Positions 1-64,000 of a stretch of DNA of 64,000 nucleotides are shown here, in pieces. Under the pieces are notes generated by a model. The model made no database searches, was not told the origin of the DNA, and saw only the letters and a program-made list of their open reading frames with translations. This DNA is from Selaginella moellendorffii (taxonomy: Eukaryota > Plantae > Lycopodiophyta). The stretch is taken from NCBI RefSeq assembly GCF_000143415.4, contig NW_003314361.1:1-64000 (forward strand). Reading direction: 5' to 3'. The position numbers and the translations under genes were made by a program. Numbering within the stretch: position 1 is the stretch's first letter; every line of letters begins with the position of its first letter.

Positions 1-90
1 CCTAAACCCTAAACCCTAAACCCTAAACCTAAAACCCTAAACCCTAAACCCTAAACCCTAAACCCTAAACCCTAAACCCTAAACCCTAAA
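1..90 (+). repeat. Terminal plant-type telomeric array (CCCTAAA)n
   Basis: About 13 tandem CCCTAAA units with minor variants at the very start of the window. The C-rich strand is on +, so the chromosome end is to the left. Confidence 0.95.
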
Positions 91-708
91 CGGTCAGAAC
101 GGAATATTCCCCAATATTCCGACTGTATCCCTGTTGACCGAGTCAAAACGGCATATACTGTTGGATTCCGCTCTTCCTTCCGATCGTGAATATGTGAGTT
201 TCAACTCTGAACTCCACACACGACTCGTGGAAAAGCGTGTATTCCGTTAAAACGGTGCCGCTCCCTCGACATCGGCGACACATGCCGACAGCTCGCGGGA
301 TGGCTCTCCCCTGCATCACCGCTGGACTCCGGGTATGTATGAGTGACCTCAGGCCCTCCACCATCCCAGTCCACACACGGTCAACGCAGGGTCAACGGTC
401 AACGACGGAATATTCCCAGAATATTCCCTGCAAAGTGAACCACGTTTTTCGTCACCGGGTACGTACGAGTGACACAAGCATTGTGGACGTAACGCATGCA
501 TCATATCATGCCGCGTTTACAAGTTATCTTGCGTCAAAGGTACGTCACCCGCCGGCTGAACGCTTACTGTCTTCGGCGATCCGCCGAAGTCATTCTCCGC
601 GACTACCACTGCTGTGGAGTAACCAACACCAGCTGTGCTACGTTCGCACCCTCGCGAGCCAACGCTGCCACGCCACTTTGCATGGCCGCCACACGGACTT
701 GCGCCACA
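91..708 (+). mobile_element. 5'-truncated 3' UTR of a Penelope-like element (related subfamily), capped by telomere
   Basis: 638-706 is near-identical to 1984-2051, the end of the PLE 3' UTR. It shares GGAATATTCC and GGTCAAC motifs with 1890-1976 and is followed by the same hammerhead module. Confidence 0.6.
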
Positions 709-1010
709 TGACAGAGCCAAAATATAAGTAGAGTCGGCACCGAGCTAGGGTTAGGGTAGACACTAGACGACTACACCCGGCTGATGAGTCCCAAAAAGGA
801 CGAAACCGGTCTCGGGTTGTCTCTTGTCCTCTCCCTCGCTCACGAATGAATGAAAATTCATTCCCTTGCCTCCTCTACTTGCTCTCGATCATGCCGTCTC
901 GACAACGGCACACGGAGAATGTGGATTGCACAAAGTGGTGCCGCAATCTCGCCGGATTGCAACACCGCGGGGTGTCTTTGACCCTAAACGCCTAAACGCG
1001 CCTAAACCCT
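709..1010 (+). mobile_element. Hammerhead-containing PLE terminal module (pLTR-like) with empty 17-bp target site and telomere-like tail
   Basis: 709-959 is repeated at 2084-2334 (offset 1375). It ends in CAACACCGCGGGGTGTCTTTGACCCTAAACGCCTAAACGCGCCTAAA, which recurs at ~1332, ~4035 and ~6707. Confidence 0.8.
765..822 (+). ncRNA. Minimal type I hammerhead ribozyme (copy 1)
   Basis: Stem I ACCCGG(775-780)/TCGGGT(812-817), extended by AGACG/TGTCT; core CTGATGA 781-787; stem II GTCC-CAAAAA-GGAC; GAAA 802-805; palindromic stem III ACCGGT; GTC cleavage triplet 809-811. Confidence 0.93.
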
Positions 1011-1195
1011 AAACGCGCCTAAACCCTAAACCCTAAACCCTAAACCCTAAACCCTAAACCCTAAACCTAAACCCTAAACCCTAAACCCTAAACCCTAAAA
1101 CCCTAAACCTAAACCCTAAACCCTAAACCCTAAACCCTAAACCGGCTAAACCCTAAACCGGCTAAACCCTAAACCCTAAACCCTAAACCCTAAAC
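982..1195 (+). repeat. Interstitial telomeric repeats with variants (CGCCTAAA, CCGGCTAAA)
   Basis: Direct reading of the sequence. Confidence 0.95.
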
Positions 1196-1314
1196 CGGAC
1201 GGCCCAAGAGCAGCGCCGGGCGTTCGCGCTCATAGTTTCACTAGTCTCTTCGAGAGTGCGCTCTCAATGTTGTTTTGATCCCTTTGGGATTGGGGTAATG
1301 TACATATATGTTTA
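1196..1314 (+). mobile_element. 5'-truncated copy (3' 119 bp) of the non-coding element at 2335-4017
   Basis: Appears identical to 3899-4017 (offset 2703). Preceded by telomere repeats and followed by the 17-bp site (1315-1331) and the module tail. Confidence 0.9.
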
Positions 1315-1399
1315 GCGATCTCGCCAGATTGCAACACCACGGGGTGTCTTTGACCCTAAACGCCTAAACGCGCCTAAACCCTAAACCCTAAACCCTAAA

Positions 1400-2053
1400 C
1401 TTTCCACGGCCCATGGATTCCATGCCATGCGCATGCGGTTCTACCACCGCCTCTGTGTCCGGGGACACCCGATCTCCTTCCTCCAACACTGCCTCTCTAG
1501 CATCTCCTCTGACCAGCAACATGAAGCTCTCCTTGCACGCTCGCACCGCTCTAGCGACGCTTGTCGACGGACCCCCCTCGCCTTTAAGCTCCCCTACACG
1601 CTTCACAGCACGCAGCTAGGCTTGGGGGACATCCTAAACCCTAAACAGGTGATGGATGAAGCTCCCGCAGACACACTCCCCTGAGTGATCACGTGCTGGA
1701 GATGCCTCCCGAATCCCGGTTCGTTCCTGGTCAGGGCTAAACTCGCTTTGCGAGCTTAGCCACATCTTTTACTACGCTTTGCAAGAGACGGAAGCATATG
1801 ATTGCATCCTTCTCTGCGTAACCGATGACCTTCAGGGTCTGGCCGATGGACTCTAGGTATGTCCCAGTCACCTCTGGTCGTCCCCCACCGGTCAACGCCC
1901 GGTCAACGCGCAGTCTACTGTCCAAACAGGAATATTCCCGAATATTCCCTGACAGTCAGATTGTTGACCGAGTCAACGAGGCCTACGTTCGCACCCTCGC
2001 GAGCCAACGCTGCCACGCCAGTTCGCATGGCCGCCACACGGACTCGCGCCAGT
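1400..2053 (+). mobile_element. 3' end of an endonuclease-deficient Penelope-like retroelement (RT thumb/C-terminus 1400-1759 plus 3' UTR)
   Basis: The frame reads LSTAHGFHAMRMRFYHRLCVRGHPISFL...PLAFKLPY...P*VITCWRCLPNPGSFLVRAKLALRA*. This matches PLE C-terminal motifs FxxRLxxRGYP, LPY and RxxNLxxxLVRAKL. It stops at 1757-1759 with no GIY-YIG domain, has an internal TGA at 1682-1684, and its 5' end is capped by CCCTAAA. Confidence 0.75.
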
Positions 2054-2139
2054 CCTAAACCCTAAACCCTAAACCCTAAACCCTGACAGAGCCAAAATAT
2101 AAGTAGAGTCGGCACCGAGCTAGGGTTAGGGTAGACACT

Positions 2140-2197
2140 AGACGACTACACCCGGCTGATGAGTCCCAAAAAGGACGAAACCGGTCTCGGGTTGTCT
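2140..2197 (+). ncRNA. Minimal type I hammerhead ribozyme (copy 2)
   Basis: Identical to copy 1: CTGATGA 2156-2162, GAAA 2177-2180, predicted cleavage after C2186. Confidence 0.93.
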
Positions 2198-2334
2198 CTT
2201 GTCCTCTCCCTCGCTCACGAATGAATGAAAATTCATTCCCTCGCCTCCTCTACTTGCTCTCGATCACGCCGTTTCGACAACGGCACACGGAGAATGTGGA
2301 TTGCACAAAGTGGTGCCGCGATCTCGCCAGATTG

Positions 2335-4017
2335 TGCAAAAGCCCTAAGTTGTTTGAGGAGAGAGCTCGAAGGCGCTAGAGAGAGAGTGTGAGAAAGAGG
2401 GAGGGAGCGAGCGTCCAGGGCGGCACAAGCATCGCAGACCGCGGCAGCTACACACGGAGCTCGTCTCCCTCCTCTTTCTCCTCTTCTCTCTCGCTCTCTG
2501 TCGTTTTTATCGATATCTCCCAAACGGCTGGGAGAAACCTCGATTCCTTCGACGGGGGGCTTCTAGGAGTGTAGATTCTCATCCTCCTAGAAGGCCGCGG
2601 CGAGATCTGCCACGGATCTGGAGATCTCGCTGGCCCTAGGTCGCTGCTGTTTTTAGGGTTTTTCGGCGGCGGCTAGGGTTTTTCGGGGCTTAGAGATTTG
2701 GAGGAGTGGAGAGGGCAGTCAGGAACACCACGGCTGCAGCAGCTGGACGCTCTCCTCTCCTCCTCTTCTTTTTTCGCTTCTCATGGTTTCAAGTTTTTTG
2801 GGAGCTCATAACTCCTGAACGGCTTGGAATTTTTCCACAAAAATTCACAGGGGGATAGCTGGGAGGGAGCCTCACACCCTCCCAGAAGCGCAGGCAAAAA
2901 TTCTTCACGGTCTCAGAGTTCTCACCTGTCCTAATTCGTGGCTAGGGTTAGGGTTCTTGGCTAACTGCGGTTAGGGCAGGACTTAGGGTGGCGGCGGGAT
3001 CTTCGATCCGGCCACTCTAAGTGTCAGGGATCTTCGTTACATGTGGTTGGCACGGCAGCAACATGGTGGAAACGCGACGGTTGCTGGTCTCGCAGCTTCG
3101 AGCGGGATTTCTCGCCTTAGGTCGGGCCATGCAAGGTGGCGACTAAGGTACGGAGAGCGTGAAGCTGCATGTGTCGGAAGTTCTTGGCGACTTGAGTCGT
3201 GGAAACACGACCAAGTCATGGGATCTTTGTTGACTGGTGGAGGACAGTTCGGGACGACATCCCGACATAGCGAAGTGTCCGTGGTGGATGGACGTGGAAG
3301 ACACTATGGGCGCATTTTTGGATCTAGTGACAGGGAAGTGCTGTCACAAAGGGGGCCAGTGGCGGATGGCTGAGTTGGTTTGCTCGCGGAGGGGATCCCA
3401 CATGGTTCTTGCTTCAGGGCTAGTCCTTTGAGGAGGTTTGCGGAGGCTTGCAAGTCTTGTGATTGTCGCGATGCCGGCAACGGGGGCTCGTATATCATTG
3501 AAGGGGGCCAGCGCACTTGTCTAGTGTGGGAGGCAAGGTAGCACGCTCTAGTCTAGAGCTGGAGGAGGCTCACACCTCGCTTGTTCTACGCCTTGGAGTT
3601 TGTTCGTAATGGGCACCGACTTAGTGCTGGAAGTACACTGGGGAGGTAGGCGCTCCAAGACACAGCATCACGTCTTGGGGCGTAACAGGTGGCTTCAGCT
3701 TGTGCAGTGGAGTCACCTTGGAGGCGAGTGACCCATGAGCAACGCCGGGTCATCGTGCTCGAGTTGGACCGCTTGGCTGCGACGACGTTGAGCTAGATCG
3801 ACATGGTGTTCGTCTGGCTTGTCATCATTGTGACCGAGTGGAGGAGTGGCAAGGCGAAGCAGGTGGCTTCAAGCTCCGCGGTGGAGTCACCTGGGAGGCG
3901 GACGGCCCAAGAGCAGCGCCGGGCGTTCGCGCTCATAGTTTCACTAGTCTCTTCGAGAGTGCGCTCTCAATGTTGTTTTGATCCCTTTGGGATTGGGGTA
4001 ATGTACATATATGTTTA
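2335..4017 (+). mobile_element. Non-autonomous (SINE-like) 1683-bp retroelement with 17-bp TSD
   Basis: Flanked by GCGATCTCGCCAGATTG at 2318-2334 and 4018-4034, with an empty site at 943-959. No recognisable ORF. The 3' ~40 nt resembles the LINE 3' end (6653-6689). Confidence 0.85.
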
Positions 4018-4056
4018 GCGATCTCGCCAGATTGCAGCACCGCGGGGTGTCTTTGA

Positions 4057-4229
4057 CCCTAAACGCCTAAACGCGCCTAAATCCTAAAACCCTAAACCTT
4101 AACCCTAAACCCTAAACCCTAAAACCCTAAACCCTAAACCCTATAAACCCTAAACCCTAAACCCTAAACCCTAAAAACCCAAAACCCTAAACCCTAAACC
4201 CTAAAAACCCTAAACCCTAAACCCTAAAC
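4057..4229 (+). repeat. Interstitial telomeric repeats
   Basis: CCCTAAA and variant units. Confidence 0.95.
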
Positions 4230-6689
4230 TGGTGCTTTTGCGGACGACACTGCCTTGTTCCTACTTGCGACTAAGGAGAACATGGATGCAGCTAAGAAGG
4301 CGTTGGTGCAGCAATTAACTGGAACAAATTAGTGGGCATAAATTGGGGGCGACCAGGCATCGAATCTTGGGGGCAGGACATCGGCTTCCAGTGGCTCAAA
4401 CCAGGAGAAGACGCTAGGTACCTGGGGATCCAGGTTGGTACTCGGTTCAGTGCAGCACTTCAGGATGACACCTTGCTTCGACGGGTACGAACGTCAATCC
4501 AGAAGTGGGCTCCCCGGAAACTCGGCTTGCCAGCGAGAGTGGTAGTCGCTAGGAGCATCATTCTGCCCAGCATCTGGTACCACCTCTCCATCTGGCTTGT
4601 TCCAGAACGCACTCTTAGAAAGGTACGCACGATGGTCCGTCAGTATTTGTGGTGGGGCGCTCTGGTCACAGGGAGGAGCATGGCCAAGGTCGCGTGGCAA
4701 TCTATAGCACGTCCGTGAGTCTTGGGAGGACTTGGAGTAATCGATCCAAGTGACATGGCGAAGGCGCTACGGTACAAAATCCTCCTCATGGGCCTTCAAC
4801 CAGGTAATCAACCTTGGAGACTCATGTTTAGGCAGAACTTGTTGGCAATCCGGCCCAAGCACAACACTGCAAGACCGTGGGAAGAAGATCCACGTTGGCT
4901 CTTTGCCGAGGGGCCGAAGCAAGTAGTCAAGGGCAGCACTCTAGTCCAGGGGTTTCTCCGGTTATGGAGCGCGTTTCCAGTCAACAGGGAATTGCCAGGG
5001 CGAGCGGAGGACTGGCTGAACCAGCCCCTGTTCTTAAACGACCTCTTCAAACTGGATGATAGGACGCTGGGCAGGGAGGACCACTACACAATCTGGAGAA
5101 AGCTACATAGCACAGGCTTCCGAACTCTCAAGCAGCTGGTGCGGGTTCTGGACAAGGACAGGAGGAAGACTACGAGGCATATGCAGGTCTTTAACCCGGG
5201 ACGGTGGAGGAAAGTCCACCTTGATCTTCTTCGCATTATCAGAGCAGTGAGTGCGGCGAAGCAGGGGCAACTCTGGCCTAGGCGTTGTCTCAAATCTGGA
5301 GACTTTGTGGCTCTGCAACGGGACGTGGAGCCAGACAGGGAACGAGTTAGCTTGGGGGCCTGGACACGGGCATTTACGGCCCCAACACCAGCTTGGGAGG
5401 ACAGGGATGTGGAGGTATGGTTCGTTGTGTCTCCAGACCAAAATGTTGGGCGTCCTTTTCGAGTCTTGAGAGGTGACATGCTGTTGCCAGCAGGAGACGA
5501 ACAAGTCATGCCGATGGTGACGGATGACGAGGTCAAGGGTAGGATTCGAGTAATACGACAGGCTCCGAAACAATCGGTGGTGGTTCAATCGTTGGCTGCA
5601 CTAGAGGGGGAAGGCATTCTTAGATGGTGGCGACAGCAGCTCATCGAGGATCTGGATTGGGACCCCGCAGCATGGAAACGAGGAGCGAGGAGCTTCTTCT
5701 CCTTCGGCGTCAAGGAAGCAAGGGATGGTCTCTTGACCAGCAGGGAGGAGGCCCGAGGGGAGATCCCCAAGCTCTGGAAGAAATGGATCGAGCAAGGAGT
5801 TGAAACAAATCAGGTGGTGGGCAACACGCTTGCGTTCTGGAAACTACCGGTACAGGAGAAAGTCAAGGCCACCTCTTGGTTGGTGGCAAATAACGGGCTG
5901 CCGGTAGGACAGCGGTTCCAGGAAGAAGCATGCCGACGGTGCAAGGAGTGTGGCGAGCTGGAGACAGCGCGACATGTCCTATGGGAATGCGACGTGGCGA
6001 GAGAAGTTTGGCGACAGATCTTCAAGGCGACGCAGGAACTCGGAGACATTCCAGAGTTTGAGGCTCGGAGTGGGGATATCCTCCACTGGTTTGAGGGAGC
6101 TAGAGGCCCAGCCATTGGTCCAGCTTGGAGGCGTATTCGCTGCTACGGACGGCACCGATGGAACATGCGAGTCCGGTGGGACATGACAGGGGCTGAAGTT
6201 GGGATGTCCATCTGGGAGGCGTTGGGCCAAGAGCGCTGGTCCATTTGGAGGGCAACAGGACTGCAGGCACTTTGGGAGGCGCGGAACCACTGTCGCTTTG
6301 ATGGGCAACAAGCGAGAATATCGGCAGTGGTGGTATCATGGTGGAGACTCACTCTTGCAGCGGTGCGTCTTCACTACACCATCCTGAAAGAGCGGGCAAA
6401 ACCGAGGCAGCTCGAGGAGTGGAGATCTAGGTGGCTCCCATGCTTTGGCAAATTGGGAGGTGGCGAGATTCGTTGGCAATGGCGCCCCCTAGACTCTGTT
6501 CTAAGGTCAGCTCGTGGGGGAGACTTGGACATCGACATGATTCGCTCGAGACGACTACGTCCACTTCTACTCCAGGACTAGGTCTAGCTACGGCATATGA
6601 GGATCACGTAGAGTAGCTCATTGAGAGGGCGGCACGCCCATTTTTTGTATTAGTCCCATTGGGACATGGGGAATGTACATACACGTTCA
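4230..6689 (+). mobile_element. 5'-truncated, inactivated L1/Tx1-type LINE (ORF2: RT C-terminal half plus zf-RVT CCHC)
   Basis: Begins GAFADDTALF (FADD at 4237-4248), then a frameshifting deletion before GAAINWNK. Continues with RYLGI, KVAWQSIARP*VLGGLG (stop 4716-4718) and CKECGELETARHVLWEC, ending at stop 6581. The 108-nt 3' UTR has no poly(A) and abuts GCGATCTCGCCGGATTG at 6690. Confidence 0.92.
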
Positions 6690-6728
6690 GCGATCTCGCC
6701 GGATTGCAACACCGCAGGGTGTCTTTGA

Positions 6729-6770
6729 CCCTAAACGCCTAAACGCGCCTAAACCCTAAACCCTAAACCC
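6729..6770 (+). repeat. Innermost telomeric repeats; boundary of the terminal retroelement array
   Basis: CCCTAAACGCCTAAACGCGCCTAAACCCTAAACCCTAAACCC, followed by an abrupt switch to AT-rich DNA. Confidence 0.9.
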
Positions 6771-7439
6771 TTTTTTTAGTATATATTTTTAGTATATCAA
6801 AAAAATAGGTTAGTTTTTGGAAATTATAATTTTGATTGCATATTGAGGTAAACTGTTTTTATCTGATGCCTCTAACTTTCATAGTTTACTAAAGAATATT
6901 AGAATTTTTATTATGTGTCTGGTTTTACATTTAAAAATATACATTGTTGATACTTATATTTCAGAGAATATAAAAATCAATACTATCTAATTAGATATCA
7001 TATCAATATATAAAGAAAAATATATTAATATTTAATAAATGTTTCGAGTAATATAAATATAGTATGTTTTTACAACACAAATATACCAACTATTTATTAA
7101 AACATTTATCAAAGAAATATTTACAACTATGATTTATATTAATTTTAAGATGAATATTGTAGAAAACTCTTCTGGAATGACATATAGACTTTTTTGCTTT
7201 TTACCTAATACCTTTACGACAGAGAGTGAAACACTAAATAAAATCAAACACGGAAATCATTTCTATGTCCTGAGTTAATGTACAAATATCATGTACCAAA
7301 TCAAACCAAGCTCATGGCTTCAAAGTTGTGTCTATAAACACGTACATACACAACAGTTTATTTAATGCTGTCTTATTCCTTCAGAAATGGCTTTTTTTAA
7401 AACAGTTCATGGCTTTGTCTGTAAGAAAGTAGAGTAGGC

Positions 7440-7680
7440 TGCCATGTAGAGCTCCAATCCTTGTTCTCCACCACCTCAGCTGCCATGTACTTTGCTGTTG
7501 TGATATCTCCTAAAGGTGCTGATCACCACTTTGTCGCACATGTTTAGCTTGGAAAGAATGTTGTCTAGCTTGAGATTCTGGTGAACCACGCCTCTCAAAT
7601 AAATCTATTTGAAGGTCTTTACCAGCTGCTTGGTGATTCTGGCTGCTTTGTCCTCACCAATCTTCTCGCAAATATGCTAT
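7440..7680 (-). pseudogene. Ser/Thr protein kinase pseudogene fragment
   Basis: Minus strand reads ARITKQLVKTFK*IYLRGVVHQNLKLDNIL (decayed HRDLK loop) and YMAAEVV (decayed YMAPE). Confidence 0.65.
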
Positions 7681-8278
7681 ATTTAAAAGATAAAATAATT
7701 ATGGAATAACGCCTTAAGAAATGAAGGCAATATTTCCACCAATGAACGTAACCACTCAAGGAAAAATGCCCATGCCCTGTCCAAAAGGAGACTCAGACAA
7801 CACCACAAAGTCGAGTCGCCATGCCTGGCATGATGCTTCCAAGCTCACCTCCAAAGTGATGGAACTTTACAAGGTATGAGGAAAAATTCGAACTTGATCA
7901 GAAGATTTCCATGATTTTCTGAGTATACATCTATTCAGGTATCTTTTCTATCTTGTTGTGATGTCTAGGCCATTTTCTTCTCACAAACTTGCTCATGGAC
8001 AAAATTAAGGAGACCAAGGACAGTGTTTGAATCTCTCCTCCATTGCGCATATTGCCTTTTACAGCGGTGGAATCCAGTTCTCACACCTTAATGACAAAGC
8101 CTGGTACACCAAACAACTCTCGTTTCTCGTGAGCAGTTCTGATGATTAGGGCTAGTTCTATATAGAATGGCTCGTTGTCATTTGGTATATAATACTATAT
8201 ATATATATGAATAATTAAAATATATTTTATATTGCAAGAACCACTACTTCCTTCTAACTGTAAGAAATTTTTGGCTTT

Positions 8279-8652
8279 NNNNNNNNNNNNNNNNNNNNNN
8301 NNNNNNNNNNNNNNNNNNNNNNNNNNNNNNNNNNNNNNNNNNNNNNNNNNNNNNNNNNNNNNNNNNNNNNNNNNNNNNNNNNNNNNNNNNNNNNNNNNNN
8401 NNNNNNNNNNNNNNNNNNNNNNNNNNNNNNNNNNNNNNNNNNNNNNNNNNNNNNNNNNNNNNNNNNNNNNNNNNNNNNNNNNNNNNNNNNNNNNNNNNNN
8501 NNNNNNNNNNNNNNNNNNNNNNNNNNNNNNNNNNNNNNNNNNNNNNNNNNNNNNNNNNNNNNNNNNNNNNNNNNNNNNNNNNNNNNNNNNNNNNNNNNNN
8601 NNNNNNNNNNNNNNNNNNNNNNNNNNNNNNNNNNNNNNNNNNNNNNNNNNNN
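8279..8652. other. Assembly gap (N)
   Basis: Run of N. Confidence 1.
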
Positions 8653-9440
8653 CACATGCAGCGTCTTTACGTGAAAGGTGAGGTATCCAACACTCATCTT
8701 TAAATTCTATCATATTCTTTGTTCTCAAATCGAGCTTTGATCTAACGTATTTGGTGCTGGTTGTGTACATTGATTGCTGCCATTAAGAAACTCAAAGGTG
8801 GAGATCCTCACCAAGACGACATGTCAATCTGGCCCAAGTCATTGGCAGCTACCGTGGAGAAGAGCGTGAACGAGACAGTGAAGGCAGGCACCAAACTTTT
8901 AGTTGGTGGTAAGCGAAGGGGAGCTTTCATGGAGCCAATGATCCTGGAAGACGCTCCCTTTGACACAGATGCAAAGAAGGAAGAGATTTTCAGTCCAGTG
9001 ATCCTTCTCTACTCATACAAGTAAGCTCTCAAAGTTTCTTAGCCCCTGAAGTTCTTCTTTACTTCCTTTTTTTTCTCTAAACTAAAACGGTGGTGACGCA
9101 GTGATTTCAAGGAAGCCGTGAAGGAAGCTAACAACACGCATTATGGTCTCCAGGCCAGCGTCTTTATGCATGATCTAAACAAGGCCTTCTATGCGTTTGA
9201 GCACATAGAGGTAGCTTTGCGTTTGAGATATAGAAAGTATTGATCGATTGTTTGATGATTATTTTATCCTCACAGGCTGGAGGAGTTTGCCTCAATGATT
9301 TGCCAAGCATGCGCGTTGATAGCCAGCCATACGGTGGGATCAAAGACTCTGGAATCCAACGAGAGGGTGTCAAGTACGTGATGGACGACATGCTTGAAAC
9401 CAAAGTTTTAGTCATGTGCAATGTAGGCAACGTTGCCATG
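8653..9440 (+). pseudogene. ALDH21A1: C-terminal half of an aldehyde dehydrogenase, ALDH21-like (partial, probably a pseudogene)
   Basis: Reads HMQRLYV; KEEIFSPV; intron 9021-9101; DFKEAVKEANNTHYGLQASVF; intron 9211-9275; RVDSQPYGGIKDSGIQREGVKY..MLETKVLVM, as I recall moss ALDH21. The N-terminal half is absent or in the gap, and conserved residues are altered (FGP to FSP). Confidence 0.75.
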
Positions 9441-10890
9441 GCTCTTCCATGCCATGGCCTTGAAATAGGAGGAGATAACTTTCGTGCACATGTGGCAGTA
9501 CTTGGAGTCTGCAACCATGGCTTGAATCTCACTGCAGATTGCTTCAGCAGCATGTGTTTGCAAGGGCCGGGAAGCTGAAGGATTCCAAGGGGATGCTGGG
9601 CAAGAGGAGTGAGAGAGTCTGCTGGGAGCTTGTCGAATGTACTGGGATCTAAGCACTGCCTTGCAGATGGCACAGGATTTGGTGGTTGTAACAAGGATCT
9701 TTTTTCATATATAATGTTTGCAAAAGGTGGCAGTTAAGTTTTTGAAGTGTTTTGTAAAATTGGGAGAATGTTTTGATATATTTGAGTGTGTATTTCTTTA
9801 AAAGGAGTGGAAGCTTTAAAGACACAGCTTTTCAAAACTTGGTTTGTTTTTTTCTTTCTTTCTTTCTTTCTATTCTTGTTTTCATCTCTCATTTTTCAAA
9901 ACATCTATTTCCGATTTACCTGAAAATCAAAGGCCTACATATGAATGAATGAGTGTTTTGGAAGTTAGCTGTATAGTTCTCTTGTGCTATTTGACACATT
10001 TCTTGTCGCCATTTTCAATGGCGCTTTTGCAAATGCAGGAGGTAAGCTGTAGGTGTGTGTCTGACCTCATCTCCAGATAATGTAAATGCCAGAGAATACT
10101 TTTTCTGGTGTGTCTGCTCTTGGATCCAATGCTTGTGAAGGCGCTTGCGTTTTTCTTGCTCATCTGTCTCACGCTCACTGAATAATCATCCTCTGCCCCC
10201 TTAAGAACGCCTTAGCAGTTGATCCACACAACAAAACAAAAACGGCACTATAGTGTACCTGTCAGGTAAAACAAGGGTGAGTCAGCTTTCATCCATCAGC
10301 TAAGCTCTTAGTGATTGAGCTGAGCTCTTGTTATCTCAAGTTTGCAACAGCATAGTGAAAAAGGGAAAGGGAAAATATAGTACCTGAATGAAGGTGTGTT
10401 TGTCTGCTGTGTGTTTTTATTGCCTATCTCCTTTTCTTTGTTTTGCAGTTTCTCTTTCCCTTGTTGGTGGTCACCTGATTGGATCAAAGAGATCATTTTC
10501 GTGGAGTTGTTTGGCGTGCTTGCTATTGGCTGCATGTGCGCTACAGCTGGCTGGTATATGAGAGCTGCTGCTATAACGTATTGAGCTTACTTTCCACTCA
10601 TTACAGAGCTTGACCCAGGTGGGGCTTCAGGTCTACATTCAGGTCAACAAGCACCTAATGGCAGTGTTGAGAGCTTGTGGTTTTCACCTCCAGCTGCTTA
10701 AATTGAGTGAACCCGAACATTTGTGATTTGTTTGTTAAAAAAAAGGTACTGTGGTGGAGTCCTCCTGATCATCCGCTTAGCCGTAGCCATCTCTACCTAG
10801 AACAACAAAACAACAAACTTAGATAGTTCTCATAAGTTGCTAAATTAAGCCAACCTTTTATCATATTTACTCTTCAATGTTCTTGTACCG

Positions 10891-11188
10891 CATCAAAGGT
10901 GTCATTATAAACCCTAGATGAACAGCATTGGCTGTGATGTCAACTCTTTTGGCCTAATCAGTGAAAGAGAAAGCATTGATGAAAGAGAAAGGTGGGAGAG
11001 ATTTCAAAGCATTAGACGAATACCTTGAATCTCATTGCCATCAAAGGTGTCATTATAAACCCTGGATGAACAGCGTTTGCTGTGATGTCAACTCCTTCGG
11101 CCTAATCAGCGAAAGAGAAAACATTGGCAAAAGAGAAAGGTGGGAGAGATTTCAAAGCATTAGATGAATACCTTGAATCTTATTGCCA
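10891..11188 (+). repeat. Tandem duplication, 2 x 148 bp
   Basis: CATCAAAGGTGTCATTATAAACCC starts at 10891 and 11039. Confidence 0.9.
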
Positions 11189-11248
11189 GTTCTTTGGCGT
11201 GGAAAAAGTTCGCGAGCTTGGATTGACTGTATGCTCTAGTGTCGGAGT

Positions 11249-11796
11249 ACCTTTTGGAAGAAAAAAGGAATAATGTAAGCTCACTACAAAAGAGAGTTGT
11301 TTGGCATACCAGGTTTTGTCATTAAGGTGTGAGAACTGGATTCCACCGCTGTAAGAGGCAATATGTGCAACGGAGGAGAGATTGAACCTTTTGGAAGAAA
11401 AAAGGAATAATGTAAGCTCACGACAAAAGAGAGTTCTTTGGTGTACCAGGTTTTGTCATTAAGGTGTGAGAACTGGATTCCACCGCTGTAAGAGGCGATA
11501 TGCGTGACGGAGGAGAGATTGAACCTTTTGGAAGAAAAAAGGAATAATGTAAGCTCACGACAAAAGAGAGTTCTTTGGCGTACCAGGTTTTGTCATTAAG
11601 GTGTGAGAACTGGATTCCACTGCTGTAAGAGGCGATATGCGCGACGGAGGAGAGATTGAACCTTTTGGAAGAAAAAAGGAATAATGTAAGCTCACGACAA
11701 AAGAGAGTTCTTTGGCGTACCAGGTTTTGTCATTAAGGTGTGAGAACTGGATTCCACCGCTGTAAGAGGTGATATGCGCAACAGAGGAGAGATTGA
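11249..11796 (+). repeat. Tandem repeat, 4 x 137 bp
   Basis: ACCTTTTGGAAGAAAAAAGG at 11249, 11386, 11523 and 11660; the whole unit is conserved, with no variable spacers. Confidence 0.95.
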
Positions 11797-12505
11797 CAAA
11801 CACTTTCCTTAGTGGTCTCCTTCATTTTGTCCAGTAGCAAGTTTGTGAGAAGAAAATGGCCTAGACATCACAACAAGATAGAAAAGATACCTATGTATAC
11901 ACGGAAAATCATGGATTTCTTTTGATGAAGTCCATCACTTTGGAGGTGAGCTTCGAAGCATCATGCCAGGCATGGCCACTCACCATCTCCGGGCACAGAA
12001 ATGGCCGGAGTATGTGCCGTCCCAAAGAAGTGTGGACCAAAACTCAAGCAAATGGCAATATCTGGAGGAGCTCACCGCAATCTAAACCACACCTTTGATC
12101 ACCACCTTCACCACAGAAATGAAAATCCATGAGATGATCCAACTATAGTGGCTTGGAGCTTACCTGCGTTGAGCTTAGAGTTGTCAAGATATTGGCAGCT
12201 GCCATAAGAGCAAGCAATCCACTGTCGTCATGACCAACGAGCACGACCGATGAGAATTTTAGTTGCTGGCAAAAGCTCAGCAGCAAATCCACCTGCGAGC
12301 TCTAATCAGAGAAATCAAACAAGCAAGAACAACAGGAAAAAAATTCTTTTTTTTTTTTTCTAAACGACAATGAATAGAACACTCACTTGGGACTGGTGCT
12401 CGTAAGGATTGGGAAGACCATTTTTGTCACGGCCACTTTTTTTGCACGGCCGGCTCGTTAGTCCCCAGCCAGTCTGATCAAATGCAGCAAATAGAAAAAT
12501 TTCAG

Positions 12506-12656
<151 letters not shown>

Positions 12657-13795
12657 AGCTCACAATCTGCCCAATCGCCCTAAACTTTTTCTCTTGATTT
12701 GGATAGTCATTAAAAAATTGAAGAGTTGCCACCCCTTTGGCACTTGATCTATGCCATCTATTTGAAGTTTTTGAATTTGAACCGTTAGATTATAGGTATA
12801 TTCAGAAATAATATTCTAAAAATGGAATAAAAGACGCCAGATGCCATATGCCAATAGCACTATGATGATGATATTTAAATTTAACCTAATAATAATCTTA
12901 AGTAACTTTAACTGACTAACCAGACCATTTTGGATGCCTATGCATGTGGCAAGTGATCAAAGACAAAGATGAAAGCAGAGCTCTTTTGTTTTCGCGGGTT
13001 TACCTCAGATTAATATAACCATAAGCCCTAGGAGACATTTTCCCGAAGGAGAGCCCAGTTAAAGCACATGGGGTCCGAAGCCAGTGAAACACTTGGATTT
13101 TGGACAGCTTGTTGTCAAGTTGTGTCAGACAAACTCACAGTCTCTTTCTAAAACCTCAATGGCAGAAACTTATAAAAGGTGGATAGCAACATGCAGAAGC
13201 TGCTGCAAAACATCTTGCTCATCATGACAACAGACCTCGTATAGGTCACAAGCAACTTAGAGACGAGGTCTATTGTCATGATGAGCAACCTCTTCACAAT
13301 GTTGTAGAAACACCGCTGTGTAATATTTCAGCTTTGATTATGCTTGGTAAAGCAAAAGAGTCCTATTTAGATATCTTTGAAACCAATGAGACATACTATT
13401 CATTCTAAAAAGGTGCCAACTTCTTATAAAGCTTGCATTTTCTGCGACAATATGCAAATCCCAAGGACAAACACTCCTAAGGATAAACACTGCAAAAACA
13501 TTCCTTCTAAGATTAATTGTCAGCCATAGTCCAGCTTTATGTTACGTTCTTGAAGGGAACATCAAAGAAATGAATTTTGATCTTTATAGAAGATGCAAAA
13601 CAGAATCATTAACACAAAAAATATTGGCTACAAATAGAACTATATCACCAAACAACAGTTTTCCTATCTATTCCAGCAGAGCTAGATTCCTTGCTAGTTC
13701 TGTATTTATTCTACTCTGCCAGTTTCAATACTATTTTTGATCTACTTGCTGAACTACAGACGAGACCAAGGCTTAAACTGCATCCATGTTCATCG

Positions 13796-16158
13796 CTACT
13801 CTACCTCTTCGTCACTACTTACCTTCTTCCACTTCTGCTTCTGTTCATCGCTACTTGAAGAGGTTTTCCGCATCAGCTTCTTCCTCTTCAGGTTCTCTTT
13901 GCTATCACATTTTGGTCTTGGCCTGCGCCGTGAGCGTAGCTGTGAGAAGGGCCCCTCAAGTATGGCACATGCAGCACACTGCCTCCCAGGACCGCCACAG
14001 TCCTTCATAACCCCTGCGTCCAATATTGACTTCACGATTCTCTCTTTAGTTCCAGTTACCCATATCCGATGCTTCCGCGCCTTCGCCTGCAGGAATGCCT
14101 TCTTGCATTTATCGACCCAGTTCAGCACCGCAGGGTCCATTTTAGACCGCCTCTCCTTCTTGGACTGCTTGCTCTTCTCCATGGCCTCTTTTCTCTTCTC
14201 TTCCAGCTCCTCTAGCAACTTGCAATCTTCTTCCGTGATACCATCGGCGAAGGACTCCAAGAAAGTCGAAGCATGCAGCTGATACTCCATAGCATCCGCC
14301 TCTTTGTCCACGGGGTTCAAATCAACCTTCGTCGGGCTGAAGAAGGCATAATGCACCCGAAGTTCGTCCTCGCTCACGTCCGGTACCCACATTTGAACGT
14401 ATGACTTCTTCACAAACTTCTGTTCTGACTTTCGATGGTTCTTGGGGTTCATGGTTATCTGCCCAGCGATTATATGGACGACGCCTTCAGACTTGAACAC
14501 CACCACGAAATCTGTGTACTTGAAGAAATAACTATCCGGAAGTAGTACAACTCCCTGACCGTCCCGAAAGCCCTTAGCCTGCACCTGCTTCGGCTCTGCT
14601 CCCTCAAAAGGGAGTTTGGTGAATTCTCTCGGAACCTTGAAGTCCCCTAGCTTCATGCCTTTCTTACAAATCACTTCACCGATAAAAGTTTCAATCAGCC
14701 AGCCGAGCTCAGCCCAGTTCATACCCCTCACATCTGCCAGCCTTTGACGTGCGTAAGCCATCAAGACTTTGTTCCGATAGGCTGTAGACGCCAAGCGCCT
14801 GTTAACCTCCTCCATATGGATTCTTGCGATAAAAGGGGTGCAGAACTCCGTCACCGCCGTAAACGCCGGGAAAAGAACAGGCAGTTCCGTATATGGTAAC
14901 TCCGGGTCCAAATTCGCCATGTTCCTGCGTATCGCTTTCTTTAAATCTTGAAATTCCGGATCCTGTTTGTAGCGCCTCACAAGCATCTTCCACTCCAACC
15001 TCTGCAGGACAGAACGTTAAGGCCCTAGTTACAATAATTCACACGGTGCACTTACATGGCAGTACTCCTCAATTAGCTGGTTGGAATCAGTAGCAGAAGG
15101 GCCAGTGGCAGGAGCAGCAGCAGCAGAAGAATCAGCGGCAGAAGGATCAGTGGTGGCAGAAGGATTGCGCCAGATATCGTATAGCTCGTCAAGTTCAATG
15201 TACTTTTTTCGAGCACCTGAGACGCAACCTGTCAGGCTGTTGCAGTGGTTAACAAGAATGGAAAGTGACAACGGGTGGCATGCACCAAGGTCCTCGACAT
15301 CACCCCAGTGCTCAGGATAGTTCTCAAGAAACTTGCCAAGAACAGTTCCCGACAGGTACGCATCACGCTCTGCCTGTTTGACGAAGATAGTTAGCAAACT
15401 CCAATCTGAAGGCATCACATTACCTTCGTGAACATCTTGCTGATATTATATACTGTGGGACTACCTTGAAACCGAGATTCTTTCAATGCTTCACTGTTGG
15501 GTGAAAGGGCCTTCACCACGACATGTGCTTGCCCCCAAAGTTCGTCTGTCCATTTCCTGGCTGCCTTGCGCTTCTCTGCATCACTTCCGGTCCTCAGATC
15601 ATGACGCTCTTCCCCATCATCAGTCAACAGGACGATCCTTTCGCCTAGCCGCCTCCGACTTTCCAGAAATGCCTTAGCATCTTCCGGTGTTTCCATGTAG
15701 GCTATGGCCTCCTCCGCGCCTTTCTCGTTGCAGAACGTGAACAGTAGCACGTCACGGACCTGTTCAGCAACGGGATGATCCACATCCAAGTACCAAATAC
15801 ACACTACTCTGGTGATAGGATATCCGGGTTGTGGCCGCTTGTTGAACTCATCGAAAACTTTTATAAGCTCCCAGGCGAAGGCTCTCAACATGCTGCTTTT
15901 CCCCCCTCCCTTGGTACCTGTCAATATGAAAACGCCCCCCATGCTATCGCTGAGTAAAGGTTTCACAGCAATCCTAAAACCGATGTACTCCTCCGTGCTG
16001 CAAAATGCGAACTCGCGAGGAGGCCTCTTGATCTTGCACGAATCCTCCAAGCCCGGGAACGGAAGAGAAACCTTGGAGCCTTGATTGCGCAACTCTGCAA
16101 CATCTACTTCACGGGCCCTCGCCACTCGCGCCTTCTTCACCTTGCTCTCAAGCTCCAT
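13796..16158 (-). CDS. Crinkler/RHS-like P-loop NTPase plus REase-fold protein, 3 exons (16158-15424, 15373-15056, 15001-13796), about 752 aa
   Basis: Walker A GTKGGGKS and Walker B IVLLTDD; C-terminal PDSYFFKYTDFVV...IAGQITMNPKNH fits the CR-REase pattern (P..F...D...QIT...H). GT-AG introns 15374-15423 and 15002-15055 join the three ORFs in frame. Confidence 0.7.
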
Positions 16159-16188
16159 CTCTGCGCGGCGGCTAACCCTTAGTCTTAA

Positions 16189-18459
16189 ATATTTAAATTT
16201 AACCTAATAATAATCTTAAGTATGACTAACCAGACCGTTTTGGACGCCTATGCATGTGGCAAGCGATCAAAGACAAAGATGAAAGCAGAGCTCTTCTGTT
16301 TTCGCGGGTTTACCTCAGATTAATATAACCATAAGCCCTAGGAGACATTTTCCCGAAGGAGAGCCCACTTAAAGCACATGGGGGTCCGAAGCGGATTTTG
16401 GGCAGCTTGTTGTCAAGTTGTGTTAGACAAACTCACAGTCTCTTTCTAAAACCTCAATGGTAGAAACTTATAAAAGGTGGATAGCAACATGCAGAAGCTG
16501 CTGCAAAACATCTTGCTCATCATGACAACAGACCTCGTATAGGTCACAAGCAACTTAGAGACGAGGTCTGTTGTCATGATGAGCAGCCTCTTCACAATGT
16601 TGTAGAAACACTGCTGTATAATATTTCAGCTTTGATTATGCTTGGTAAAGCAAAAGAGTCCTATTTAGATATCTTTGAAACCAATGAGACATACTATTCA
16701 TTCTAAAAAGGTGCCAACTTCTTATAAAGCTTGCATTTTCTGCGACAATATGCAAATCCCAAGGACAAACACTCCTAAGGATAAACACTGCAAAAACATT
16801 CCTTCTAAGATTAATTGTCAGCCATAGTCCAGCTTTATGTTACGTTCTTGAAGGGAACATCAAAGAAATGAATTTTGATCTTTATAGAAGATGCAAAACA
16901 GAATCATTAACACAAAAAATATTGGCTACAAATAGAACTATATCACCAAACAACAGTTTTCCTATCTATTCCAGCAGAGCTAGATTCCTTGCTAGTTCTG
17001 TATTTATTCTACTCTGCCAGTTTCAATACTATTTTTGATCTACTTGCTGAACTACAGACGAGACCAAGGCTTAAACTGCATCCATGTTCATCCCTACTCT
17101 ACCTCTTCGTCACTACTTACCTTCTTCCACTTCTGCTTCTGTTCATCGCTACTTGAAGAGGTTTTCCGCATCAGCTTCTTCCTCTTCAGGTTCTCTTTGC
17201 TATCACATTTTGGTCTTGGCCTGCGCCGTGAGCGTAGCTGTGAGAAGGGCCCCTCAAGTATGGCACATGCAGCACACTGCCTCCCAGGACCGCCACAGTC
17301 CTCCATAACCCCTGCGTCCAATATTGACTTCACGATTCTCTCTTTAGTTCCAGTTATCCATATCTGATGCTTCCGCGCCTTCGCCTGCAGGAATGCCTTC
17401 TTGCATTTATCGACCCAGTTCAGCACCGCAGGGTCCATTTTAGACCGCCTCTCCTTCTTGGACTGCTTGCTCTTCTCCATGGCCTCTTTTCTCTTCTCTT
17501 CCAGCTCCTCTAGCAACTTGCAATCTTCTTCCGTGATACCATCGGCGAAGGACTCCAAGAAAGTCGAAGCATGCAGCTGATACTCCATAGCATCCGCCTC
17601 TTTGTCCACGTCCAGGTTCAAATCAACCTTCGTCGGGCTGAAGAAGGCATAATGCACCCGAAGTTCGTCCTCGCTCACGTCCGGTACCCACATTTGAACG
17701 TATGACTTCTTCACAAACTTCTGTTCTGACTTTCGATGGTTCTTGGGGTTCATGGTTATCTGCCCAGCGATTATATGGACGACGCCTTCAGACTTGAACA
17801 CCACCACGAAATCTGTGTACTTGAAGAAATAACTATCCGGAAGTAGTACAACTCCCTGACCGTCCCGAAAGCCCTTAGCCTGCACCTGCTTTGGCTCTGC
17901 TCCCTCAAAAGGGAGTTTGGTGAATTCTCTCAGAACCTTGAAGTCCCCTAGCTTCATGCCTTTCTTACAAATCACTTCACCGATAAAAGTTTCAATCAGC
18001 CAGCCGAGCTCAGCCCAGTTCATACCCCTCACATCTGCCAGCCTTTGACGTGCGTAAGCCGTCAAGACTTTGTTCCGATAGGCTGTAGATGCCAAGCGCC
18101 TGTTAACCTCCTCCATATGGATCCTTGCGATAAAAGGGGTGCAGAACTCCGTCACTGCCGTAAACGCTGGGAAAAGAACAGGCAGTTCCGTATATGGTAA
18201 CTCCGGGTCCAAATTCGCCATGTTCCTGCATATCGCTTTCTTTAAATCTTGAAATTCCGGATCCTGTTTGTAGTGCCTCACAAGCATCTTCCACTCCAAC
18301 TTCTGCAGGACAGAACGTTAAGACCCTAGTTACAATAATTCACACGGTGCACTTACATGGCAGTACTCCTCAATTAGCTGGTTGGAATCAGTAGCAGAAG
18401 GGCCAGTGGCAGGAGGAGCGGCAGCAGAAGAATCAGCAGCAGAAGGATCTGTGGTGGCA
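16189..18459 (-). pseudogene. Tandem duplicate of 12871-15157 (exon 3 and part of exon 2 of the CR-like gene), 5'-truncated
   Basis: Near-identical sequence; ORF 17094-18299 differs from 13796-14998 at about 10 residues. Homology stops at 18459, where a GC-rich unrelated sequence begins. Confidence 0.9.
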
Positions 18460-18735
18460 CTCCACGTGGGGCCAGCAAGGGCGCTTGGGGGTGGGCTGGC
18501 CAAGGCGCTTCGAGGCAGGCCAAATTCCTGTGCCAAATGCCTGTGCCAGGCATTTGGTGTGAGCCGGCGAAGGCGATTGGGGGCGGGCCGGTTCGCTGGC
18601 GAACCGGCCCGCCCCCAAGCACCTTGGCCAGCCTGCACCAAGTGCCCAGGCCGGGCACTTGGACTTGGCGCTTGGGGGCAGGCCGGTTTGCCAGCGAACT
18701 GGCACCTACGCCGAGTCCACGCCCCAAAGTCCCCG
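18458..18735. repeat. GC-rich hairpin cluster, probable transposon end (starts CACTC)
   Basis: Perfect 20-bp inverted repeat 18577-18596/18599-18618; further hairpins at 18533-18557 and 18638-18662; lies at the breakpoint of the duplicated gene. Confidence 0.5.
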
Positions 18736-18780
18736 CTTCTTATGCATTTTTAATTTATAATGAGTTTTTTTTTATTTTCA

Positions 18781-21700
18781 GAAATGGAAGCAACTACAAA
18801 AGGAGAAGGATGTTGGATCAAAGAGAAGACATGAGAAAGATGAGATCCAGGACAACAATCAAGTTGACCTTTAAATAGAGATTTCCACAGCGACAACTCT
18901 GCCGTCTTCGCAACCAGATAGCTCCAGTCTATATGCACCCCCACCACCGTCATTGATGCCACCACCACCATTACCACCATTACCACCTTCACCACCATTG
19001 CCACCTCTACCTTCATCACCACCATTACCACCACTGTCATCACCACCATTACCACCACTGTCATCACCACCATTACCACCACCACCGCCAGCATCATCAC
19101 CACTAGCAGCACGATTGTCATCACTACCATTGCAGCCACAACCACAAATGCCACTATTCTTAACATATTCGCAAAATATGGTAGGAACTAACTACATTAC
19201 GGAGCAGTGCCTAAGTGCGCCTAACGGGGGTGTTGGGCCCGAGCTGGGGGCTAGATATGATAATGGTGTTACTGGAGGTGTACTTGAAGCTGAAAGAGGA
19301 GTGGAGTTACCTGAACACATTGTAGACAAGCGCTTCCAAGAGATAGTTTTGAGAACCAAAGAGAAGGATATTCACACGACTCTGGAGTCTCTCAAGTGGG
19401 AATGCCTGGGAGACATAATCCGAGAAATCCCACTATGTCGATTCACTCAGATAAGCATCGTTCGGTCTACTTCACCACACTTTGTCAACATGGATAGCTA
19501 TAGTCTATACAAGCATAATGGCCTTGGGACAAACATAGGTATGTTTCTTGTTTCGGTCTTCAAGCCAGGAACAACAAATACCCTCTCAGTGTCACCGGAA
19601 ATCGAGAAGGTTTGGGATGACATTTGGAAAATGAAGTCTCGTGAATTTGACAACATGCTTATGAGCCATTTTGAGACTCAACAATTTGTGGGGAAAATGT
19701 TCTATATTATCGACGAGAATCATCGCTGGTGTGCGTGGATGAAGTGCATCAATGAATGCTTTTGAGACGATTTTGTGTATCACATTAATATTCCAATTGG
19801 ACATGTACATGCGAGAGGATCTCTAGATGTGGCAAAGCTTGTGATAGCTTGCCACAAAATTAATGCGTAAGTACTTATCCCTCTTCAATCACTTTTAACA
19901 ATTTGTGTTTTGCAGGTTGGGATAGTTTGCAGTGCAGAAACAAAGCCTAGTACATGATATTGAGCAAATTCGATTTCTTGCCAATCTTGACGAGGATGCA
20001 ATCCGCAGCCACTATAGTGATGATTTAGCATCACTTATTCAGCATTAACAAGGTCATTAAGATGCCAATAGATGGTACAAGAATCCAGTGGCTTTTATGA
20101 CAGCTGTGTGGAGTAAGGTATGTTCTTCCAAGTATACTTCTTATCATAGAATGTTTGTGTTGTCTTTAGCCATTGGTGAAGGTTAAGCAAGATGCATATG
20201 CACAATCGCATCAAGCTGAAAATGATCAAGAGCATTTAGCTGCAATTGACAAGAAAATCAACAACACAAAGAAGACAAAGGTAAAGAAATTACTTAGTGT
20301 GCCTGACCCTCGACACCCAAAAGAGTGGTTTGATATTATAATAAAGATTGCTTGTCATGAAAGTAAGTATTATTTGTGTTTACATGAAAGTTACTCACAA
20401 AAGTTATTTCTTAGTGGGCAAGACTCCAGATGAGATTATTTACAACATCTCAAAGTTAAAGCTTACATATGAGGAATAGATACACATTTTGAACGACCTC
20501 AATAGCAAACTAAGGGAAGGAGAAAAAGGTTTGGACAGTATGATGGAGACTGTAATGAGGAGGACCGTCTACATTTCACAAACTGTATATGAAGGGGAGA
20601 TGTTCCTAGTGCCTTTCATATGGGATGATCCTGAGCAACTTTCATTCAAGGAGTTTATCACCATTGAGCTTACAAACCTCAGAGAGGACTGGTTGCCAAA
20701 GAAGGCCACAAGCACGACTCCATTTGATAAACAACTTGGCCAACCTTACTTCATGCGTTGACCAGCTTTCAGGTAACATACAATTTCTTAACTATACTCA
20801 ATTTGTTTATATTTTATTATAGGTATCTTCAATATAGAGGCGTTCCTCTCAAAACACCAGTATGCATACGACTCCTGAGGCATGGTGTGAGAGATGGAGG
20901 CATGTACCCGACAATAATGAAGTTTCTAGCAGCAATAAAGCGAGCTTGTCCTTGGGAATTGGAGATGCCAGATTATGCACCAACCCACCAAGAGGTTGCA
21001 AGAGGCAACAATGAAGACGTGCCGGATGACAAAGATGATGGTCATGAGAATGTCGACATTGTTGATGCCAATGGCGAGGAGAGTGAAGATGGTGGTGAGA
21101 ATGACTTGCAAGAAATTCCTCAAGACGAAGTCCAACAAGAGAACCAGAACGTCCAAGAAGTTCTACCTCGATGAAAGCATGCAAATCCACATCTGGAGGA
21201 ATTAGTCAACAGTGATGATGATCGTCCAAAACGTCCCCATAACCGAGGAACTTCTCGAGGTATATTTCTCTTAATTCTCTCCTTTTCTTAGTTCCTCAAA
21301 ATGGTTGCAGCAAAAACTGTCGGGAGTAACTTCATTTCAGCTTGTCTTGATGCCTGAGAAGAGGACCTGGAGGAACTTACATCTACTATACGCCACATGA
21401 CAGTATGTAAATTTTTCTTACGTTCACATCTTATCTTTGTCTTCTCCCCCTAGATTCGCCCTATTTCTCTAGTGGCATTCCGTAGTGAAGTTGGGATCTT
21501 TATTGGCTCCTATAGTTCATTGATGGCATCTTTTGAAGAGGATGCTGAGAATATGGCTATCCGGCAAAAGTGGGAGCGTTTTTGTCAAAAGATCCATAGG
21601 CGACCGTTCAAGAGCACAAACTTCATGCTCTTTGACATGCCAGATGGTCTTCTAGACGCTAATGGTGATGTCCCAAGTTGGAACAACCTGACTAAAGACA

Positions 21701-22391
21701 ACTTGAAGAATGCATTCCTTTTGGTAGCAATTCTCCTTCACACAACCGGTCAAGTTGCCTTCATTCTCCCAAATGACCCCCATTGGATGTCCTGCCTTAT
21801 GAGGTATGCAAGTCAAGTCAACTTCAAGAGGTTCTCTTCCGGGTGCATCATGGATAAAGGCGTTCGGGTTAAGACCNNNNNNNNNNNNNNNNNNNNNNNN
21901 NNNNNNNNNNNNNNNNNNNNNNNNNNNNNNNNNNNNNNNNNNNNNNNNNNNNNNNNNNNNNNNNNNNNNNNNNNNNGTAAGAAATCATCTTCTGTTTTGG
22001 TTGTCTCTAAATGTTTATTATTCAGGTTATGATGTGGACTTACCATGTGTTCTGCAGAAGAGAAAATGATAGTTTTCGTGATAGTGAGCGTGCTGCAAGG
22101 GTTTTGCCAGGGTATGATAGCTTTATTGACATCATACCAAATCTCGTAGATGACAACATCCGCAACACATTGTCTGGGTATCAGTTCTAATCTCCATTAG
22201 TGATGCATGTCCTACTTGAGCTTTATTGCCCAACTAGGGGTGTTATCATCGATTGCACAGTAGGTAGCGGTTCGATGGTCGAAGCAGCACGTGACTCTGG
22301 TAGATCGGTGTTTGCGATTGAAGAATATGAATTCTTCAAACGCCGTCTTAGAGGTTTTTGTCCTTCTCTATCAGTTGCTTCTAGAAGGTAA
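18781..22391 (+). pseudogene. Multi-exon gene: Pro-rich N-terminus, ParB-like domain, beta-class N4/N6 DNA methyltransferase-like C-terminus (decayed)
   Basis: FYIIDENHRWCAW (ParB DGxHR-like); FMLFDMPDG (motif IV-like) upstream of LLELYCPTRGVIIDCTVGSGSMVEAARDSGRSVFAIE (motif X-I of N6_N4_Mtase). Premature stops and an N gap at 21877-21976. Confidence 0.65.
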
Positions 22392-22824
22392 TTTATGATG
22401 TTTTAAAAACTTATATATAATATATATTTAGTTTTCTAGAAGTCTTCCTAGGTATGCATGGCACATCATATATGCAATGTGTAAATTGAGGATTGCTATG
22501 AAAAATCTATTTATTAATGATACATTAAAAGACAATTGAATGCATCCACTTGCAATGAGAAAGATGTGTTACATGTCAATGTGATAATGATTGTGACTGT
22601 GACAATGTCAGTGCAGCAGATAGTGACAGTGATAGTGTTAGTGACAGAGACAGTGTCAGTGTTAGAGATGATAGAGTTACAATGTCAGTCTGTCAAATTT
22701 CATAATTACTAGTATTATGAGTTTATTATCTATAGGTAATATAATTTTGTTAATAAAAAAAAGGCGAGGGGAGAGGGGGGGATGGATATTATCATAGTGT
22801 AAAAATTATTAGTAGCTAGAATTT

Positions 22825-24196
22825 TCAGTAGGATGGCCTAAAAGTACCATATTTAGCATTTGTGGATGTAGAATTTACTAACGGAATATTGTTCCTCACC
22901 ATGAAATGATAATGATTGTGTGTTCTTAACTCTTTCTTGATTTTCTTATACATCCATTTATGCACACCTTTCACACCAGTTCTTGGGCAGTTGTGATAGC
23001 ATTCTAGAAAAGTTTCTAGACCCATACAGCCTTTCATTTTATCTAAATAAAATTAGCAGATGGGACACTGGAGATAATATGTGTTCATTCTTTGAAAATT
23101 TTCAAGCATTTCTAGAGCAAGATCTTGAAGAAACATCTGGCATCACTCTTGAAGCACATGAGGCAATCCATCTTTAGTAGTAACATGTAGAACATTATTT
23201 GGAAGAGGGATCTTTTGTTCAGTCACACTTAGGGCTACAAAAGAAAAAGCCTCACAACGATTGTTGTGTGGAGGGAAGGGTGGAATGTTGGTAAAAGTTG
23301 GAGACGAAGGTGGAAACTCATATGAAATGCATAGGGGCCAAGTATGAGTAGCAATAGCATTTTCCCTAGCCATTCCTACACTCTAAATAAATTGAAATTT
23401 CAATGTTGAAAGCATCTCTTGTCGGTATTTATACTAAGAAAAAATCTAGGGGTTCTTGAAAGTTTAAATTGTCAGTCTCAAAAATGGGACTTCAGAATTA
23501 TAACAGTGTTAGAACCACTTGTATATATAATAATATCTTTATACATGCTAGAATACTATTATTCTTGAAAATATAATATTCTCCACTTTACTCATAAAGA
23601 ATTAAACTTTTGAAAAAACTATGCATGATTTTCACATTACATTAAAGGGTGGCTTAAATATCCCATAGTCAGCAGTTACTGATGCAGTGTTCACCAATGG
23701 AATATTGTTCTCCACCATGAAATCATAATAGCTGTGTGTTTTTAATTCTTTCTTGATTTTCTTATATATCCACGTATGCACACCTTCCAAACCCGCTCTT
23801 GGGCATTTGCGACAATGCTCAATAAAATTTACCAAACCATGCAACCATCTATCTTGTTTAAATAAAAGTTGCATATAGGACATTGAAAATAATATGTATC
23901 TACATTAAGCTCCTCTGCCATATCTGGAGCAAGATCTTGAAGAAAATATTGACATCGCTCTTGGAGCATTGGAGGCAATACAACTCTTTTAACAACATCA
24001 TAAGTAAAGAATTTTTGTTCAGTTGCACTAAGGTCACAAATAAAAGAGCCTCACAATAGCCCTCAAAATGAAAAAGAGGATTGTTGCGTAGAGGTGAAGG
24101 TGGATTATTAGTTGAGATTGGAGATGGAGGTGGAGACTCATATGAAAGACCTCTGGGACCAAAAGTAAATTTCTTCCTAACCATTGCAACACACAA
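22825..24196 (-). pseudogene. Two tandem paralogous small Cys/His-containing ORFs (22825-23373 and 23632-24196), disrupted
   Basis: Shared C..CPRxGxxGVHxWxYKKIKKELxTH...FMVxNNIPLVN and SYExPPxSP; about 810-bp spacing. Confidence 0.55.
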
Positions 24197-27100
24197 GAAA
24201 AATTAAACTTCCCAGCAATAAAAATTCTCTGATTAATATACTATATTTCAATCTCAGGAATGATGTTTTATTATCACATGACAATATATTGAATCATAAT
24301 TGTTAGTCTCAGTAATTTCAACCTACTATGAGAGACAAGTGGTTATAGGGTTTCAAAAGCTAAAAACTAGCATATAATTAATACATAGCCTTATTTTATA
24401 TAGTTGGCCTACCATATATAATAATGGCGAATACACACAAGCATGCGAGTATGCTTTTTTGCAAGATTACCTTTCAATCCCAAAATCATATATAGATTTA
24501 ACTCTTTGATTTGTCCACATCATATATCTTTGCAAAGACAAAACATATCAAAAGGAATAAGATATATATAAAAAATTTACTTTTTTTTTATAATATTTTA
24601 GTGGATTACAAAAGCCATTGAAAGGTTTATAGAGAGGATTTATTAGTGCTTTCCACTGTGTTATCCATTTCTTTTTTTCTTTTGCTCTAGATTGTTGTTT
24701 TGGAAGTAACAAGAGCATTTTTATCAATAATGACAGCAGTCTCCACATTCCCGAATGGGTAATAAGGACTAAGCGTGTAATATGGAAATTGTGGTAGTGA
24801 AACAAAATTAACATTCTCACATTTCTGTATACTAGAACTACTTACAGATTTTTTGTCTTCCTTGTTTCCCATCTCTATAAACCCTAAAGAATGAACGAGT
24901 GAATTAGTGTTTTGAATTATTTATATATTTCTGGTCAATTGTTGAAATATACAATAAAAATTTTAGGTTCATTCGAACTTCAATATTCCCATTTTATTTG
25001 GGACCAATAAAGCCCAAAAATTTCTATGGGTTCAGACAAACTTCTAATTTTAGAAATTGTATAAATTGCATTAGAAAGATTCAAAAAATAAAAATCTCTT
25101 TGAACCATTGATACTTAAATTCATAAATTTCAAGTTCACTAAAGAATAACATTTTTCTGACTTAATATTTCCTTATAAGACTTATGGTTGACTATGTTGA
25201 CTAGCATTGACTTGAGCTGAATTGAGCTCAACTCAACTTTGGACCATCCCTGATCAGATGGAGGATTCTATTTACTTTTGCTCCTTACATTTTGCTTAGA
25301 GGTTGTTTGTGCAAAACAGCTAGCCCATCCACGGGAGTGAGGCCCTCTGCACTTGTTTCCCCTGTTCACTGTTAAAGGTAAATCCTTTACAGCAAAGACG
25401 AGTGAACTATCATGAAACTTAAGTTACAGATGCTTAGAAGCCAATGGCAAGTGTACTCATGAAAGAAAAATTTTCTCAGCTTGATCAGGCATGGGCAAGA
25501 CCTCTGGATCAAAGAATTTGTGGGGACAAATAAACGAATGGACACACTTTGTCAGTTATGGAATGTCCTTGACCTTTCCCCCCACTTGTGGTGATCGATA
25601 GCCAGCTCCCAGGCTTTTGGAAGGGCTACCAATCATGGATCCTCTCCTGGAGCTGCCACCGATGCTGGAATCTTTGCAGTCAACCATACTTTAGAATGCC
25701 ATTCCAAAGCTTATAAAAGAATTGGAAGAGTATGTTTGACAGTGGAAAGCACGAGACAATTGAGCTGTGAGCAGAAGTAAGGCATGTCAAAGCACTAAAA
25801 CCGTTGCTATCTATCTGATATTAAAAATCAACATCAACAACAATGCTTCCAGGATAGCAAAAATTTGGAGGAAATTGGTGGGAAAGCTAGCTATATAAGG
25901 GAGGGCAACTAAAAGGAAGGGTTTAGTTAGGTTTTACCCTTTTCTTGAAGTGTTTAAAAGCATTTAAAAATGTTTTTAAAGTGTTTATGAGGAGATTGTG
26001 AGTGTTAGTGAAATTGCACTTGAGTTTTAATTAGCTTTGGAGTGTTTTTGAAAGCTTTAATTATAACTTATGGTTAGCCATTGACAATAGGTCCTCGAGC
26101 AATTTCATGAAGTAATCTTTATTTGTTTCTCTCACAATTTATTAGAGTTTCACATAAATGCAATATAGTGGAATCAATGCAGCACAACACCTCTTGACCT
26201 CAGTTCTGATATAGACCTTATTAGATGGAAGCAGCTAGAGGATAGTTACAAACCTAATTGGACTTTGCAAGCTAGGAATAAGATGCCATATTTTCTTGGC
26301 TTGGAAAAATTGCTAGTGAATAGGGTTTTTGAATCTTTGTGTGGGGGGATATGCATTTAAGAATTGTGTGTGTGTCTCACTAAGGGGCTCATTTGTTTGA
26401 CTCTGGTGTTCCTGCATTTTTGGGCAAAAATCAATAAATAAAATTGAGCTAAAGAGGAGGTAGCAAGAATATTTTAACTAGCCTTCAGTGGAACTGCAAT
26501 ATGTGTTATAGTGGCATCACCAATAGTAGCAATGCCAACATTTGGGTCATCAGGAGGCTCTAGGGAAATGCCATTGGCCTCCTCAACTTTCGAGGAGCTA
26601 TTAAGAAGGCCTCAAATGACTGTAGAGGGTGGTCAAAGGCATTAAATTCTTCAAAAAGGATGAATTTCAGAATCAAGGATTTGATTTGGAACCACCATAT
26701 GATGATTTTACCTCCTTCCATAGGGCTAAAGACCTCACGGAAGAAGAGGAAGAGGGTATGAATTTTTGTTGGCATTTGGCAAAGAAGGTCAAGGACAAGG
26801 CAATTTCATAATGGCTTAGTAAGAAATTCCTTAAAATGGAAGTGGATAGAATTGTGAGGAATGACTATAGGGGATGAAGATCATAACAAAGATCTTAGGC
26901 ATCCAAATCTTAAAGGAATATCCCCTCTCCTTGCCTTGGTGCCATGACTAAAAACACACCTTTGATAGTTTCCAAAGCTTAGATGGTACAAGCATATCCA
27001 AGAGAAGGATGCATCCAAAAAATCCAAAAAGCAGCGGAACAGCAATAATAAAGACAGACAATGGTGGCTTTGTGACTGGAAAGAGGAAGTAGTCGAAGAA

Positions 27101-30100
27101 ATGCTAGAAGGAGCACATCCCGATGAAGTACTCTGGGGAGGCAGGGTGGCCACAAGCCTCTTGCTGCACAAGTTTATCTCTCAGGCCTCTTGATAGAAGG
27201 CATAGGGGAAGCACAAGCAGTGGATGCAGTAGTCACAGAGAGGAGACTCTGGAATGTAGAACACAGATCATAGCTTGCACCTGTACCAGCACGAGTATGT
27301 CTATATAACTGCTAGAGGAGGAACCAGAGTAGACAGGCAGCCATGCACGATGCCTGGCCCTGGTCAAGAATCTCCATGTTCCTTCCCAAGGCCACATAGG
27401 GGCAAACAGCCCAGGGGATGTCCATCAGCAATTGCACAAACCTGATTGCCACCCCTCGTTGCACCACTGCCGGACACAAACCCTGCCTCCGTGTATCGTT
27501 GATAGCCAAAATAGCCCTCGTCGCCACTGGAAGGAGTAGAACCCATTGTCGTCAGATCAATGAAGGCTGAGTGCTGCACACAGCTAATTTGTGTAACTTA
27601 AACATCTTGCACAAGAACCTGATGATGGGGATGGCATGGGAGTTTGTCAGATCAAATAGATTTAAAATAGTGATCAAATCAAATTTGCATTAATATAATT
27701 CAAATAAATTTCCATAGTTTCGCCTTCTTTTCTTCACCCATCTCCATCCTCCTCCTCTGCCATCTTCTTCTTCTGCCTCATTCACCTCCAGCACCTCTTC
27801 CTGTCACCTCCAATGCTTGGTTGCCTACTGTTGTTAAATTGGCTTCCTTGTTCATGTCTCCTGCACTAGTTCACCCGTTACAAGCGGCTCTGCAAAAAAA
27901 AAAAAAAAAAAACCACACGCACAAAAGAGGATGGGTATCAGCGGGGTCTGCACTCTTCTGCAATTTTGAAGTGAGCAGCTGTAAGAGGTGGCTGTGGCTG
28001 AGCGTCAGCTATGGCAGCGAGGTACATCAGATTTTACTGGAGTTTCAGCTGGTACCTAAAAGAGAAAGCAGGGAAGAATTAAATCTTCCTTGTGTCACCA
28101 GCATACTTGCACTGCAATCGGTAAAGCGCAATAGGACATAACATAAGTGTTTTAAATGAATTACATTGTGGAGTCCTTGAAGTTGTACCGATCACCATTC
28201 ATTGCAAACTGTGACACCTCCCTCTTTCTCTTTCCACTGGCTGTCACCTCCAGGTCCACTGCAGCACTCTTCTAGTCACCTCTTCTTCCCAACTGTCAAT
28301 TCTACTTGGTCCACGTCTGCTATTGGCACCTTGTCCTGAGCGAGAAATGCTTTCCAGAAATATTCTGGATGCACAGGTTTGCAGCCATGACAATCAGCTC
28401 AAACTGATGGTTCCAAAATCATTTTTGGACAAAGCAAACATTATTTGCATCAATATCATAGTTTCAAAGTATGATGGTTACTCTGCTTCTTGCAATACTT
28501 GCCTTTCTGCCCACAAAGCTTCTTTGTTACTCCTCCAGCTTCTCCATCTAGACTTGTAATTCATGTGTATTCCTGCTCCTCTGCTTGCTTCTCCACCTCC
28601 ACTTTCTTGGCCATGTTCCATTACGTGCTGCAGATCAACATTATGGATCAGCTCTTCCGTTTCCCTTTTGAGCCTAGACAAGATCCCCATTCAATTTCCT
28701 TGTCACTGAGCCTCGACCTTCTCCTTCTCGTTCCTAAACTCGTCGGATTCTGTCATTAAGTCTTGTTGACGTTCCCGGAAATCACCTATACCTCTTTCAA
28801 TCAGTTGAACCTTGAGAAGAGCTTCCTGCTCCTTCTCGATCACATCAATCCTCTAATTCTCCTCTTGAATCTGCACCTTTTTCTCACCAAACGAAGCACG
28901 GAGATCTCTTTCTCAAAGTCAACCTTCTTTATCCTTAAAGCCTGCTCCTTCTCATCCAAGTTGCAGAAAAAACTTAAGCGACTGAGTCATAGAATACAAT
29001 GTTTACTAGGCTTTGCTTTGACATGGCCAAAAGATAATACTCATTAAAAAGGACTACCTTTGCTTGTTCAAGCTCATGCTGTCCTTGCTGCCAATCTCTT
29101 GCAACAACAAGAATTCCTGTTATTTTTTGCTGCATTTTGCCCTTTCCATGTAAAAGTAAGACAAACATAAACAGAAAGGTATTGTAGAAAGCAATGTTTG
29201 GCTCATAATGCAAAGACAATTTCAGTGATTAACTTGGGAATGCAACATCTCTCAAATTGCACTAAAGCTTCTTTACCTTTGCTTTGGAATTGAATAAGTT
29301 ATGCCTTATTATATTCCCTCATCTCCCCACTAAATGATGTTCCATTTTTAAAAAATTGTATAAGAGCATTAAAAACCTTTTCCTGCACAAAAATTAGAAA
29401 ATAAGCTCATTGAAACACTCTTGTATCCACTTATGCTAAAGAACATGCTTATCGTAATATTTTTATATCCACTTACCCCGAGAAACAAATATGCAAATTG
29501 GTATAAAATCAATAACTTTTTGCATCCTTTCAAGTGCATGTAGATAGCAATAGGACTCCCCTCCTGATCATTTTCATTCACATCACTGCCATAGTCTATA
29601 TTTCTATATGTTGGATCCTTGAGTTTGTCGTCACTATCTTTGTCTTCGACATCGTCACCATCTTCACCACGCAGACCTTGCTGTTTGATTTTCGTGCAGC
29701 TACACACAGGACGCTGGGGTTCTTTGTCCAGATCCACGTCCATGTGTTGGAGCAGTCTCTTGTCAGCTTCAAGGAGGATCTGTGGAACTTGGCATGGGGT
29801 GGCCTGGCTGGAGCTGGCTCCTGAAATCGGAATCTGGCTGGAGCTGGCTCCTCGATGGAACTGGAGCGTGGCTGGAGCTGGCTTCTGGGACCAGAGCTTT
29901 GTCATCCCACCTGCAATGAAAACAAATAGGACTGGTGAATAAAAGCGAGAGAATACTTCAATGCAGCCATAGCAAACTTCTGAGTGTTCATGGATGTTAT
30001 GATCCGGCACAAAAAGACAAAGATTTAGTTGCCCTAGACCATGCTATGCCACCTCTTGAGGTTCCTCACCACTCAACCACCCCCGAGCTACCTCAAAAGC

Positions 30101-33032
30101 TCCACTGTGCCGCCACTCCACTGTGAGCCCTAGAGTAGGTTAAATCCCTTACCCTAACATGCCTTAATATACCTTTGAGCCTCCCTTTGACCGACGTTGA
30201 CCATGTAGTCAAAGCTGGTGCCTAACAATTCTTCCCCCCCAACAAAGTCCTTGTCCCAATGACAAGTTGTACCGGTGATCACCTTTTTTAGGGAATCCTG
30301 CTCAAGCTCCTGGTCCATCTTCCACAGCCGTATACATCAAAGAGGGGCCCGTCACTCCAAGATAGTACACCTTTCAACTGGCTGACATAAAATACCGGAT
30401 GAATTTTCACCCCAGCTGGCAGTCGCCATACCACAAGCCGCTTTACCAATGTGCTCCAGCACTTCATATGGACCAGCATATTGATAGGAGAGTTTATCAC
30501 TCTTCCCTATCCGTAAAGGCACTCTTCCACCGCTCACTTGACGGAAAGATCACTCACACAAAGACAAGATCACCCACCTTATATTCCCGGAATTGGCGAT
30601 GCTCATTGGCAAATTTCTCCGCTCTATCCTGAGCTACTTGCAAATTCCGTTTGCACACCACCAGAATCTCATCAAGTTCTGTGGCCAGATCAGTTGCCTC
30701 GGAATCAAGCTTATCTTGAACATCCTTACTCAAATGCAATCTCAACTCCACTGCTGTTCGAGGATGCCTTCCAACCATGGCAAAGTAAGGACTTAGCTTG
30801 GTTCCACTGTGTTGGCTATTGTTATAAGCAAATTGCACAAATGGAAGATATAGATCCCACTGTCTTTGCCTTTGACCAATGTTACAACGTAGCATATCCT
30901 CCACCACCTGATTCATATGCTCGGTTTGCCCATCCATCTGAGGATGATCTCCACTCGAGAGTTTCAAAGTCACTTGCATAGCCTTTGCAAAGCTTTTCTA
31001 AAATCCACTAGTAAACTTTGAATCTCGATCACTAATGATGTCCTTTGGCAAACCAAAATCAAGAAAAACCTTCTCCAAGTAAACCGTAGCCAAGTATGAG
31101 GCAGTGACAGTCTTCCGAAGAGCCAACAACTGCACATACTTCGTCAACCGATCCACTATTACCCATACTTGCTCCTTTTGCCTCTGTGTTCGTGGCAAAC
31201 AAGTGATGAAGTCCATAGAGATACTACACCAACGGCTCTGAGGAATAGGTAAAGGTTGCAAAAGTCCCCCCGGCTTCTCCCGTGGCACCTTAACCCGCTG
31301 ACAAAGCTCTCATGATTTACAATATTTGAGGATATCAGCCTTCATATTCCTCCAATAAAAGTTGCGCTTAATCAACTCATACGTCTTCTTCCCCCCAAAA
31401 TGACCGGCCTCTGGACGATCATGATAGTGGAATAAAACTTGAGTAATTAACACATCCACCCGTGGCAAATACACACGGCCATTGTAATAGAGAATCCCAT
31501 CCACCAATGAGAAAGGGGCTTCCATCTAGTCTCGCAAAGAGGCCACCTCAGCATCCTGAGCCTGAGCATGCTCAACCAACTGCCCAAACTCGCTGACCAC
31601 TTTACTCAAATGATGACAAAATTGTTGTCGTAACATCGTCACATGACGAACACGAGATAAAGCATCTGCCACCACATTTGATTTTCCCGGACAATGCTCA
31701 ATAGGAAACTCCCCAAACTCCATGAGTTTGACCATCCAACGAGCTTGCCTAGTGTTCAACTCCTTCTGTGTGAAAAGATACACAAGTGGTTTGTGATCTG
31801 TTAACACCACGAACACTGCACCATAAAGATAGTGCCGCCACGTTTGCAAAGCATGAACAATAGAGAGTAACTCTTGCTCATATGTGGAATAGCGTTGCTC
31901 TGCGGAATTCAAAGTTCGACTCTCATATGCAATAGGCTGTCCCTCTTGCATGAGAACTCCTCCCAGTGCATAACCACTCGCATCGCATGTCACCTCGTAA
32001 GGTTTCGATGGATCAGCAATGCGAAGCACTGGAGTCTCGCTCAACAATCGTTTCAGTGCCACAAAATTCTCCTCTTGTGGCTTCTTCCACTCAAATGGCA
32101 CATTCTTGCATAACAACTGCGTCAAAGGAATAGCCACCTCTACAAACTTATACTAGAAACATCGGTAGTAACTAGCCATACCAAGAAACCTGCGCAACTC
32201 AGCCACTATAGTCGGTGTAGGCCAGTTTTCCACCATAGCCACTTTCCTTAGATCCGTCTTGACCCCCTTAGATGTCACAATATGGCTTAGATATTCCACC
32301 TCTGACTTTGCAAATTCACATTTGCTCTTCTTCGCATAAAGTTTGCTGTCGCAAAGTAACAAAAGAGCCTTGATGCTCTATTTCGTTAAAGTGGGATTTA
32401 TTCAGTAAAATGGGACTAGGTACAAATTTTCAAGTATTTGAAAATGACGTGAAATTATATGTTTTTTGTCCAAGGGCTAGACATATCTGGGGCATGGTGA
32501 CTAGCGCGGTGACTTTGTGTCCAGACTGAGTCCATCTGATTGTATAATAAATCTCATTGTCAAGGTGAACAAGCCGAATCTGAAGCTAAAGAAGAGCGAT
32601 GGCATGCGCGCACACACTATTTGTTTGTTCATTGAGTGTGTGGTGAGCTTTCCAAGATGAACGTCATTCCTATTAGCCAGACATATAACTTAATAGTGAG
32701 AACATTTAGATATTATTCAATGTTATTTTTTTCTAACGAATCTAATTGTGAAGGTGTAGCAAGAGGCATTGCTAGTCTGGAGAAGTCATTTAACTCATTT
32801 GACCCTTAGTGTATTTTCATGAAACTAAATAACATTCATATTATTAAGGAATTTCTCTAGTACCTTTTTTTTACGACATAGAGGCTTGCATTTCTTTCAA
32901 AGGTGATTTAGTAAAAGGCCTGAGGGCACATGCCATTCTATTTCTCAAACCGGTATTAAGATATACTAGTGCAAAGGGAAAAAAGTATTTGGTGATCAAG
33001 TAAATGGCATGAGGGCACACGCCATTATAAGC

Positions 33033-33290
33033 CTAAGCGCTAGTGGACACCTCCTTTTTGGTACTCTCAGCAGTACTATCATCCTTCTCCGGGTCAGTTG
33101 TTTTGCTTTGGATTGTTGTCTCTGACGTTACTGAGGCGTTCTCGATAGTTGTTAATGTTGCCGTTTGTTCAGAAAAATGATCATCTGGAGTATAGTACGG
33201 GGAGTTTGGAAGACTTATATATTCTACATCTTCACCTATCTCCTTCTCCATCTCCTTTTCTGCCTCACTTACAGATTTTGTGCTTGCCAT
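33033..33290 (-). CDS. Small acidic Ser/Thr-rich cargo ORF of unknown function
   Basis: MASTKSVSE...YISLPNSPYYTP...IENASVTSETTIQSK has a diverged homolog at ~24640-24872, which supports coding status. Confidence 0.45.
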   Translation of the reverse strand: MASTKSVSEAEKEMEKEIGEDVEYISLPNSPYYTPDDHFSEQTATLTTIENASVTSETTIQSKTTDPEKDDSTAESTKKEVSTSA

Positions 33291-34003
33291 GAGAACGCTC
33301 TTCACCCTAAAATATGGAGTTCGTTGTGTTATAAAAGGAAACCAACACACACGCTGCAAGGGAATGATGGTACATAAAGCATGTAATCCCACAATATGGG
33401 TTTATGTGCCATTAATATGGGCCACACGCCATATTATTAGATTTATGCACGTGTGATTGGTAAATGCATATGTCACATCATCTTTGTTTTACCTCACACA
33501 CTATATTAGGCCTAATGAACCATATCACATGTGCGCACATGCTATATATATGGAGAAGTATTATGCAAGGATAGAAAAATTCAATACATGATTGTGGAGA
33601 GCAATGGCATGAAGCCACATGCTAAATAACATTTTAGAGAAAGAATTAAAATAAAAACATGCAAACAGTACTGAGTGGACCAAGACTTAGAAGTGCACAA
33701 TTGAATGAGGTATTTCTAATAAATATTTCACTCACCTCATATAGGAATGGCTACCACTCTCAAATGGCATATCGCCTCATGCCATCACCTCGCAATTTGT
33801 TATAACAATCCGATGAATTCATATTCGGTTTGTTCACCTTGAACTTTAAGTAAGATTTGCTAGAACAACTAAGAATTTATACTTGTTATTTGTATCATCT
33901 CACCTAGGAATGGCGTAAGGCCACATGCCATCACGCCTCCTCTGATTCAGATTCAGATTGTTCACCTTGAAATAAAATACATTAGAAACTTAGTAAAGGA
34001 ATA

Positions 34004-36823
34004 TTAATGAATCTCACCTTGAACCCGGGTTATGAATGCTCTTGCTGCATCTTTTGCATGGTCTAGCAAGGTGATGGTGGCACTCTGCTTCCGCATCCAA
34101 CCATGCACAACATTATCCACCGATATGCTCATGTTGGGATCCCTTGGATTTAGCACCCATCTCTTTTCTAGGCAATCCTTCGTATATCCGGAACTTGGCT
34201 TGAACCACTCCACAGTTACATTGAAGGAGTTAGTTTCCGCGTCCTCCTCTGCATCAGTGATGCAGCGCCCCACCCATATCATTTGTTTTTTATTACTGGG
34301 TCTGACAAGCACGACCATTCCTTTGCAGACCTGTATTGGATTGAATGCTGAATCCGGCTTCTTGTTCCTCGGCCCACAATAGTGATCCTCAACATCGTTA
34401 TCTGTCACTGCATTTCCAAAGGACATTGTTCCGCTACTATCTGGTGCTCTGGGTTTTGGCCAAAAGGACTCTTCCAATTCTTCATATACAACCGGCCCAT
34501 TTTGGATAGCAGATATAATCTTCTCCCAGTATTCGAGCAAAGGCTTGCACCTCTGAAAATAGGATTCTCCACCAAACACCAACCCCCTCTTCTAGAAGGC
34601 AATATGCTGTCTAATCCCGGCCACTATACTTTTCTGGTCTTTGAGTCCATCCGGGTGCATCGGCCGTGGGGAACCCTGAGGAATCATAGGTTCCCCAGTT
34701 ATGGGATCTCTCTTGAAGAGTTCAATGCCGTCCACTGGCAGCCACACTGTGTCCCATTCTCTCATCTTGTACCTAATCACTGGAGCACCGTCACGTATGC
34801 TGAAATGAAACTGAAGAGGCTTGGAGTGGCCAATCAGCGTTTCGGATTCGTCCCTGATGTAGCCTCTTACAAACCCCTTAAAGTCTGGAACCTCTGTCAC
34901 AAGTGCAGCTTCAACAATGCCTTTGATGCAATTTTGGAATTCATCGTAGAGTTGTGGGAGGGTGAGGACATTCGATCGCCGGAGGGACTCTGCCAGGTGA
35001 CTGAACATGGCATCGACGTCTTCATAAGTGTGCCCAACCATGAGAAAGCCAAGTGTAACCGTTTCAAATATGCCTTTGGCAACAAGCATCGCCAAGTACG
35101 CGAAGACATACATGTTTTTGTTCTCACTGCCAGCATTGTCTGTTTGGAGCAGAAGATGGGGTGGAAGGCCACATCAGCCGCAAGAACTTCCTTGAGATTC
35201 TGCTTCGTTTGGATGAGGCTGTGCATTCACTGGGCGACCAGCCTCATCGGAATGGCATGAGGCCTCATGTGATAACCCTACAATCTGACGGCCAACATAT
35301 TCACTGGGATGGCATGGGGCCCCACGCGATACTGCAAGCCTTTGCTCCTCCTCCAGCTGAACCCTGTATGGGGTTCGATCGACAAGGGCCTTATGCAAGG
35401 GTTGGCCGTTCAGCTCAGTCTACGCACTTTGCAGAGACCTTAAGTGTTTTGCTAGGGACGCAATCATCATGTTTGCACCCCCGCCACCCCATAGAGGTAC
35501 AAAGAAGTTCCCATAGTTCTGGGCACCATGCCCATGAGCGATTATGCCAAACAGAGACACAGGCAGCTGCATGGATGAAGAGATTGCCTTGGGGGCAGGA
35601 TTGAGTCGAGGTAAGCACGTCTTTTTTTGGTCCATTTTGTCGTGGATGATGCAGAGGTAAGAGTCAGGTCTCTCCATGGAGAGAATCCTGTTATGATAAT
35701 ATGCAGTCCTATAGCTTCTCTGCTCGATGTTGTGGTCGAGCTGCCTTCTAACCAACGTCTCTCGCTCTTGAGCGATGCAAGAATTCTTCGACAAAGCCAT
35801 TTTGATAGCAGTGCACTCGTCACACTTTGAAAAGCTGGAGTACTTTCCTATACGCACATCCCTGAACCTGTTGCTCCACAATCTACTAAATCTAGATTGG
35901 CTCAGCTTCCTGTAGCCATTACTCTGGAGTTCCCGATTCACATCTTCCAATATGGCCCCCTTGGTATACATGGAAGGGAGAATTCGTTGGGTGTCTCGAG
36001 TTCCATCTTCCAAGAGGCGGGTTTTATGTGGTTGCTGCTCGCTACATGTCTCGACAAACCTCTTGAAGATTGCCTCTCCATATACAACGATGGTTTTGTG
36101 AGTACCGTCGTTCCCATGGACTACCTGTTGAACCCTTTGTTCCTCGAACTCAGTTTTGATTCTGTAGAATATGGTTCGAGGGACTCCATAAATGATTCTT
36201 CATGCCTTCATGCAGACCAAACCCCTTTGGAAGACCATGCCCCCCACCTAATGTTCTGAAGCATCAATAGATGACCGTAATGCCTCATACACAAAATTGC
36301 GAGCTGCCTTCCAGGACAATGTCTTGTATCTTGCTCTCTCCTCTTCAATAGCATCCCAATCAGCATGTTGACAGCACCTCCTCTTGCCACAAGCAACTGT
36401 CGAGACCATTCGAACCTCCATCGCCATTTTCTGCCTTTTCGGTTCGTTGCTCAGATCCCTTTGGCTGCGCTTTAGGAAGGTGTACTTTCTTTTCCCATGA
36501 AGAGATGTTCTGTCATCAGTTGTAGTGGTGTTTGATTGTGAATCCTTCACATTCTCAAACACTAAGTGCCTCAATTTCCACCGCACAATGCTTCCAATAG
36601 TCAGACTGTTTTCTTCTGTGTCAACAACCTCTAAAATCACAACTCCAATATCATCCCAGCCCAATTCTTGATTAGCAACCGCATCTCTTGGATCGACAAC
36701 TGTGGCTAAGCCCTCAGCTACCACCTCCCCCTCGGGGTTGTTTAGAAACACCTTTGCCTGAATCCATGTAGCACGGTTTTTAAGATCCACGGAGGGAACA
36801 TGCGTCGCACTTGCGGAGGCCAT
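34004..36823 (-). pseudogene. DDD transposase, Sola1/DUF7869-like, about 940 codons in one frame with five premature stops
   Basis: The five listed ORFs share one frame. Motifs: FSKCDEC, IIHDKMDQ, LPPHLLLQTDNAGSENKN, FLMVGHTYEDVDAMF. Stops at 36248, 36200, 35420, 35174 and 34592. Confidence 0.8.
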
Positions 36824-38737
36824 TCTGAAAGTGTAGAAAAGAAGTTAAGACCATACAAAAAATGATTGGAGAATGGCCTAAATCATAACATACCAAACAA
36901 CCTCAATAGCATGAGGCCACATGCCATTATTCAAACATGCTATTGACACCCACGTGAAATTTCGCATTCACAAAATTGGCATGAGGCCTCATGCCATCTT
37001 GATATACACATAGTTGCAGGCAAGTAAAAACATACATGACAATACTCTAGCTATGAAATTGCAAGGGCCCAAGATGGCATGTGGCCTCATGCCATTTCTA
37101 AATGTGGTCCTAAGCCATTCCATGGTGAATATACCAGGAAGCACAAGTGCCGAATATCAAGAGGAAGCGGTAGCCACACCAAAGACAATGCCGCTCGCAA
37201 CACCGCAACTACTCGTAGCGCCGCTCGCAACACCGCAACTGCTCGTAGCGCCGCTCGCACAAACTGCCACTCGCATAAACTGCCGCTCGCAATGGCGCTC
37301 GCAATGCTGCAACCGCTCGTAGACGCATAAACCACAGCTCACAACGCCGCTTACACAAGCAGCGCTCACTGCGCTCAGCGGAACCAAGAACACGGCGTAC
37401 AAAAATGATAGACCTAGGAATGAGTTCGAGAATTCAAAAATAACACACGCTTGAACGTCACATCAAATCCTCTGACAAACCAGATCTTATGACTCCTCTG
37501 ACAAATTTCAAACTGAGTAGCTTCTAGACTTTGTTGTCGGAAGTTGAACTTTGTCACATCATGTCCTTGCCTCGATCCAGCTGTGCCATGTCAGTGATTC
37601 AAACTTTGCCATGCCATGTCAGCGATCCGCGCCAAGATTATTCGCCGTGTAAAGGAATAATTATGTTGTGTGTGTACGTCCATTTATGGCAATATAAGGC
37701 CACACGCTATTCAAAGAATAATGCTAGTCGAACATTTTTTGGTGCATTTTTGGGTTCAAAATTGCATGAGCCCACACGCTATAAAGTTTACCTGTACCAA
37801 AAATAGAAACAGTTTTATTTACTTGAAAATTTAAGTGGTTGAGGCATTTTTAAACTTACAAACACATGCCCTACTTACATTCCTTTGGTTGCTTAAAATT
37901 CAAAAATATTATAAACCTTTCTTTTTGCATTTTCAATGTTTTCAATTATGGTTTTTGATTTTCGCAGGACCAGCCTAGTAATCTATTTGCATCCCGTCAT
38001 GTTTATAGCTAGCTTTCGTTTGTCCCCTTCGCTAGCCTGAGATACATCTGCTCGGCATCTGCCTCTTACAGCATTTGCCCAGAAAGGGCATCTTTCTTCA
38101 CGCAGCATTTGCCACATGTTTAGGGTTTAGGGTTTAGCAATTCAGTAGCTTGATAAACATGCAAATACAGAACTTGATGCAAAATCCTTTGATATGTCAG
38201 GACCATAAACATATTTCAATAGAGAGGGTCCTTTCATTTCATAACTCCTTACGTAGATCTTGGTGAAACCAAAGTTAGTGAAGTTGGTTTCTTGTGATCC
38301 CGCATCTGATTGTGATGTCCCTTTGCAGTGTCGATGGAAAAGTCAATGCACACTAAACTGTAGAATCTTGGAGCAAAATAACGGTCGGATCTATGGCAAA
38401 TGCCCCTGAAACATTGTAAGGCTCGTGTGGTCTCATGTGGTGTTCGATCGAGATGCTTCTTTGCAGGGTCATCAAGAAGGACATTGTATACCATTCTTTA
38501 TTTAGCTGAACATTTGGCATTTTTTGAAATACAAGATGCTTTGGAATATCCAATCATGCATGGTATAAATATAGTGAGGGTATTAAATGATATCCCAATC
38601 ATGATCTTTCTTTTGGATTTCGCGTGCATGCAGTCCGAGGAATGATGATGTTGCGGATTTCTTTTGGATTTCACGTGCATGCATGCGCGTGGCAATCCAG
38701 AAATTAATGGTGGCGCCTAAGTCCGAAGAATGATGAC

Positions 38738-41700
38738 GTGGCGGGATTACCAACTGTCGTGACATTTCGTGCGTGTGAGGTTAGGTTTTGCATCGTACTC
38801 GCGCTCGCATCGCGCTCCCACTCGCGATCACGCTCACATTCGCGCTCATCTACCTTCTCTACAGGTTTCTCGTGTGCATCGGCGTCCACTCGCGCTTGCA
38901 TCACACTCGCGCTCGCATCACGCTCGTGTGCATCGGCGTCCACTTCAAGACACACCCAGTTTGTAACTTCGCCGCCACCTCCGCCGCCCACTCCACCACC
39001 CACACGCAGCCCACTTGGTGTCCCGGGAGGTTTCAGCGCCACTCTCCAACTGTAAGTGGCAAAGTAGCCTTGCTGCTACGATCCGCTGCACACACAGTGC
39101 ACATTCGCCAGCGAGTCCGGCCTCGATTGTCACGCCTCCATTCGGCTTCAAATGGTAAGTCTTTTAGGCCAAGTAGAAAATGGCATGAGGCCACATGCCA
39201 TTCAGTAGCAACATTGGCATGCACCATTGGGCTCTCGAGTGCAGTCCGGTTACAGATGGCGTGTAGCCTCACGCCATCTTAGGATGCAGCCTCAAGACAT
39301 CTGATGCAGTGGTGAGTGGCGTGTGGCCTCATGTTATTTCCAGCTGCTAGCTTTTCATCTGTTAGCTCTAATTGTTGTGCATTTCTGAACAGGCGAGGAA
39401 TTGCGTTCTTCTTCCAGCCACTGTCAATGTGGATGCAGAGAAGGGGGAGGAGCTCACTAGTTGGACTTTCGGGATGGAAGGCGAGGATCTGAGGCTGTAC
39501 AACACAGATGGTGGGAGAAAAGAATGCATGGGGATCCTCATCCAAGTGACAGACACTCCATGCAGTTCCATGCAAGAATATGGATTGGCACTTGTGGTAG
39601 AGATAGCGTCCGCCTTCAAGATCCACCTTGCACATCCTAGCGGCTTCCCGGAGGGGGGCAACGGCTATGAGGAATTCCTAGAGGGAGATAGGGAGAGGTT
39701 GTCCAGGAGGCCCACAATTTCAAAGACGCTGCGGGTCTATGAAGATCATATGGAATCCACGATCCTCACCTACGACGATGTTCAAAAATTATATTCCAAC
39801 ATTGAGCCGTTGAGAGTGCCTCCAGTTCGCGAAGCGAAGGGGAAGGGGGTCGATCTGGAAACTACCCCAAAGCAGAAAAGGGTGGTCAAGCTCAAGCCGA
39901 CGTCCGACTCTCCTGCTCCAAAAAAGAAGCTACTCGGTGATGCCATTGCCTCGGGTTCGAACACTACACCCACCAAAAAGAAGAGCCGCAAAGAGCAGAA
40001 AGAGCAAGAAGAGGCAGCAAAAATTGTCGCAGATAATAGTACTTGTTACTATTCCAACAAAGTATATACAATCGACGTGAGCCGTATCGACATCCAAAGC
40101 AAATACAACCACAGGCTAGTATCTGATGAGTGGGTGGAGAAACTGAAGCAGAAGATGCTGGCAAGTCCAGTAACACCCGACATCGCAGACGTGATCCCCT
40201 ACTACCGAACAATGAAGGGCGAGACGAGGTTTCCAGACTTGATCAATAGGAAGGTGTTGGACGATCAGAACATTCGGTTCTATGCCGTCTCCGGGCAGCA
40301 TTCTAGCTTGGCGATGCAAGAGATAGTTGTGGATATTATGGTGGGCGAGGAGGTGAAGAAAGTCTTCAAGACAAGAGTTGTCCGCTTGATAAAAGGCAAC
40401 TCGCCCCTCTGATCTATCATATACATCTCCCACGCGCAGAATGTCAAGCAAGAAACGTACTACAAATCGGGTATGCACGAGATATTGGCACGAACACGGA
40501 AGCTCTAGGTTCAACTGAAGAAGCCACAAAAACCAGGACAAGGACATGCACTAGCAACTAGCGCATGGCAGGTAAGCCTCGTTGCATGTGGCATAGCATG
40601 TGGCCTCACGCCATTTCCATTGCAGGAATTCTCGAGTCTTCTCTCGAAAACACTGGGGGTCAATGACACACTCAGCATCTATAACATTCTACTTGCGACA
40701 AAAGTTGTTTTTGACAAATGGGTAGATGTGCTGAGGAAGTACCATGACGGGGAGTTGCTAAACTCAATGGGTGTGGAGGACGGCCAGAAGCCCAATGATT
40801 TGAAGCTCAACGCCTTGCGTTTCTCACGGTCTCTAGACGACGATGACCTTCTGACAGTGGCTAATGCTCTTCTACGTGGTGAGGTAGTCTTCAACAAGAC
40901 CAAAATGACTCCCGGCCATATTGTGACATACGAGGACTTGTGCACGACTCTGAGAGCTCGTGCGCTATTGAAGGATTGGATCTTCGAGCAAGTGGCCGTG
41001 GAGAGGGTGAGCATCGACACCACGCAAGAGATGATGGAAGAGCTGGAGTTGTCAAATGAAGACATCGACGAGTACGTGAAGGGGGCCCCCAAGTTCATCG
41101 ATCTACTGCGGGATGCCACAAAAAGTAAAGCTGAGAAGTTGGATCAGTATCCAAATTTCATTAAGAGGGATGTCGACCGCTGGCTTCAGAAACAGCTTGA
41201 CCCCGCAGCAGAGGCCTATCGAGAACCTTACCGGGTATACGTGAATTTGGATGAGGATCAAAGGTGGAGGAGCATCGTTTCCCGCGGAGATGAGCAGGTC
41301 AAGAACATCTTTTGTGTGATGGACTTCACAAACGAGGAGATCACTCATGCAGACGAAGTCAACTCCATCATTGACTTAATAGTGGGACTTGCAGAGGTGG
41401 AATCTTCAGTCCACTATATGATCTACGACTCCGAATCCTATCACAAGTTCTAAAAGGCCTTGAACGAGGTGAAGGCTTGGTTGAAAGGCAAGGAGATGCA
41501 GGAGATCCATGGGATAATGGTTAAGAAGAAGATACTGACGAATGTCCGCATCTTCACACTCGCCCTTGTTATTGGTCCTACAGCAGAGTGGGACTGGAGT
41601 GACTTCCCAGCTTTGTTCGACAAGGTCGATCGAATTGATCTGAGGGAGGTCAATTTACCCGTGCCTGAGGAACTGAAGACGGCTATGGAGCTTTCGAATC

Positions 41701-44700
41701 CAGAGAAAGTTCCAGGTGCAGCATGGGAAATGCTCAGCTGGGTCTTCAACGCAATAGCGGGTGGGTCACCTGCTTCCAACTCCAAGGGCAAATGCGTTGT
41801 CGAGTACAACTGCGGCGGACTATTCTTTCGAGCTGCACTACTCAAGGGTGTCCCGTGTGTTGCGGTGACAAACTCCATTGAAGAGGTAACTTCAATGGAG
41901 CATATAATTACAGTTGCCAAAGAAAAACAGTATCTTCTCTGCGAACTTGGTGAGTATGCACTTTAAGTTTAAATGTTATCTCACAAGCTCTATATGCAGG
42001 AGCGTGGCCACCCCCAGATGCTGAAACGGCGTTAACAGCTACTGTTGAAGATACCCATGTTGGGCCGAGCTCACAACCTGCACAAGGTAAGGTCACGTGA
42101 GGCCTCACGCCATTTTGATTATAGATCGTTGTGAATATTCAGACACGAGGACTGAAAAGCACACTGGTGGTGCGTCGAAGAAGGACAAACAGACAAGCAA
42201 TAGGAAAAAAGGAGGTACAAATTATATTTGCAATGGCGTGTGGTCTCATGCCATTCCTTGCAAGAGACACTTCTTCAAAGGCAAAACAGGCAAGCACCAG
42301 CCAAGCTCAAACTGACAGTGGTCATAAAAAGCGAAAGCACGTTGGACAGTCGTCGGGATCAGAGGCGTTTGATTCGAAAAGGAAGAAGGGCAACGAAAAG
42401 ATGATAGGTAATGCCTCGCGGTTATGGTGTGTGTGCTCATGCCATTCATTGCAGATCAAGGGCTGAGTGAAAGCAGCCAGTCACCACCTCCTGACTCAGA
42501 TTCCTATGGCGGACTCCCCTTCCCCAATCTCAATGGAGAGGTACAATGGATGAGGGATGCTTTTCAAGTCAGGGCCACGTTTTTCTCATCTCGTCGTCTT
42601 CGAAGGGTGCAAGAACGTGCAGAAACCATGTTAAGACAGTCGGGTGAGGATACGGTCCTAAGTCACGCACTAAAACAGGCTATGGATGTCTTGTATTTTG
42701 AGATGGAGACTCGGCCAGATGATTTTCCCAAGATGGTCCTAGAAGAACAAGCCATCCAGCCTGAGCAGCCTATGGAAGAAATGCAGGAGGGGGATGAGGA
42801 GCCAGAGAAAGATAATGAGCAGGAAGAGCAGAAGGACAAAGAGGAGGACAAAAAAGAGGAGGACGAAGAAGAGGAGGACGAAGAGGACTTGGATGGTCCG
42901 CACAATGGTGACGATCACAATAACGACGATGACGATGATGACGACGATGGCCAGCCTGAGGTGGCCAAAGAACAGCGGAGGAAGGTCATACAAGACAAAC
43001 CATCAGGTAAATAATAGTACATCCATTCCTAACCTTTTACCATTTCTAACATTGTCCATGTAGGTTGCAAAGCAAATGGTAAGTAGAGATTATTCAGTTG
43101 AATTAAGATACAAACTCTAGCCTTTAGTCTCGAGGAAGGATAGTGCCAAGCAAGGGTCGAAACGTATGTCCAATCCTTCAGAATCAGCAGTGCGCCCAAT
43201 AGCAGTTGATGGTAAATACAGTATAGTCGATTCAATGTGCTAATGAGTTTGTTTTTAGTAGCCAGTAGGGAGGATACCATCTCAATCGAAGGGAGATATT
43301 TGGACATGCATATGGATCCGCTAGTGGACTCTACTTGCCTGCAAGAGTCATCAGAGCTGGTGGAGGCTACTATCCATATCAACGCCAAGCAAGCTGACCA
43401 CGCTCCACTTGATGCTGCCCATACCACTGAGTCAATCTTGTCCACGTATCCAACTGACGGTGACCAGGCACCATTGGACCCGCATGAGGCCGCCCCAGTC
43501 GCCGAGCCGGTCGTATCCTCATTTCCAACGGACTCAACGTGTGCTCAATCGTCTGACTACGCGCCATTGGAACCTCCCTACACCGCCCCTACTACCTATT
43601 CGGTCATGTCCACTTTGCCAATGGAGGCACCAGCTGAAATGGCGTGTGATCACACGCCATCGGAACCACCCCATGCCACTGTTGAGCCAGTTGTACCAGA
43701 GTCTACAGCTGAAATGGCATGTGCCCACACGCCATCGGATGCGATTGACCCCACATTGCAGAGGAGAGTATTTCTGCCCTTCACGTTTCCTCGACCAAAA
43801 CCCTCTCAACGACCATCGGGAGCACCATTCGCTAATATTGTAGATGGTAAAATTGACTTGTACCATTTTTTATGCTGACGCATTTCATTTCAGAGTCATA
43901 GCGAAGGTACTGTATCGTTTTTGATCTGAACGGTGTCCTTTTCTCCCATGAGCGTGGCTCGTCCTCGAATGTCACTGCACCCTCCAAAGCCTGCGGTCGC
44001 AAGTTGGTCAAAAGAGACAGATTCACATTAATCACACGGGAGAAACTGCGGGATCTAATAATGACCATGCGACACTTAAAACAGATGGCCGGGTTCAATT
44101 TGCAATTGGGAGTTTGGACATCCATGATGCGCCACAATGCATTAACGTTGCTACAGATGATGCACGATCAGACGCGAGTAATATTACCATTTGACTTTCT
44201 CCTAACGCAGGAGGATTTCTTGACTATGGTCCATGTGAGGGGTAGCAAGCCCATCTTCGTCAAGCCAGAGGCTGTAGTGATGAACCGGACTGCTAGGTCA
44301 AGTGAAATCCTCATCATCGATGACTCGCCGATTAAAACTACAGCGAACACGCACACATATGCAGTGCACCCCATCTCTTGTAGTATGGAAACTAGGGAGA
44401 AGAAACCGTATGTTCTGGGGGACCTTGCAAAACGGCTTAAAGCGATGGTGATAGAGAACCGGCCAGTCCAGGAGGTGGCTGCAGAAATCAACCAAATGGA
44501 AGATGGAACGGTATATCAGAAGCCATTTGATCGGACAGACACCAGTCATCATTTATGGCATGTATATTGTCTAGCCAAGCACTATCCGCATCTCCATAAT
44601 CTGCTCAACCGGATGGGTTCTTCGACCACTGAACATGAGCGTGGACGTATTAGAGAAGAGATGGCATTACTATTGGGTTTAAATCCTGATAGTGTGGAGA

Positions 44701-44756
44701 GTGATGAAATTCCAAGATTATTGTATAGGCGTTGGAGGCAAAAAATAACAGTCTGA
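38738..44756 (+). pseudogene. Multi-exon transposon cargo gene(s): RS/Pro-rich region, ParB-like domain, degenerate MTase-like fold, acidic tract, FCP1/NIF-like HAD domain
   Basis: NHRLVSDEWVEKL...FYAVSGQHSSLAM (ParB-like); KCVVEYNCGGLFFRAALLKG (degenerate motif I); IVFDLNGVL, GVWTSM and ILIIDDSPIK (FCP1-like, ~43900-44756). Short GT-AG introns (40572-40625, 41950-41999); in-frame stops at 40410, ~40506 and 41451. Confidence 0.6.
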
Positions 44757-47700
44757 GATGGCATGTATTTATTTAAAAATTTAACTTATTATGGCATGGG
44801 GTTCCATGCCATTGTATTAATAATAAAAGACAATTCTTTGAGAGGATTTGCATTATACTAGAAGTGTTACAGCATGTTATTGGAAGTCTACGAAGTTGTT
44901 TTATTAATAAGGGGAAAGTAAAGATTGAATGGGGACTTAGGCTCCACCTAGACTCGGAGCAACTGAGCCAATATTAAAAGGATGGAAAGAAATTGGACGA
45001 CGATGACAAGGAGAAGAGAGAGGTGAAGCAGTGGCAGGGGGAGGAGAAGTGATTGAGTAGACATTTCCTTGTTTAAAATAAAATGGCATGTGCCTCAATG
45101 CAGTTGAATTTTGTTATATTTATATACTATATAAAGGTTTGGAAACCTTATTTTACAAGTGGGATAATGACAATTCCCACTTTAACGAAATAGAGCTTCT
45201 TGCGCAAATGCACCCTATGCTCCTCCATATTCTTGCTAAAAACAAGAATATCATCCAAGAAAATCTCCACAAACTCATGAAGATAACGCCCAAATACCTC
45301 CGTCATCAACCGAGTAAATGTGGCCAGTGCATTCGTCAAACTAAACAGCATAACTGTAAACTCAAAATGTCTGAAGTTTGTGTTGAATGCCGTCTTGGAG
45401 ATAAATGCATCATCCATTGCAATCTGATGATATCCACTCCTCAGATCAATCTTGGTAAACACTTGTGTTTCACCAAGCTTGTCCAAGATATCATCCACAC
45501 GTGGCATCGGCATCTTATCCTTCACTGTCTTCTTGTTCAAAGCGCGGTAGTCAATACACATTCGCATTGAACTGTCCTTCTTCTTCACAAGCAAGACCGG
45601 AGCACCAAATGGAGACTTACTTGGCTGAATAAATCCAAACTTAAGTAACTCCTTGACTTGTCGTTGAACTTCTTGCTCCTTCGCATAACTTAACCGAAAT
45701 GGACGCCGGTAAATTGGCCGCGTCCCCGGCTCCAATGTAATCCCATGCTCCACACCTCGTAATGCAATCCATGAGGAAGTTCAGATGGAAAAACATCAGA
45801 AAACTCATCAAGTACATCCCATATTGCTGCTTCTCCCCCACACGTGCCTTGGTCTGCAAGTAACTCAAAGTAAACTCGAAAGTGTTTTTCCATTACGACA
45901 AGCCTACTTCAAAGATATAGCAGAGAACATAACAACTGGTGGCTGAACGCCCTCGCCAAACCACACATCTTTAATGCCACCATACTCTAGCGAGATACGC
46001 TTAATGCTCCACTTTATCTCTGGATCCACCTTCACCAACCATGGCATCCCAAGAATGAGATCCACACGATGGATATCCGTGAGATAAAAAGTCTCCACAA
46101 GTGTGGTTTTGCCAACCAACACTTCCAGCCCCTCGACACAAGCATCGAAATGCTGAGCAGAGGTAGCTGCACCCTCCACTGTGTATGGAAGAATGCCACG
46201 TGTGACCAGGCCATGCTCCGCAACAAACTTTGCCGAAACAAAGTTGTCATCGCTCCCACTATCCAATAAAATCCGCACTGGACCGCCATGGAACATGCCC
46301 TCCAGCATTAAAGCTGATTCACGCGTATCCTCAAGTTCCATCTTGTTCCACACACAGTTGAGTTGACAAGCAACGGTTGAAAGTCACTTCCTCCGACCGG
46401 AATGGTCGTTCTCCTCATCCTCGCGCTGCAAAGTTTGCAACTTTTTAGTATCTGACTTACCGTGAGAAAAAGATTGGCCATTCTTCTTTTCCTGCTGCTT
46501 GTTCTTCAACTGCGGACAATCAGCCTTGGAGTGTCCAAGTTCACCGCAATGATGACAACCCTGTTTATAATTCTTCACAAAGAACTTCTGCTTCTTGGAC
46601 CTCTTTGTATCTGAGGTAGTCACCACCAACTTCAACTTGTGATGCTTGTTCCCATCCTTGTGTCCACGGTGATCATCATGACGATTCTCGATAGAAGGAC
46701 TCCGCGAACGCTTGCGAGACTTGTGCTTATCATTGTCAAGTCGACGAGCTGCATCAAAGAGCTCCTCCAAACTCTTTGTAGGCTAAGAATGACACAAGTG
46801 TTGCCGCATGCTCTCACTATGTAGGCCATCAATGGAGTAGGACTTGTTCTGATCCGGATCCTTCGTTGGAACACGACTAATCAAGCGAGTAAGCTTCTCA
46901 ATATAATCCCCGAGCGTCATTTTCCCTTGCTGGAAATGGCGAAGTTTTATACGAGCATTCTCCACATCGTAATGAGGGGCAAAACGTAAATGGAAAGTAG
47001 CCTCAAACTCATCCATGGTAAACACTGGTGGTTTCTTATCCGCAACATGGGACTCCTTAAGCCAATTCCACCATCGAAGACCCGCATCACGCGAAACCAT
47101 CGGAATAGCCACTAAAGCCTCTGCATCTAGAGTTCCTCTAGCAACCAAGAACTTCTTCACATTGGCTAGCCAAGCGAGACACTCGTCCACACCACCATCA
47201 CCGGAAAAAGTTGGAATTTTGAGTTGATCTACCAAAGAAGGCTTACTTGGAGCGTTACCCTGTCCAGCCTCGAGTGCCTCAACACGCCCACGCATGGTAT
47301 CCATCATGCCATGCATCTCGTCTTGCATCTCTTGCTGATTTTGATTAAGGCCTTGCAGCTCATGAACCACATCTTGAATGGTCCAAATCTCCATAACTTC
47401 GCCGGCACCATCGTTGGCACCACCATCGATAATAGGATTCCAGCGTTCAGCTTGGTCGGCCATCGCAACCAACTCCTTTGATACCAATGTTATGATCTGG
47501 CACAAAAAGACAAAAATCTAGTTGCCCTAGACTATGCTACGCCACCTCTTGAGGTTCCTCACCACCCAACCACCCCCGAGCTACCTCAAAAGCTCCACTG
47601 CGCCGCCGCTCCACTGTGAGCCCTAGGGTAGGTTAAGTCCCTTACCTTAACATGCTTTAATATACCCTTGAGCCTCCCTTTGACCGACATTGACCACGTA

Positions 47701-48939
47701 GTCAAAGCTGGCGCCTAACAACAGAGTAGGTGTCTCTGTTTCGAATCTGAACTGGCAGGGCTTGCATTCTGTCATGTGAAGCTCATATGTCCCATCCGGC
47801 CCTGTCAGCACTGGCGGCAATGCATTGTAAGCATCCTGGTTCCATTGCAGTATGATTGCCACTCTGCCCAGAAAGCATAAGAGCAAGTCCTCCTTCGTGA
47901 TCTGCTTTCTGTTGAGGAGAATGACATAGTTGAAGCAGACTTTTACTTCCAGTGGTTTCCCACAGCTTGGTCACAAAGTCCCAGAGCTTGATGGGGTGAG
48001 TAAACTTATTGACACGTGCTTGCAATAGGCATGTACTGCCAGAAGCAGCACAGTCCGCCCAACTATTGCCCCTCCACAGCATACGCATCTGCAAACCCGC
48101 TGCACCACCTCCAGCACTGCATTCAACTGATATGTATGCAGCTGCCTTCCCCAATATAAGCTCCAACACATCTGGCTCGCCACGTGTCACTATGGTACAT
48201 CCTCACATACGTGAGTTAGCTTCACACCATCCCAGTCCTGTCCTGGACCCGGCTTGGACTCGTGCACCTCCCCATTGAGTTTAAGGTAGCTGGAGAAACG
48301 AGCAGGGAAGTCACAGAACTAGAGTTTGACTGCGACACCGGGCAGCACACGTCGATGGCAGACTCCGGTGGCAATGGGGACGGCGGTGATGGGAGTTTGG
48401 TGGTGCAAATCTTGCGGTTCGATCAACCTTGTGACTGGTGCCGATACCCAACACTGTCTCAGTGGAGGAGCTGAGAGGAGCATGGTGACGGCACTCTTGC
48501 GCCCTCACACGACATGTATGTTTGTGGTATGTATGCAACTTAGCTGCCTATCTCATGTCTCTCTCACGCAGCACTTCCTGCAAGCTGGCACGACACTCTT
48601 GAGGAACTGACCCAGGGTATGCCCCCGTTTGGTCCGTCACTGCCAAAATCTTAAGATAACCACTTCACATGACCGTCACCACTGTCTTCCCTTGGGATGA
48701 TCCTCTTAAAACGCCTTGCAATCGATCTGCTTGGATTCTTGTTGATAGCCGATCAGGAATGGATGCTCACAGCAATTCAAACCGCCAGGGACTTGTCAAG
48801 GCCTCTCTCGGCCGTGCTTGAGTATGCATCTCCAACCATAGTACATCCAAAAGTTGACTATGCACAGAGTGTCAAGGAGGCACTACAGGTGGCCTGGGTT
48901 CGCCCCTTGCAAAGTGTTGGACTACGTTGCAGAGGTTAT

Positions 48940-49262
48940 CAATGGCTTGTTTGACGAGTGGCACAACGATACGGGGCAGCTTCCGGCATGGACGATGGTG
49001 CTGCAGAGCTCTGGGTGGGGAAAGTCAAGAACCATAAGAGAAGGGCTTCCATGTAGTGTACGTGTCCTTTCTCAAGATCGGGCATCCCGGATCGAAGTAC
49101 TGTGGTGCAGCAGCTGATTGATAGCAAAATGGGCAACAATCCACGTGCCATGGCAGCATGGGTTCTTGCCATTTTAACTCAGATCAAAGAGAAATCTCCA
49201 AAGGGAATGAAGGAGCAGTCAGAGCCATCAGAGCCACATTTTGGAGAAGTTGTGGCTAAAAG
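48940..49262 (+). pseudogene. Fragment of another P-loop NTPase (Crinkler-type QSSGxGKSR)
   Basis: WTMVLQSSGWGKSRTI Walker A variant; frameshifted. Confidence 0.4.
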
Positions 49263-49361
49263 GTACGTGACTATCTTCTCTCCTATCTTCTCCTTTTACT
49301 TGGTGACTTCGTGCTGTTGGTCCTTAGGTGTATCTGCCTATCCTGCAGGTTAGGCATATGG

Positions 49362-52300
49362 TGTTAGGCACTAGCTTTGACCATGTGGTCAACGTCGGTC
49401 AAAGGGAGGCTCAAGGGTATATTAAGGCATGTTAAGGTAAGGGACTTAACCGACCCTAGGGCTCACAGTGGAGCGGTGGCGCATTGGAACTTTTGAGGTA
49501 GCTCGGGGGTAGTTGGGTGGTGAGGAACCTCAAGAGGTGGCATAGCATAGTTTAGGGTGATTAGATCTCTGTCTTTTTGCGCCGGATCATAACATTCGTA
49601 TTAGAGAAGTTGGTTGTAATGGCCAACCAAGCTGAACGTTGGAATCTTATTGTCAATGGTTTGTTCAGTTGCCAATGGTGCCACGAAGCTCCGGAGATTT
49701 GGACCATTCAAGATGTAGTTTATGAGTTGCGAGCCCTTAATTGAAATTAGCAAGAGATGCAAGATAAAATGCTTGGCATGATGGATACCATGCGTGAGCG
49801 TGTTGAGGCACTTGAGGCTGGATGGGGTAGCGCTCTAAGTAAGCCTTCTTTGGTAGATTGACTCAAGATTCCAACTTTTTCTGGTGATGGTGGTGTGGAC
49901 GAGTGTCTCACTTGGCTAGCCAATGTGAAGAAGTTCTTGGCTGCTAGGGGAACTCTAGATGCAGAGGCTTTAGTGGCTATTCCGATGGTTTTGCGTGATG
50001 TGGGTCTTTGATGGTGAAATTGGCTTAAGGAATCTCGTGTTGCGGATAAGAAACCACCAGTGTCTACCATGGATGAGTTTGAGGTTGCTTTCCATTTATG
50101 TTTTGCCCCTCATTACGACGTGAAGAATGCTCATATAGAACTTCGACATTTCCAGCAAGGGAAAATGACGCTCAGGGACTATATTGAGAAGATTATTCAC
50201 TTGATTAGTCGTGTTCCAATGAAGGATCCAGATCAAAACAAGTCCTACTTCATTGATGGCTTACATAGTGAGAGCATGTGGCAACACTTGCGTCATTCTC
50301 AGCCTACAAAGAGCTTTTTGATGCGGCTCGTCGACTTGACAATGACAAGCACAAGTCTCGCAAGTGTTCGCGGAGTCCTTCTATCGAAAATTGTTGTGAT
50401 AATTGCCGTGGACACAAAGATGGGAATCACACCACAAGTTGATTGACATCTGGCTGGTCTAATTTGCTCCAAAGTCCAACTCTGTTGGTTGGCTAGTGTA
50501 ATCTCCTGAGTTTGGACTTCCCGGGAGGTCACCCAGCCCACTACCATTCAAACCCAAGGACGCTTAACCCCAAATATCCCAAGACCCTTAACGGATTGGA
50601 AAAGGGGGTGCAATCTTATTCATAAGCCCTTTCCCTCTATATTTGAACCCTATAGATCGTCTCTCAAGTTGTTCGCTTTGGTTACTTACAATCCACCACG
50701 CTTCCCTGCAAGTTCACGCCCTCGTAAACGGAAGCTGAGAGTTGCAGCTCTCCCGAGAGCCTCACTCTCTTGACACCCTACCCCTCAGGTCAAGCCCAGC
50801 GGGAGCAAACTAGACCAGCCAGATGTCAATCAACATGTGGTGTGATTCTCCTAGCCAACTAACAGAGTCGGACCCGAGACCCCCCTCTGATACCAAATGT
50901 AAGCTCCTGAGTTTGGACTTCCCGGGAGGTCACCCAGCCCAGTACTATTCAAACCCAAGGACACTTTAACCCCAAATATCCCAAGACCCTTAACCGATTG
51001 GAAAAGGGGGTGCACTCTTATTCATGGGCCCTTTCCCTCTATATTTGAACCCCATGGATCGTCTCTCGAGTCGTTCCCTTTGGTTACTTACAGCTAGGGG
51101 AATCACACCAACCAACAGATATCGCGGATATTCATCGTGTGGATCTTATTCTTGGGATGCCATGGTTAGTGAAGGTGGATCTAAAGATAAAGTGAAGTAT
51201 TAAGTGCATCTCGCTGAAGTATGGTGGCGTTAAAGATGTGTGGTTTGGTGAGGGCGTTCAACCACTAGTTGTTATGCTCTCTGCTACATCTTTGAAGTGG
51301 GCTTGTTGTAATGGAAAAGCACTTTCGAGTTACTTGATGTTTGTTCGTGACTTGGGGGACCAAGGCACGTGTGGGGGAGAAGCAACAATGTGAATGTGTA
51401 TTGACTACTGTGCTTTGAACAAGAAAACAATGAAAGATAAGATGCTGATGCTACGTGTGGATGATATCCTAGACAAGCTTGGTGAAGCATGAGTGTTTAC
51501 CAAGATTGATATGAGGAGTGGATATCATCAAATCTCAATGAATGATGCATCTATCTCCAAGACGGCATTCAATACGAGCTTCAGACATTTTAAGTTTACA
51601 GTTATGCCGCTTGGTTTGACGAATGCACCAGCCACATTTACTCGGTTGATGACGGAGGTATTTGGGCGTTATCTTCATGAGTTTGTGGAGATTTTCCTGG
51701 AAGATATTCTTGTTTTTAGCAAGAATATGGAGGAGCATAAGGTGCATTTGTGCAAGGTTCTTTTGTTACTCCGAGACAGCAAACTTTATGCGAATAAAAG
51801 CAAATGTGAATTTGCAAAGTCGGAGTGGAATATCTAGGCCATATTATGACATCTAAGGGTGTCAAGACGGATCCAAGGAAAGTGGCTATGGTGGAAAACT
51901 AGCCTACACCAACTATAGTGGCCGAGTTGCGCAGTTTTCTTGGTATGGCTAATTACTACTGACGTTTCCAGCATAAGTTTGCAGAGGTGGCTATTCCTTT
52001 GATGCGGTTGTTATGCAAGAATGTGCCATTTGAGTGGAAGAAGCCACAAGAGGAGAATTTTGTGGCACTGAAACGATTGTTGAGCGAGACTCCAGTGCTT
52101 CGCATTGTTGATCCATCGAAACCTTACAAGGTGACATGCAATGCGAGTGGTTATGCACTGGGAGGAGTTCTCATGCAAGAGGGATAGCCTATTGCATATA
52201 AGAGTCAAACTTTGAATTCTGCAGAGCAACGCTATTCCATATATGAGCAAGAAGTACTCTCTATTGTTCATACTTTGCGAACGTGGCGGCACTATCTTTA

Positions 52301-54139
52301 TGGTGCAGTGTTCGTGGTGTTAACAAATCACAAACCACTTGTGTATCTTTTCACACAGAAGGAGTTGAACACTAGGCAAGCTCGTTGGATGGTCAAACTC
52401 ATGGAGTTTGGGGAGTTTCCTATTGAGCATTGTCCGGGAAAATCAAATGTGGTGGCAGATGCTTTATCTCGTGTTCATCATGTGACGATGTTACGACAAC
52501 AATTTTGTCATCATTTGAGTAAGGTGGTCAGCGAGTTTGGGCAGTTGGTTGAGCATGCTCAGGCTCAGGATGCTGAGGTGGCCTCTTTGCGAGACTAGAT
52601 GGAAGCCCCTTTCTCATTGGTGGATGGGATTCTCTATTACAATAGCCGTGTGTATTTGCCACGGGTGGATGTGTTAATTACTCAAGTTTTATTCCACTAT
52701 CATGATCGTCCAAAGGCCGGTCATTTTGGGGGGAAGAAGACATATGAGTTGATTAAGCGCAACTTTTATTGGAGGAATATGAAGGCTGATATCCTCAAGT
52801 ATTGTAAATCATGAGAGCTTTGTCAGCGGGTTAAGGTGCCACGGGAGAAGCCGGGGGGACTTTTGCAACCTTTACCTATTCCTTAGAGCCGTTGGTGTAA
52901 TATCTCTATGGACTTTATCACTTGTTTGCCACGAACACAGAGGCAAAAGGAGCAAGTATGGGTAATAGTGGATCGGTTGACGAAGTATGTGCGGTTGGTG
53001 GCTTTTTGGAAGATTGTCACTGCCTCAAACTTGGCTACAGTTTATTTGGAGAAGGTTTTTCCTGATTTTGGTTTGCCAAAGGACATCATTAGTGATCGAG
53101 ATTCAAAGTTCACTAGTGGATTTTGGAAAAGCTTTGCAAATGCTATGCAAGTGACTTTGAAACTCTCGAGTGGAGATCATCCTCAGACGGATGGGCAAAC
53201 CGAGCGTGTGAATTAGGTGGTGGAGGATATGCTACATTGTAGTATTGGTCAAAGGCAAGGACAATGGGATCTATATCTTTCGTTGGTGCAATTTGCTTAC
53301 AACAATAGCCAACACAGCCGAACCAAGCTAAATCCTTATTTTGCCATGTTTGGAAGGCATCCTCGAACAACGGTGGAGTTGAGATTGCATTTGAGTAAGG
53401 ATGTTCAAGATAAGCTTGATTCCGAGGCAACTAATCTGGCCACAGAACTTGATGAGATTCTGGTGGTGTGCAAATGAAATTTGCAAGGAGCTCAGGATAG
53501 AGTGGAGAAATTTGCCAATGAGCATCGCCAATTCCGGGAATATAAGGTGGGTGATCTTGTCTTTGTGCGAGTGATCTTTCCGTCAAGTGAGCGGTGGAAC
53601 ACCTTGGTGCCTTTTTGGACAAGGAAGAGTGATAAACTTTCCCATTGATATGCTAGTCCATATGAAGTGCTAGAGCGCATTGGTAAAGTAGCTTATTGGG
53701 TGCGGCTGCCAGCTGGGGTGAAAATTCATCCGGTATTTTATGTCAGCCAGTTGAAAAGTGTACTATCTCGGAGTGACGGGCCCAATGCCTCCTTGATGTA
53801 TATGGTTGTGGAAGATGGACCAGGAGCTTGAGTAGGGTTCCCTAGAAAGGGTGATCACTAGTACAACTCATCCTTGGGACAAAGACTTTGTTGGGGGGGA
53901 AGAACTTGTTAAATGCCAGCCTTGAACATGTGGTCAACGTTGGTCAAAGGAAGGCTCAAGGGTATATTAAGGGATGTTAGGGTAAGAGACTTAACCGACC
54001 CTAGGGCTCACAGTGGAGCGGTGGTGCAGTGGAGCTTTTGAGGTAGCTCAGGGGTGGTTGGGTGGTGAGGAACCTCAAGAGATGGCGTAGCATAGTCTAG
54101 GGTGACTAGATCTGTATCTTTTTGTGCCGGATCATAACA
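49362..54139 (+). mobile_element. Decayed Ty3/gypsy LTR retrotransposon (family A, copy 2) with internal deletions
   Basis: LTRs at 49362-49594 and 53907-54139; TSD TATGG/CATGG; gag, RT, RNase H and integrase fragments closely match copy 1. Confidence 0.92.
50497..51092 (-). mobile_element. TRIM (miniature non-autonomous LTR element, 596 bp)
   Basis: TGTAA...TTACA LTRs at 50497-50690 and 50898-51092; PBS TGGTATCAGAG at 50885-50895; TSD GCTAG on both sides. Confidence 0.92.
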
Positions 54140-56419
54140 CATGGTGCTTGCTCTTCTTAGATGGGTGGTTCCCTAAGTTGCTAGTTTAAACTTGGTGTGG
54201 GCTCAAAAAGGTTAACCTTTTCTCTCTGTTCAGTGTGGTTTGGATTATACATATTCCTGCATTAATCTTATAAGACTTTGGAAGATTTTTGCAAAATCTT
54301 GGCTAGGAGTCAGATTGTTTTGAAATCTTAGATTATTCTGTTGATCAAGGCTTTCCACTTACATACTAAACACTTTTTATATTTGTAGAAAGCTCATACC
54401 AAATGGATGGATTTATAGCTTACTAGAAATTACTTTTATGAAAAATCATTATCAACTAAATATTTATATTTGTAAGGTTTGTAAATACATGTATGTATAT
54501 ACATGTATTACCATAGCTAGGTAATACACTAATTATAGTACTATAGTATATAGACCGTTCATTTGGGATTGAATCTGGTCCATCCATTCTTATATATAAG
54601 CAAGGTTTAAACCACAATTAATATACCTATTCCTATATCCCGAGCACTCACAATGGTGGAAGTGAGAGGCACTACAATTTGTCTCTAAAGGGCAAAGTTT
54701 TTTGGTAGTGTTTTGATCTAGTGTTCAGGATTGTGCTTTTTTTTTCTTATTTTTCCATTCTCTTTTAGATCTAGATCTATATTAACTTTTTGCAAGATTT
54801 AGAATTCTAGCTATCATTATGCTTAGATTTGCTCTTTTTTTCTGATCTTCATTGCATTCTCTTCTTCTACCATGCAATGCTGTCATCAATCAAGGAATAT
54901 GTCATTTGAGGTTGCTAATGTTGCTTTGTTGGAGTGAACTTTTGGTGTTATGGAGTGTGATCATGTTGGTGTTACATCCATCCTTGGTGTATTGCCATCT
55001 CCAACTTCTGTGGAACGTGATTACATGGTTTATCTTATTCTTAGTGTTTTGCCATCTCCTATTGATATAGAGTGTGATCATGATATTGATTAGCGAGTTA
55101 TGGATGATGCAATCTAGTTTTTGGAGAATGTTCGAGGATCAAGTTTATAGGAAGATGATGTATACAAGCTCAAGTGGATTCTAGAGTGTGATGATAAGCT
55201 TGATTATTATAGAGATAGCTTTGGAGATGAAGTGAAAATTTTGCAGGATAGGTATCAATATTTCAATTTGCCATCTAAGAAAAGGTTGGGAAAGAATCTT
55301 TTCTCTTTCCCTTTTATTCTTTCCCAACCTTTTTTTATTTCTCGGCTTGAACCACTTTCTCATATTCCTAGTATTTCTTCCTCATCTATAGTGTTTTTTT
55401 CTCCTAACATGTCGATCATTTGTGACTCACATGATTTTCATTCTCAATCTAGTGTTGAGTTAAGTGTTTTTTGTCCTCCTTATACTAATCTAGATGTTGA
55501 GTGTATCCATGAAGTTGAGAATATTTTTTTTGTTTAGTTGATAGAATCTTTGATCAATTCTAGTGTTAAGTATTCCCCTATTCCAAAGGTTGAGTCACTT
55601 TGGCTAGAGTTTCAGGTTGAATGCATGTCCCCATTTGTGAGTGCCACTAATAGCCTTTGCTTTACTGTTGCTGTTAGGGAATTTATATATTCCCTTGAGA
55701 GTGTAGATGTTATTATTAATTTTCCCATCTCAAGTGTTAAGCTGTGTGTTGAGGAGGTTGAGCAGTGTGAAATTTTTATTTATATTGTGGTAGCTAAAGT
55801 ATTTTATGATAGGAGGTCCCGTATTTTCCAAGCTTTAAGCACATGTTCTTCTAATTTCCCCATTTCTATATTGCCAGTTATTGCAAATTCCTGAAAAAAG
55901 TGATGGAAGATCATTTGGGGAGATAGTAGTCTCAATACGATGGTGAAGGTGAACCCTAGGAGTATTGTACATGCTGGTTTTAGATGAGTTTTGTAATTGT
56001 CTCCTCTTCTTATGCTTCTTTATCAACTTTTTCTTCTTCCACAATTAATTTTTCTTGTTTTCTCCTTTTTTCTCTGACACTTCAAACTTTTTTATCGGCC
56101 TGTTGGACATCATGCTGAACCTTATAAACTTGTGGTTCAACTTGCTGCAACACCCAATATAGCCCTTTCCACTAAGCAAGGAGTCCCTTAGATAAACCAT
56201 ATACCGTAAGATGGGGAAAACAGACTAACACCAAATCATCCACTTTGTACTTCGCAGATGGATGATGATGGGAGTTGTAGCGCCGTTGTTGTCCCACTTA
56301 TACGCGGCCTAAGTGTTCAATAGACTCCACTCAGATAAGTGGAAGAATGCTCATCAAATACTAATCCCACGACTTAGCATCGGTAGCTTGTGGCAATCGC
56401 GAAGGTAAACCCAACTCCG

Positions 56420-57064
56420 TTGGTAATATATCGTCCGTTAAACAAAGTGACAATTCTGGATGTGTACCCTCTTCCTCACACTGTTGATCTCTTGGATCGT
56501 CTGGGGCAAAGTCGTTAGTTCACCAAGCTAGATCTTGCTTCTAGGTACTGGCAAGTATCGATGGCTGAAGAAGATATTTTTAAGACTATTTTTCATACAC
56601 CATTTGATTTGTATGAGTTCTTGGTGATGCCGTTTGGTTTGAACAATGCTCCAACAACTTTTTATTGGATGATGGACGAAGTTCTTTGCGATATGCCCAA
56701 GGTGATTGCTGACTTCATTGATGATGTGTTGATCCACTCGAAGGGGATATGGGGGAGCACATTCGTGATGTTTGTAAAGTGTTAGATTGGGTATGGGACA
56801 TTGGTTTAAAGTTGAAGCAGTCGAAGTGCATGTTTGGGTCTAAGGACACGACTTATCTTAGGTACTGTATTTCTTATGAGGGTTTGCAAGTTGATCTTGA
56901 CAAACTTGTGGTTGTTCTAAAATTCCCTACTCCAAAGTGTGTGAATGATATGCAGTGCTTTCTGGGCAAGGTGCAGTATTTCAGTCGTTTTGTGGATTAT
57001 CTTTTTGATTGCACTACCCTGTTGCAAGCATTGTTGAAGTTATCAACATCATTTTCCATTTGGT
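56420..57064 (+). pseudogene. Old Ty3/gypsy RT fragment (target of the young element)
   Basis: [35 protein letters not shown] and FIDDVLI, with a frameshift. Confidence 0.85.
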
Positions 57065-57854
57065 TGTAAGCCACAAATTTTTCCTTTCCAATTTGCCAGC
57101 TTACCTCGTCTATCCGTCCAACACTGCCTTGGCTTTTGCTAAGTTCCCTTGCCAAGGTTCTCGCCTATGGTACCAGCTCCTACTTGGTTTCAGCTACTCA
57201 CTGCACGAGCAACAGAGTGTTAGCCATCCTTCCACGGATTCCCAAATCACTCCCAATCCCCCTCCCCGGGTTAGACTGGACTTAAGGTTCGGCTACACTC
57301 CCCGCAGGCACAAGCAGCCAAGCACACCAAGCTTCCAGGTTCCTAACATCCCTTGGTACCACAAGACTTGATCATGGGACCCTCTAAATCCCAAGTCTTG
57401 AGTGCAACACTAGCTTCGGGACGCCGGGGCGAAACACCGTGGCCTAACGGCCCGGTATGGGTACCTCTCGCCCCCCACTTCCATCCCGAAGGAAGGCCCA
57501 AGCCCCTAGGAAGGGCGAGGACCAATGAGCCGCATGGTACTCAAGTGGGGCACCACTCCACATGAGCCGGGAGCACCGCAATCGGTTTCCCTTTCGGGAG
57601 TGGGAGCTGCTCTTGAGCACTTCCTTGGATGGCCCCTCCGGCACCAGCCAAGTCCATGCTCACTCCCACCCAAGGCCCCTTAGTCCCAGTCCCAACCTCA
57701 AGTCGGTTTGGAAGCCCAACTGGAGAGTCCCTTCAAAACTGGTTCCTGGACCTCACTATCCCTACTATACTTTTGGAACCCCCTGCAGCCCCCCCCCCCT
57801 GGGGGACGCACGCTTTGGGCTTTCACCCCTTGACCCATATTAGTATTTGGACTT

Positions 57855-58120
57855 AGTCTCTGGCTCGATCTCGGATCCGATTTCGGATCCGACTTCGGAT
57901 TCGGTCTCGGACTCGATCGCGGACTCGATCTCGGACCTGATCTCGGGCCCGACCTCGGACTCGACTTCGGACTCGGTCTCGTACCCGATTTCAGATCTCG
58001 GACTCCGTCTCGAACTCGGTCTCGAACTCGGACTCGAACTCGGTCCCCGAGTCGGTCTTGGACTCGATTCCGGACTCTATCTCGAACTCGGTCCTAGAGT
58101 CGGTCTTGGACTCGATCTTT
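57855..58120. repeat. Degenerate 6/12-bp (CTCGGA/CTCGAA) array inside the LTR
   Basis: Direct reading of the sequence. Confidence 0.8.
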
Positions 58121-58615
58121 GACTTGGTCCCATCCGATGAACTCTTTGTCATTTTGGTCATGCTTTCGGGGTTCCCTTAGCCTACGACACCTCGGCGAGT
58201 TGGTTCCTTACAACTCCACCACCCATAGAAGAAGTTTGATGCCCACATCGAACGTCTCTTTTTTATCCTATGACTTGTTGACCATGTCTCCGGGGGCATC
58301 CTCCCACTTAGCGGTGTGCCTAAGTTAACCTCCCCAGCCAAGAGCTCATGACAACGGAATATAGGTGTCCCTATACTCCTCCCCTCACCACGCCCTAGTA
58401 TGGGGTCGGGACTTGAACCCAGCCTTGCTTTACTAGGGGGTTGGGACTCGAACCCAACCTCCGTAGAATACGTCTACGGTTTCGACATCCCCGCAGGGAG
58501 TCGGGCGTAGCTCCCTACGCCTGGTCGACCTAGCTAACCCATGCTAATTAGCTTACCTTTGATGCGCCATCGGGTCCCAACATATGCCATTGCTCAACTT
58601 CTCAAATTGATACTT

Positions 58616-61600
58616 TTAATTGAACTTTGCATAAGTACATAGAGTTCTGCCATGCAGAAATTCCTCCACTAGATCTCGCGCGTTCGCTAGGTTCTCCTCC
58701 GGTTCCCATGTTGCTTCGCAGTGTGGAAATCCTTTCCACTTCACATGGAACTCTCTCACCTCGCGTCCTTGTCGCTTGCTCTTGCGCGCATTGAGGATGG
58801 CCTCGACTTCGTATTCCTCCTCCCCTTGGATAACCTCAGGTAAAGGTCTTACTTGGTCCTTGCGAAGCGGATCCTCAAAATACGGCTTGAGTAAGTTCAC
58901 GTGGAACACGGGATGCATCTTCCCCATCTCTCGAGGAAGTCGGAGACGGTAAGCCACTTTACCGATTCGAGCCTCAATCTCGTAAGGCCCCGCGAACCTG
59001 CTTAAGGAACTCAAGATCAATTCATTTGCAGGAATACATGCATTTTTACCTTTGGGTCAACTTCCGGCTGATCCCACTTGGTAGCCTGAGGTTCTTGGTG
59101 TTCAGCCACACCTTCTCCCCAGCTTGGAACTCCACATCTCGACGCTTTTGGTTCGCGTACTTAGTTTGCCTTTGTTGAGCCCGTTCCAAGGAATCCCTCA
59201 CTAGATTCCAAAAGTTGAGTCTTTCCGCCGTGAATGCCTCCACTGCGGGTAACTCTCCATGATACTCGGCCACGCCGAGTTCCACAGGATCTTCAATAGC
59301 TCGCCCATTGATGACTTCCCATGGACTCACCCCGATGCTCGAATGTGGTGAGTTGTTATAACACATTTCCGCAAGTCCCAAATGACTTACCCAGTCGGTC
59401 TGGTCTCCCGAGACATAGCATCGCAAATAATCCTCCAGCTGCCTATTCACCCTTTCCGTTTGTCCGTCTGTCAAGAAGTGTTAGTGCCATCAATCTTGAC
59501 TCAATACTCATTACCTGTCTGTGGGTGATAGGCCGTGCTGAATTTCAACTTGGTGCAATATAGTTCCAGGAATGTTCTCCAGAACTTATTGGTGAAGATG
59601 TTATCTCGATCTGAGATAATCTCTTCCGGCCTTCCCCGCACTCGAACCACTTGTTCGAAGAACAGCTTCGCCACACCTTCCGCATCCACATCCGTTGTGG
59701 TGGGTATGAAATGTGCCATCTTTGAAAATCGGTCCACCACCACGAATATCGCATCGAACCCCTCGCTTGGGGGTAGTCCCGTGATGAAGTCCATCGTGAG
59801 ACATTTCCACGGACGATCTGGAATGGGGATGCTTTGCAACAAGCCCCCACTAGCCTTCGTCACGGCTTTGACCTGCTGACATGTTGGACATGTCTTTACA
59901 TAGTCTTGGACGTCCTTAGCCATAGCTGGCCAGTGATACTTCCTTTTGAGTAAGCCCATCGTCTTGGGCACTCCGCCGTGTCCCGCGAGAGGTCCGTCAT
60001 GACACTCTTCCAAGGCTACTTTCCTTAGTTCCCCTTCTGGAACATACACCCTCGTTTGCTTGTAATATATGAGTCCGTTGCGTTCCGCATAGCCCGTTTT
60101 CTCTTCCGTTGGCAGCTCACCTCTCTGGTGAGCTTCCCGCGCCTCCAGATTCCTCAGCAACACTTCTTGTGCTAGACCATCACTCTCGTATGCGGTCCGC
60201 ACATCGTCCCAAAAGGTTGCTGTCGCGCTAGATATCGCCAACTTCAAGCTTGCTTTTCGACTTAGCGCATCTGCCACGATGTTGCTCTTCCCAGGCTTGT
60301 ACAGGATCTCGCAATCAAACTCGGCCAAAGCATTGGCCCACCGACCTTGTTTTCCCCTTAGGTCGGGCTGTGACAAGAAGTGTTTCGTTGCCACATTGTC
60401 CGTGTAAACCTTGAAGTGTCTCCCAAGGTAGTGTCGCCACTCCTTGAGCGCCTTGACCACCGCAAACAATTCCTTCTCGTGGGCAGGCCACTTCCGTTGA
60501 GCCTTGTCCAGCTTCTTCGAGAAGAACGCTACTGGATGGTTGTCTTGCTTCAAAACTGCGCCCAACGCAAAGTCCGAAGCATCCGTGTCTACCTCAAAGT
60601 CCTTACCAAAGTCTGGTAATGCCAACACCGGAGCCTTCCTCAACTTCCCTTTGAGGTGGACGAATGCCGCCTCGCATTCCGCTGTCCATACCATCTTCCC
60701 TTTTCCTGTTTGGTCCGTTAAGGGCAGGGCTACTCTCGAATAGTGTCTGATAAACTTTCGATAGTAGTTGCATAGCCCCAGGAACGCCCTCAACTCATGT
60801 ACATTCGATGGTCGTTCCCATTCTTGGATCGCTTGGACCTTCTCCGGGTCCACCTTGAGCCCGTCCTGGCCCACCACATGCCCGAGAAACTTTACCTCTT
60901 GTTGAGCAAAGTCACATTTGCTCTCTTTAGCATACAGTTTGTGTTCCCTTAGTTTCTCAAACACCTTCGCCAAGTGTTCGGCATGCTCCTCTAGCGTCTC
61001 GCTATAGATCAGGATGTCGTCAATATAGACGACCACGAAGCGATCCAGATAGGGTACAAAGATGTGGTTCATCAACGCCGAAAATGTTGCCGGCGCATTG
61101 CACAGCCCAAAGGGCATCACCAAAAACTCAAAGCTCCCATACCTCGTTTGACAGGTTGTCTTCTCGACATCTTCCTCAGCTACCCTGATCTGGTAGTATC
61201 CTGACCTTAGGTCAATCCTCGAGAAGTATTTTGCCTTTCCCAACCTATCGAACAGGTCCTCGATCCTTGGCAAAGGGTACTTGTTCTTCTTGGTATACTT
61301 GTTGAGCAACCGATAGTCTATGCACATGCGCATAGATCCATCTTTCTTTTTCACAAATAGCACCGGCGCCCCATACGGCGACTTGCTCAACCTAACATAC
61401 CCTTTGTCCACCAACTCCTCTAGTTGGCTCTTGAGCTCCTTGAGTTCTTTTTCGTTCAATCGATAGGGTGGACGAACCACCGCCTCAGCACCCTCGACCA
61501 GCTCAATCTTATGTTTTATCGGTCGTGCGGGGGGCAACCCTGCCGGTAGCTCCTCTGGCATGGTATCCTGGAATTGGTCCAGCACCTGCTGGATCACTAA

Positions 61601-63388
61601 AGGTACTTCTTCCGTTCTTGTCTTTTTGTCACTCTTCACCGAGAGTAAGCACAAAAAGGCTGCCTTAGTTCCTTTAGTGAGTTGTCCTCTCGTGGACACC
61701 AGGTTTAAGCATGACTCTTTGGCCTTGCTTTGCCCTACCTTTAGATCCTGGGCCTCCACCCTAGATCTTCTTCCTTGGGCATTCGCCAATACCACAAGGT
61801 TCCTACCTTGTCCATGCAGGGCTACCACGAACCGATTAAACCAATCCATTCCGAAGATCACGTCAAATCCCGCCATGTCAAAGACAGTGAAATCCATGTC
61901 CACTTTCCATGTCCCCACTTCGACTCTCGCTTGTCGAAGTATCTCATCGGTGCTTTGGCTACCCTGAACAAACTCTATAGTCCTTGGTTCGCCTAACCGC
62001 TGCACTGTTAGTCCGGCTTGCCGGACTATGTCTGCAGCCACAAAATTATCCGAAGCACCCGTGTCAATAAGGATCTTAACAAAGCTACCTCCGAGCTTCC
62101 CTCGGAGGGCTAGTAGATGTCGCGAACGACTCTCTACCAAAGTTGCTCGTGTAATGAGTAACTTTGAGTTAGGGACTGGATCACATACCTCAGTTTGGAC
62201 TTCACCCGACTTGATGGCCATATTGGCTCTGGCCTTCTTCGGGTAGGGACATTCCCTCGAGAAGTGTCCCACTTCGCCGCAGTTGTAGCATACGTTGTTG
62301 CCCACGCTGCTATATGACTTGACCTTCTTATCCGTGGGTTTGTCTTTTTTCGCTTGACTTCCCCACGTACTCGCTCGCTGGCCACCGGCTTTGCCTTTCC
62401 GGAACCCCGAGGACTCATTCTTAGAGAAACTCTTCTTGAATTTCCCCTTGTTATATGTTCCCCTCGGTTTGGCCCCTTTGTGAAATGTGGATCCCGACCC
62501 CGTCGTGTTCCCCTTTCGCAGGTTATCGTTGAAATGCACCTTGATGGCCGCATCCAACGCTTCCTTGTAGTTGGTCGGGTTCCAGCGCATCACCTCACCG
62601 CGAGCCCAGGTTTGCAAACCTGATATAAAGGCATGGAACGCATCCATATCCCCCATGTCCGTGACAAGTATCCTCTTTGCCATGAACCCATTCACATATT
62701 CCTGGATGGTTCCAGTCTGCTTCAGCCTACTCAACTCATCTCTCAGATGCAGAGTGGCATTCGGAGGAACGTATGTCGCGCGGATCCTCGCCTTCATCAT
62801 GTCCCAGGTGGCCACCGGTCCTTCGTTGGCCTCCGTTGTTCTCCACCAAGACTTGGCATTATCTGCCAAGTATGGTTTTGCACATGGGACCTTCTCCGAG
62901 CTCGGTAACCGCAACGCTCGGAAGTAGTCCTCCATATCGTAAAACCAATCCTCCACAACCTTATAGTCGTTCACTCCCTTGAACACCGGTGGGGGCTTTG
63001 GTTTGTACTTGGGAACTGCCTGAGGGACTGATTCCACTTCGGTCTGTTCGACCTTGTCTGGTTTTGCCTCAGTCCCTGCCGAAGGGTCCGCACCTTCTGC
63101 GCTGCCAGCATCCGCAGTCTTTCGCTTTTTCTTCCGCTTCTCGTCACGCTTTAACTTGCATACGAGAGTCTCCAGCAGGGTATTGGTCTGTGCCAACTGT
63201 CCTTCTAGCACGTCCAATCGAGCCTTGGACGACCGAACCTCGCCACCGGACTCCTGTTTGGAAGTTTCCTCACTGGAGTCCTCCTCATGCAAGGATTCCT
63301 CATCCATAGCCTCTTGTTCAACCGGAGGCTCCAGCTCCGGCGGAGGTTCCGTCTCCGCCTGGGTTCGCTTACGCCCTGCCCTTGCCAT
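58616..63388 (-). CDS. Gag-Pol polyprotein (Gag-CCHC, protease, RT, RNase H, integrase, chromodomain), 3 exons, 1557 aa
   Basis: Motifs LIDTGAS, YIDD, HHCC zinc finger, GPY/F and chromodomain YEVEAIL..VKWKGF..TWEP. Exons 63388-59515, 59467-59050 and 58997-58616 splice in frame (4674 nt). Confidence 0.9.
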
Positions 63389-64000
63389 CTCCCAGCAATC
63401 CGCCTCTATCCTTCGCTAGAACTGAGATAAAGGCTCCGATACCAAATTGTAAGCCACAAATTTTTCCTTTCCAATTTGCCAGCTTACCTCGTCTATCCGT
63501 CCAACACTGCCTTGGCTTTTGCTAAGTTCCCTTGCCAAGGTTCTCGCCTATGGTACCAGCTCCTACTTGGTTTCAGCTACTCACTGCACGAGCAACAGAG
63601 TGTTAGCCATCCTTCCACGGATTCCCAAATCACTCCCAATCCCCCTCCCCGGGTTAGACTGGACTTAAGGTTCGGCTACACTCCCCGCAGGCACAAGCAG
63701 CCAAGCACACCAAGCTTCCAGGTTCCTAACATCCCTTGGTACCACAAGACTTGATCATGGGACCCTCTAAATCCCAAGTCTTGAGTGCAACACTAGCTTC
63801 GGGACGCCGGGGCGAAACACCGTGGCCTAACGGCCCGGTATGGGTACCTCTCGCCCCCCACTTCCATCCCGAAGGAAGGCCCAAGCCCCTAGGAAGGGCG
63901 AGGACCAATGAGCCGCATGGTACTCAAGTGGGGCACCACTCCACATGAGCCGGGAGCACCGCAATCGGTTTCCCTTTCGGGAGTGGGAGCTGCTCTTGAG

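What the first reader, a model, noticed from the sequence alone, without database searches (positions are those of the whole stretch)
1..6770. Polarised telomeric retro-array: insertions may hitch-hike to the chromosome end on the PLE 3' tail
Seen: all units face the same way (sense on the C-rich strand, 3' ends inward). The truncated 5' ends at 91, 1196, 1400 and 4230 abut CCCTAAA repeats. Four units end in the same tail, GGTGTCTTTGACCCTAAACGCCTAAACGCGCCTAAA, whose fixed variants look element-encoded rather than telomerase-made. Established: this polarity is what is expected when an RNA ending in CCCUAAA anneals to the G-overhang, is reverse-transcribed and is then capped by telomerase. Inference: because the LINE and its partner insert about 40 nt upstream of this tail, read-through RNAs could be copied onto chromosome ends by the PLE RT, giving mixed telomerase/retroelement end extension.
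Basis: partly seen in the sequence, partly recalled or inferred. Interest (0 to 1): 0.8.

Follow-up and report, generated by a model that had tools for sequence, protein, structure and literature searches.

The report
Spikemoss chromosome end built from retroelements
The end of a spikemoss chromosome is a one-way chain of cut-short retroelement copies alternating with telomere repeats, a pattern already published for this plant; a second jumping gene and its helper sit in the first element's tail, and whether they ride that tail to the chromosome end could not be decided here.

Summary
The window is bases 1-64000 of Selaginella moellendorffii scaffold GL377665.1. Bases 1-6770 hold telomere repeats and at least four co-oriented, 5'-truncated retro-units. 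Each ends in the same exact 36-nt telomere-like tail. Two units are non-coding 3' parts of a hammerhead-bearing Penelope-like element (PLE). A 1.7-kb non-coding partner sits in one PLE tail hairpin with a 16-17 bp target duplication. Two units consist only of the 3' part of the partner or of an L1-type LINE, plus the tail.

The polarised PLE/telomerase array is published for this species. This scan had already noted the LINE in the tail hairpin on other scaffolds.

The hitch-hike inference is plausible but not shown. In favour: the LINE has no poly(A) signal or tail, its last 25 nt mimic the PLE sequence it displaces, and the composite units have the same telomere-junction register as the PLE-only units. 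Two rivals predict the same structure: insertion followed by terminal erosion and healing, and abortive LINE integration that loses the distal piece.

I give hitch-hiking about 0.35-0.4.

The parts
1..91 (+). Terminal telomere tract, (CCCTAAA)n, C-rich strand 5'->3' from the scaffold end
   Evidence: (13 copies, 95% matches); scaffold end shown
92..1006 (+). Unit A: 5'-truncated, non-coding 3' part of the hammerhead-bearing PLE, with an uninterrupted tail hairpin and tail
   Evidence: no Pfam hit in its ORFs; 638-959 matches 1983-2334; hairpin in MFE and centroid
775..817 (+). Type I hammerhead ribozyme of unit A
   Evidence: RF00163, 40.5 bits, E 7.8e-07
937..966 (+). Tail hairpin (outer stem GGTG/CACC, inner stem GCAATC/GATTGC); target of the LINE and partner, cut after GATTG at 959
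   Evidence: fold; site and alignment
971..1006 (+). 36-nt telomere-like tail with fixed variant repeats, copy 1 of 4
1007..1195 (+). Telomere tract between units A and B; holds two CCGGCTAAA variant repeats at 1141-1167.
1196..1378 (+). Unit B: last 120 nt of the non-coding partner, then the 16-nt target copy, the rest of the hairpin and the tail
   Evidence: (partner part 120/120 and target copy 16/16 identical to 3899-4034; two differences, both in the PLE-derived flank)
1379..1400 (+). Three-repeat telomere tract between units B and C
1401..2335 (+). Unit C, PLE part: 5'-truncated, with short internal telomere tracts at 1632-1646 and 2053-2084. 1983-2334 is collinear with unit A 638-959. 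Ends at the insertion point
2150..2192 (+). Type I hammerhead ribozyme of unit C
2336..4018 (+). Non-coding partner element, about 1.68 kb. Flanked by the duplicated target CGATCTCGCCAGATTG (2319-2334 and 4019-4034). Shares its last ~70 nt with the LINE
   Evidence: 3973-4043 vs 6645-6715, 82%; no Pfam hit; no tRNA; no similarity to LINE coding sequence
4019..4081 (+). Unit C: 3' target copy, rest of the hairpin and tail copy 3
4082..4229 (+). Degenerate telomere tract between units C and D
   Evidence: 83% matches
4230..6690 (+). Unit D: L1-type LINE, 5'-truncated inside the RT catalytic motif (GAFADD). Decayed: one frameshift and stops near 4329 and 4716. zf-RVT domain present. No poly(A) tail or signal
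   Evidence: PF13966, E 5.4e-09; 73% to P0001 RT
6691..6753 (+). Unit D: target copy, rest of the hairpin and tail copy 4
6754..6770 (+). Innermost telomere tract, about 2.5 repeats, joined directly to AT-rich unique DNA

Best explanation
Core, about 0.9 likely. This is a real chromosome end of Selaginella moellendorffii. It grew outward by repeated rounds. In each round an RNA ending in the PLE's telomere-like tail anneals to the G-strand overhang and is reverse-transcribed only part of the way. Telomerase then caps the new DNA end. A site-specific L1-type LINE and a non-coding partner that shares its 3' end parasitise the PLE. They integrate by target-primed reverse transcription at one point in the tail hairpin and duplicate 16-17 bp.

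The disputed step, about 0.35-0.4 likely and my first choice by a small margin. Units B and D hold only the 3' part of the partner or LINE plus the tail. I propose they were made by the same end-addition process, from RNAs transcribed across an occupied tail. The LINE has no terminator of its own, so its RNA would run on into the hairpin remnant and tail. That RNA carries the docking tail and can be copied onto an overhang.

Shown: the anatomy, the polarity, the fixed insertion site and the absence of a poly(A) tail. Inferred: the read-through RNA and its copying at the end. Which enzyme would do the copying, PLE RT or the LINE's own RT acting without its endonuclease, is unknown.
For: - Anatomy and polarity.
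- Scaffold end.
- Published model and species: PMC8557442, PMC6431247, PMC12477314, PMC4209133.
- True insertion: 16-17 bp duplication around the partner in unit C, and identity to the PLE jumps from about 60% to about 97% exactly at the junction.
- No AATAAA or ATTAAA and no A-run at the LINE or partner 3' end.
- With the alignment anchored at the junction, the last 25 nt of the LINE match the 25 nt of PLE that the insertion displaces at 16/25 (shuffle p < 5e-5). The partner matches at 13/25 (p 0.004). A read-through RNA therefore rebuilds a PLE-like 3' module.
- The fold keeps the inner target stem and the tail in such an RNA.
- The 5' junctions of B and D have the same telomere register as those of the PLE-only units A and C. 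Five of six junctions end in ...CCCTAAAC| whatever the next base is (chance about 0.002 by my arithmetic). This argues for one junction-forming process and against microhomology joining.
- Three of the four tails here are occupied, so occupied templates would be common.
Against: - No RNA evidence.
- No other chromosome end or other copy of this LINE family could be fetched.
- Erosion plus healing, and abortive integration, predict exactly the same structure.
- B and C share an identical partner part and target copy but differ at 2 of 47 PLE-derived flank bases. They are therefore not copies of one master, or they changed later.
- The insertion removes the outer stem of the hairpin, which may be needed for docking or RT recognition.
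- Earlier follow-ups on other scaffolds concluded that the LINE gets into arrays by targeting the hairpin (s1-385040, s1-339298), which needs no hitch-hiking.
Confidence: 0.38

Rival explanations
1. Insertion, then erosion and healing. A PLE unit was added at the end. The LINE or partner then integrated in its tail while that unit was terminal. The end later lost its telomere and eroded through the PLE body into the insert, and telomerase healed it.
For: It gives the same structure. The internal telomere tracts are very short, 17 to about 190 nt, so this end has repeatedly had critically short telomeres. The literature reads 5' truncations of telomeric LINEs as terminal erosion (PMC5537684, on the Giardia elements). 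The B and C flanks differ while the partner parts are identical, as expected for independent local insertions.
Against: It needs the insertion to happen in the short time a unit is terminal, plus kilobase-scale erosion, and this twice in four units. Healing of eroded ends usually uses microhomology (my own knowledge). Yet B and D share one fixed register, with no microhomology, with the PLE-only units.
Confidence: 0.28
2. Abortive integration. The LINE or partner started normal target-primed reverse transcription in a subterminal tail hairpin, but the 5' end of the cDNA was never joined to the upstream DNA. The distal piece, which holds only PLE and telomere sequence, was lost at no cost. Telomerase then capped the cDNA end.
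For: It explains the fixed orientation, the variable 5' truncation and the direct telomere junction without any read-through RNA or PLE RT. Telomerase would act on a cDNA 3' end, as for PLE units, which fits the shared junction register. The element's endonuclease-type integration is shown by the target duplication in unit C. It also fits the differing B and C flanks.
Against: There is no direct evidence, and I know of no precedent for telomerase capping of an abortive LINE cDNA. It does not explain why the LINE 3' end mimics the displaced PLE sequence.
Confidence: 0.24
3. The LINE and partner own the tail. The hairpin and telomere-like tail are part of their own 3' ends, so they dock on telomeres by themselves.
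For: Every LINE or partner copy here ends in the module. Their last 25 nt resemble PLE sequence.
Against: In unit C the PLE runs up to GATTG. The partner follows, and the same 16-17 nt recur after it, which is an integration footprint. Identity to the PLE jumps from about 60% to about 97% exactly at that point. An earlier follow-up reached the same conclusion on another scaffold (s1-339298).
Confidence: 0.04
4. Assembly artefact. The order of units was made up when a draft Sanger assembly collapsed or mis-joined repeats.
For: This is a draft scaffold with N gaps nearby, at 8279-8652 and 21877-21976. Units share identical stretches of up to about 180 nt.
Against: Each junction is unique sequence within the reach of one Sanger read. 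20 runs from 7 studies hold parts of the stretch, and four of them hold half or more of its sampled words. Similar arrays were noted on several other scaffolds.
Confidence: 0.04

Closest known systems
Endonuclease-deficient telomere-attaching PLEs (Athena, Coprina, Terminons), including those published for Selaginella moellendorffii (Gladyshev and Arkhipova 2007, as cited in PMC8557442, PMC12477314, PMC6431247)
   Same: Hammerhead motif in the 3' region. [quoted passage not shown] Head-to-tail chains of copies truncated at the 5' end by short telomere tracts. Secondary TE insertions, and foreign sequence between units, are recorded for Terminons.
   Different: The units here are non-coding 3' parts, and no RT is present in the window. 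The hammerhead lies about 155 nt upstream of the tail rather than next to it. A dedicated LINE and partner occupy the tail hairpin, which I did not find described in the papers held.
Site-specific LINEs that are co-transcribed with their target and need downstream target sequence for precise priming (R2 and R1 in rDNA; from my own knowledge)
   Same: One fixed target site and orientation. No poly(A) tail. An RNA that probably continues into target sequence. A ribozyme upstream of the site in the host transcript.
   Different: The target is another retroelement's telomere-docking tail, not a host gene. The clade is L1-like with zf-RVT. Co-transcription is not shown here.
Telomeric LINE arrays with telomere repeats on 5'-truncated copies: Zepp in Chlorella, GilM/GilT in Giardia, TRAS/SART in Bombyx (listed in PMC10088271, PMC5537684), and endonuclease-independent L1 addition at uncapped mammalian telomeres (Morrish 2007, cited in PMC10088271)
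   Same: LINE copies in one orientation at chromosome ends. 5' truncations capped by telomere repeats. Precedent for a LINE RT extending a chromosome end without its endonuclease.
   Different: Those elements target telomere repeats or each other, or use their own 3' ends. Here the docking sequence would be borrowed from a PLE.
L1 3' transduction, and SINEs or HeT-A-type dependants that borrow another element's 3' end or RT (PMC6431247 for transduction; the rest from my own knowledge)
   Same: Read-through past a weak 3' end carries flanking sequence. A non-coding partner shares the LINE's 3' recognition end.
   Different: The transduced flank would itself be a functional telomere-docking module, which changes where the copy lands.

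Membership tests
Telomere-attaching endonuclease-deficient PLE (Athena/Coprina type) | Hammerhead ribozyme motif in the terminal repeat or 3' region | tested here: met
   RF00163 at 775-817 and 2150-2192, 40.5 bits against a gathering score of 34
Telomere-attaching endonuclease-deficient PLE (Athena/Coprina type) | 3' end carries reverse-complement telomeric repeats | tested here: met
   Identical 36-nt tail of variant CCCTAAA-type repeats at four unit ends
Telomere-attaching endonuclease-deficient PLE (Athena/Coprina type) | Co-oriented head-to-tail copies, truncated at the 5' end by short telomere tracts, at a chromosome end | tested here: met
   scaffold end shown
Telomere-attaching endonuclease-deficient PLE (Athena/Coprina type) | PLE-clade reverse transcriptase without a GIY-YIG endonuclease | tested here: inconclusive
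   No RT ORF lies in units A or C. Their ORFs have no Pfam hit. The units are 5'-truncated, so an autonomous parent cannot be excluded or shown.
L1-type site-specific LINE | LINE reverse transcriptase | tested here: met
   GAFADD motif at 4231-4248. 73% identity to the RVT_1 region of P0001. 69-70% identity over the C-terminal part.
L1-type site-specific LINE | C-terminal zf-RVT domain of plant L1-type elements | tested here: met
   PF13966, E 5.4e-09, 37 bits against a cut-off of 27.5
L1-type site-specific LINE | Apurinic-type endonuclease domain | not testable with these tools
   The copy is 5'-truncated inside the RT. The only relative found (L001) is also 5'-truncated.
L1-type site-specific LINE | Target-site duplication at a fixed site | tested here: met
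   A 16-17 bp duplication flanks the partner in unit C. The same 3' junction is seen in B, C and D. The LINE's own 5' junction is not available.
L1-type site-specific LINE | Poly(A) tail | tested here: not met
   No A-run and no AATAAA or ATTAAA at the 3' end
LINE-dependent non-autonomous partner (shared 3' end) | 3' end shared with the autonomous LINE | tested here: met
   3973-4043 against 6645-6715 at 82%. A small stem-loop is kept through changes on both sides: GTCCC/GGGAC in the LINE, ATCCC/GGGAT in the partner.
LINE-dependent non-autonomous partner (shared 3' end) | No coding capacity | tested here: met
   ORFs are at most 110 aa, with no Pfam hit. No translated similarity to the LINE beyond the 3' end.
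LINE-dependent non-autonomous partner (shared 3' end) | tRNA-, 7SL- or 5S-derived head (classical SINE) | tested here: not met
   No tRNA. No Rfam hit of that kind.
Hitch-hiking by read-through (3' transduction of the docking tail) | Transcripts that cross from the LINE or partner into the tail and end there | not testable with these tools
No listed run is on record as RNA.
Hitch-hiking by read-through (3' transduction of the docking tail) | Composite units at several ends with the same element and flank variants but different truncation points | tested here: inconclusive
   Only B and C can be compared. The partner and target copy are identical, and the flank differs at 2 of 47 bases. Other ends could not be fetched.

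The most novel reading that the evidence does not exclude
A three-party chromosome end. A LINE and its non-coding partner live in the docking tail of a telomere-attaching PLE. Their terminator-less RNAs therefore carry that tail and are copied straight onto G-overhangs without an endonuclease. The end would then be extended by telomerase, by a PLE and by a parasite of the PLE. The LINE's 3' end would have evolved to rebuild the PLE module that it interrupts.
Probability: 0.35. Interest if true: 0.65.

Novelty: new variant of a known kind. Interest (0 to 1): 0.45.

Why it matters
Telomere-attaching PLEs are discussed as relatives or forerunners of telomerase. Selaginella is the plant example named in the reviews I read (PMC12477314). 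If a LINE can borrow the PLE's docking tail, telomere targeting would be a transferable RNA module rather than a property of one enzyme. That bears on how Drosophila-type LINE telomeres could arise. Even without hitch-hiking, a LINE and partner specialised on another retroelement's 3' hairpin is a clear case of a parasite of a parasite at chromosome ends. The fixed junction register also gives a handle on how plant telomerase starts on non-telomeric 3' ends.

Tried and rejected
- Reads. No read or RNA evidence was obtained. I did not send those places to any tool again. (Rfam, 1197-6760 by reference) did cover other telomere tracts of the window.
- Other copies of the LINE. The search for homologous proteins with the 619-aa ORF and with P0001:300-739, and the exhaustive representative search, gave only P0001. 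Its locus L001 is a 68%-identical, internal relative truncated at the 3' end. It has no PLE tail and no upstream endonuclease ORF, so it is not informative.
- Allelic scaffold. The nearest annotated ORF family (P0095 cluster) lies only on this scaffold, so no haplotype comparison was possible. The 131-aa aldehyde dehydrogenase model 2 kb from the array is spliced.
- A metagenome scan for the hairpin-to-tail 27-mer found no match.
- Earlier-findings look-ups by sequence and by erosion/healing words were blank.
- Gladyshev and Arkhipova 2007, the Terminon paper, and the Zepp and Giardia papers are not held. They are cited only through papers that cite them.
- Rejected readings. The LINE owning the tail is rejected because of the integration footprint. 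Joining of a truncated LINE to upstream telomere repeats by microhomology after a target deletion is rejected because of the fixed register shared with PLE-only units. A recent local duplication of C giving B is made unlikely by two flank differences.


Full report
**Where this is.** A protein from an ORF at 13.8 kb led to NCBI record GL377665.1 of Selaginella moellendorffii assembly GCA_000143415.2. The fetched locus, record bases 7094-28747, is identical base for base to window 7094-28747. Window position 1 is therefore the scaffold end. Earlier notes of this scan had named the species, and I confirmed it this way. The scaffold is a draft with N gaps at 8279-8652 and 21877-21976.

**What is there.**
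- Bases 1-91 are 13 (CCCTAAA) repeats.
- Unit A (92-1006) is a non-coding piece with a type I hammerhead at 775-817, several hairpins and the 36-nt tail.
- A telomere tract runs to 1195.
- Unit B (1196-1378) is the last 120 nt of a non-coding element, followed by 16 nt of target copy, the rest of a hairpin and the tail.
- Three repeats follow.
- Unit C (1401-4081) is PLE sequence whose part 1983-2334 is collinear with A 638-959, with a hammerhead at 2150-2192.
  - It is interrupted after GATTG (2334) by a 1.68-kb non-coding partner (2336-4018).
  - The partner is flanked by the duplicated 16-17 nt CGATCTCGCCAGATTG.
  - The rest of the hairpin and the tail follow.
- A degenerate telomere tract runs to 4229.
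- Unit D (4230-6753) is an L1-type LINE.
  - It starts inside the RT motif GAFADD, continues with 73% identity to the RT of P0001, and carries zf-RVT.
  - It has one frameshift and two stops.
  - It is followed by the same target copy, hairpin remnant and tail.
- About 2.5 repeats join D to AT-rich unique DNA at 6771.
- The tail 36-mer is exact in all four copies and absent from shuffles.
- Everything faces the same way.

The insertion point is 11 nt before the quoted 36-mer and 47 nt before its end. Unit C also has internal telomere tracts at 1632-1646 and 2053-2084.

[quoted passage not shown] Selaginella moellendorffii is the plant example (PMC12477314), and its PLEs carry canonical type I hammerheads (PMC4209133). 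The polarised array and its reading are therefore already published. This scan had also found such arrays, and the LINE in the tail hairpin, on other scaffolds (s1-434245, s1-385040, s1-339298).

**The LINE and partner.**
- The integration footprint in unit C shows that the tail belongs to the PLE and that the insert is a true integration. Identity to the PLE also jumps from about 60% to about 97% at the junction.
- The partner has no ORF with a Pfam hit, no tRNA and no translated similarity to the LINE.
- The partner shares the LINE's last ~70 nt at 82%. This stretch includes a small stem-loop kept through changes on both sides. The partner is therefore a non-autonomous dependant of the LINE.
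- Neither element has a poly(A) signal or an A-run.
- With the alignment anchored at the junction, the LINE's last 25 nt match the 25 nt of PLE that the insertion displaces at 16/25 (shuffle p < 5e-5). The partner matches at 13/25 (p 0.004).
- An RNA that runs from the LINE into the tail would therefore rebuild a PLE-like 3' module. Folding keeps the inner target stem and the tail.
- I read this as an indirect sign that read-through RNAs matter to this LINE, much as downstream rDNA sequence matters to R1 and R2 (my own knowledge).

**Hitch-hiking or not.** Units B and D have LINE or partner sequence running straight into telomere repeats at their 5' ends. Three mechanisms give this.
1. A read-through RNA is copied onto the overhang and the copy stops early.
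2. The insert lands in a terminal PLE, the end then erodes into the insert and is healed.
3. Integration starts normally but the cDNA is never joined upstream. The distal piece is lost and telomerase caps the cDNA.

The structure alone cannot separate them. The following points bear on the choice.
- The junction register is the same at A, B, C, D and the tract at 1646|1647. Each ends in ...CCCTAAAC| before G, C, T, T or A. The chance is about 0.002 by my arithmetic (31/7^5). One process therefore made the 5' junctions of PLE-only and composite units, and it did not use microhomology. This argues against ordinary joining after a target deletion, and mildly against healing of randomly eroded ends. 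The two junctions that differ (2084|2085 and the innermost 6770|6771) do fit alignment on a terminal A.
- B and C have identical partner parts (120/120) and target copies (16/16), but differ at two bases of the 47-nt PLE-derived flank. The chance that both differences fall in the flank is about 0.07. They look like independent integrations into different tails, either here or at source loci.
- Three of the four tails here are occupied. If the published end-addition model holds and occupied units are transcribed, composite additions are an expected by-product, unless loss of the hairpin's outer stem blocks them.

I put hitch-hiking at 0.35-0.4, erosion plus healing near 0.28, and abortive integration near 0.24. 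Nothing here identifies the RT.

**What could not be done.**
There is therefore no check of the assembly order and no RNA evidence. Those places were not sent to any tool again.
- 20 runs from 7 studies hold parts of the stretch, but none is on record as RNA.
- No further copy of this LINE family or of the array could be fetched.

**Verdict.** This is a real, well-formed example of a published kind of chromosome end. It carries a less ordinary LINE-plus-partner parasite of the PLE tail, which this scan had already seen on other scaffolds. The hitch-hike idea is reasonable and testable, but open.

Noticed in passing
window 91|92, 1195|1196, 1400|1401, 1646|1647, 4229|4230 (and 2084|2085, 6770|6771): Five of six unit 5' junctions have the telomere tract ending in the same register (...CCCTAAAC|) whatever the element's first base is. 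On the G strand this reads as cDNA end, then G, then TTTAGGG. It suggests a fixed default start of telomerase on non-telomeric 3' ends, or one untemplated G added by the RT. The two other junctions fit alignment on a terminal A.
   Followed up: partly
window 2053-2084 compared with 702-709: A 4.4-repeat telomere tract splits PLE sequence that is continuous in unit A, replacing only about 4 nt. Either reverse transcription paused, telomerase added repeats and copying resumed on the same template, or a master copy already carried the tract. A second short tract at 1632-1646 has no uninterrupted copy to compare with.
   Followed up: partly
window 6666-6690 and 3994-4018 compared with 919-943: The last 25 nt of the LINE and of its partner resemble the PLE sequence just upstream of the duplicated target (16/25 and 13/25, anchored, shuffle p < 5e-5 and 0.004). 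The insert therefore partly rebuilds the module it interrupts.
   Followed up: yes
window 960-970, 1332-1342, 4035-4045, 6707-6717: Each of the three occupied tails has one private substitution within the 11 nt between the insertion point and the 36-mer, while the 36-mer is invariant in all four copies (3/33 against 0/108, about p 0.01 by my arithmetic). This may be repair synthesis next to the top-strand cut, or simply a less constrained stretch.
   Followed up: no
window 1141-1167: Two CCGGCTAAA variant repeats lie in the tract just distal to unit B. They echo the CCGG at B's truncated 5' end (1195-1198).
   Followed up: no
window 1379-1400 and 6754-6770 compared with 1007-1195 and 4082-4229: The two composite units (B, D) sit on very short proximal telomere tracts (22 and 17 nt). 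The two PLE-type units (A, C) sit on tracts of about 190 and 148 nt. With n = 4 this is not significant.
   Followed up: no
window 1-91, 981-1196, 4056-4229: Telomere tract purity falls inward (95%, 88%, 83% matches in Tandem Repeats Finder). This fits older tracts lying further inside.
   Followed up: no
window 2365-2505: A long inverted repeat lies in the 5' part of the partner. It draws only sub-threshold miRNA-precursor matches (MIR156, 29.5 bits against a gathering score of 62).
   Followed up: no
window 745-758, 2120-2133, 2659-2692, 2941-2990: G-strand-type telomere-like motifs (telo-box-like) lie on the sense strand, upstream of the PLE hammerhead and in the partner's 5' region. That is the opposite sense to the array's telomere tracts. 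They were read by eye and not searched.
   Followed up: no
window 13796-14998 and 17094-18299; 8878-9416; 10891-11796: A tandemly duplicated gene for a roughly 400-aa protein of unknown function (98% identity to SELMODRAFT_428231, no Pfam domain on record). A short aldehyde dehydrogenase gene model lies 2 kb from the array, next to an N gap. Tandem repeats of 148 and 137 bp are also present.
   Followed up: partly

Follow-up and report, generated by a model that had tools for sequence, protein, structure and literature searches.

A 1683-bp non-coding element (here nc) and an L1-type LINE at a chromosome end of Selaginella moellendorffii appear to have inserted at one hairpin, HP1, of a structured RNA cassette that terminates hammerhead modules, and then to have hitch-hiked on this cassette as a docking tail. 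We consider this the best model of the region and give it a probability of about 0.5. The hammerhead/Penelope background of telomeres has already been published, while the LINE layer seems to be new. None of the literature searched describes a LINE that bears a tail of the Penelope type.

The window analysed here is a stretch of 64,000 nucleotides, and its positions 1-6770 are the start of scaffold GL377665.1. As the original prediction held, this chromosome end is a telomeric array in which tracts of telomerase repeats alternate with uniformly oriented retroelement pieces (Table 1). All seven pieces lie on the plus strand with their 3' ends facing the centromere, each 3' end leads into C-strand telomere repeats, and telomere repeats cap the two 5'-truncated copies that start at 1199 and 4230, as in telomere-adding arrays. 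AT-rich unique DNA begins at 6771, directly after the LINE cassette. The outermost piece carries the motif GGAATATTCC-NN-AATATTCC; at its 3' end, 638-706 match 1983-2051 of element D with 96% identity, and element D then runs into ~4.5 telomere units (2052-2084). ORFs of segments A, C and D and of nc had no Pfam match, and blastn and tblastn found no further copies of array parts elsewhere in the window. Likewise, no allelic scaffold was found for this chromosome end, and paralogues of a subtelomeric 400-aa ORF were matched only at the internal locus L003.

Table 1 Features of the chromosome-end array, in window positions
Feature	Position	Strand	Remarks
Terminal telomere tract	1-90	+	C-strand (CCCTAAA)n, inward from chromosome end
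Family A/D fragment	91-706	+	Non-coding
Hammerhead module 1, upstream half	709-942	+	Hammerhead 775-817
Module 1 cassette ("empty" form)	943-1016	+	HP1 943-960, HP2 962-975, CTTTGA, degenerate C-strand telomere units
Inter-addition telomere-repeat tract	1017-1198	+	CCGGCTAAA variants near proximal end
Copy B, last 116 nt of nc	1199-1314	+	Identical to 3902-4017
Copy B cassette	1315-1400	+	HP1, HP2, degenerate and ~3 canonical telomere units; element C directly next
Element C, non-coding fragment	1401-1646	+	No assigned family; two telomere units at end, without HP1 or HP2
Element D (family A/D)	1647-2084	+	Ends ...GCGCCA
Hammerhead module 2, upstream half	2085-2317	+	Hammerhead 2150-2192; 5' end same as module 1
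Upstream 17-mer (HP1 without last C)	2318-2334	+	Putative 5' target-site duplication
nc, 1683-bp non-coding partner	2335-4017	+	Long hairpin 2378-2495; 3' stem-loop 3981-3993
Downstream 17-mer and remaining cassette	4018-4080	+	17-mer 4018-4034
Telomere-repeat tract capping truncated LINE	4081-4229	+	
5'-truncated dead L1-type LINE	4230-6689	+	FADD 4237-4248; zf-RVT ~5811-6011; ORF stop 6579-6581
Post-LINE cassette	6690-6770	+	HP1, HP2, degenerate and ~2.6 canonical telomere units

Four units of the array are terminated by one cassette of ~60-80 nt, composed of HP1, HP2 and degenerate C-strand telomere repeats. A 17-mer within it occurs five times on the plus strand (at 943, 1315, 2318, 4018 and 6690) with 0-2 mismatches, against ~0.07 occurrences expected by chance. 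The coordinates and letters of the originally described 17-bp site were thus correct, but the site is really 17 of the 18 nt of the 7-bp hairpin HP1, its last base excluded. The stretch from there to the first degenerate telomere units, HP2 included, is present four times with 0-1 mismatch. All 48 of 48 base pairs are kept over the four cassettes: the variable positions in HP1 and HP2 preserve RNA pairing (three one-sided A-U/G-U changes) or fall in loops (two), and none lies in the 25 nt past HP2. The tail had no rRNA or other Rfam match, which ruled out an rDNA origin of the 17-mer, and the HP1-HP2 pattern had 0 matches in metagenomes.

Two modules of ~290 nt each contain a type-I hammerhead, as had been claimed, with a CUGAUGA...GAAA core, helices I-III and a GUC cleavage triplet; both score 40.5 bits with RF00163 (Rfam gathering threshold 34). 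For module 1, the predicted cleavage site follows C811. Helix III consists of just AC/GU closing a 2-nt loop, inside the palindrome ACCGGU, and the predicted ribozyme may require a dimer form for activity. Furthermore, the upstream half of the module has a TATA-like AATATAAG and a telobox-like motif.

Endonuclease-less Penelope-like elements have been proposed to dock by reverse-complement telomere repeats beside hammerheads, and they are present at S. moellendorffii telomeres (PMC8557442, PMC4209133, PMC12477314). The modules have the same kind of 3' end at a telomere, in an orientation that would allow priming by the G-overhang, a geometry deduced from sequence. As in the Penelope-like Coprina/Athena elements and Terminons, including Coprina Sm1/Sm2 of S. 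moellendorffii, the copies are telomeric with centromere-facing 3' ends, reverse-complement telomere repeats at these ends, a hammerhead nearby and telomerase repeats between copies (PMC8557442, PMC4209133, PMC12477314, PMC13159263). There are also differences. The hammerhead lies ~190 nt upstream of the telomere units rather than immediately adjoining them, the hammerheads reported for Selaginella Penelope-like elements are canonical while helix III here is reduced to a minimal palindrome, and the same tail is borne here by a LINE and its partner. Unlike Penelope-like elements, the window lacks a Penelope reverse transcriptase (none among ORF translations or by Pfam in 1-6770). The proposed membership of the module among Penelope elements was accordingly not borne out, and it would be at most a terminal fragment or non-autonomous derivative of one.

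The module occurs both empty and filled, in agreement with the original prediction. Module 1, with its uninterrupted site at 943-959, is 98% identical to 2084-2334, and nc lies within module 2 between perfect 17-nt copies of HP1 (2318-2334 and 4018-4034) that bracket exactly 1683 bp. To either side of this repeat the adjoining bases differ between the two copies, which fixes its length at exactly 17 nt; a single target-site duplication is the best reading of it. Just one C-strand CCCTAA occurs in nc, 9 nt in from the 5' end, and the upstream 17-mer could therefore be that of a module whose tail was shortened. The broken 5' end of copy B is joined straight to telomere repeats.

The LINE was assigned to the L1 type, as anticipated, on the basis of its FADD reverse transcriptase motif and a C-terminal zinc-binding zf-RVT domain (PF13966, E = 5e-9), as well as its closest relative. 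This relative, the S. moellendorffii protein P0001 (69% identical, with RVT_1 and zf-RVT), matches human L1 ORF2p best among solved structures (E = 5e-24 vs 1e-7 for R2). Placement stops at the L1/Tx1 level. Because the LINE is truncated at the FADD motif, no endonuclease domain or ORF1 is visible, and the remainder has a frameshift near 4300-4330 and an in-frame stop at 4716-4718. Its 3' UTR (6582-6689, stem-loop 6653-6665) has no poly(A) and ends ...ACGTTCA, fused directly to HP1. P0001 was the sole relative matched by the C-terminus in two protein libraries; the reverse transcriptase fragment had no match in the protein search, nor had any of 12 exact ORF look-ups. At the P0001 locus, the LINE is 5'-truncated as well and the 17-mer is absent. 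This locus is uninformative on the tail because the 3' end of the LINE is cut off there by a DNA transposon, another copy of which lies at 32.4-45.2 kb of the window. A bacterial-type promoter scan was set aside as irrelevant to a plant.

That nc is the non-coding partner of this LINE was upheld by their 3' UTRs. The two have the terminal ~55 nt in common, with 30 of 40 nt identical just upstream of HP1 and a stem, (G/A)TCCC...GGGA(C/T), in which a compensatory change replaces G-C by A-U. Being non-coding and homologous to a LINE at its 3' end, nc has the features of a LINE-dependent non-autonomous element. In view of the same homology, the claim of at least two independent insertion types is not supported by this window. 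Junctions 1314/5 and 4017/8 both belong to the nc family, nc and the LINE are homologous through the junction, and there is one 5' junction only; hence the three 3' junctions are not independent, and their common position can be explained by inherited homology. One 5' junction with a 17-nt duplication and three non-independent 3' junctions, as found in this window, cannot alone show repeated targeting of HP1 by the LINE. On the other hand, the identity of LINE and nc is 62-75% upstream of HP1 and rises abruptly to 94-96% past it, and the bodies of nc copies B and E are identical (116/116) while their cassettes differ at two positions. The cassette thus seems to have its own, target-like history, although the abrupt rise would also follow if a functional tail were under strong selection.

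According to the preferred model, the 3' terminus of the hammerhead modules would be a structured RNA cassette, made up of HP1, HP2 and a degenerate complement of the telomere repeat and resembling the 3' end type proposed for endonuclease-less Penelope-like elements, with G-overhang pairing and self-primed reverse transcription. Target-primed reverse transcription that began at the first base of HP1, with a putative endonuclease, would have brought the LINE and nc into this cassette, leaving a 17-nt duplication (seen once, for nc) and an intact cassette downstream of the inserted element. Read-through RNA would then end in the docking tail and could be copied by a reverse transcriptase onto chromosome ends as one unit, resulting in 5'-truncated LINE and nc copies capped by telomerase. 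The perfect duplication that brackets the 1683 bp, together with an uninterrupted counterpart of the module, argues for this model, as do the compensatory stem, the identity step at HP1 and the conserved cassette pairing. Further points in its favour are the uniform orientation of the array, the hammerhead score above threshold, the published docking model for endonuclease-less Penelope-like elements and the truncated copies. In both of the latter (2/2, at 1199 and 4230), telomere repeats adjoin and the upstream module half is absent, so element and cassette reached the chromosome end, or eroded at it, as one unit. Against the model stand the single 5' junction, the want of a full-length LINE in the window and the non-independent 3' junctions. 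In addition, 17 of 30 nt upstream of HP1 are identical between module and LINE (nominal p ~0.001), a likeness more readily explained by a common homologous 3' end than by an unrelated target.

This likeness also favours the rival that survives best, which we hold possible, if on balance doubtful. Here the cassette would belong to the LINE family itself as its functional 3' end, either acquired in a single capture from a Penelope-like element or common by descent, and LINE, nc and module would all dock on the G-overhang with no endonuclease and no recurrent targeting of HP1. The telomere-capped truncated copies without an upstream module half (2/2), pairing conserved at the RNA level, the absence of poly(A) from the LINE and the CCCTAA at the 5' edge of nc are all consistent with it, as is the innermost LINE cassette reaching unique DNA after only ~2.6 repeats. 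The 17-mer duplication of copy E would then be a one-off, for example the capture itself, a shortened-tail module added onto nc, or template switching, and the "empty" modules may be HP1-to-HP1 deletion products. However, an exact 17-nt duplication that breaks a 98%-identical module has the appearance of a target-site duplication, and the identity step at the junction is unexpected under common descent without unequal selection. Moreover, simple microhomology priming of the module on the 5' end of nc (TGCAA) predicts a junction two bases off the one observed; it was not taken up as the main model.

It is improbable that the LINE is instead a telomere-repeat-specific, endonuclease-dependent element like SART1/TRAS1 or Tx1-1_ACar, cutting in (TTTAGGG)n, with the cassette as a part of the element that aids priming at the cut. 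LINEs that target telomere repeats are known, one of them of the Tx1 clade (PMC10088271, PMC7265360); copy B is flanked on both sides by telomere repeats, and a long tract of them precedes the LINE, whose cassette is followed by ~2.6 units. Nevertheless, such targeting leaves unexplained why nc sits in a module with a 17-nt non-telomeric duplication, the 5'-truncated LINE has no visible endonuclease, and several junctions have only 2-4 repeats, as would sooner be expected of addition to an end than of insertion into a long tract. An artefact or secondary rearrangement without retrotransposition into the site (misassembly at the end of a Sanger-era scaffold, or unequal recombination or gene conversion between cassettes) is very improbable: the scaffold, of which the window takes up the first 64 kb, dates from the 2011 era, N runs occur in the window, and the array is made of short repeats prone to recombination, but unique element sequence lies within a few hundred bases of each junction, 17-80-nt overlaps are too short for an assembler to join reads, 48-63% of sampled words of 2085-6770 are present in other public runs under the same organism label, and recombination between cassettes would not yield a 17-nt duplication around foreign DNA.

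Insertion at HP1 followed by hitch-hiking may be taken further, though this extension is speculative and more likely wrong than right. The LINE would parasitise every part of a Penelope-derived module: it would be co-transcribed from the upstream half, the module's hammerhead, which precedes the insertion site by 131 nt, would trim the RNA and leave target homology on both sides, and the cassette would act as a dual RNA guide. Its HP1 arm would home to nicked HP1 in other modules, and its telomere complement would pair with the G-overhang for endonuclease-free end addition. If so, a land-plant telomere would be co-maintained by telomerase and a three-layer retroelement consortium.

R1 and R2 of rDNA are site-specific LINEs, and Tx1L inserts in the Tx1D transposon. 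As in these families, the junctions lie at one nucleotide of a repeated host sequence, with no poly(A) and what would be a fixed-length duplication, and as for Tx1L in Tx1D the target would itself be a mobile element. R2 has an HDV-like ribozyme that processes co-transcripts, and the ribozyme upstream of the site here could have the same role. In contrast to those families, there is one duplication event here, and the 5'-truncated LINE shows no endonuclease. The target also differs, as it is a hairpin in what would be a telomere-docking RNA cassette, so that insertions would gain a second way of spreading.

HeT-A/TART, SART1/TRAS1 and Zepp1 end in poly(A) and, unlike the LINE described here, target the repeat itself or add to ends alone. 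For SART1 the poly(A) end has been shown (PMC7265360). The array resembles HeT-A/TART/TAHRE, SART1/TRAS1, Zepp1 of Chlorella, GilM/GilT and Tx1-1_ACar in that 5'-truncated copies follow one another head to tail at chromosome ends and either mingle with telomerase repeats or take their place (PMC10088271, PMC7265360). None of these telomere-associated LINEs has been reported with a Penelope-type hairpin and telomere-complement tail, and there is no land-plant case among those compared, Zepp being algal. Telomere-associated transposons of plants are described as rare, with the Selaginella Penelope-like elements as the standard example (PMC12477314). A LINE and partner that target or borrow a Penelope docking tail would therefore, if real, be the first land-plant LINEs built into chromosome ends and a rare case of two unrelated retroelement classes with one common 3' recognition and docking module. 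They would also offer a tractable system for how 3' RNA structure steers reverse transcriptases to DNA ends, and for the relation of telomerase-like to LINE-like priming.

Like the partners in LINE/SINE pairs with "stringent" recognition, nc is non-coding and carries the terminal ~55 nt of its LINE, the stem-loop being kept by compensatory change. It differs from them in its length of 1.7 kb, in having no visible tRNA, 5S or 7SL head (Rfam, no match), and in a 5' part with a ~45-bp hairpin and sense-strand TTAGGG motifs.

Window positions 7094-28747 match GL377665.1:7094-28747, the locus of SELMODRAFT_428231, at 100% identity and with unchanged coordinates. The window therefore represents the first 64 kb of scaffold GL377665.1 (S. 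moellendorffii v1 assembly), and hence a chromosome end. Thirteen C-strand plant telomere units (1-90) open its + strand, and base composition stays at 53-56% GC from these units to 6770, where AT-rich unique DNA (29% GC) begins. Every piece of this array has + orientation, its 3' end facing the centromere. Only 2-4 telomere units occur at the junctions C-D, D-E, B-C and LINE-unique DNA; the ends that received these additions were very short or uncapped.

Order of the features in the subtelomeric array
Feature	Position	Strand
Element A (non-coding, A/D family)	91-706	+
Hammerhead module 1	709-942, cassette from 943	+
Telomere tract after module 1 cassette	up to 1198	
Copy B (last 116 nt of the 1683-bp non-coding element, nc) with cassette	1199-1314 (nc part)	+
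Element C (non-coding fragment)	1401-1646	+
Element D (A/D family)	1647-2084	+
Copy E: module 2	2085-2317	+
Copy E: upstream 17-mer	2318-2334	+
Copy E: nc	2335-4017	+
Copy E: downstream 17-mer and remaining cassette	4018-4080	+
Telomere tract between copy E and LINE	up to 4229	
LINE	4230-6689, cassette 6690-6770	+

Earlier publications (PMC4209133, and PMC8557442 citing Gladyshev & Arkhipova 2007) have already placed hammerhead-bearing Penelope-like elements without an endonuclease at the telomeres of S. moellendorffii. For a LINE or LINE partner joined to a Penelope-type tail, we found no literature description in any plant. As the original prediction held, the module exists both empty and filled. 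Its two copies are 98% identical as far as the 17-mer, and the hammerhead in each exceeds the Rfam threshold. Helix III is only AC/GU within the palindrome ACCGGU (a 'minimal, possibly dimeric' form). The predicted cleavage sites follow C811 and C2186, each 131 nt before the 17-mer. Elements A and D have a common 3' end, at 96% identity; one adjoins the module via 3 nt, the other via ~4.5 telomere units. Since both meet the same module 5' end, the module has a defined 5' terminus. The A/D family terminates in ...GCGCCA without the hairpins described below, and so represents a second kind of 3' end used in telomere addition. Its members also have a near-palindromic GGAATATTCC-NN-AATATTCC beside repeated GGTCAACG units (101-146, 395-430, 1890-1976). 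In the module, CTAGGGTTAGGGTAG (744-757) is a sense-strand, G-strand telomere/telobox-like motif of polarity opposite to the tail, with a TATA-like AATATAAG (726-733) on one side of it and the hammerhead on the other.

Five copies of the 17-mer are present in the window (about 0.07 expected by chance). It corresponds to all but the last base of HP1, an 18-nt hairpin with a 7-bp stem. Downstream follow a second hairpin, HP2, and then CTTTGA with degenerate C-strand telomere units; the sequence through HP2 and the first of these units is present in four copies. Pairing is kept in every one of the 48 base-pair cells of the four full cassettes, and the 25 nt downstream of HP2 are invariant. Of the five variable columns, three are one-sided A-U/G-U changes and two fall in loops. 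With four sequences, this G-U tolerance is only suggestive of constraint on the + strand RNA.

The LINE, which contains zf-RVT, reads from its FADD motif as far as a stop at 6579. This copy is dead, being disrupted by a frameshift near 4300-4330 and again by an in-frame stop at 4716. Among 15 billion proteins it has a single close relative, LOC112341605 of S. moellendorffii (69% identity); of the solved structures, human L1 ORF2p is the best match to the RT of that relative. The related LINE copy on scaffold GL377652.1 is broken by a ~12.8-kb DNA transposon that also has a copy in the window (12777-22658 of the GL377652.1 locus and 32375-44635 of the window, 95-98% identical); the transposon has therefore moved fairly recently.

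No recognisable coding capacity was found in nc. Just upstream of HP1, 30 of 40 nt are identical between nc and the LINE, and both have a stem-loop (3981-3993 and 6653-6665, respectively). The outer pair of this stem differs between them, G-C against A-U, which is a compensatory change. Together, these likenesses support nc as a non-autonomous partner of the LINE. The same homology bears on the proposal of at least two insertion types from shared 3' junctions: nc and the LINE do meet HP1 alike, but the junction can be inherited rather than made by two separate insertions. Copy B is simply nc in truncated form, identical at 116/116 nt. Of the sampled words of 2085-6770, 48-63% are present in public runs that carry the same organism label and 20-26% in runs guessed to be RNA; the latter figure suggests transcription of some part of the interval, without indicating which. 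Near the nc 5' end, a ~45-bp imperfect hairpin (2378-2495; MFE -63.8 kcal/mol, z = -3.4) weakly resembles precursors of plant miRNAs, below threshold (MIR156: 29.5 bits, gathering score 62), and could be a small-RNA source against the element. The four TTAGGG motifs of nc (within 2653-2990) are all sense, opposite in polarity to the tail.

The perfect duplication reported around nc is upheld: the 17-mers at 2318 and 4018 are identical and enclose exactly 1683 bp, and the duplication breaks into an otherwise intact module. Such a duplication is the classic signature of target-primed reverse transcription. Furthermore, LINE-nc identity jumps at the junction, from 62-75% to 94-96%, and copies B and E have identical bodies with two differences in the cassette. 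Together, these observations suggest that the cassette has a history of its own. Other observations speak against a pure target-site reading. Copy B and the LINE, both truncated, adjoin telomere repeats and not a module half; element and cassette therefore either joined an end together, as a single RNA, or were eroded and healed at that end. Over the 30 nt upstream of HP1, the module and the LINE agree at 17 positions (nominal p about 0.001). In nc, the single CCCTAA is found 9 nt in from the 5' edge, whereas the four TTAGGG are all sense. Both sets of observations are best accommodated by a combined model, to which we give a probability of roughly one half: LINE machinery would insert at HP1, the docking cassette would stay downstream of the insert, and read-through RNAs would be copied onto chromosome ends by the mechanism suggested for Penelope-like elements without an endonuclease (PMC8557442, PMC12477314, PMC13159263). 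A reading in which the cassette is nothing more than the 3' end of the LINE itself is possible but less likely. A LINE with a telomere-repeat-specific endonuclease is unlikely, and an artefact or rearrangement very unlikely.

Variant telomere units CCGGCTAAA (1141-1198) lie immediately distal to copy B, with a CGG common to nc and this junction, and may be a trace of broken-end healing. Elsewhere in the window, N runs mark assembly gaps at about 8300-8650 and about 21880-21975. A 400-aa ORF without a Pfam domain (SELMODRAFT_428230/428231) is present in two ~97.5%-identical copies (13796-14998 and 17094-18299) within a tandem duplication of about 2.3 kb; the copy starting near 13.8 kb shows 98% identity to SELMODRAFT_428231, and another scaffold carries a paralogue at 76% identity. 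An intact Ty3/Gypsy polyprotein ORF of 1295 aa (59501-63388, - strand) encodes gag, protease, RT, RNase H and integrase.

Follow-up and report, generated by a model that had tools for sequence, protein, structure and literature searches.

Introduction

A single round of copying should be enough to strip an LTR retrotransposon of its sense-strand introns, and among plants, Ogre and EVADE are the only notable exceptions named in the available part of a 2025 review (PMC12786077). Ogre, a Ty3/gypsy element of the Tat lineage from pea and Medicago, keeps a non-coding intron in its DNA that is spliced from a subset of the transcripts to give the full polyprotein, and this intron is a single spacer of 274 bp on average, located between the protease and the reverse transcriptase (RT) (PMC6317226). 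In the copia elements EVADE, BARE1, and Drosophila copia, a gag RNA is generated by an intron whose removal eliminates the protease and creates a stop just past Gag (PMC5580714, PMC3735527); these introns are found in coding sequence, and the unspliced RNA encodes the whole polyprotein (PMC5580714). In the accessible sections of an Arabidopsis survey, no conserved gag splicing of the copia kind is reported for Ty3/gypsy elements (PMC5580714). In foamy viruses, the packaged genome is not the message for the Pol enzymes, which are translated from another, spliced mRNA; the splice passes over gag so that Pol is made separately, and pol has no small introns (PMC7828637). Penelope-like elements retrotranspose without losing their introns, one of which lies in the 5' UTR and spans the boundary of the terminal repeat, and the significance of this retention was called unknown in the part of the study consulted; they are, however, not LTR elements and use other priming and integration (PMC8557442). 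Splicing-dependent pol with an unspliced genome (Ogre, foamy virus), gag splicing (copia, BARE), and intron retention (Penelope) are, hence, already known. Introns inside the integrase of an LTR retrotransposon were not found reported in the literature searched, a search that had the repeat databases (Repbase, Dfam, and REXdb) and most subscription journals outside its scope, where the introns described below may already be annotated.

Here, we analyzed 64,000 nucleotides of the lycophyte Selaginella moellendorffii (contig NW_003314361.1, positions 1 to 64,000; hereafter, the window), which contain on the minus strand a retrotransposon with two introns in its integrase. This element shares with Ogre an intron kept in the DNA and a splicing event needed for the full polyprotein, but it is a chromovirus, and its integrase is interrupted twice, by introns of about 50 nt, one of them between the catalytic D and E. 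Unlike the Ogre arrangement of a protease/RT intron in a non-chromovirus, protease and RT are continuous here, and a chromodomain is present. As in the copia elements, a 157-nt intron removes the protease and creates a stop just past Gag; in contrast to them, the unspliced RNA cannot encode an active integrase. Like the foamy virus, the element would make its Pol enzymes from a spliced mRNA and package another RNA, and like the Penelope-like elements, it would keep introns through retrotransposition. An initial annotation of this DNA had set the element apart from known splicing, and this was too sharp a line, because Ogre is nearer than was implied, its splicing being also required for the full polyprotein, and the copia-like gag intron is found in this element too.

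Results and Discussion

Architecture and Identity of the Element

The element is bounded by a 3' LTR of 1148 nt (57065..58212, minus strand, as all the features of the element) with the ends TGTAAG and CTTACA and by the 3' half of a 5' LTR (63448..64000), which is cut by the window end and also finishes in CTTACA. Both LTRs were identical over the 554-nt overlap, suggesting a young copy, though half of the LTR is covered; the earlier claim that the LTRs look identical thus stands for about half of the 1148 nt, and the comparison includes neither target-site duplication. The 3' LTR holds a tract of 11 G and a 12-nt tandem array of about 22 copies (57864-58118), which is open in several frames. 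A 13-nt primer-binding site (PBS) was recognized from the sequence at 63432..63444, and the polypurine tract at 58214..58224, immediately ahead of the 3' LTR. The PBS is of the tRNA-Met type, which we take to be that of the plant initiator tRNA.

The coding region is composed of three pieces. Exon 1 (59515..63388) has 1291 whole codons, is stop-free, and, according to Pfam, encodes Gag with a CCHC knuckle, protease, RT, RNase H, the integrase zinc finger, and both catalytic Asp. Exon 2 (59050..59467; 418 nt) contains the catalytic Glu at 59456-59454 and the remainder of the integrase core, and exon 3 (58616..58997) contains the GPY/F-SH3 module and the chromodomain at about 58813-58658, matched by Pfam SH3_Tf2-1 and Chromo, respectively. 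The domain order Gag-PR-RT-RH-INT with a C-terminal chromodomain identifies a Ty3/gypsy chromovirus.

Without splicing, the window element shows open reading frames of 3885, 318, and 309 bp, and its length is 7531 bp, assuming a full-length 5' LTR. These values were compared with those of SM1-Galahad from S. moellendorffii, reported by Novikov et al. in 2012 with an ORF1 of 3885 bp/1295 aa that ends inside the integrase, extra ORFs of 316 and 309 bp with the chromodomain in the last one, LTRs of 1076/1146 with TG..CA ends, poly-G tracts of 11-25, a 13-nt tRNA-Met PBS, a length of about 7.5 kb, and hundreds of copies with about 95% identity (PMC3350952). ORF1 and the 309-bp, chromodomain-containing ORF3 agree exactly, and the poly-G tract and the 13-nt tRNA-Met PBS are shared; near matches are ORF2 (318 versus 316 bp), the LTR (1148 versus 1146), and the total length (7531 versus about 7500 bp). 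The element is, therefore, likely SM1-Galahad, judged by measurements against the published description and not sequence against sequence. The published account divides that family into three ORFs and gives it 'no intact copy', no uninterrupted family copy being found in the parts of the study available, and its sister SM2-Galahad has a single uninterrupted ORF of 1577 aa; 'intron' and 'splic' have no occurrences in the main text (PMC3350952). We conclude that this is a known family whose structure was misread, i.e., it is spliced and not broken into three ORFs, and other families annotated without an intact copy may likewise be intact but spliced.

In a FastTree phylogeny built without a named Galadriel reference, the element was placed on a long branch within a group, with a support of 99, that includes angiosperm single-ORF chromoviruses. 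The same placement was given to Galahad in the published study (PMC3350952). Decayed copies of other gypsy elements were observed at 30400-32150 (-), 45148-47517 (-), 50018-53900 (+), and 56519-57069 (+), and no such introns were present in those checked. The last of them is an RT fragment, and the insertion site of the element is immediately next to this fragment or within it.

The Integrase Introns

The initial annotation proposed two GT-AG inserts within the integrase, and both were confirmed on the minus strand, with their coordinates. Intron 1 (59468..59514; 47 nt, phase 1) has a CTAAC branch-like motif 14 nt from its end, and intron 2 (58998..59049; 52 nt, phase 2) has a weaker TTGAT motif and a second possible acceptor 3 nt upstream. 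When the three exon pieces were joined, no stops were found, and the total was 1557 codons, as had been predicted. The unspliced ORF, on the other hand, ends at 1295 aa, four codons inside intron 1, ahead of the catalytic Glu in exon 2 and the chromodomain in exon 3. Both introns were poorer in GC (0.38 and 0.35 for introns 1 and 2, respectively) than the exons (0.52), and only 2.3% and 0.04% of the coding windows of equal size were as AT-rich as intron 1 and intron 2. When each break was filled with an X, exactly 35 positions separated the second catalytic D from the E. The alignments of relatives (242 proteins; HSPs, not proteins, were counted) crossed site 1 free of gaps in 228/229 spanning HSPs and site 2 in 129/148. 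For comparison, the retained introns of S. moellendorffii average 106 nt in the portion of the report consulted (PMC5310277).

The published multi-copy consensus breaks at the same codon, 1295 aa (PMC3350952), and this is independent evidence, from the available text of that study, that the inserts are family-wide. We are highly confident that the integrase introns are real, family-wide, and required.

Splicing in Transcript Data

Eight of the 24 listed sequencing runs were mapped (X1, X4, X5, X15, X17, X18, X23, and X24). X15, X17, and X18 are presumed to be RNA and X1 to be DNA, the kind of X4 and X5 is unrecorded, and X23 is RNA on record. The search for runs containing the element listed none recorded as RNA, a blank that speaks neither for nor against splicing. 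One 1083-nt contig of X15 skipped both integrase introns exactly, and in X18, which belongs to another study, both introns were skipped in two contigs. In X23, 10 reads mapped (about 12% of the run was read), and the sole read that reached intron 1 skipped it, and its strand is as expected, provided that the library is stranded; by bin-depth arithmetic, which is ambiguous here, one partly mapped read possibly enters intron 2 unspliced. One contig of X17 retained intron 1. Thus, both integrase introns are precisely removed in RNA-type data, and the initial proposal that the inserts are spliced was borne out. They have the features of U2 spliceosomal introns, namely GT..AG ends, an AT-rich interior, precise removal in RNA-type data, and presence in DNA-type data, with most run kinds being presumed and X23 being RNA on record.

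A variant at 59085 was common to X15, X17, and X18, and it accounted for 0.12% of the X1 depth. An apparently single haplotype was, therefore, seen both with intron 1 (X17) and without it (X15 and X18), which argues for splicing and not for an intron-less paralogue. That this rare haplotype was common to three RNA-type runs also suggests that one or a few loci supply most of the transcripts. The unspliced contigs of X17 could be DNA carry-over. Expression was very low, i.e., 10 of 9.2 million reads in X23, and X24, with 0 reads, provides no test of splicing. Two nonsense variants (window 59150 and 59303) appear to be present in exon 2 of the copy that is expressed in X18, and with such low expression, the splicing observed may stem from a dead or read-through copy.

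Ribosomal frameshifting or read-through, which are common in retroelements, would cross the breaks with no need for splicing, but this explanation is largely refuted, because each of the inserts is about 50 nt long, contains a stop, and shifts the frame, because collinearity with relatives requires their omission, and because exactly these inserts are missing from RNA-type contigs.

Retention in DNA and Selection on the Spliced Frame

Next, we looked at the DNA-type run X1 and at X4 and X5, of unrecorded kind, where contig depth does not equal copy number. Neither the 47-nt nor the 52-nt skip was present in X1 (11,979 contigs), X4 (239), or X5 (31), with contigs being able to drop rare forms, and 13 other joints were listed for X1, with depths of 2 to 292. 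One 596-nt contig of X5 crossed both introns free of gaps. The inserts are not unique to this copy, as contigs about 85% identical to the window span intron 1 (X1 record 8) and intron 2 (X4 record 12), and the break in the published consensus coincides with that seen here. Within the 1-kb stretch, a single small indel was listed, and it falls in intron 2. DNA-type contigs, hence, keep both integrase introns, and the retention of the introns by the copies, a point raised in the initial annotation, is supported, since no intron-less DNA contig is among those listed.

A separate observation is one X1 contig (depth 96) without 842 nt (59676-58835, minus strand), a gap with GT..AG ends and a 4-nt junction repeat. 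It could be a microhomology deletion or a copy of a cryptically spliced RNA, and in the latter case it could mean that spliced RNA sometimes gets copied.

Among the variants shared by the copies in exons 2 and 3, 16/17 were synonymous in the spliced frame (9/10 in exon 2 and 7/7 in exon 3), when 34% would be expected for transitions (p ~4e-7); the test used 40 listed variants of 243, with shared variants defined as those at 2-95% of the X1 depth, and many are linked, so the p value overstates their independence. The window copy itself carries several private amino-acid changes. The excess of synonymous variants shows that the spliced integrase frame is under purifying selection. Since translation of the unspliced RNA would end before exons 2 and 3, the spliced product must have been of importance in those lineages that went on to spread.

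Leader and Gag/Protease Introns

RNA-type data contained four GT-AG skips in the element, two of them well supported, and the leader, gag, and integrase splices were each scored apart, with none linked on a single molecule. The leader intron (63422..63487; 66 nt, GT-AG) has its donor in U5, so that the final 40 nt of the LTR are lost with the skip, as is the entire PBS. It was found in one contig of X15, the run that also splices both integrase introns. This contig departs from the window at 63423, and its loose end fits the sequence from 63490 onward with 2/30 mismatches, versus 23/30 for the straight continuation. One contig of X17 appears to pass through the leader unspliced. As the evidence is one contig of one run, a genomic copy with a 66-nt deletion could be an alternative source. 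As a lead only, folding of three stretches placed both splice sites of the leader intron in predicted stems (z -2.2; 4 of 200 shuffles), and the donor was predicted to pair with the LTR terminal inverted repeat.

The optional gag/protease intron (62032..62188; 157 nt, GT-AG, phase 0) was observed as a joint in one contig of X17, with 30 nt on the short side, and two contigs of X15 stop exactly at its borders, 62033 and 62189. Its removal would generate a predicted 401-aa Gag that ends past the zinc knuckle, with the protease active site deleted. This intron is a candidate answer to the question of how a single-ORF Ty3/gypsy element makes an excess of Gag.

Relatives and Origin of the Introns

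No close relatives were found, the best full-coverage identity being 56% among the matches listed. An HPQT-type motif was present in 95 of 120 listed matches, and none of them runs off into unrelated sequence at that point. In 145 further matches, 124 continue normally, 18 are without the motif, and 3 are of other kinds, with none being intron-like. Metagenome contigs provided three distant loci and viral contigs none; all three loci were uninterrupted at site 1, and two of them (L001 and L002) were so at site 2 as well. The other gypsy family of the window has no insert at either intron site. As no listed relative is broken at site 1, gain of the intron in this lineage is the simplest reading, and on these sequence comparisons, the gain is dated no further than 'not in these relatives'. 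The intron-less sister SM2-Galahad offers a reference against which the gains are datable.

The initial annotation noted a GACAG direct repeat flanking intron 1 and took it as a hint of an insertional origin. The repeat is present but is weak evidence of such an origin, as part of it comes from the splice consensus and the duplication test gave p = 0.065; the junction repeats are of 5 nt and 4 nt and are partly expected from that consensus. An origin by tandem duplication was considered and not accepted (p = 0.065 for intron 1 versus the upstream exon, and p of at least 0.5 in three other tests). Introns 1 and 2 showed no resemblance to each other (p = 0.15), and in a check for introners, neither recurred within the 64-kb window or the three metagenome loci.

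A Proposed Division of Labor by Splicing

The element has hundreds of copies, and its integrase is split by two introns; thus, the genome RNA cannot encode its own working integrase, and this protein needs other molecules. We consider it probable that the element is a high-copy chromovirus with spliced, DNA-retained integrase introns that divides jobs by splicing, with the unspliced RNA as the genome, the spliced RNAs as messages, and the leader intron as the gate. RNA that keeps the gag intron and loses both integrase introns would encode the 1557-aa Gag-Pol, and RNA that loses the gag intron would supply surplus Gag, as in copia. Only the RNA that escapes the spliceosome would keep the PBS to be primed and copied, and new insertions would inherit all the introns. 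Once leader splicing has taken away the PBS, an RNA that went through the spliceosome would have no site for priming, and this likely explains how the introns survive reverse transcription. With the leader intron acting as a gate, the integrase introns would be heritable and near cost-free, so they may have been gained without a regulatory benefit.

The initial annotation had proposed that splicing separates the packaged genomic RNA from the integrase mRNA, or sets the integrase dose. We infer the former, with the PBS-removing leader intron as a candidate mechanism, and the latter is possible. The major donor of foamy virus likewise lies upstream of the PBS. The introns of this element would be simple sequence marks that tell packaged from translated RNA. 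A more far-reaching version is that the splicing of four introns controls the entire life cycle of SM1-Galahad, the PBS-deleting leader barring spliced RNA from replication, so that the element would be a gene-like unit able to gain and keep introns even in the integrase active site; the packaged RNA would encode only a catalytically dead integrase, and this could limit copy number. We regard this version as tentative, with the doubts slightly outweighing the support.

It is also conceivable, but unlikely, that the introns are real and required, and yet are kept by a different gate, such as a separate promoter, capping, or an export or packaging bias, the leader splice being incidental. In BARE, the RNA that is translated and the RNA that is packaged form separate pools (PMC3735527), and Cer1 exports its unspliced RNA via its own protein (PMC10309623), according to the available parts of these studies, and the leader splice is backed by one contig. 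The ends of the leader skip, however, are strong and canonical, and what it takes out is exactly the U5 end and the PBS. In addition, the ORFs listed for the element include no apparent accessory gene for export.

Finally, the introns might be passengers, with an intron-less master copy supplying the integrase and the host spliceosome acting on dead copies. The apparently defective copy expressed in X18 and the private amino-acid changes of the window copy would fit this explanation, the uninterrupted SM2-Galahad (PMC3350952, as far as its available text goes) could act in trans, and contigs can miss a rare form. Nevertheless, we find it very improbable, because, among the mapped copies, purifying selection acts on the exons that follow the introns, no intron-less contig was found although deletions at single-copy depth appear, and the accessible text of the 2012 study reports no uninterrupted copy of the family (PMC3350952).

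Other Features of the Window

Near-identical tandem gene copies were observed at 13796-16203 and 17094-18749 (both minus strand), with a P-loop-like motif in one piece and no Pfam match in the two pieces scanned. A cluster of DUF7869 ORFs at 34004-36844 (-) and a run of unassigned ORFs at 39372-44756 (+) that ends in a match to a NIF-like phosphatase presumably belong to a large DNA transposon. In addition, the remnant of a LINE-type ORF2 with a zf-RVT domain was found at 4296-6581 (+).
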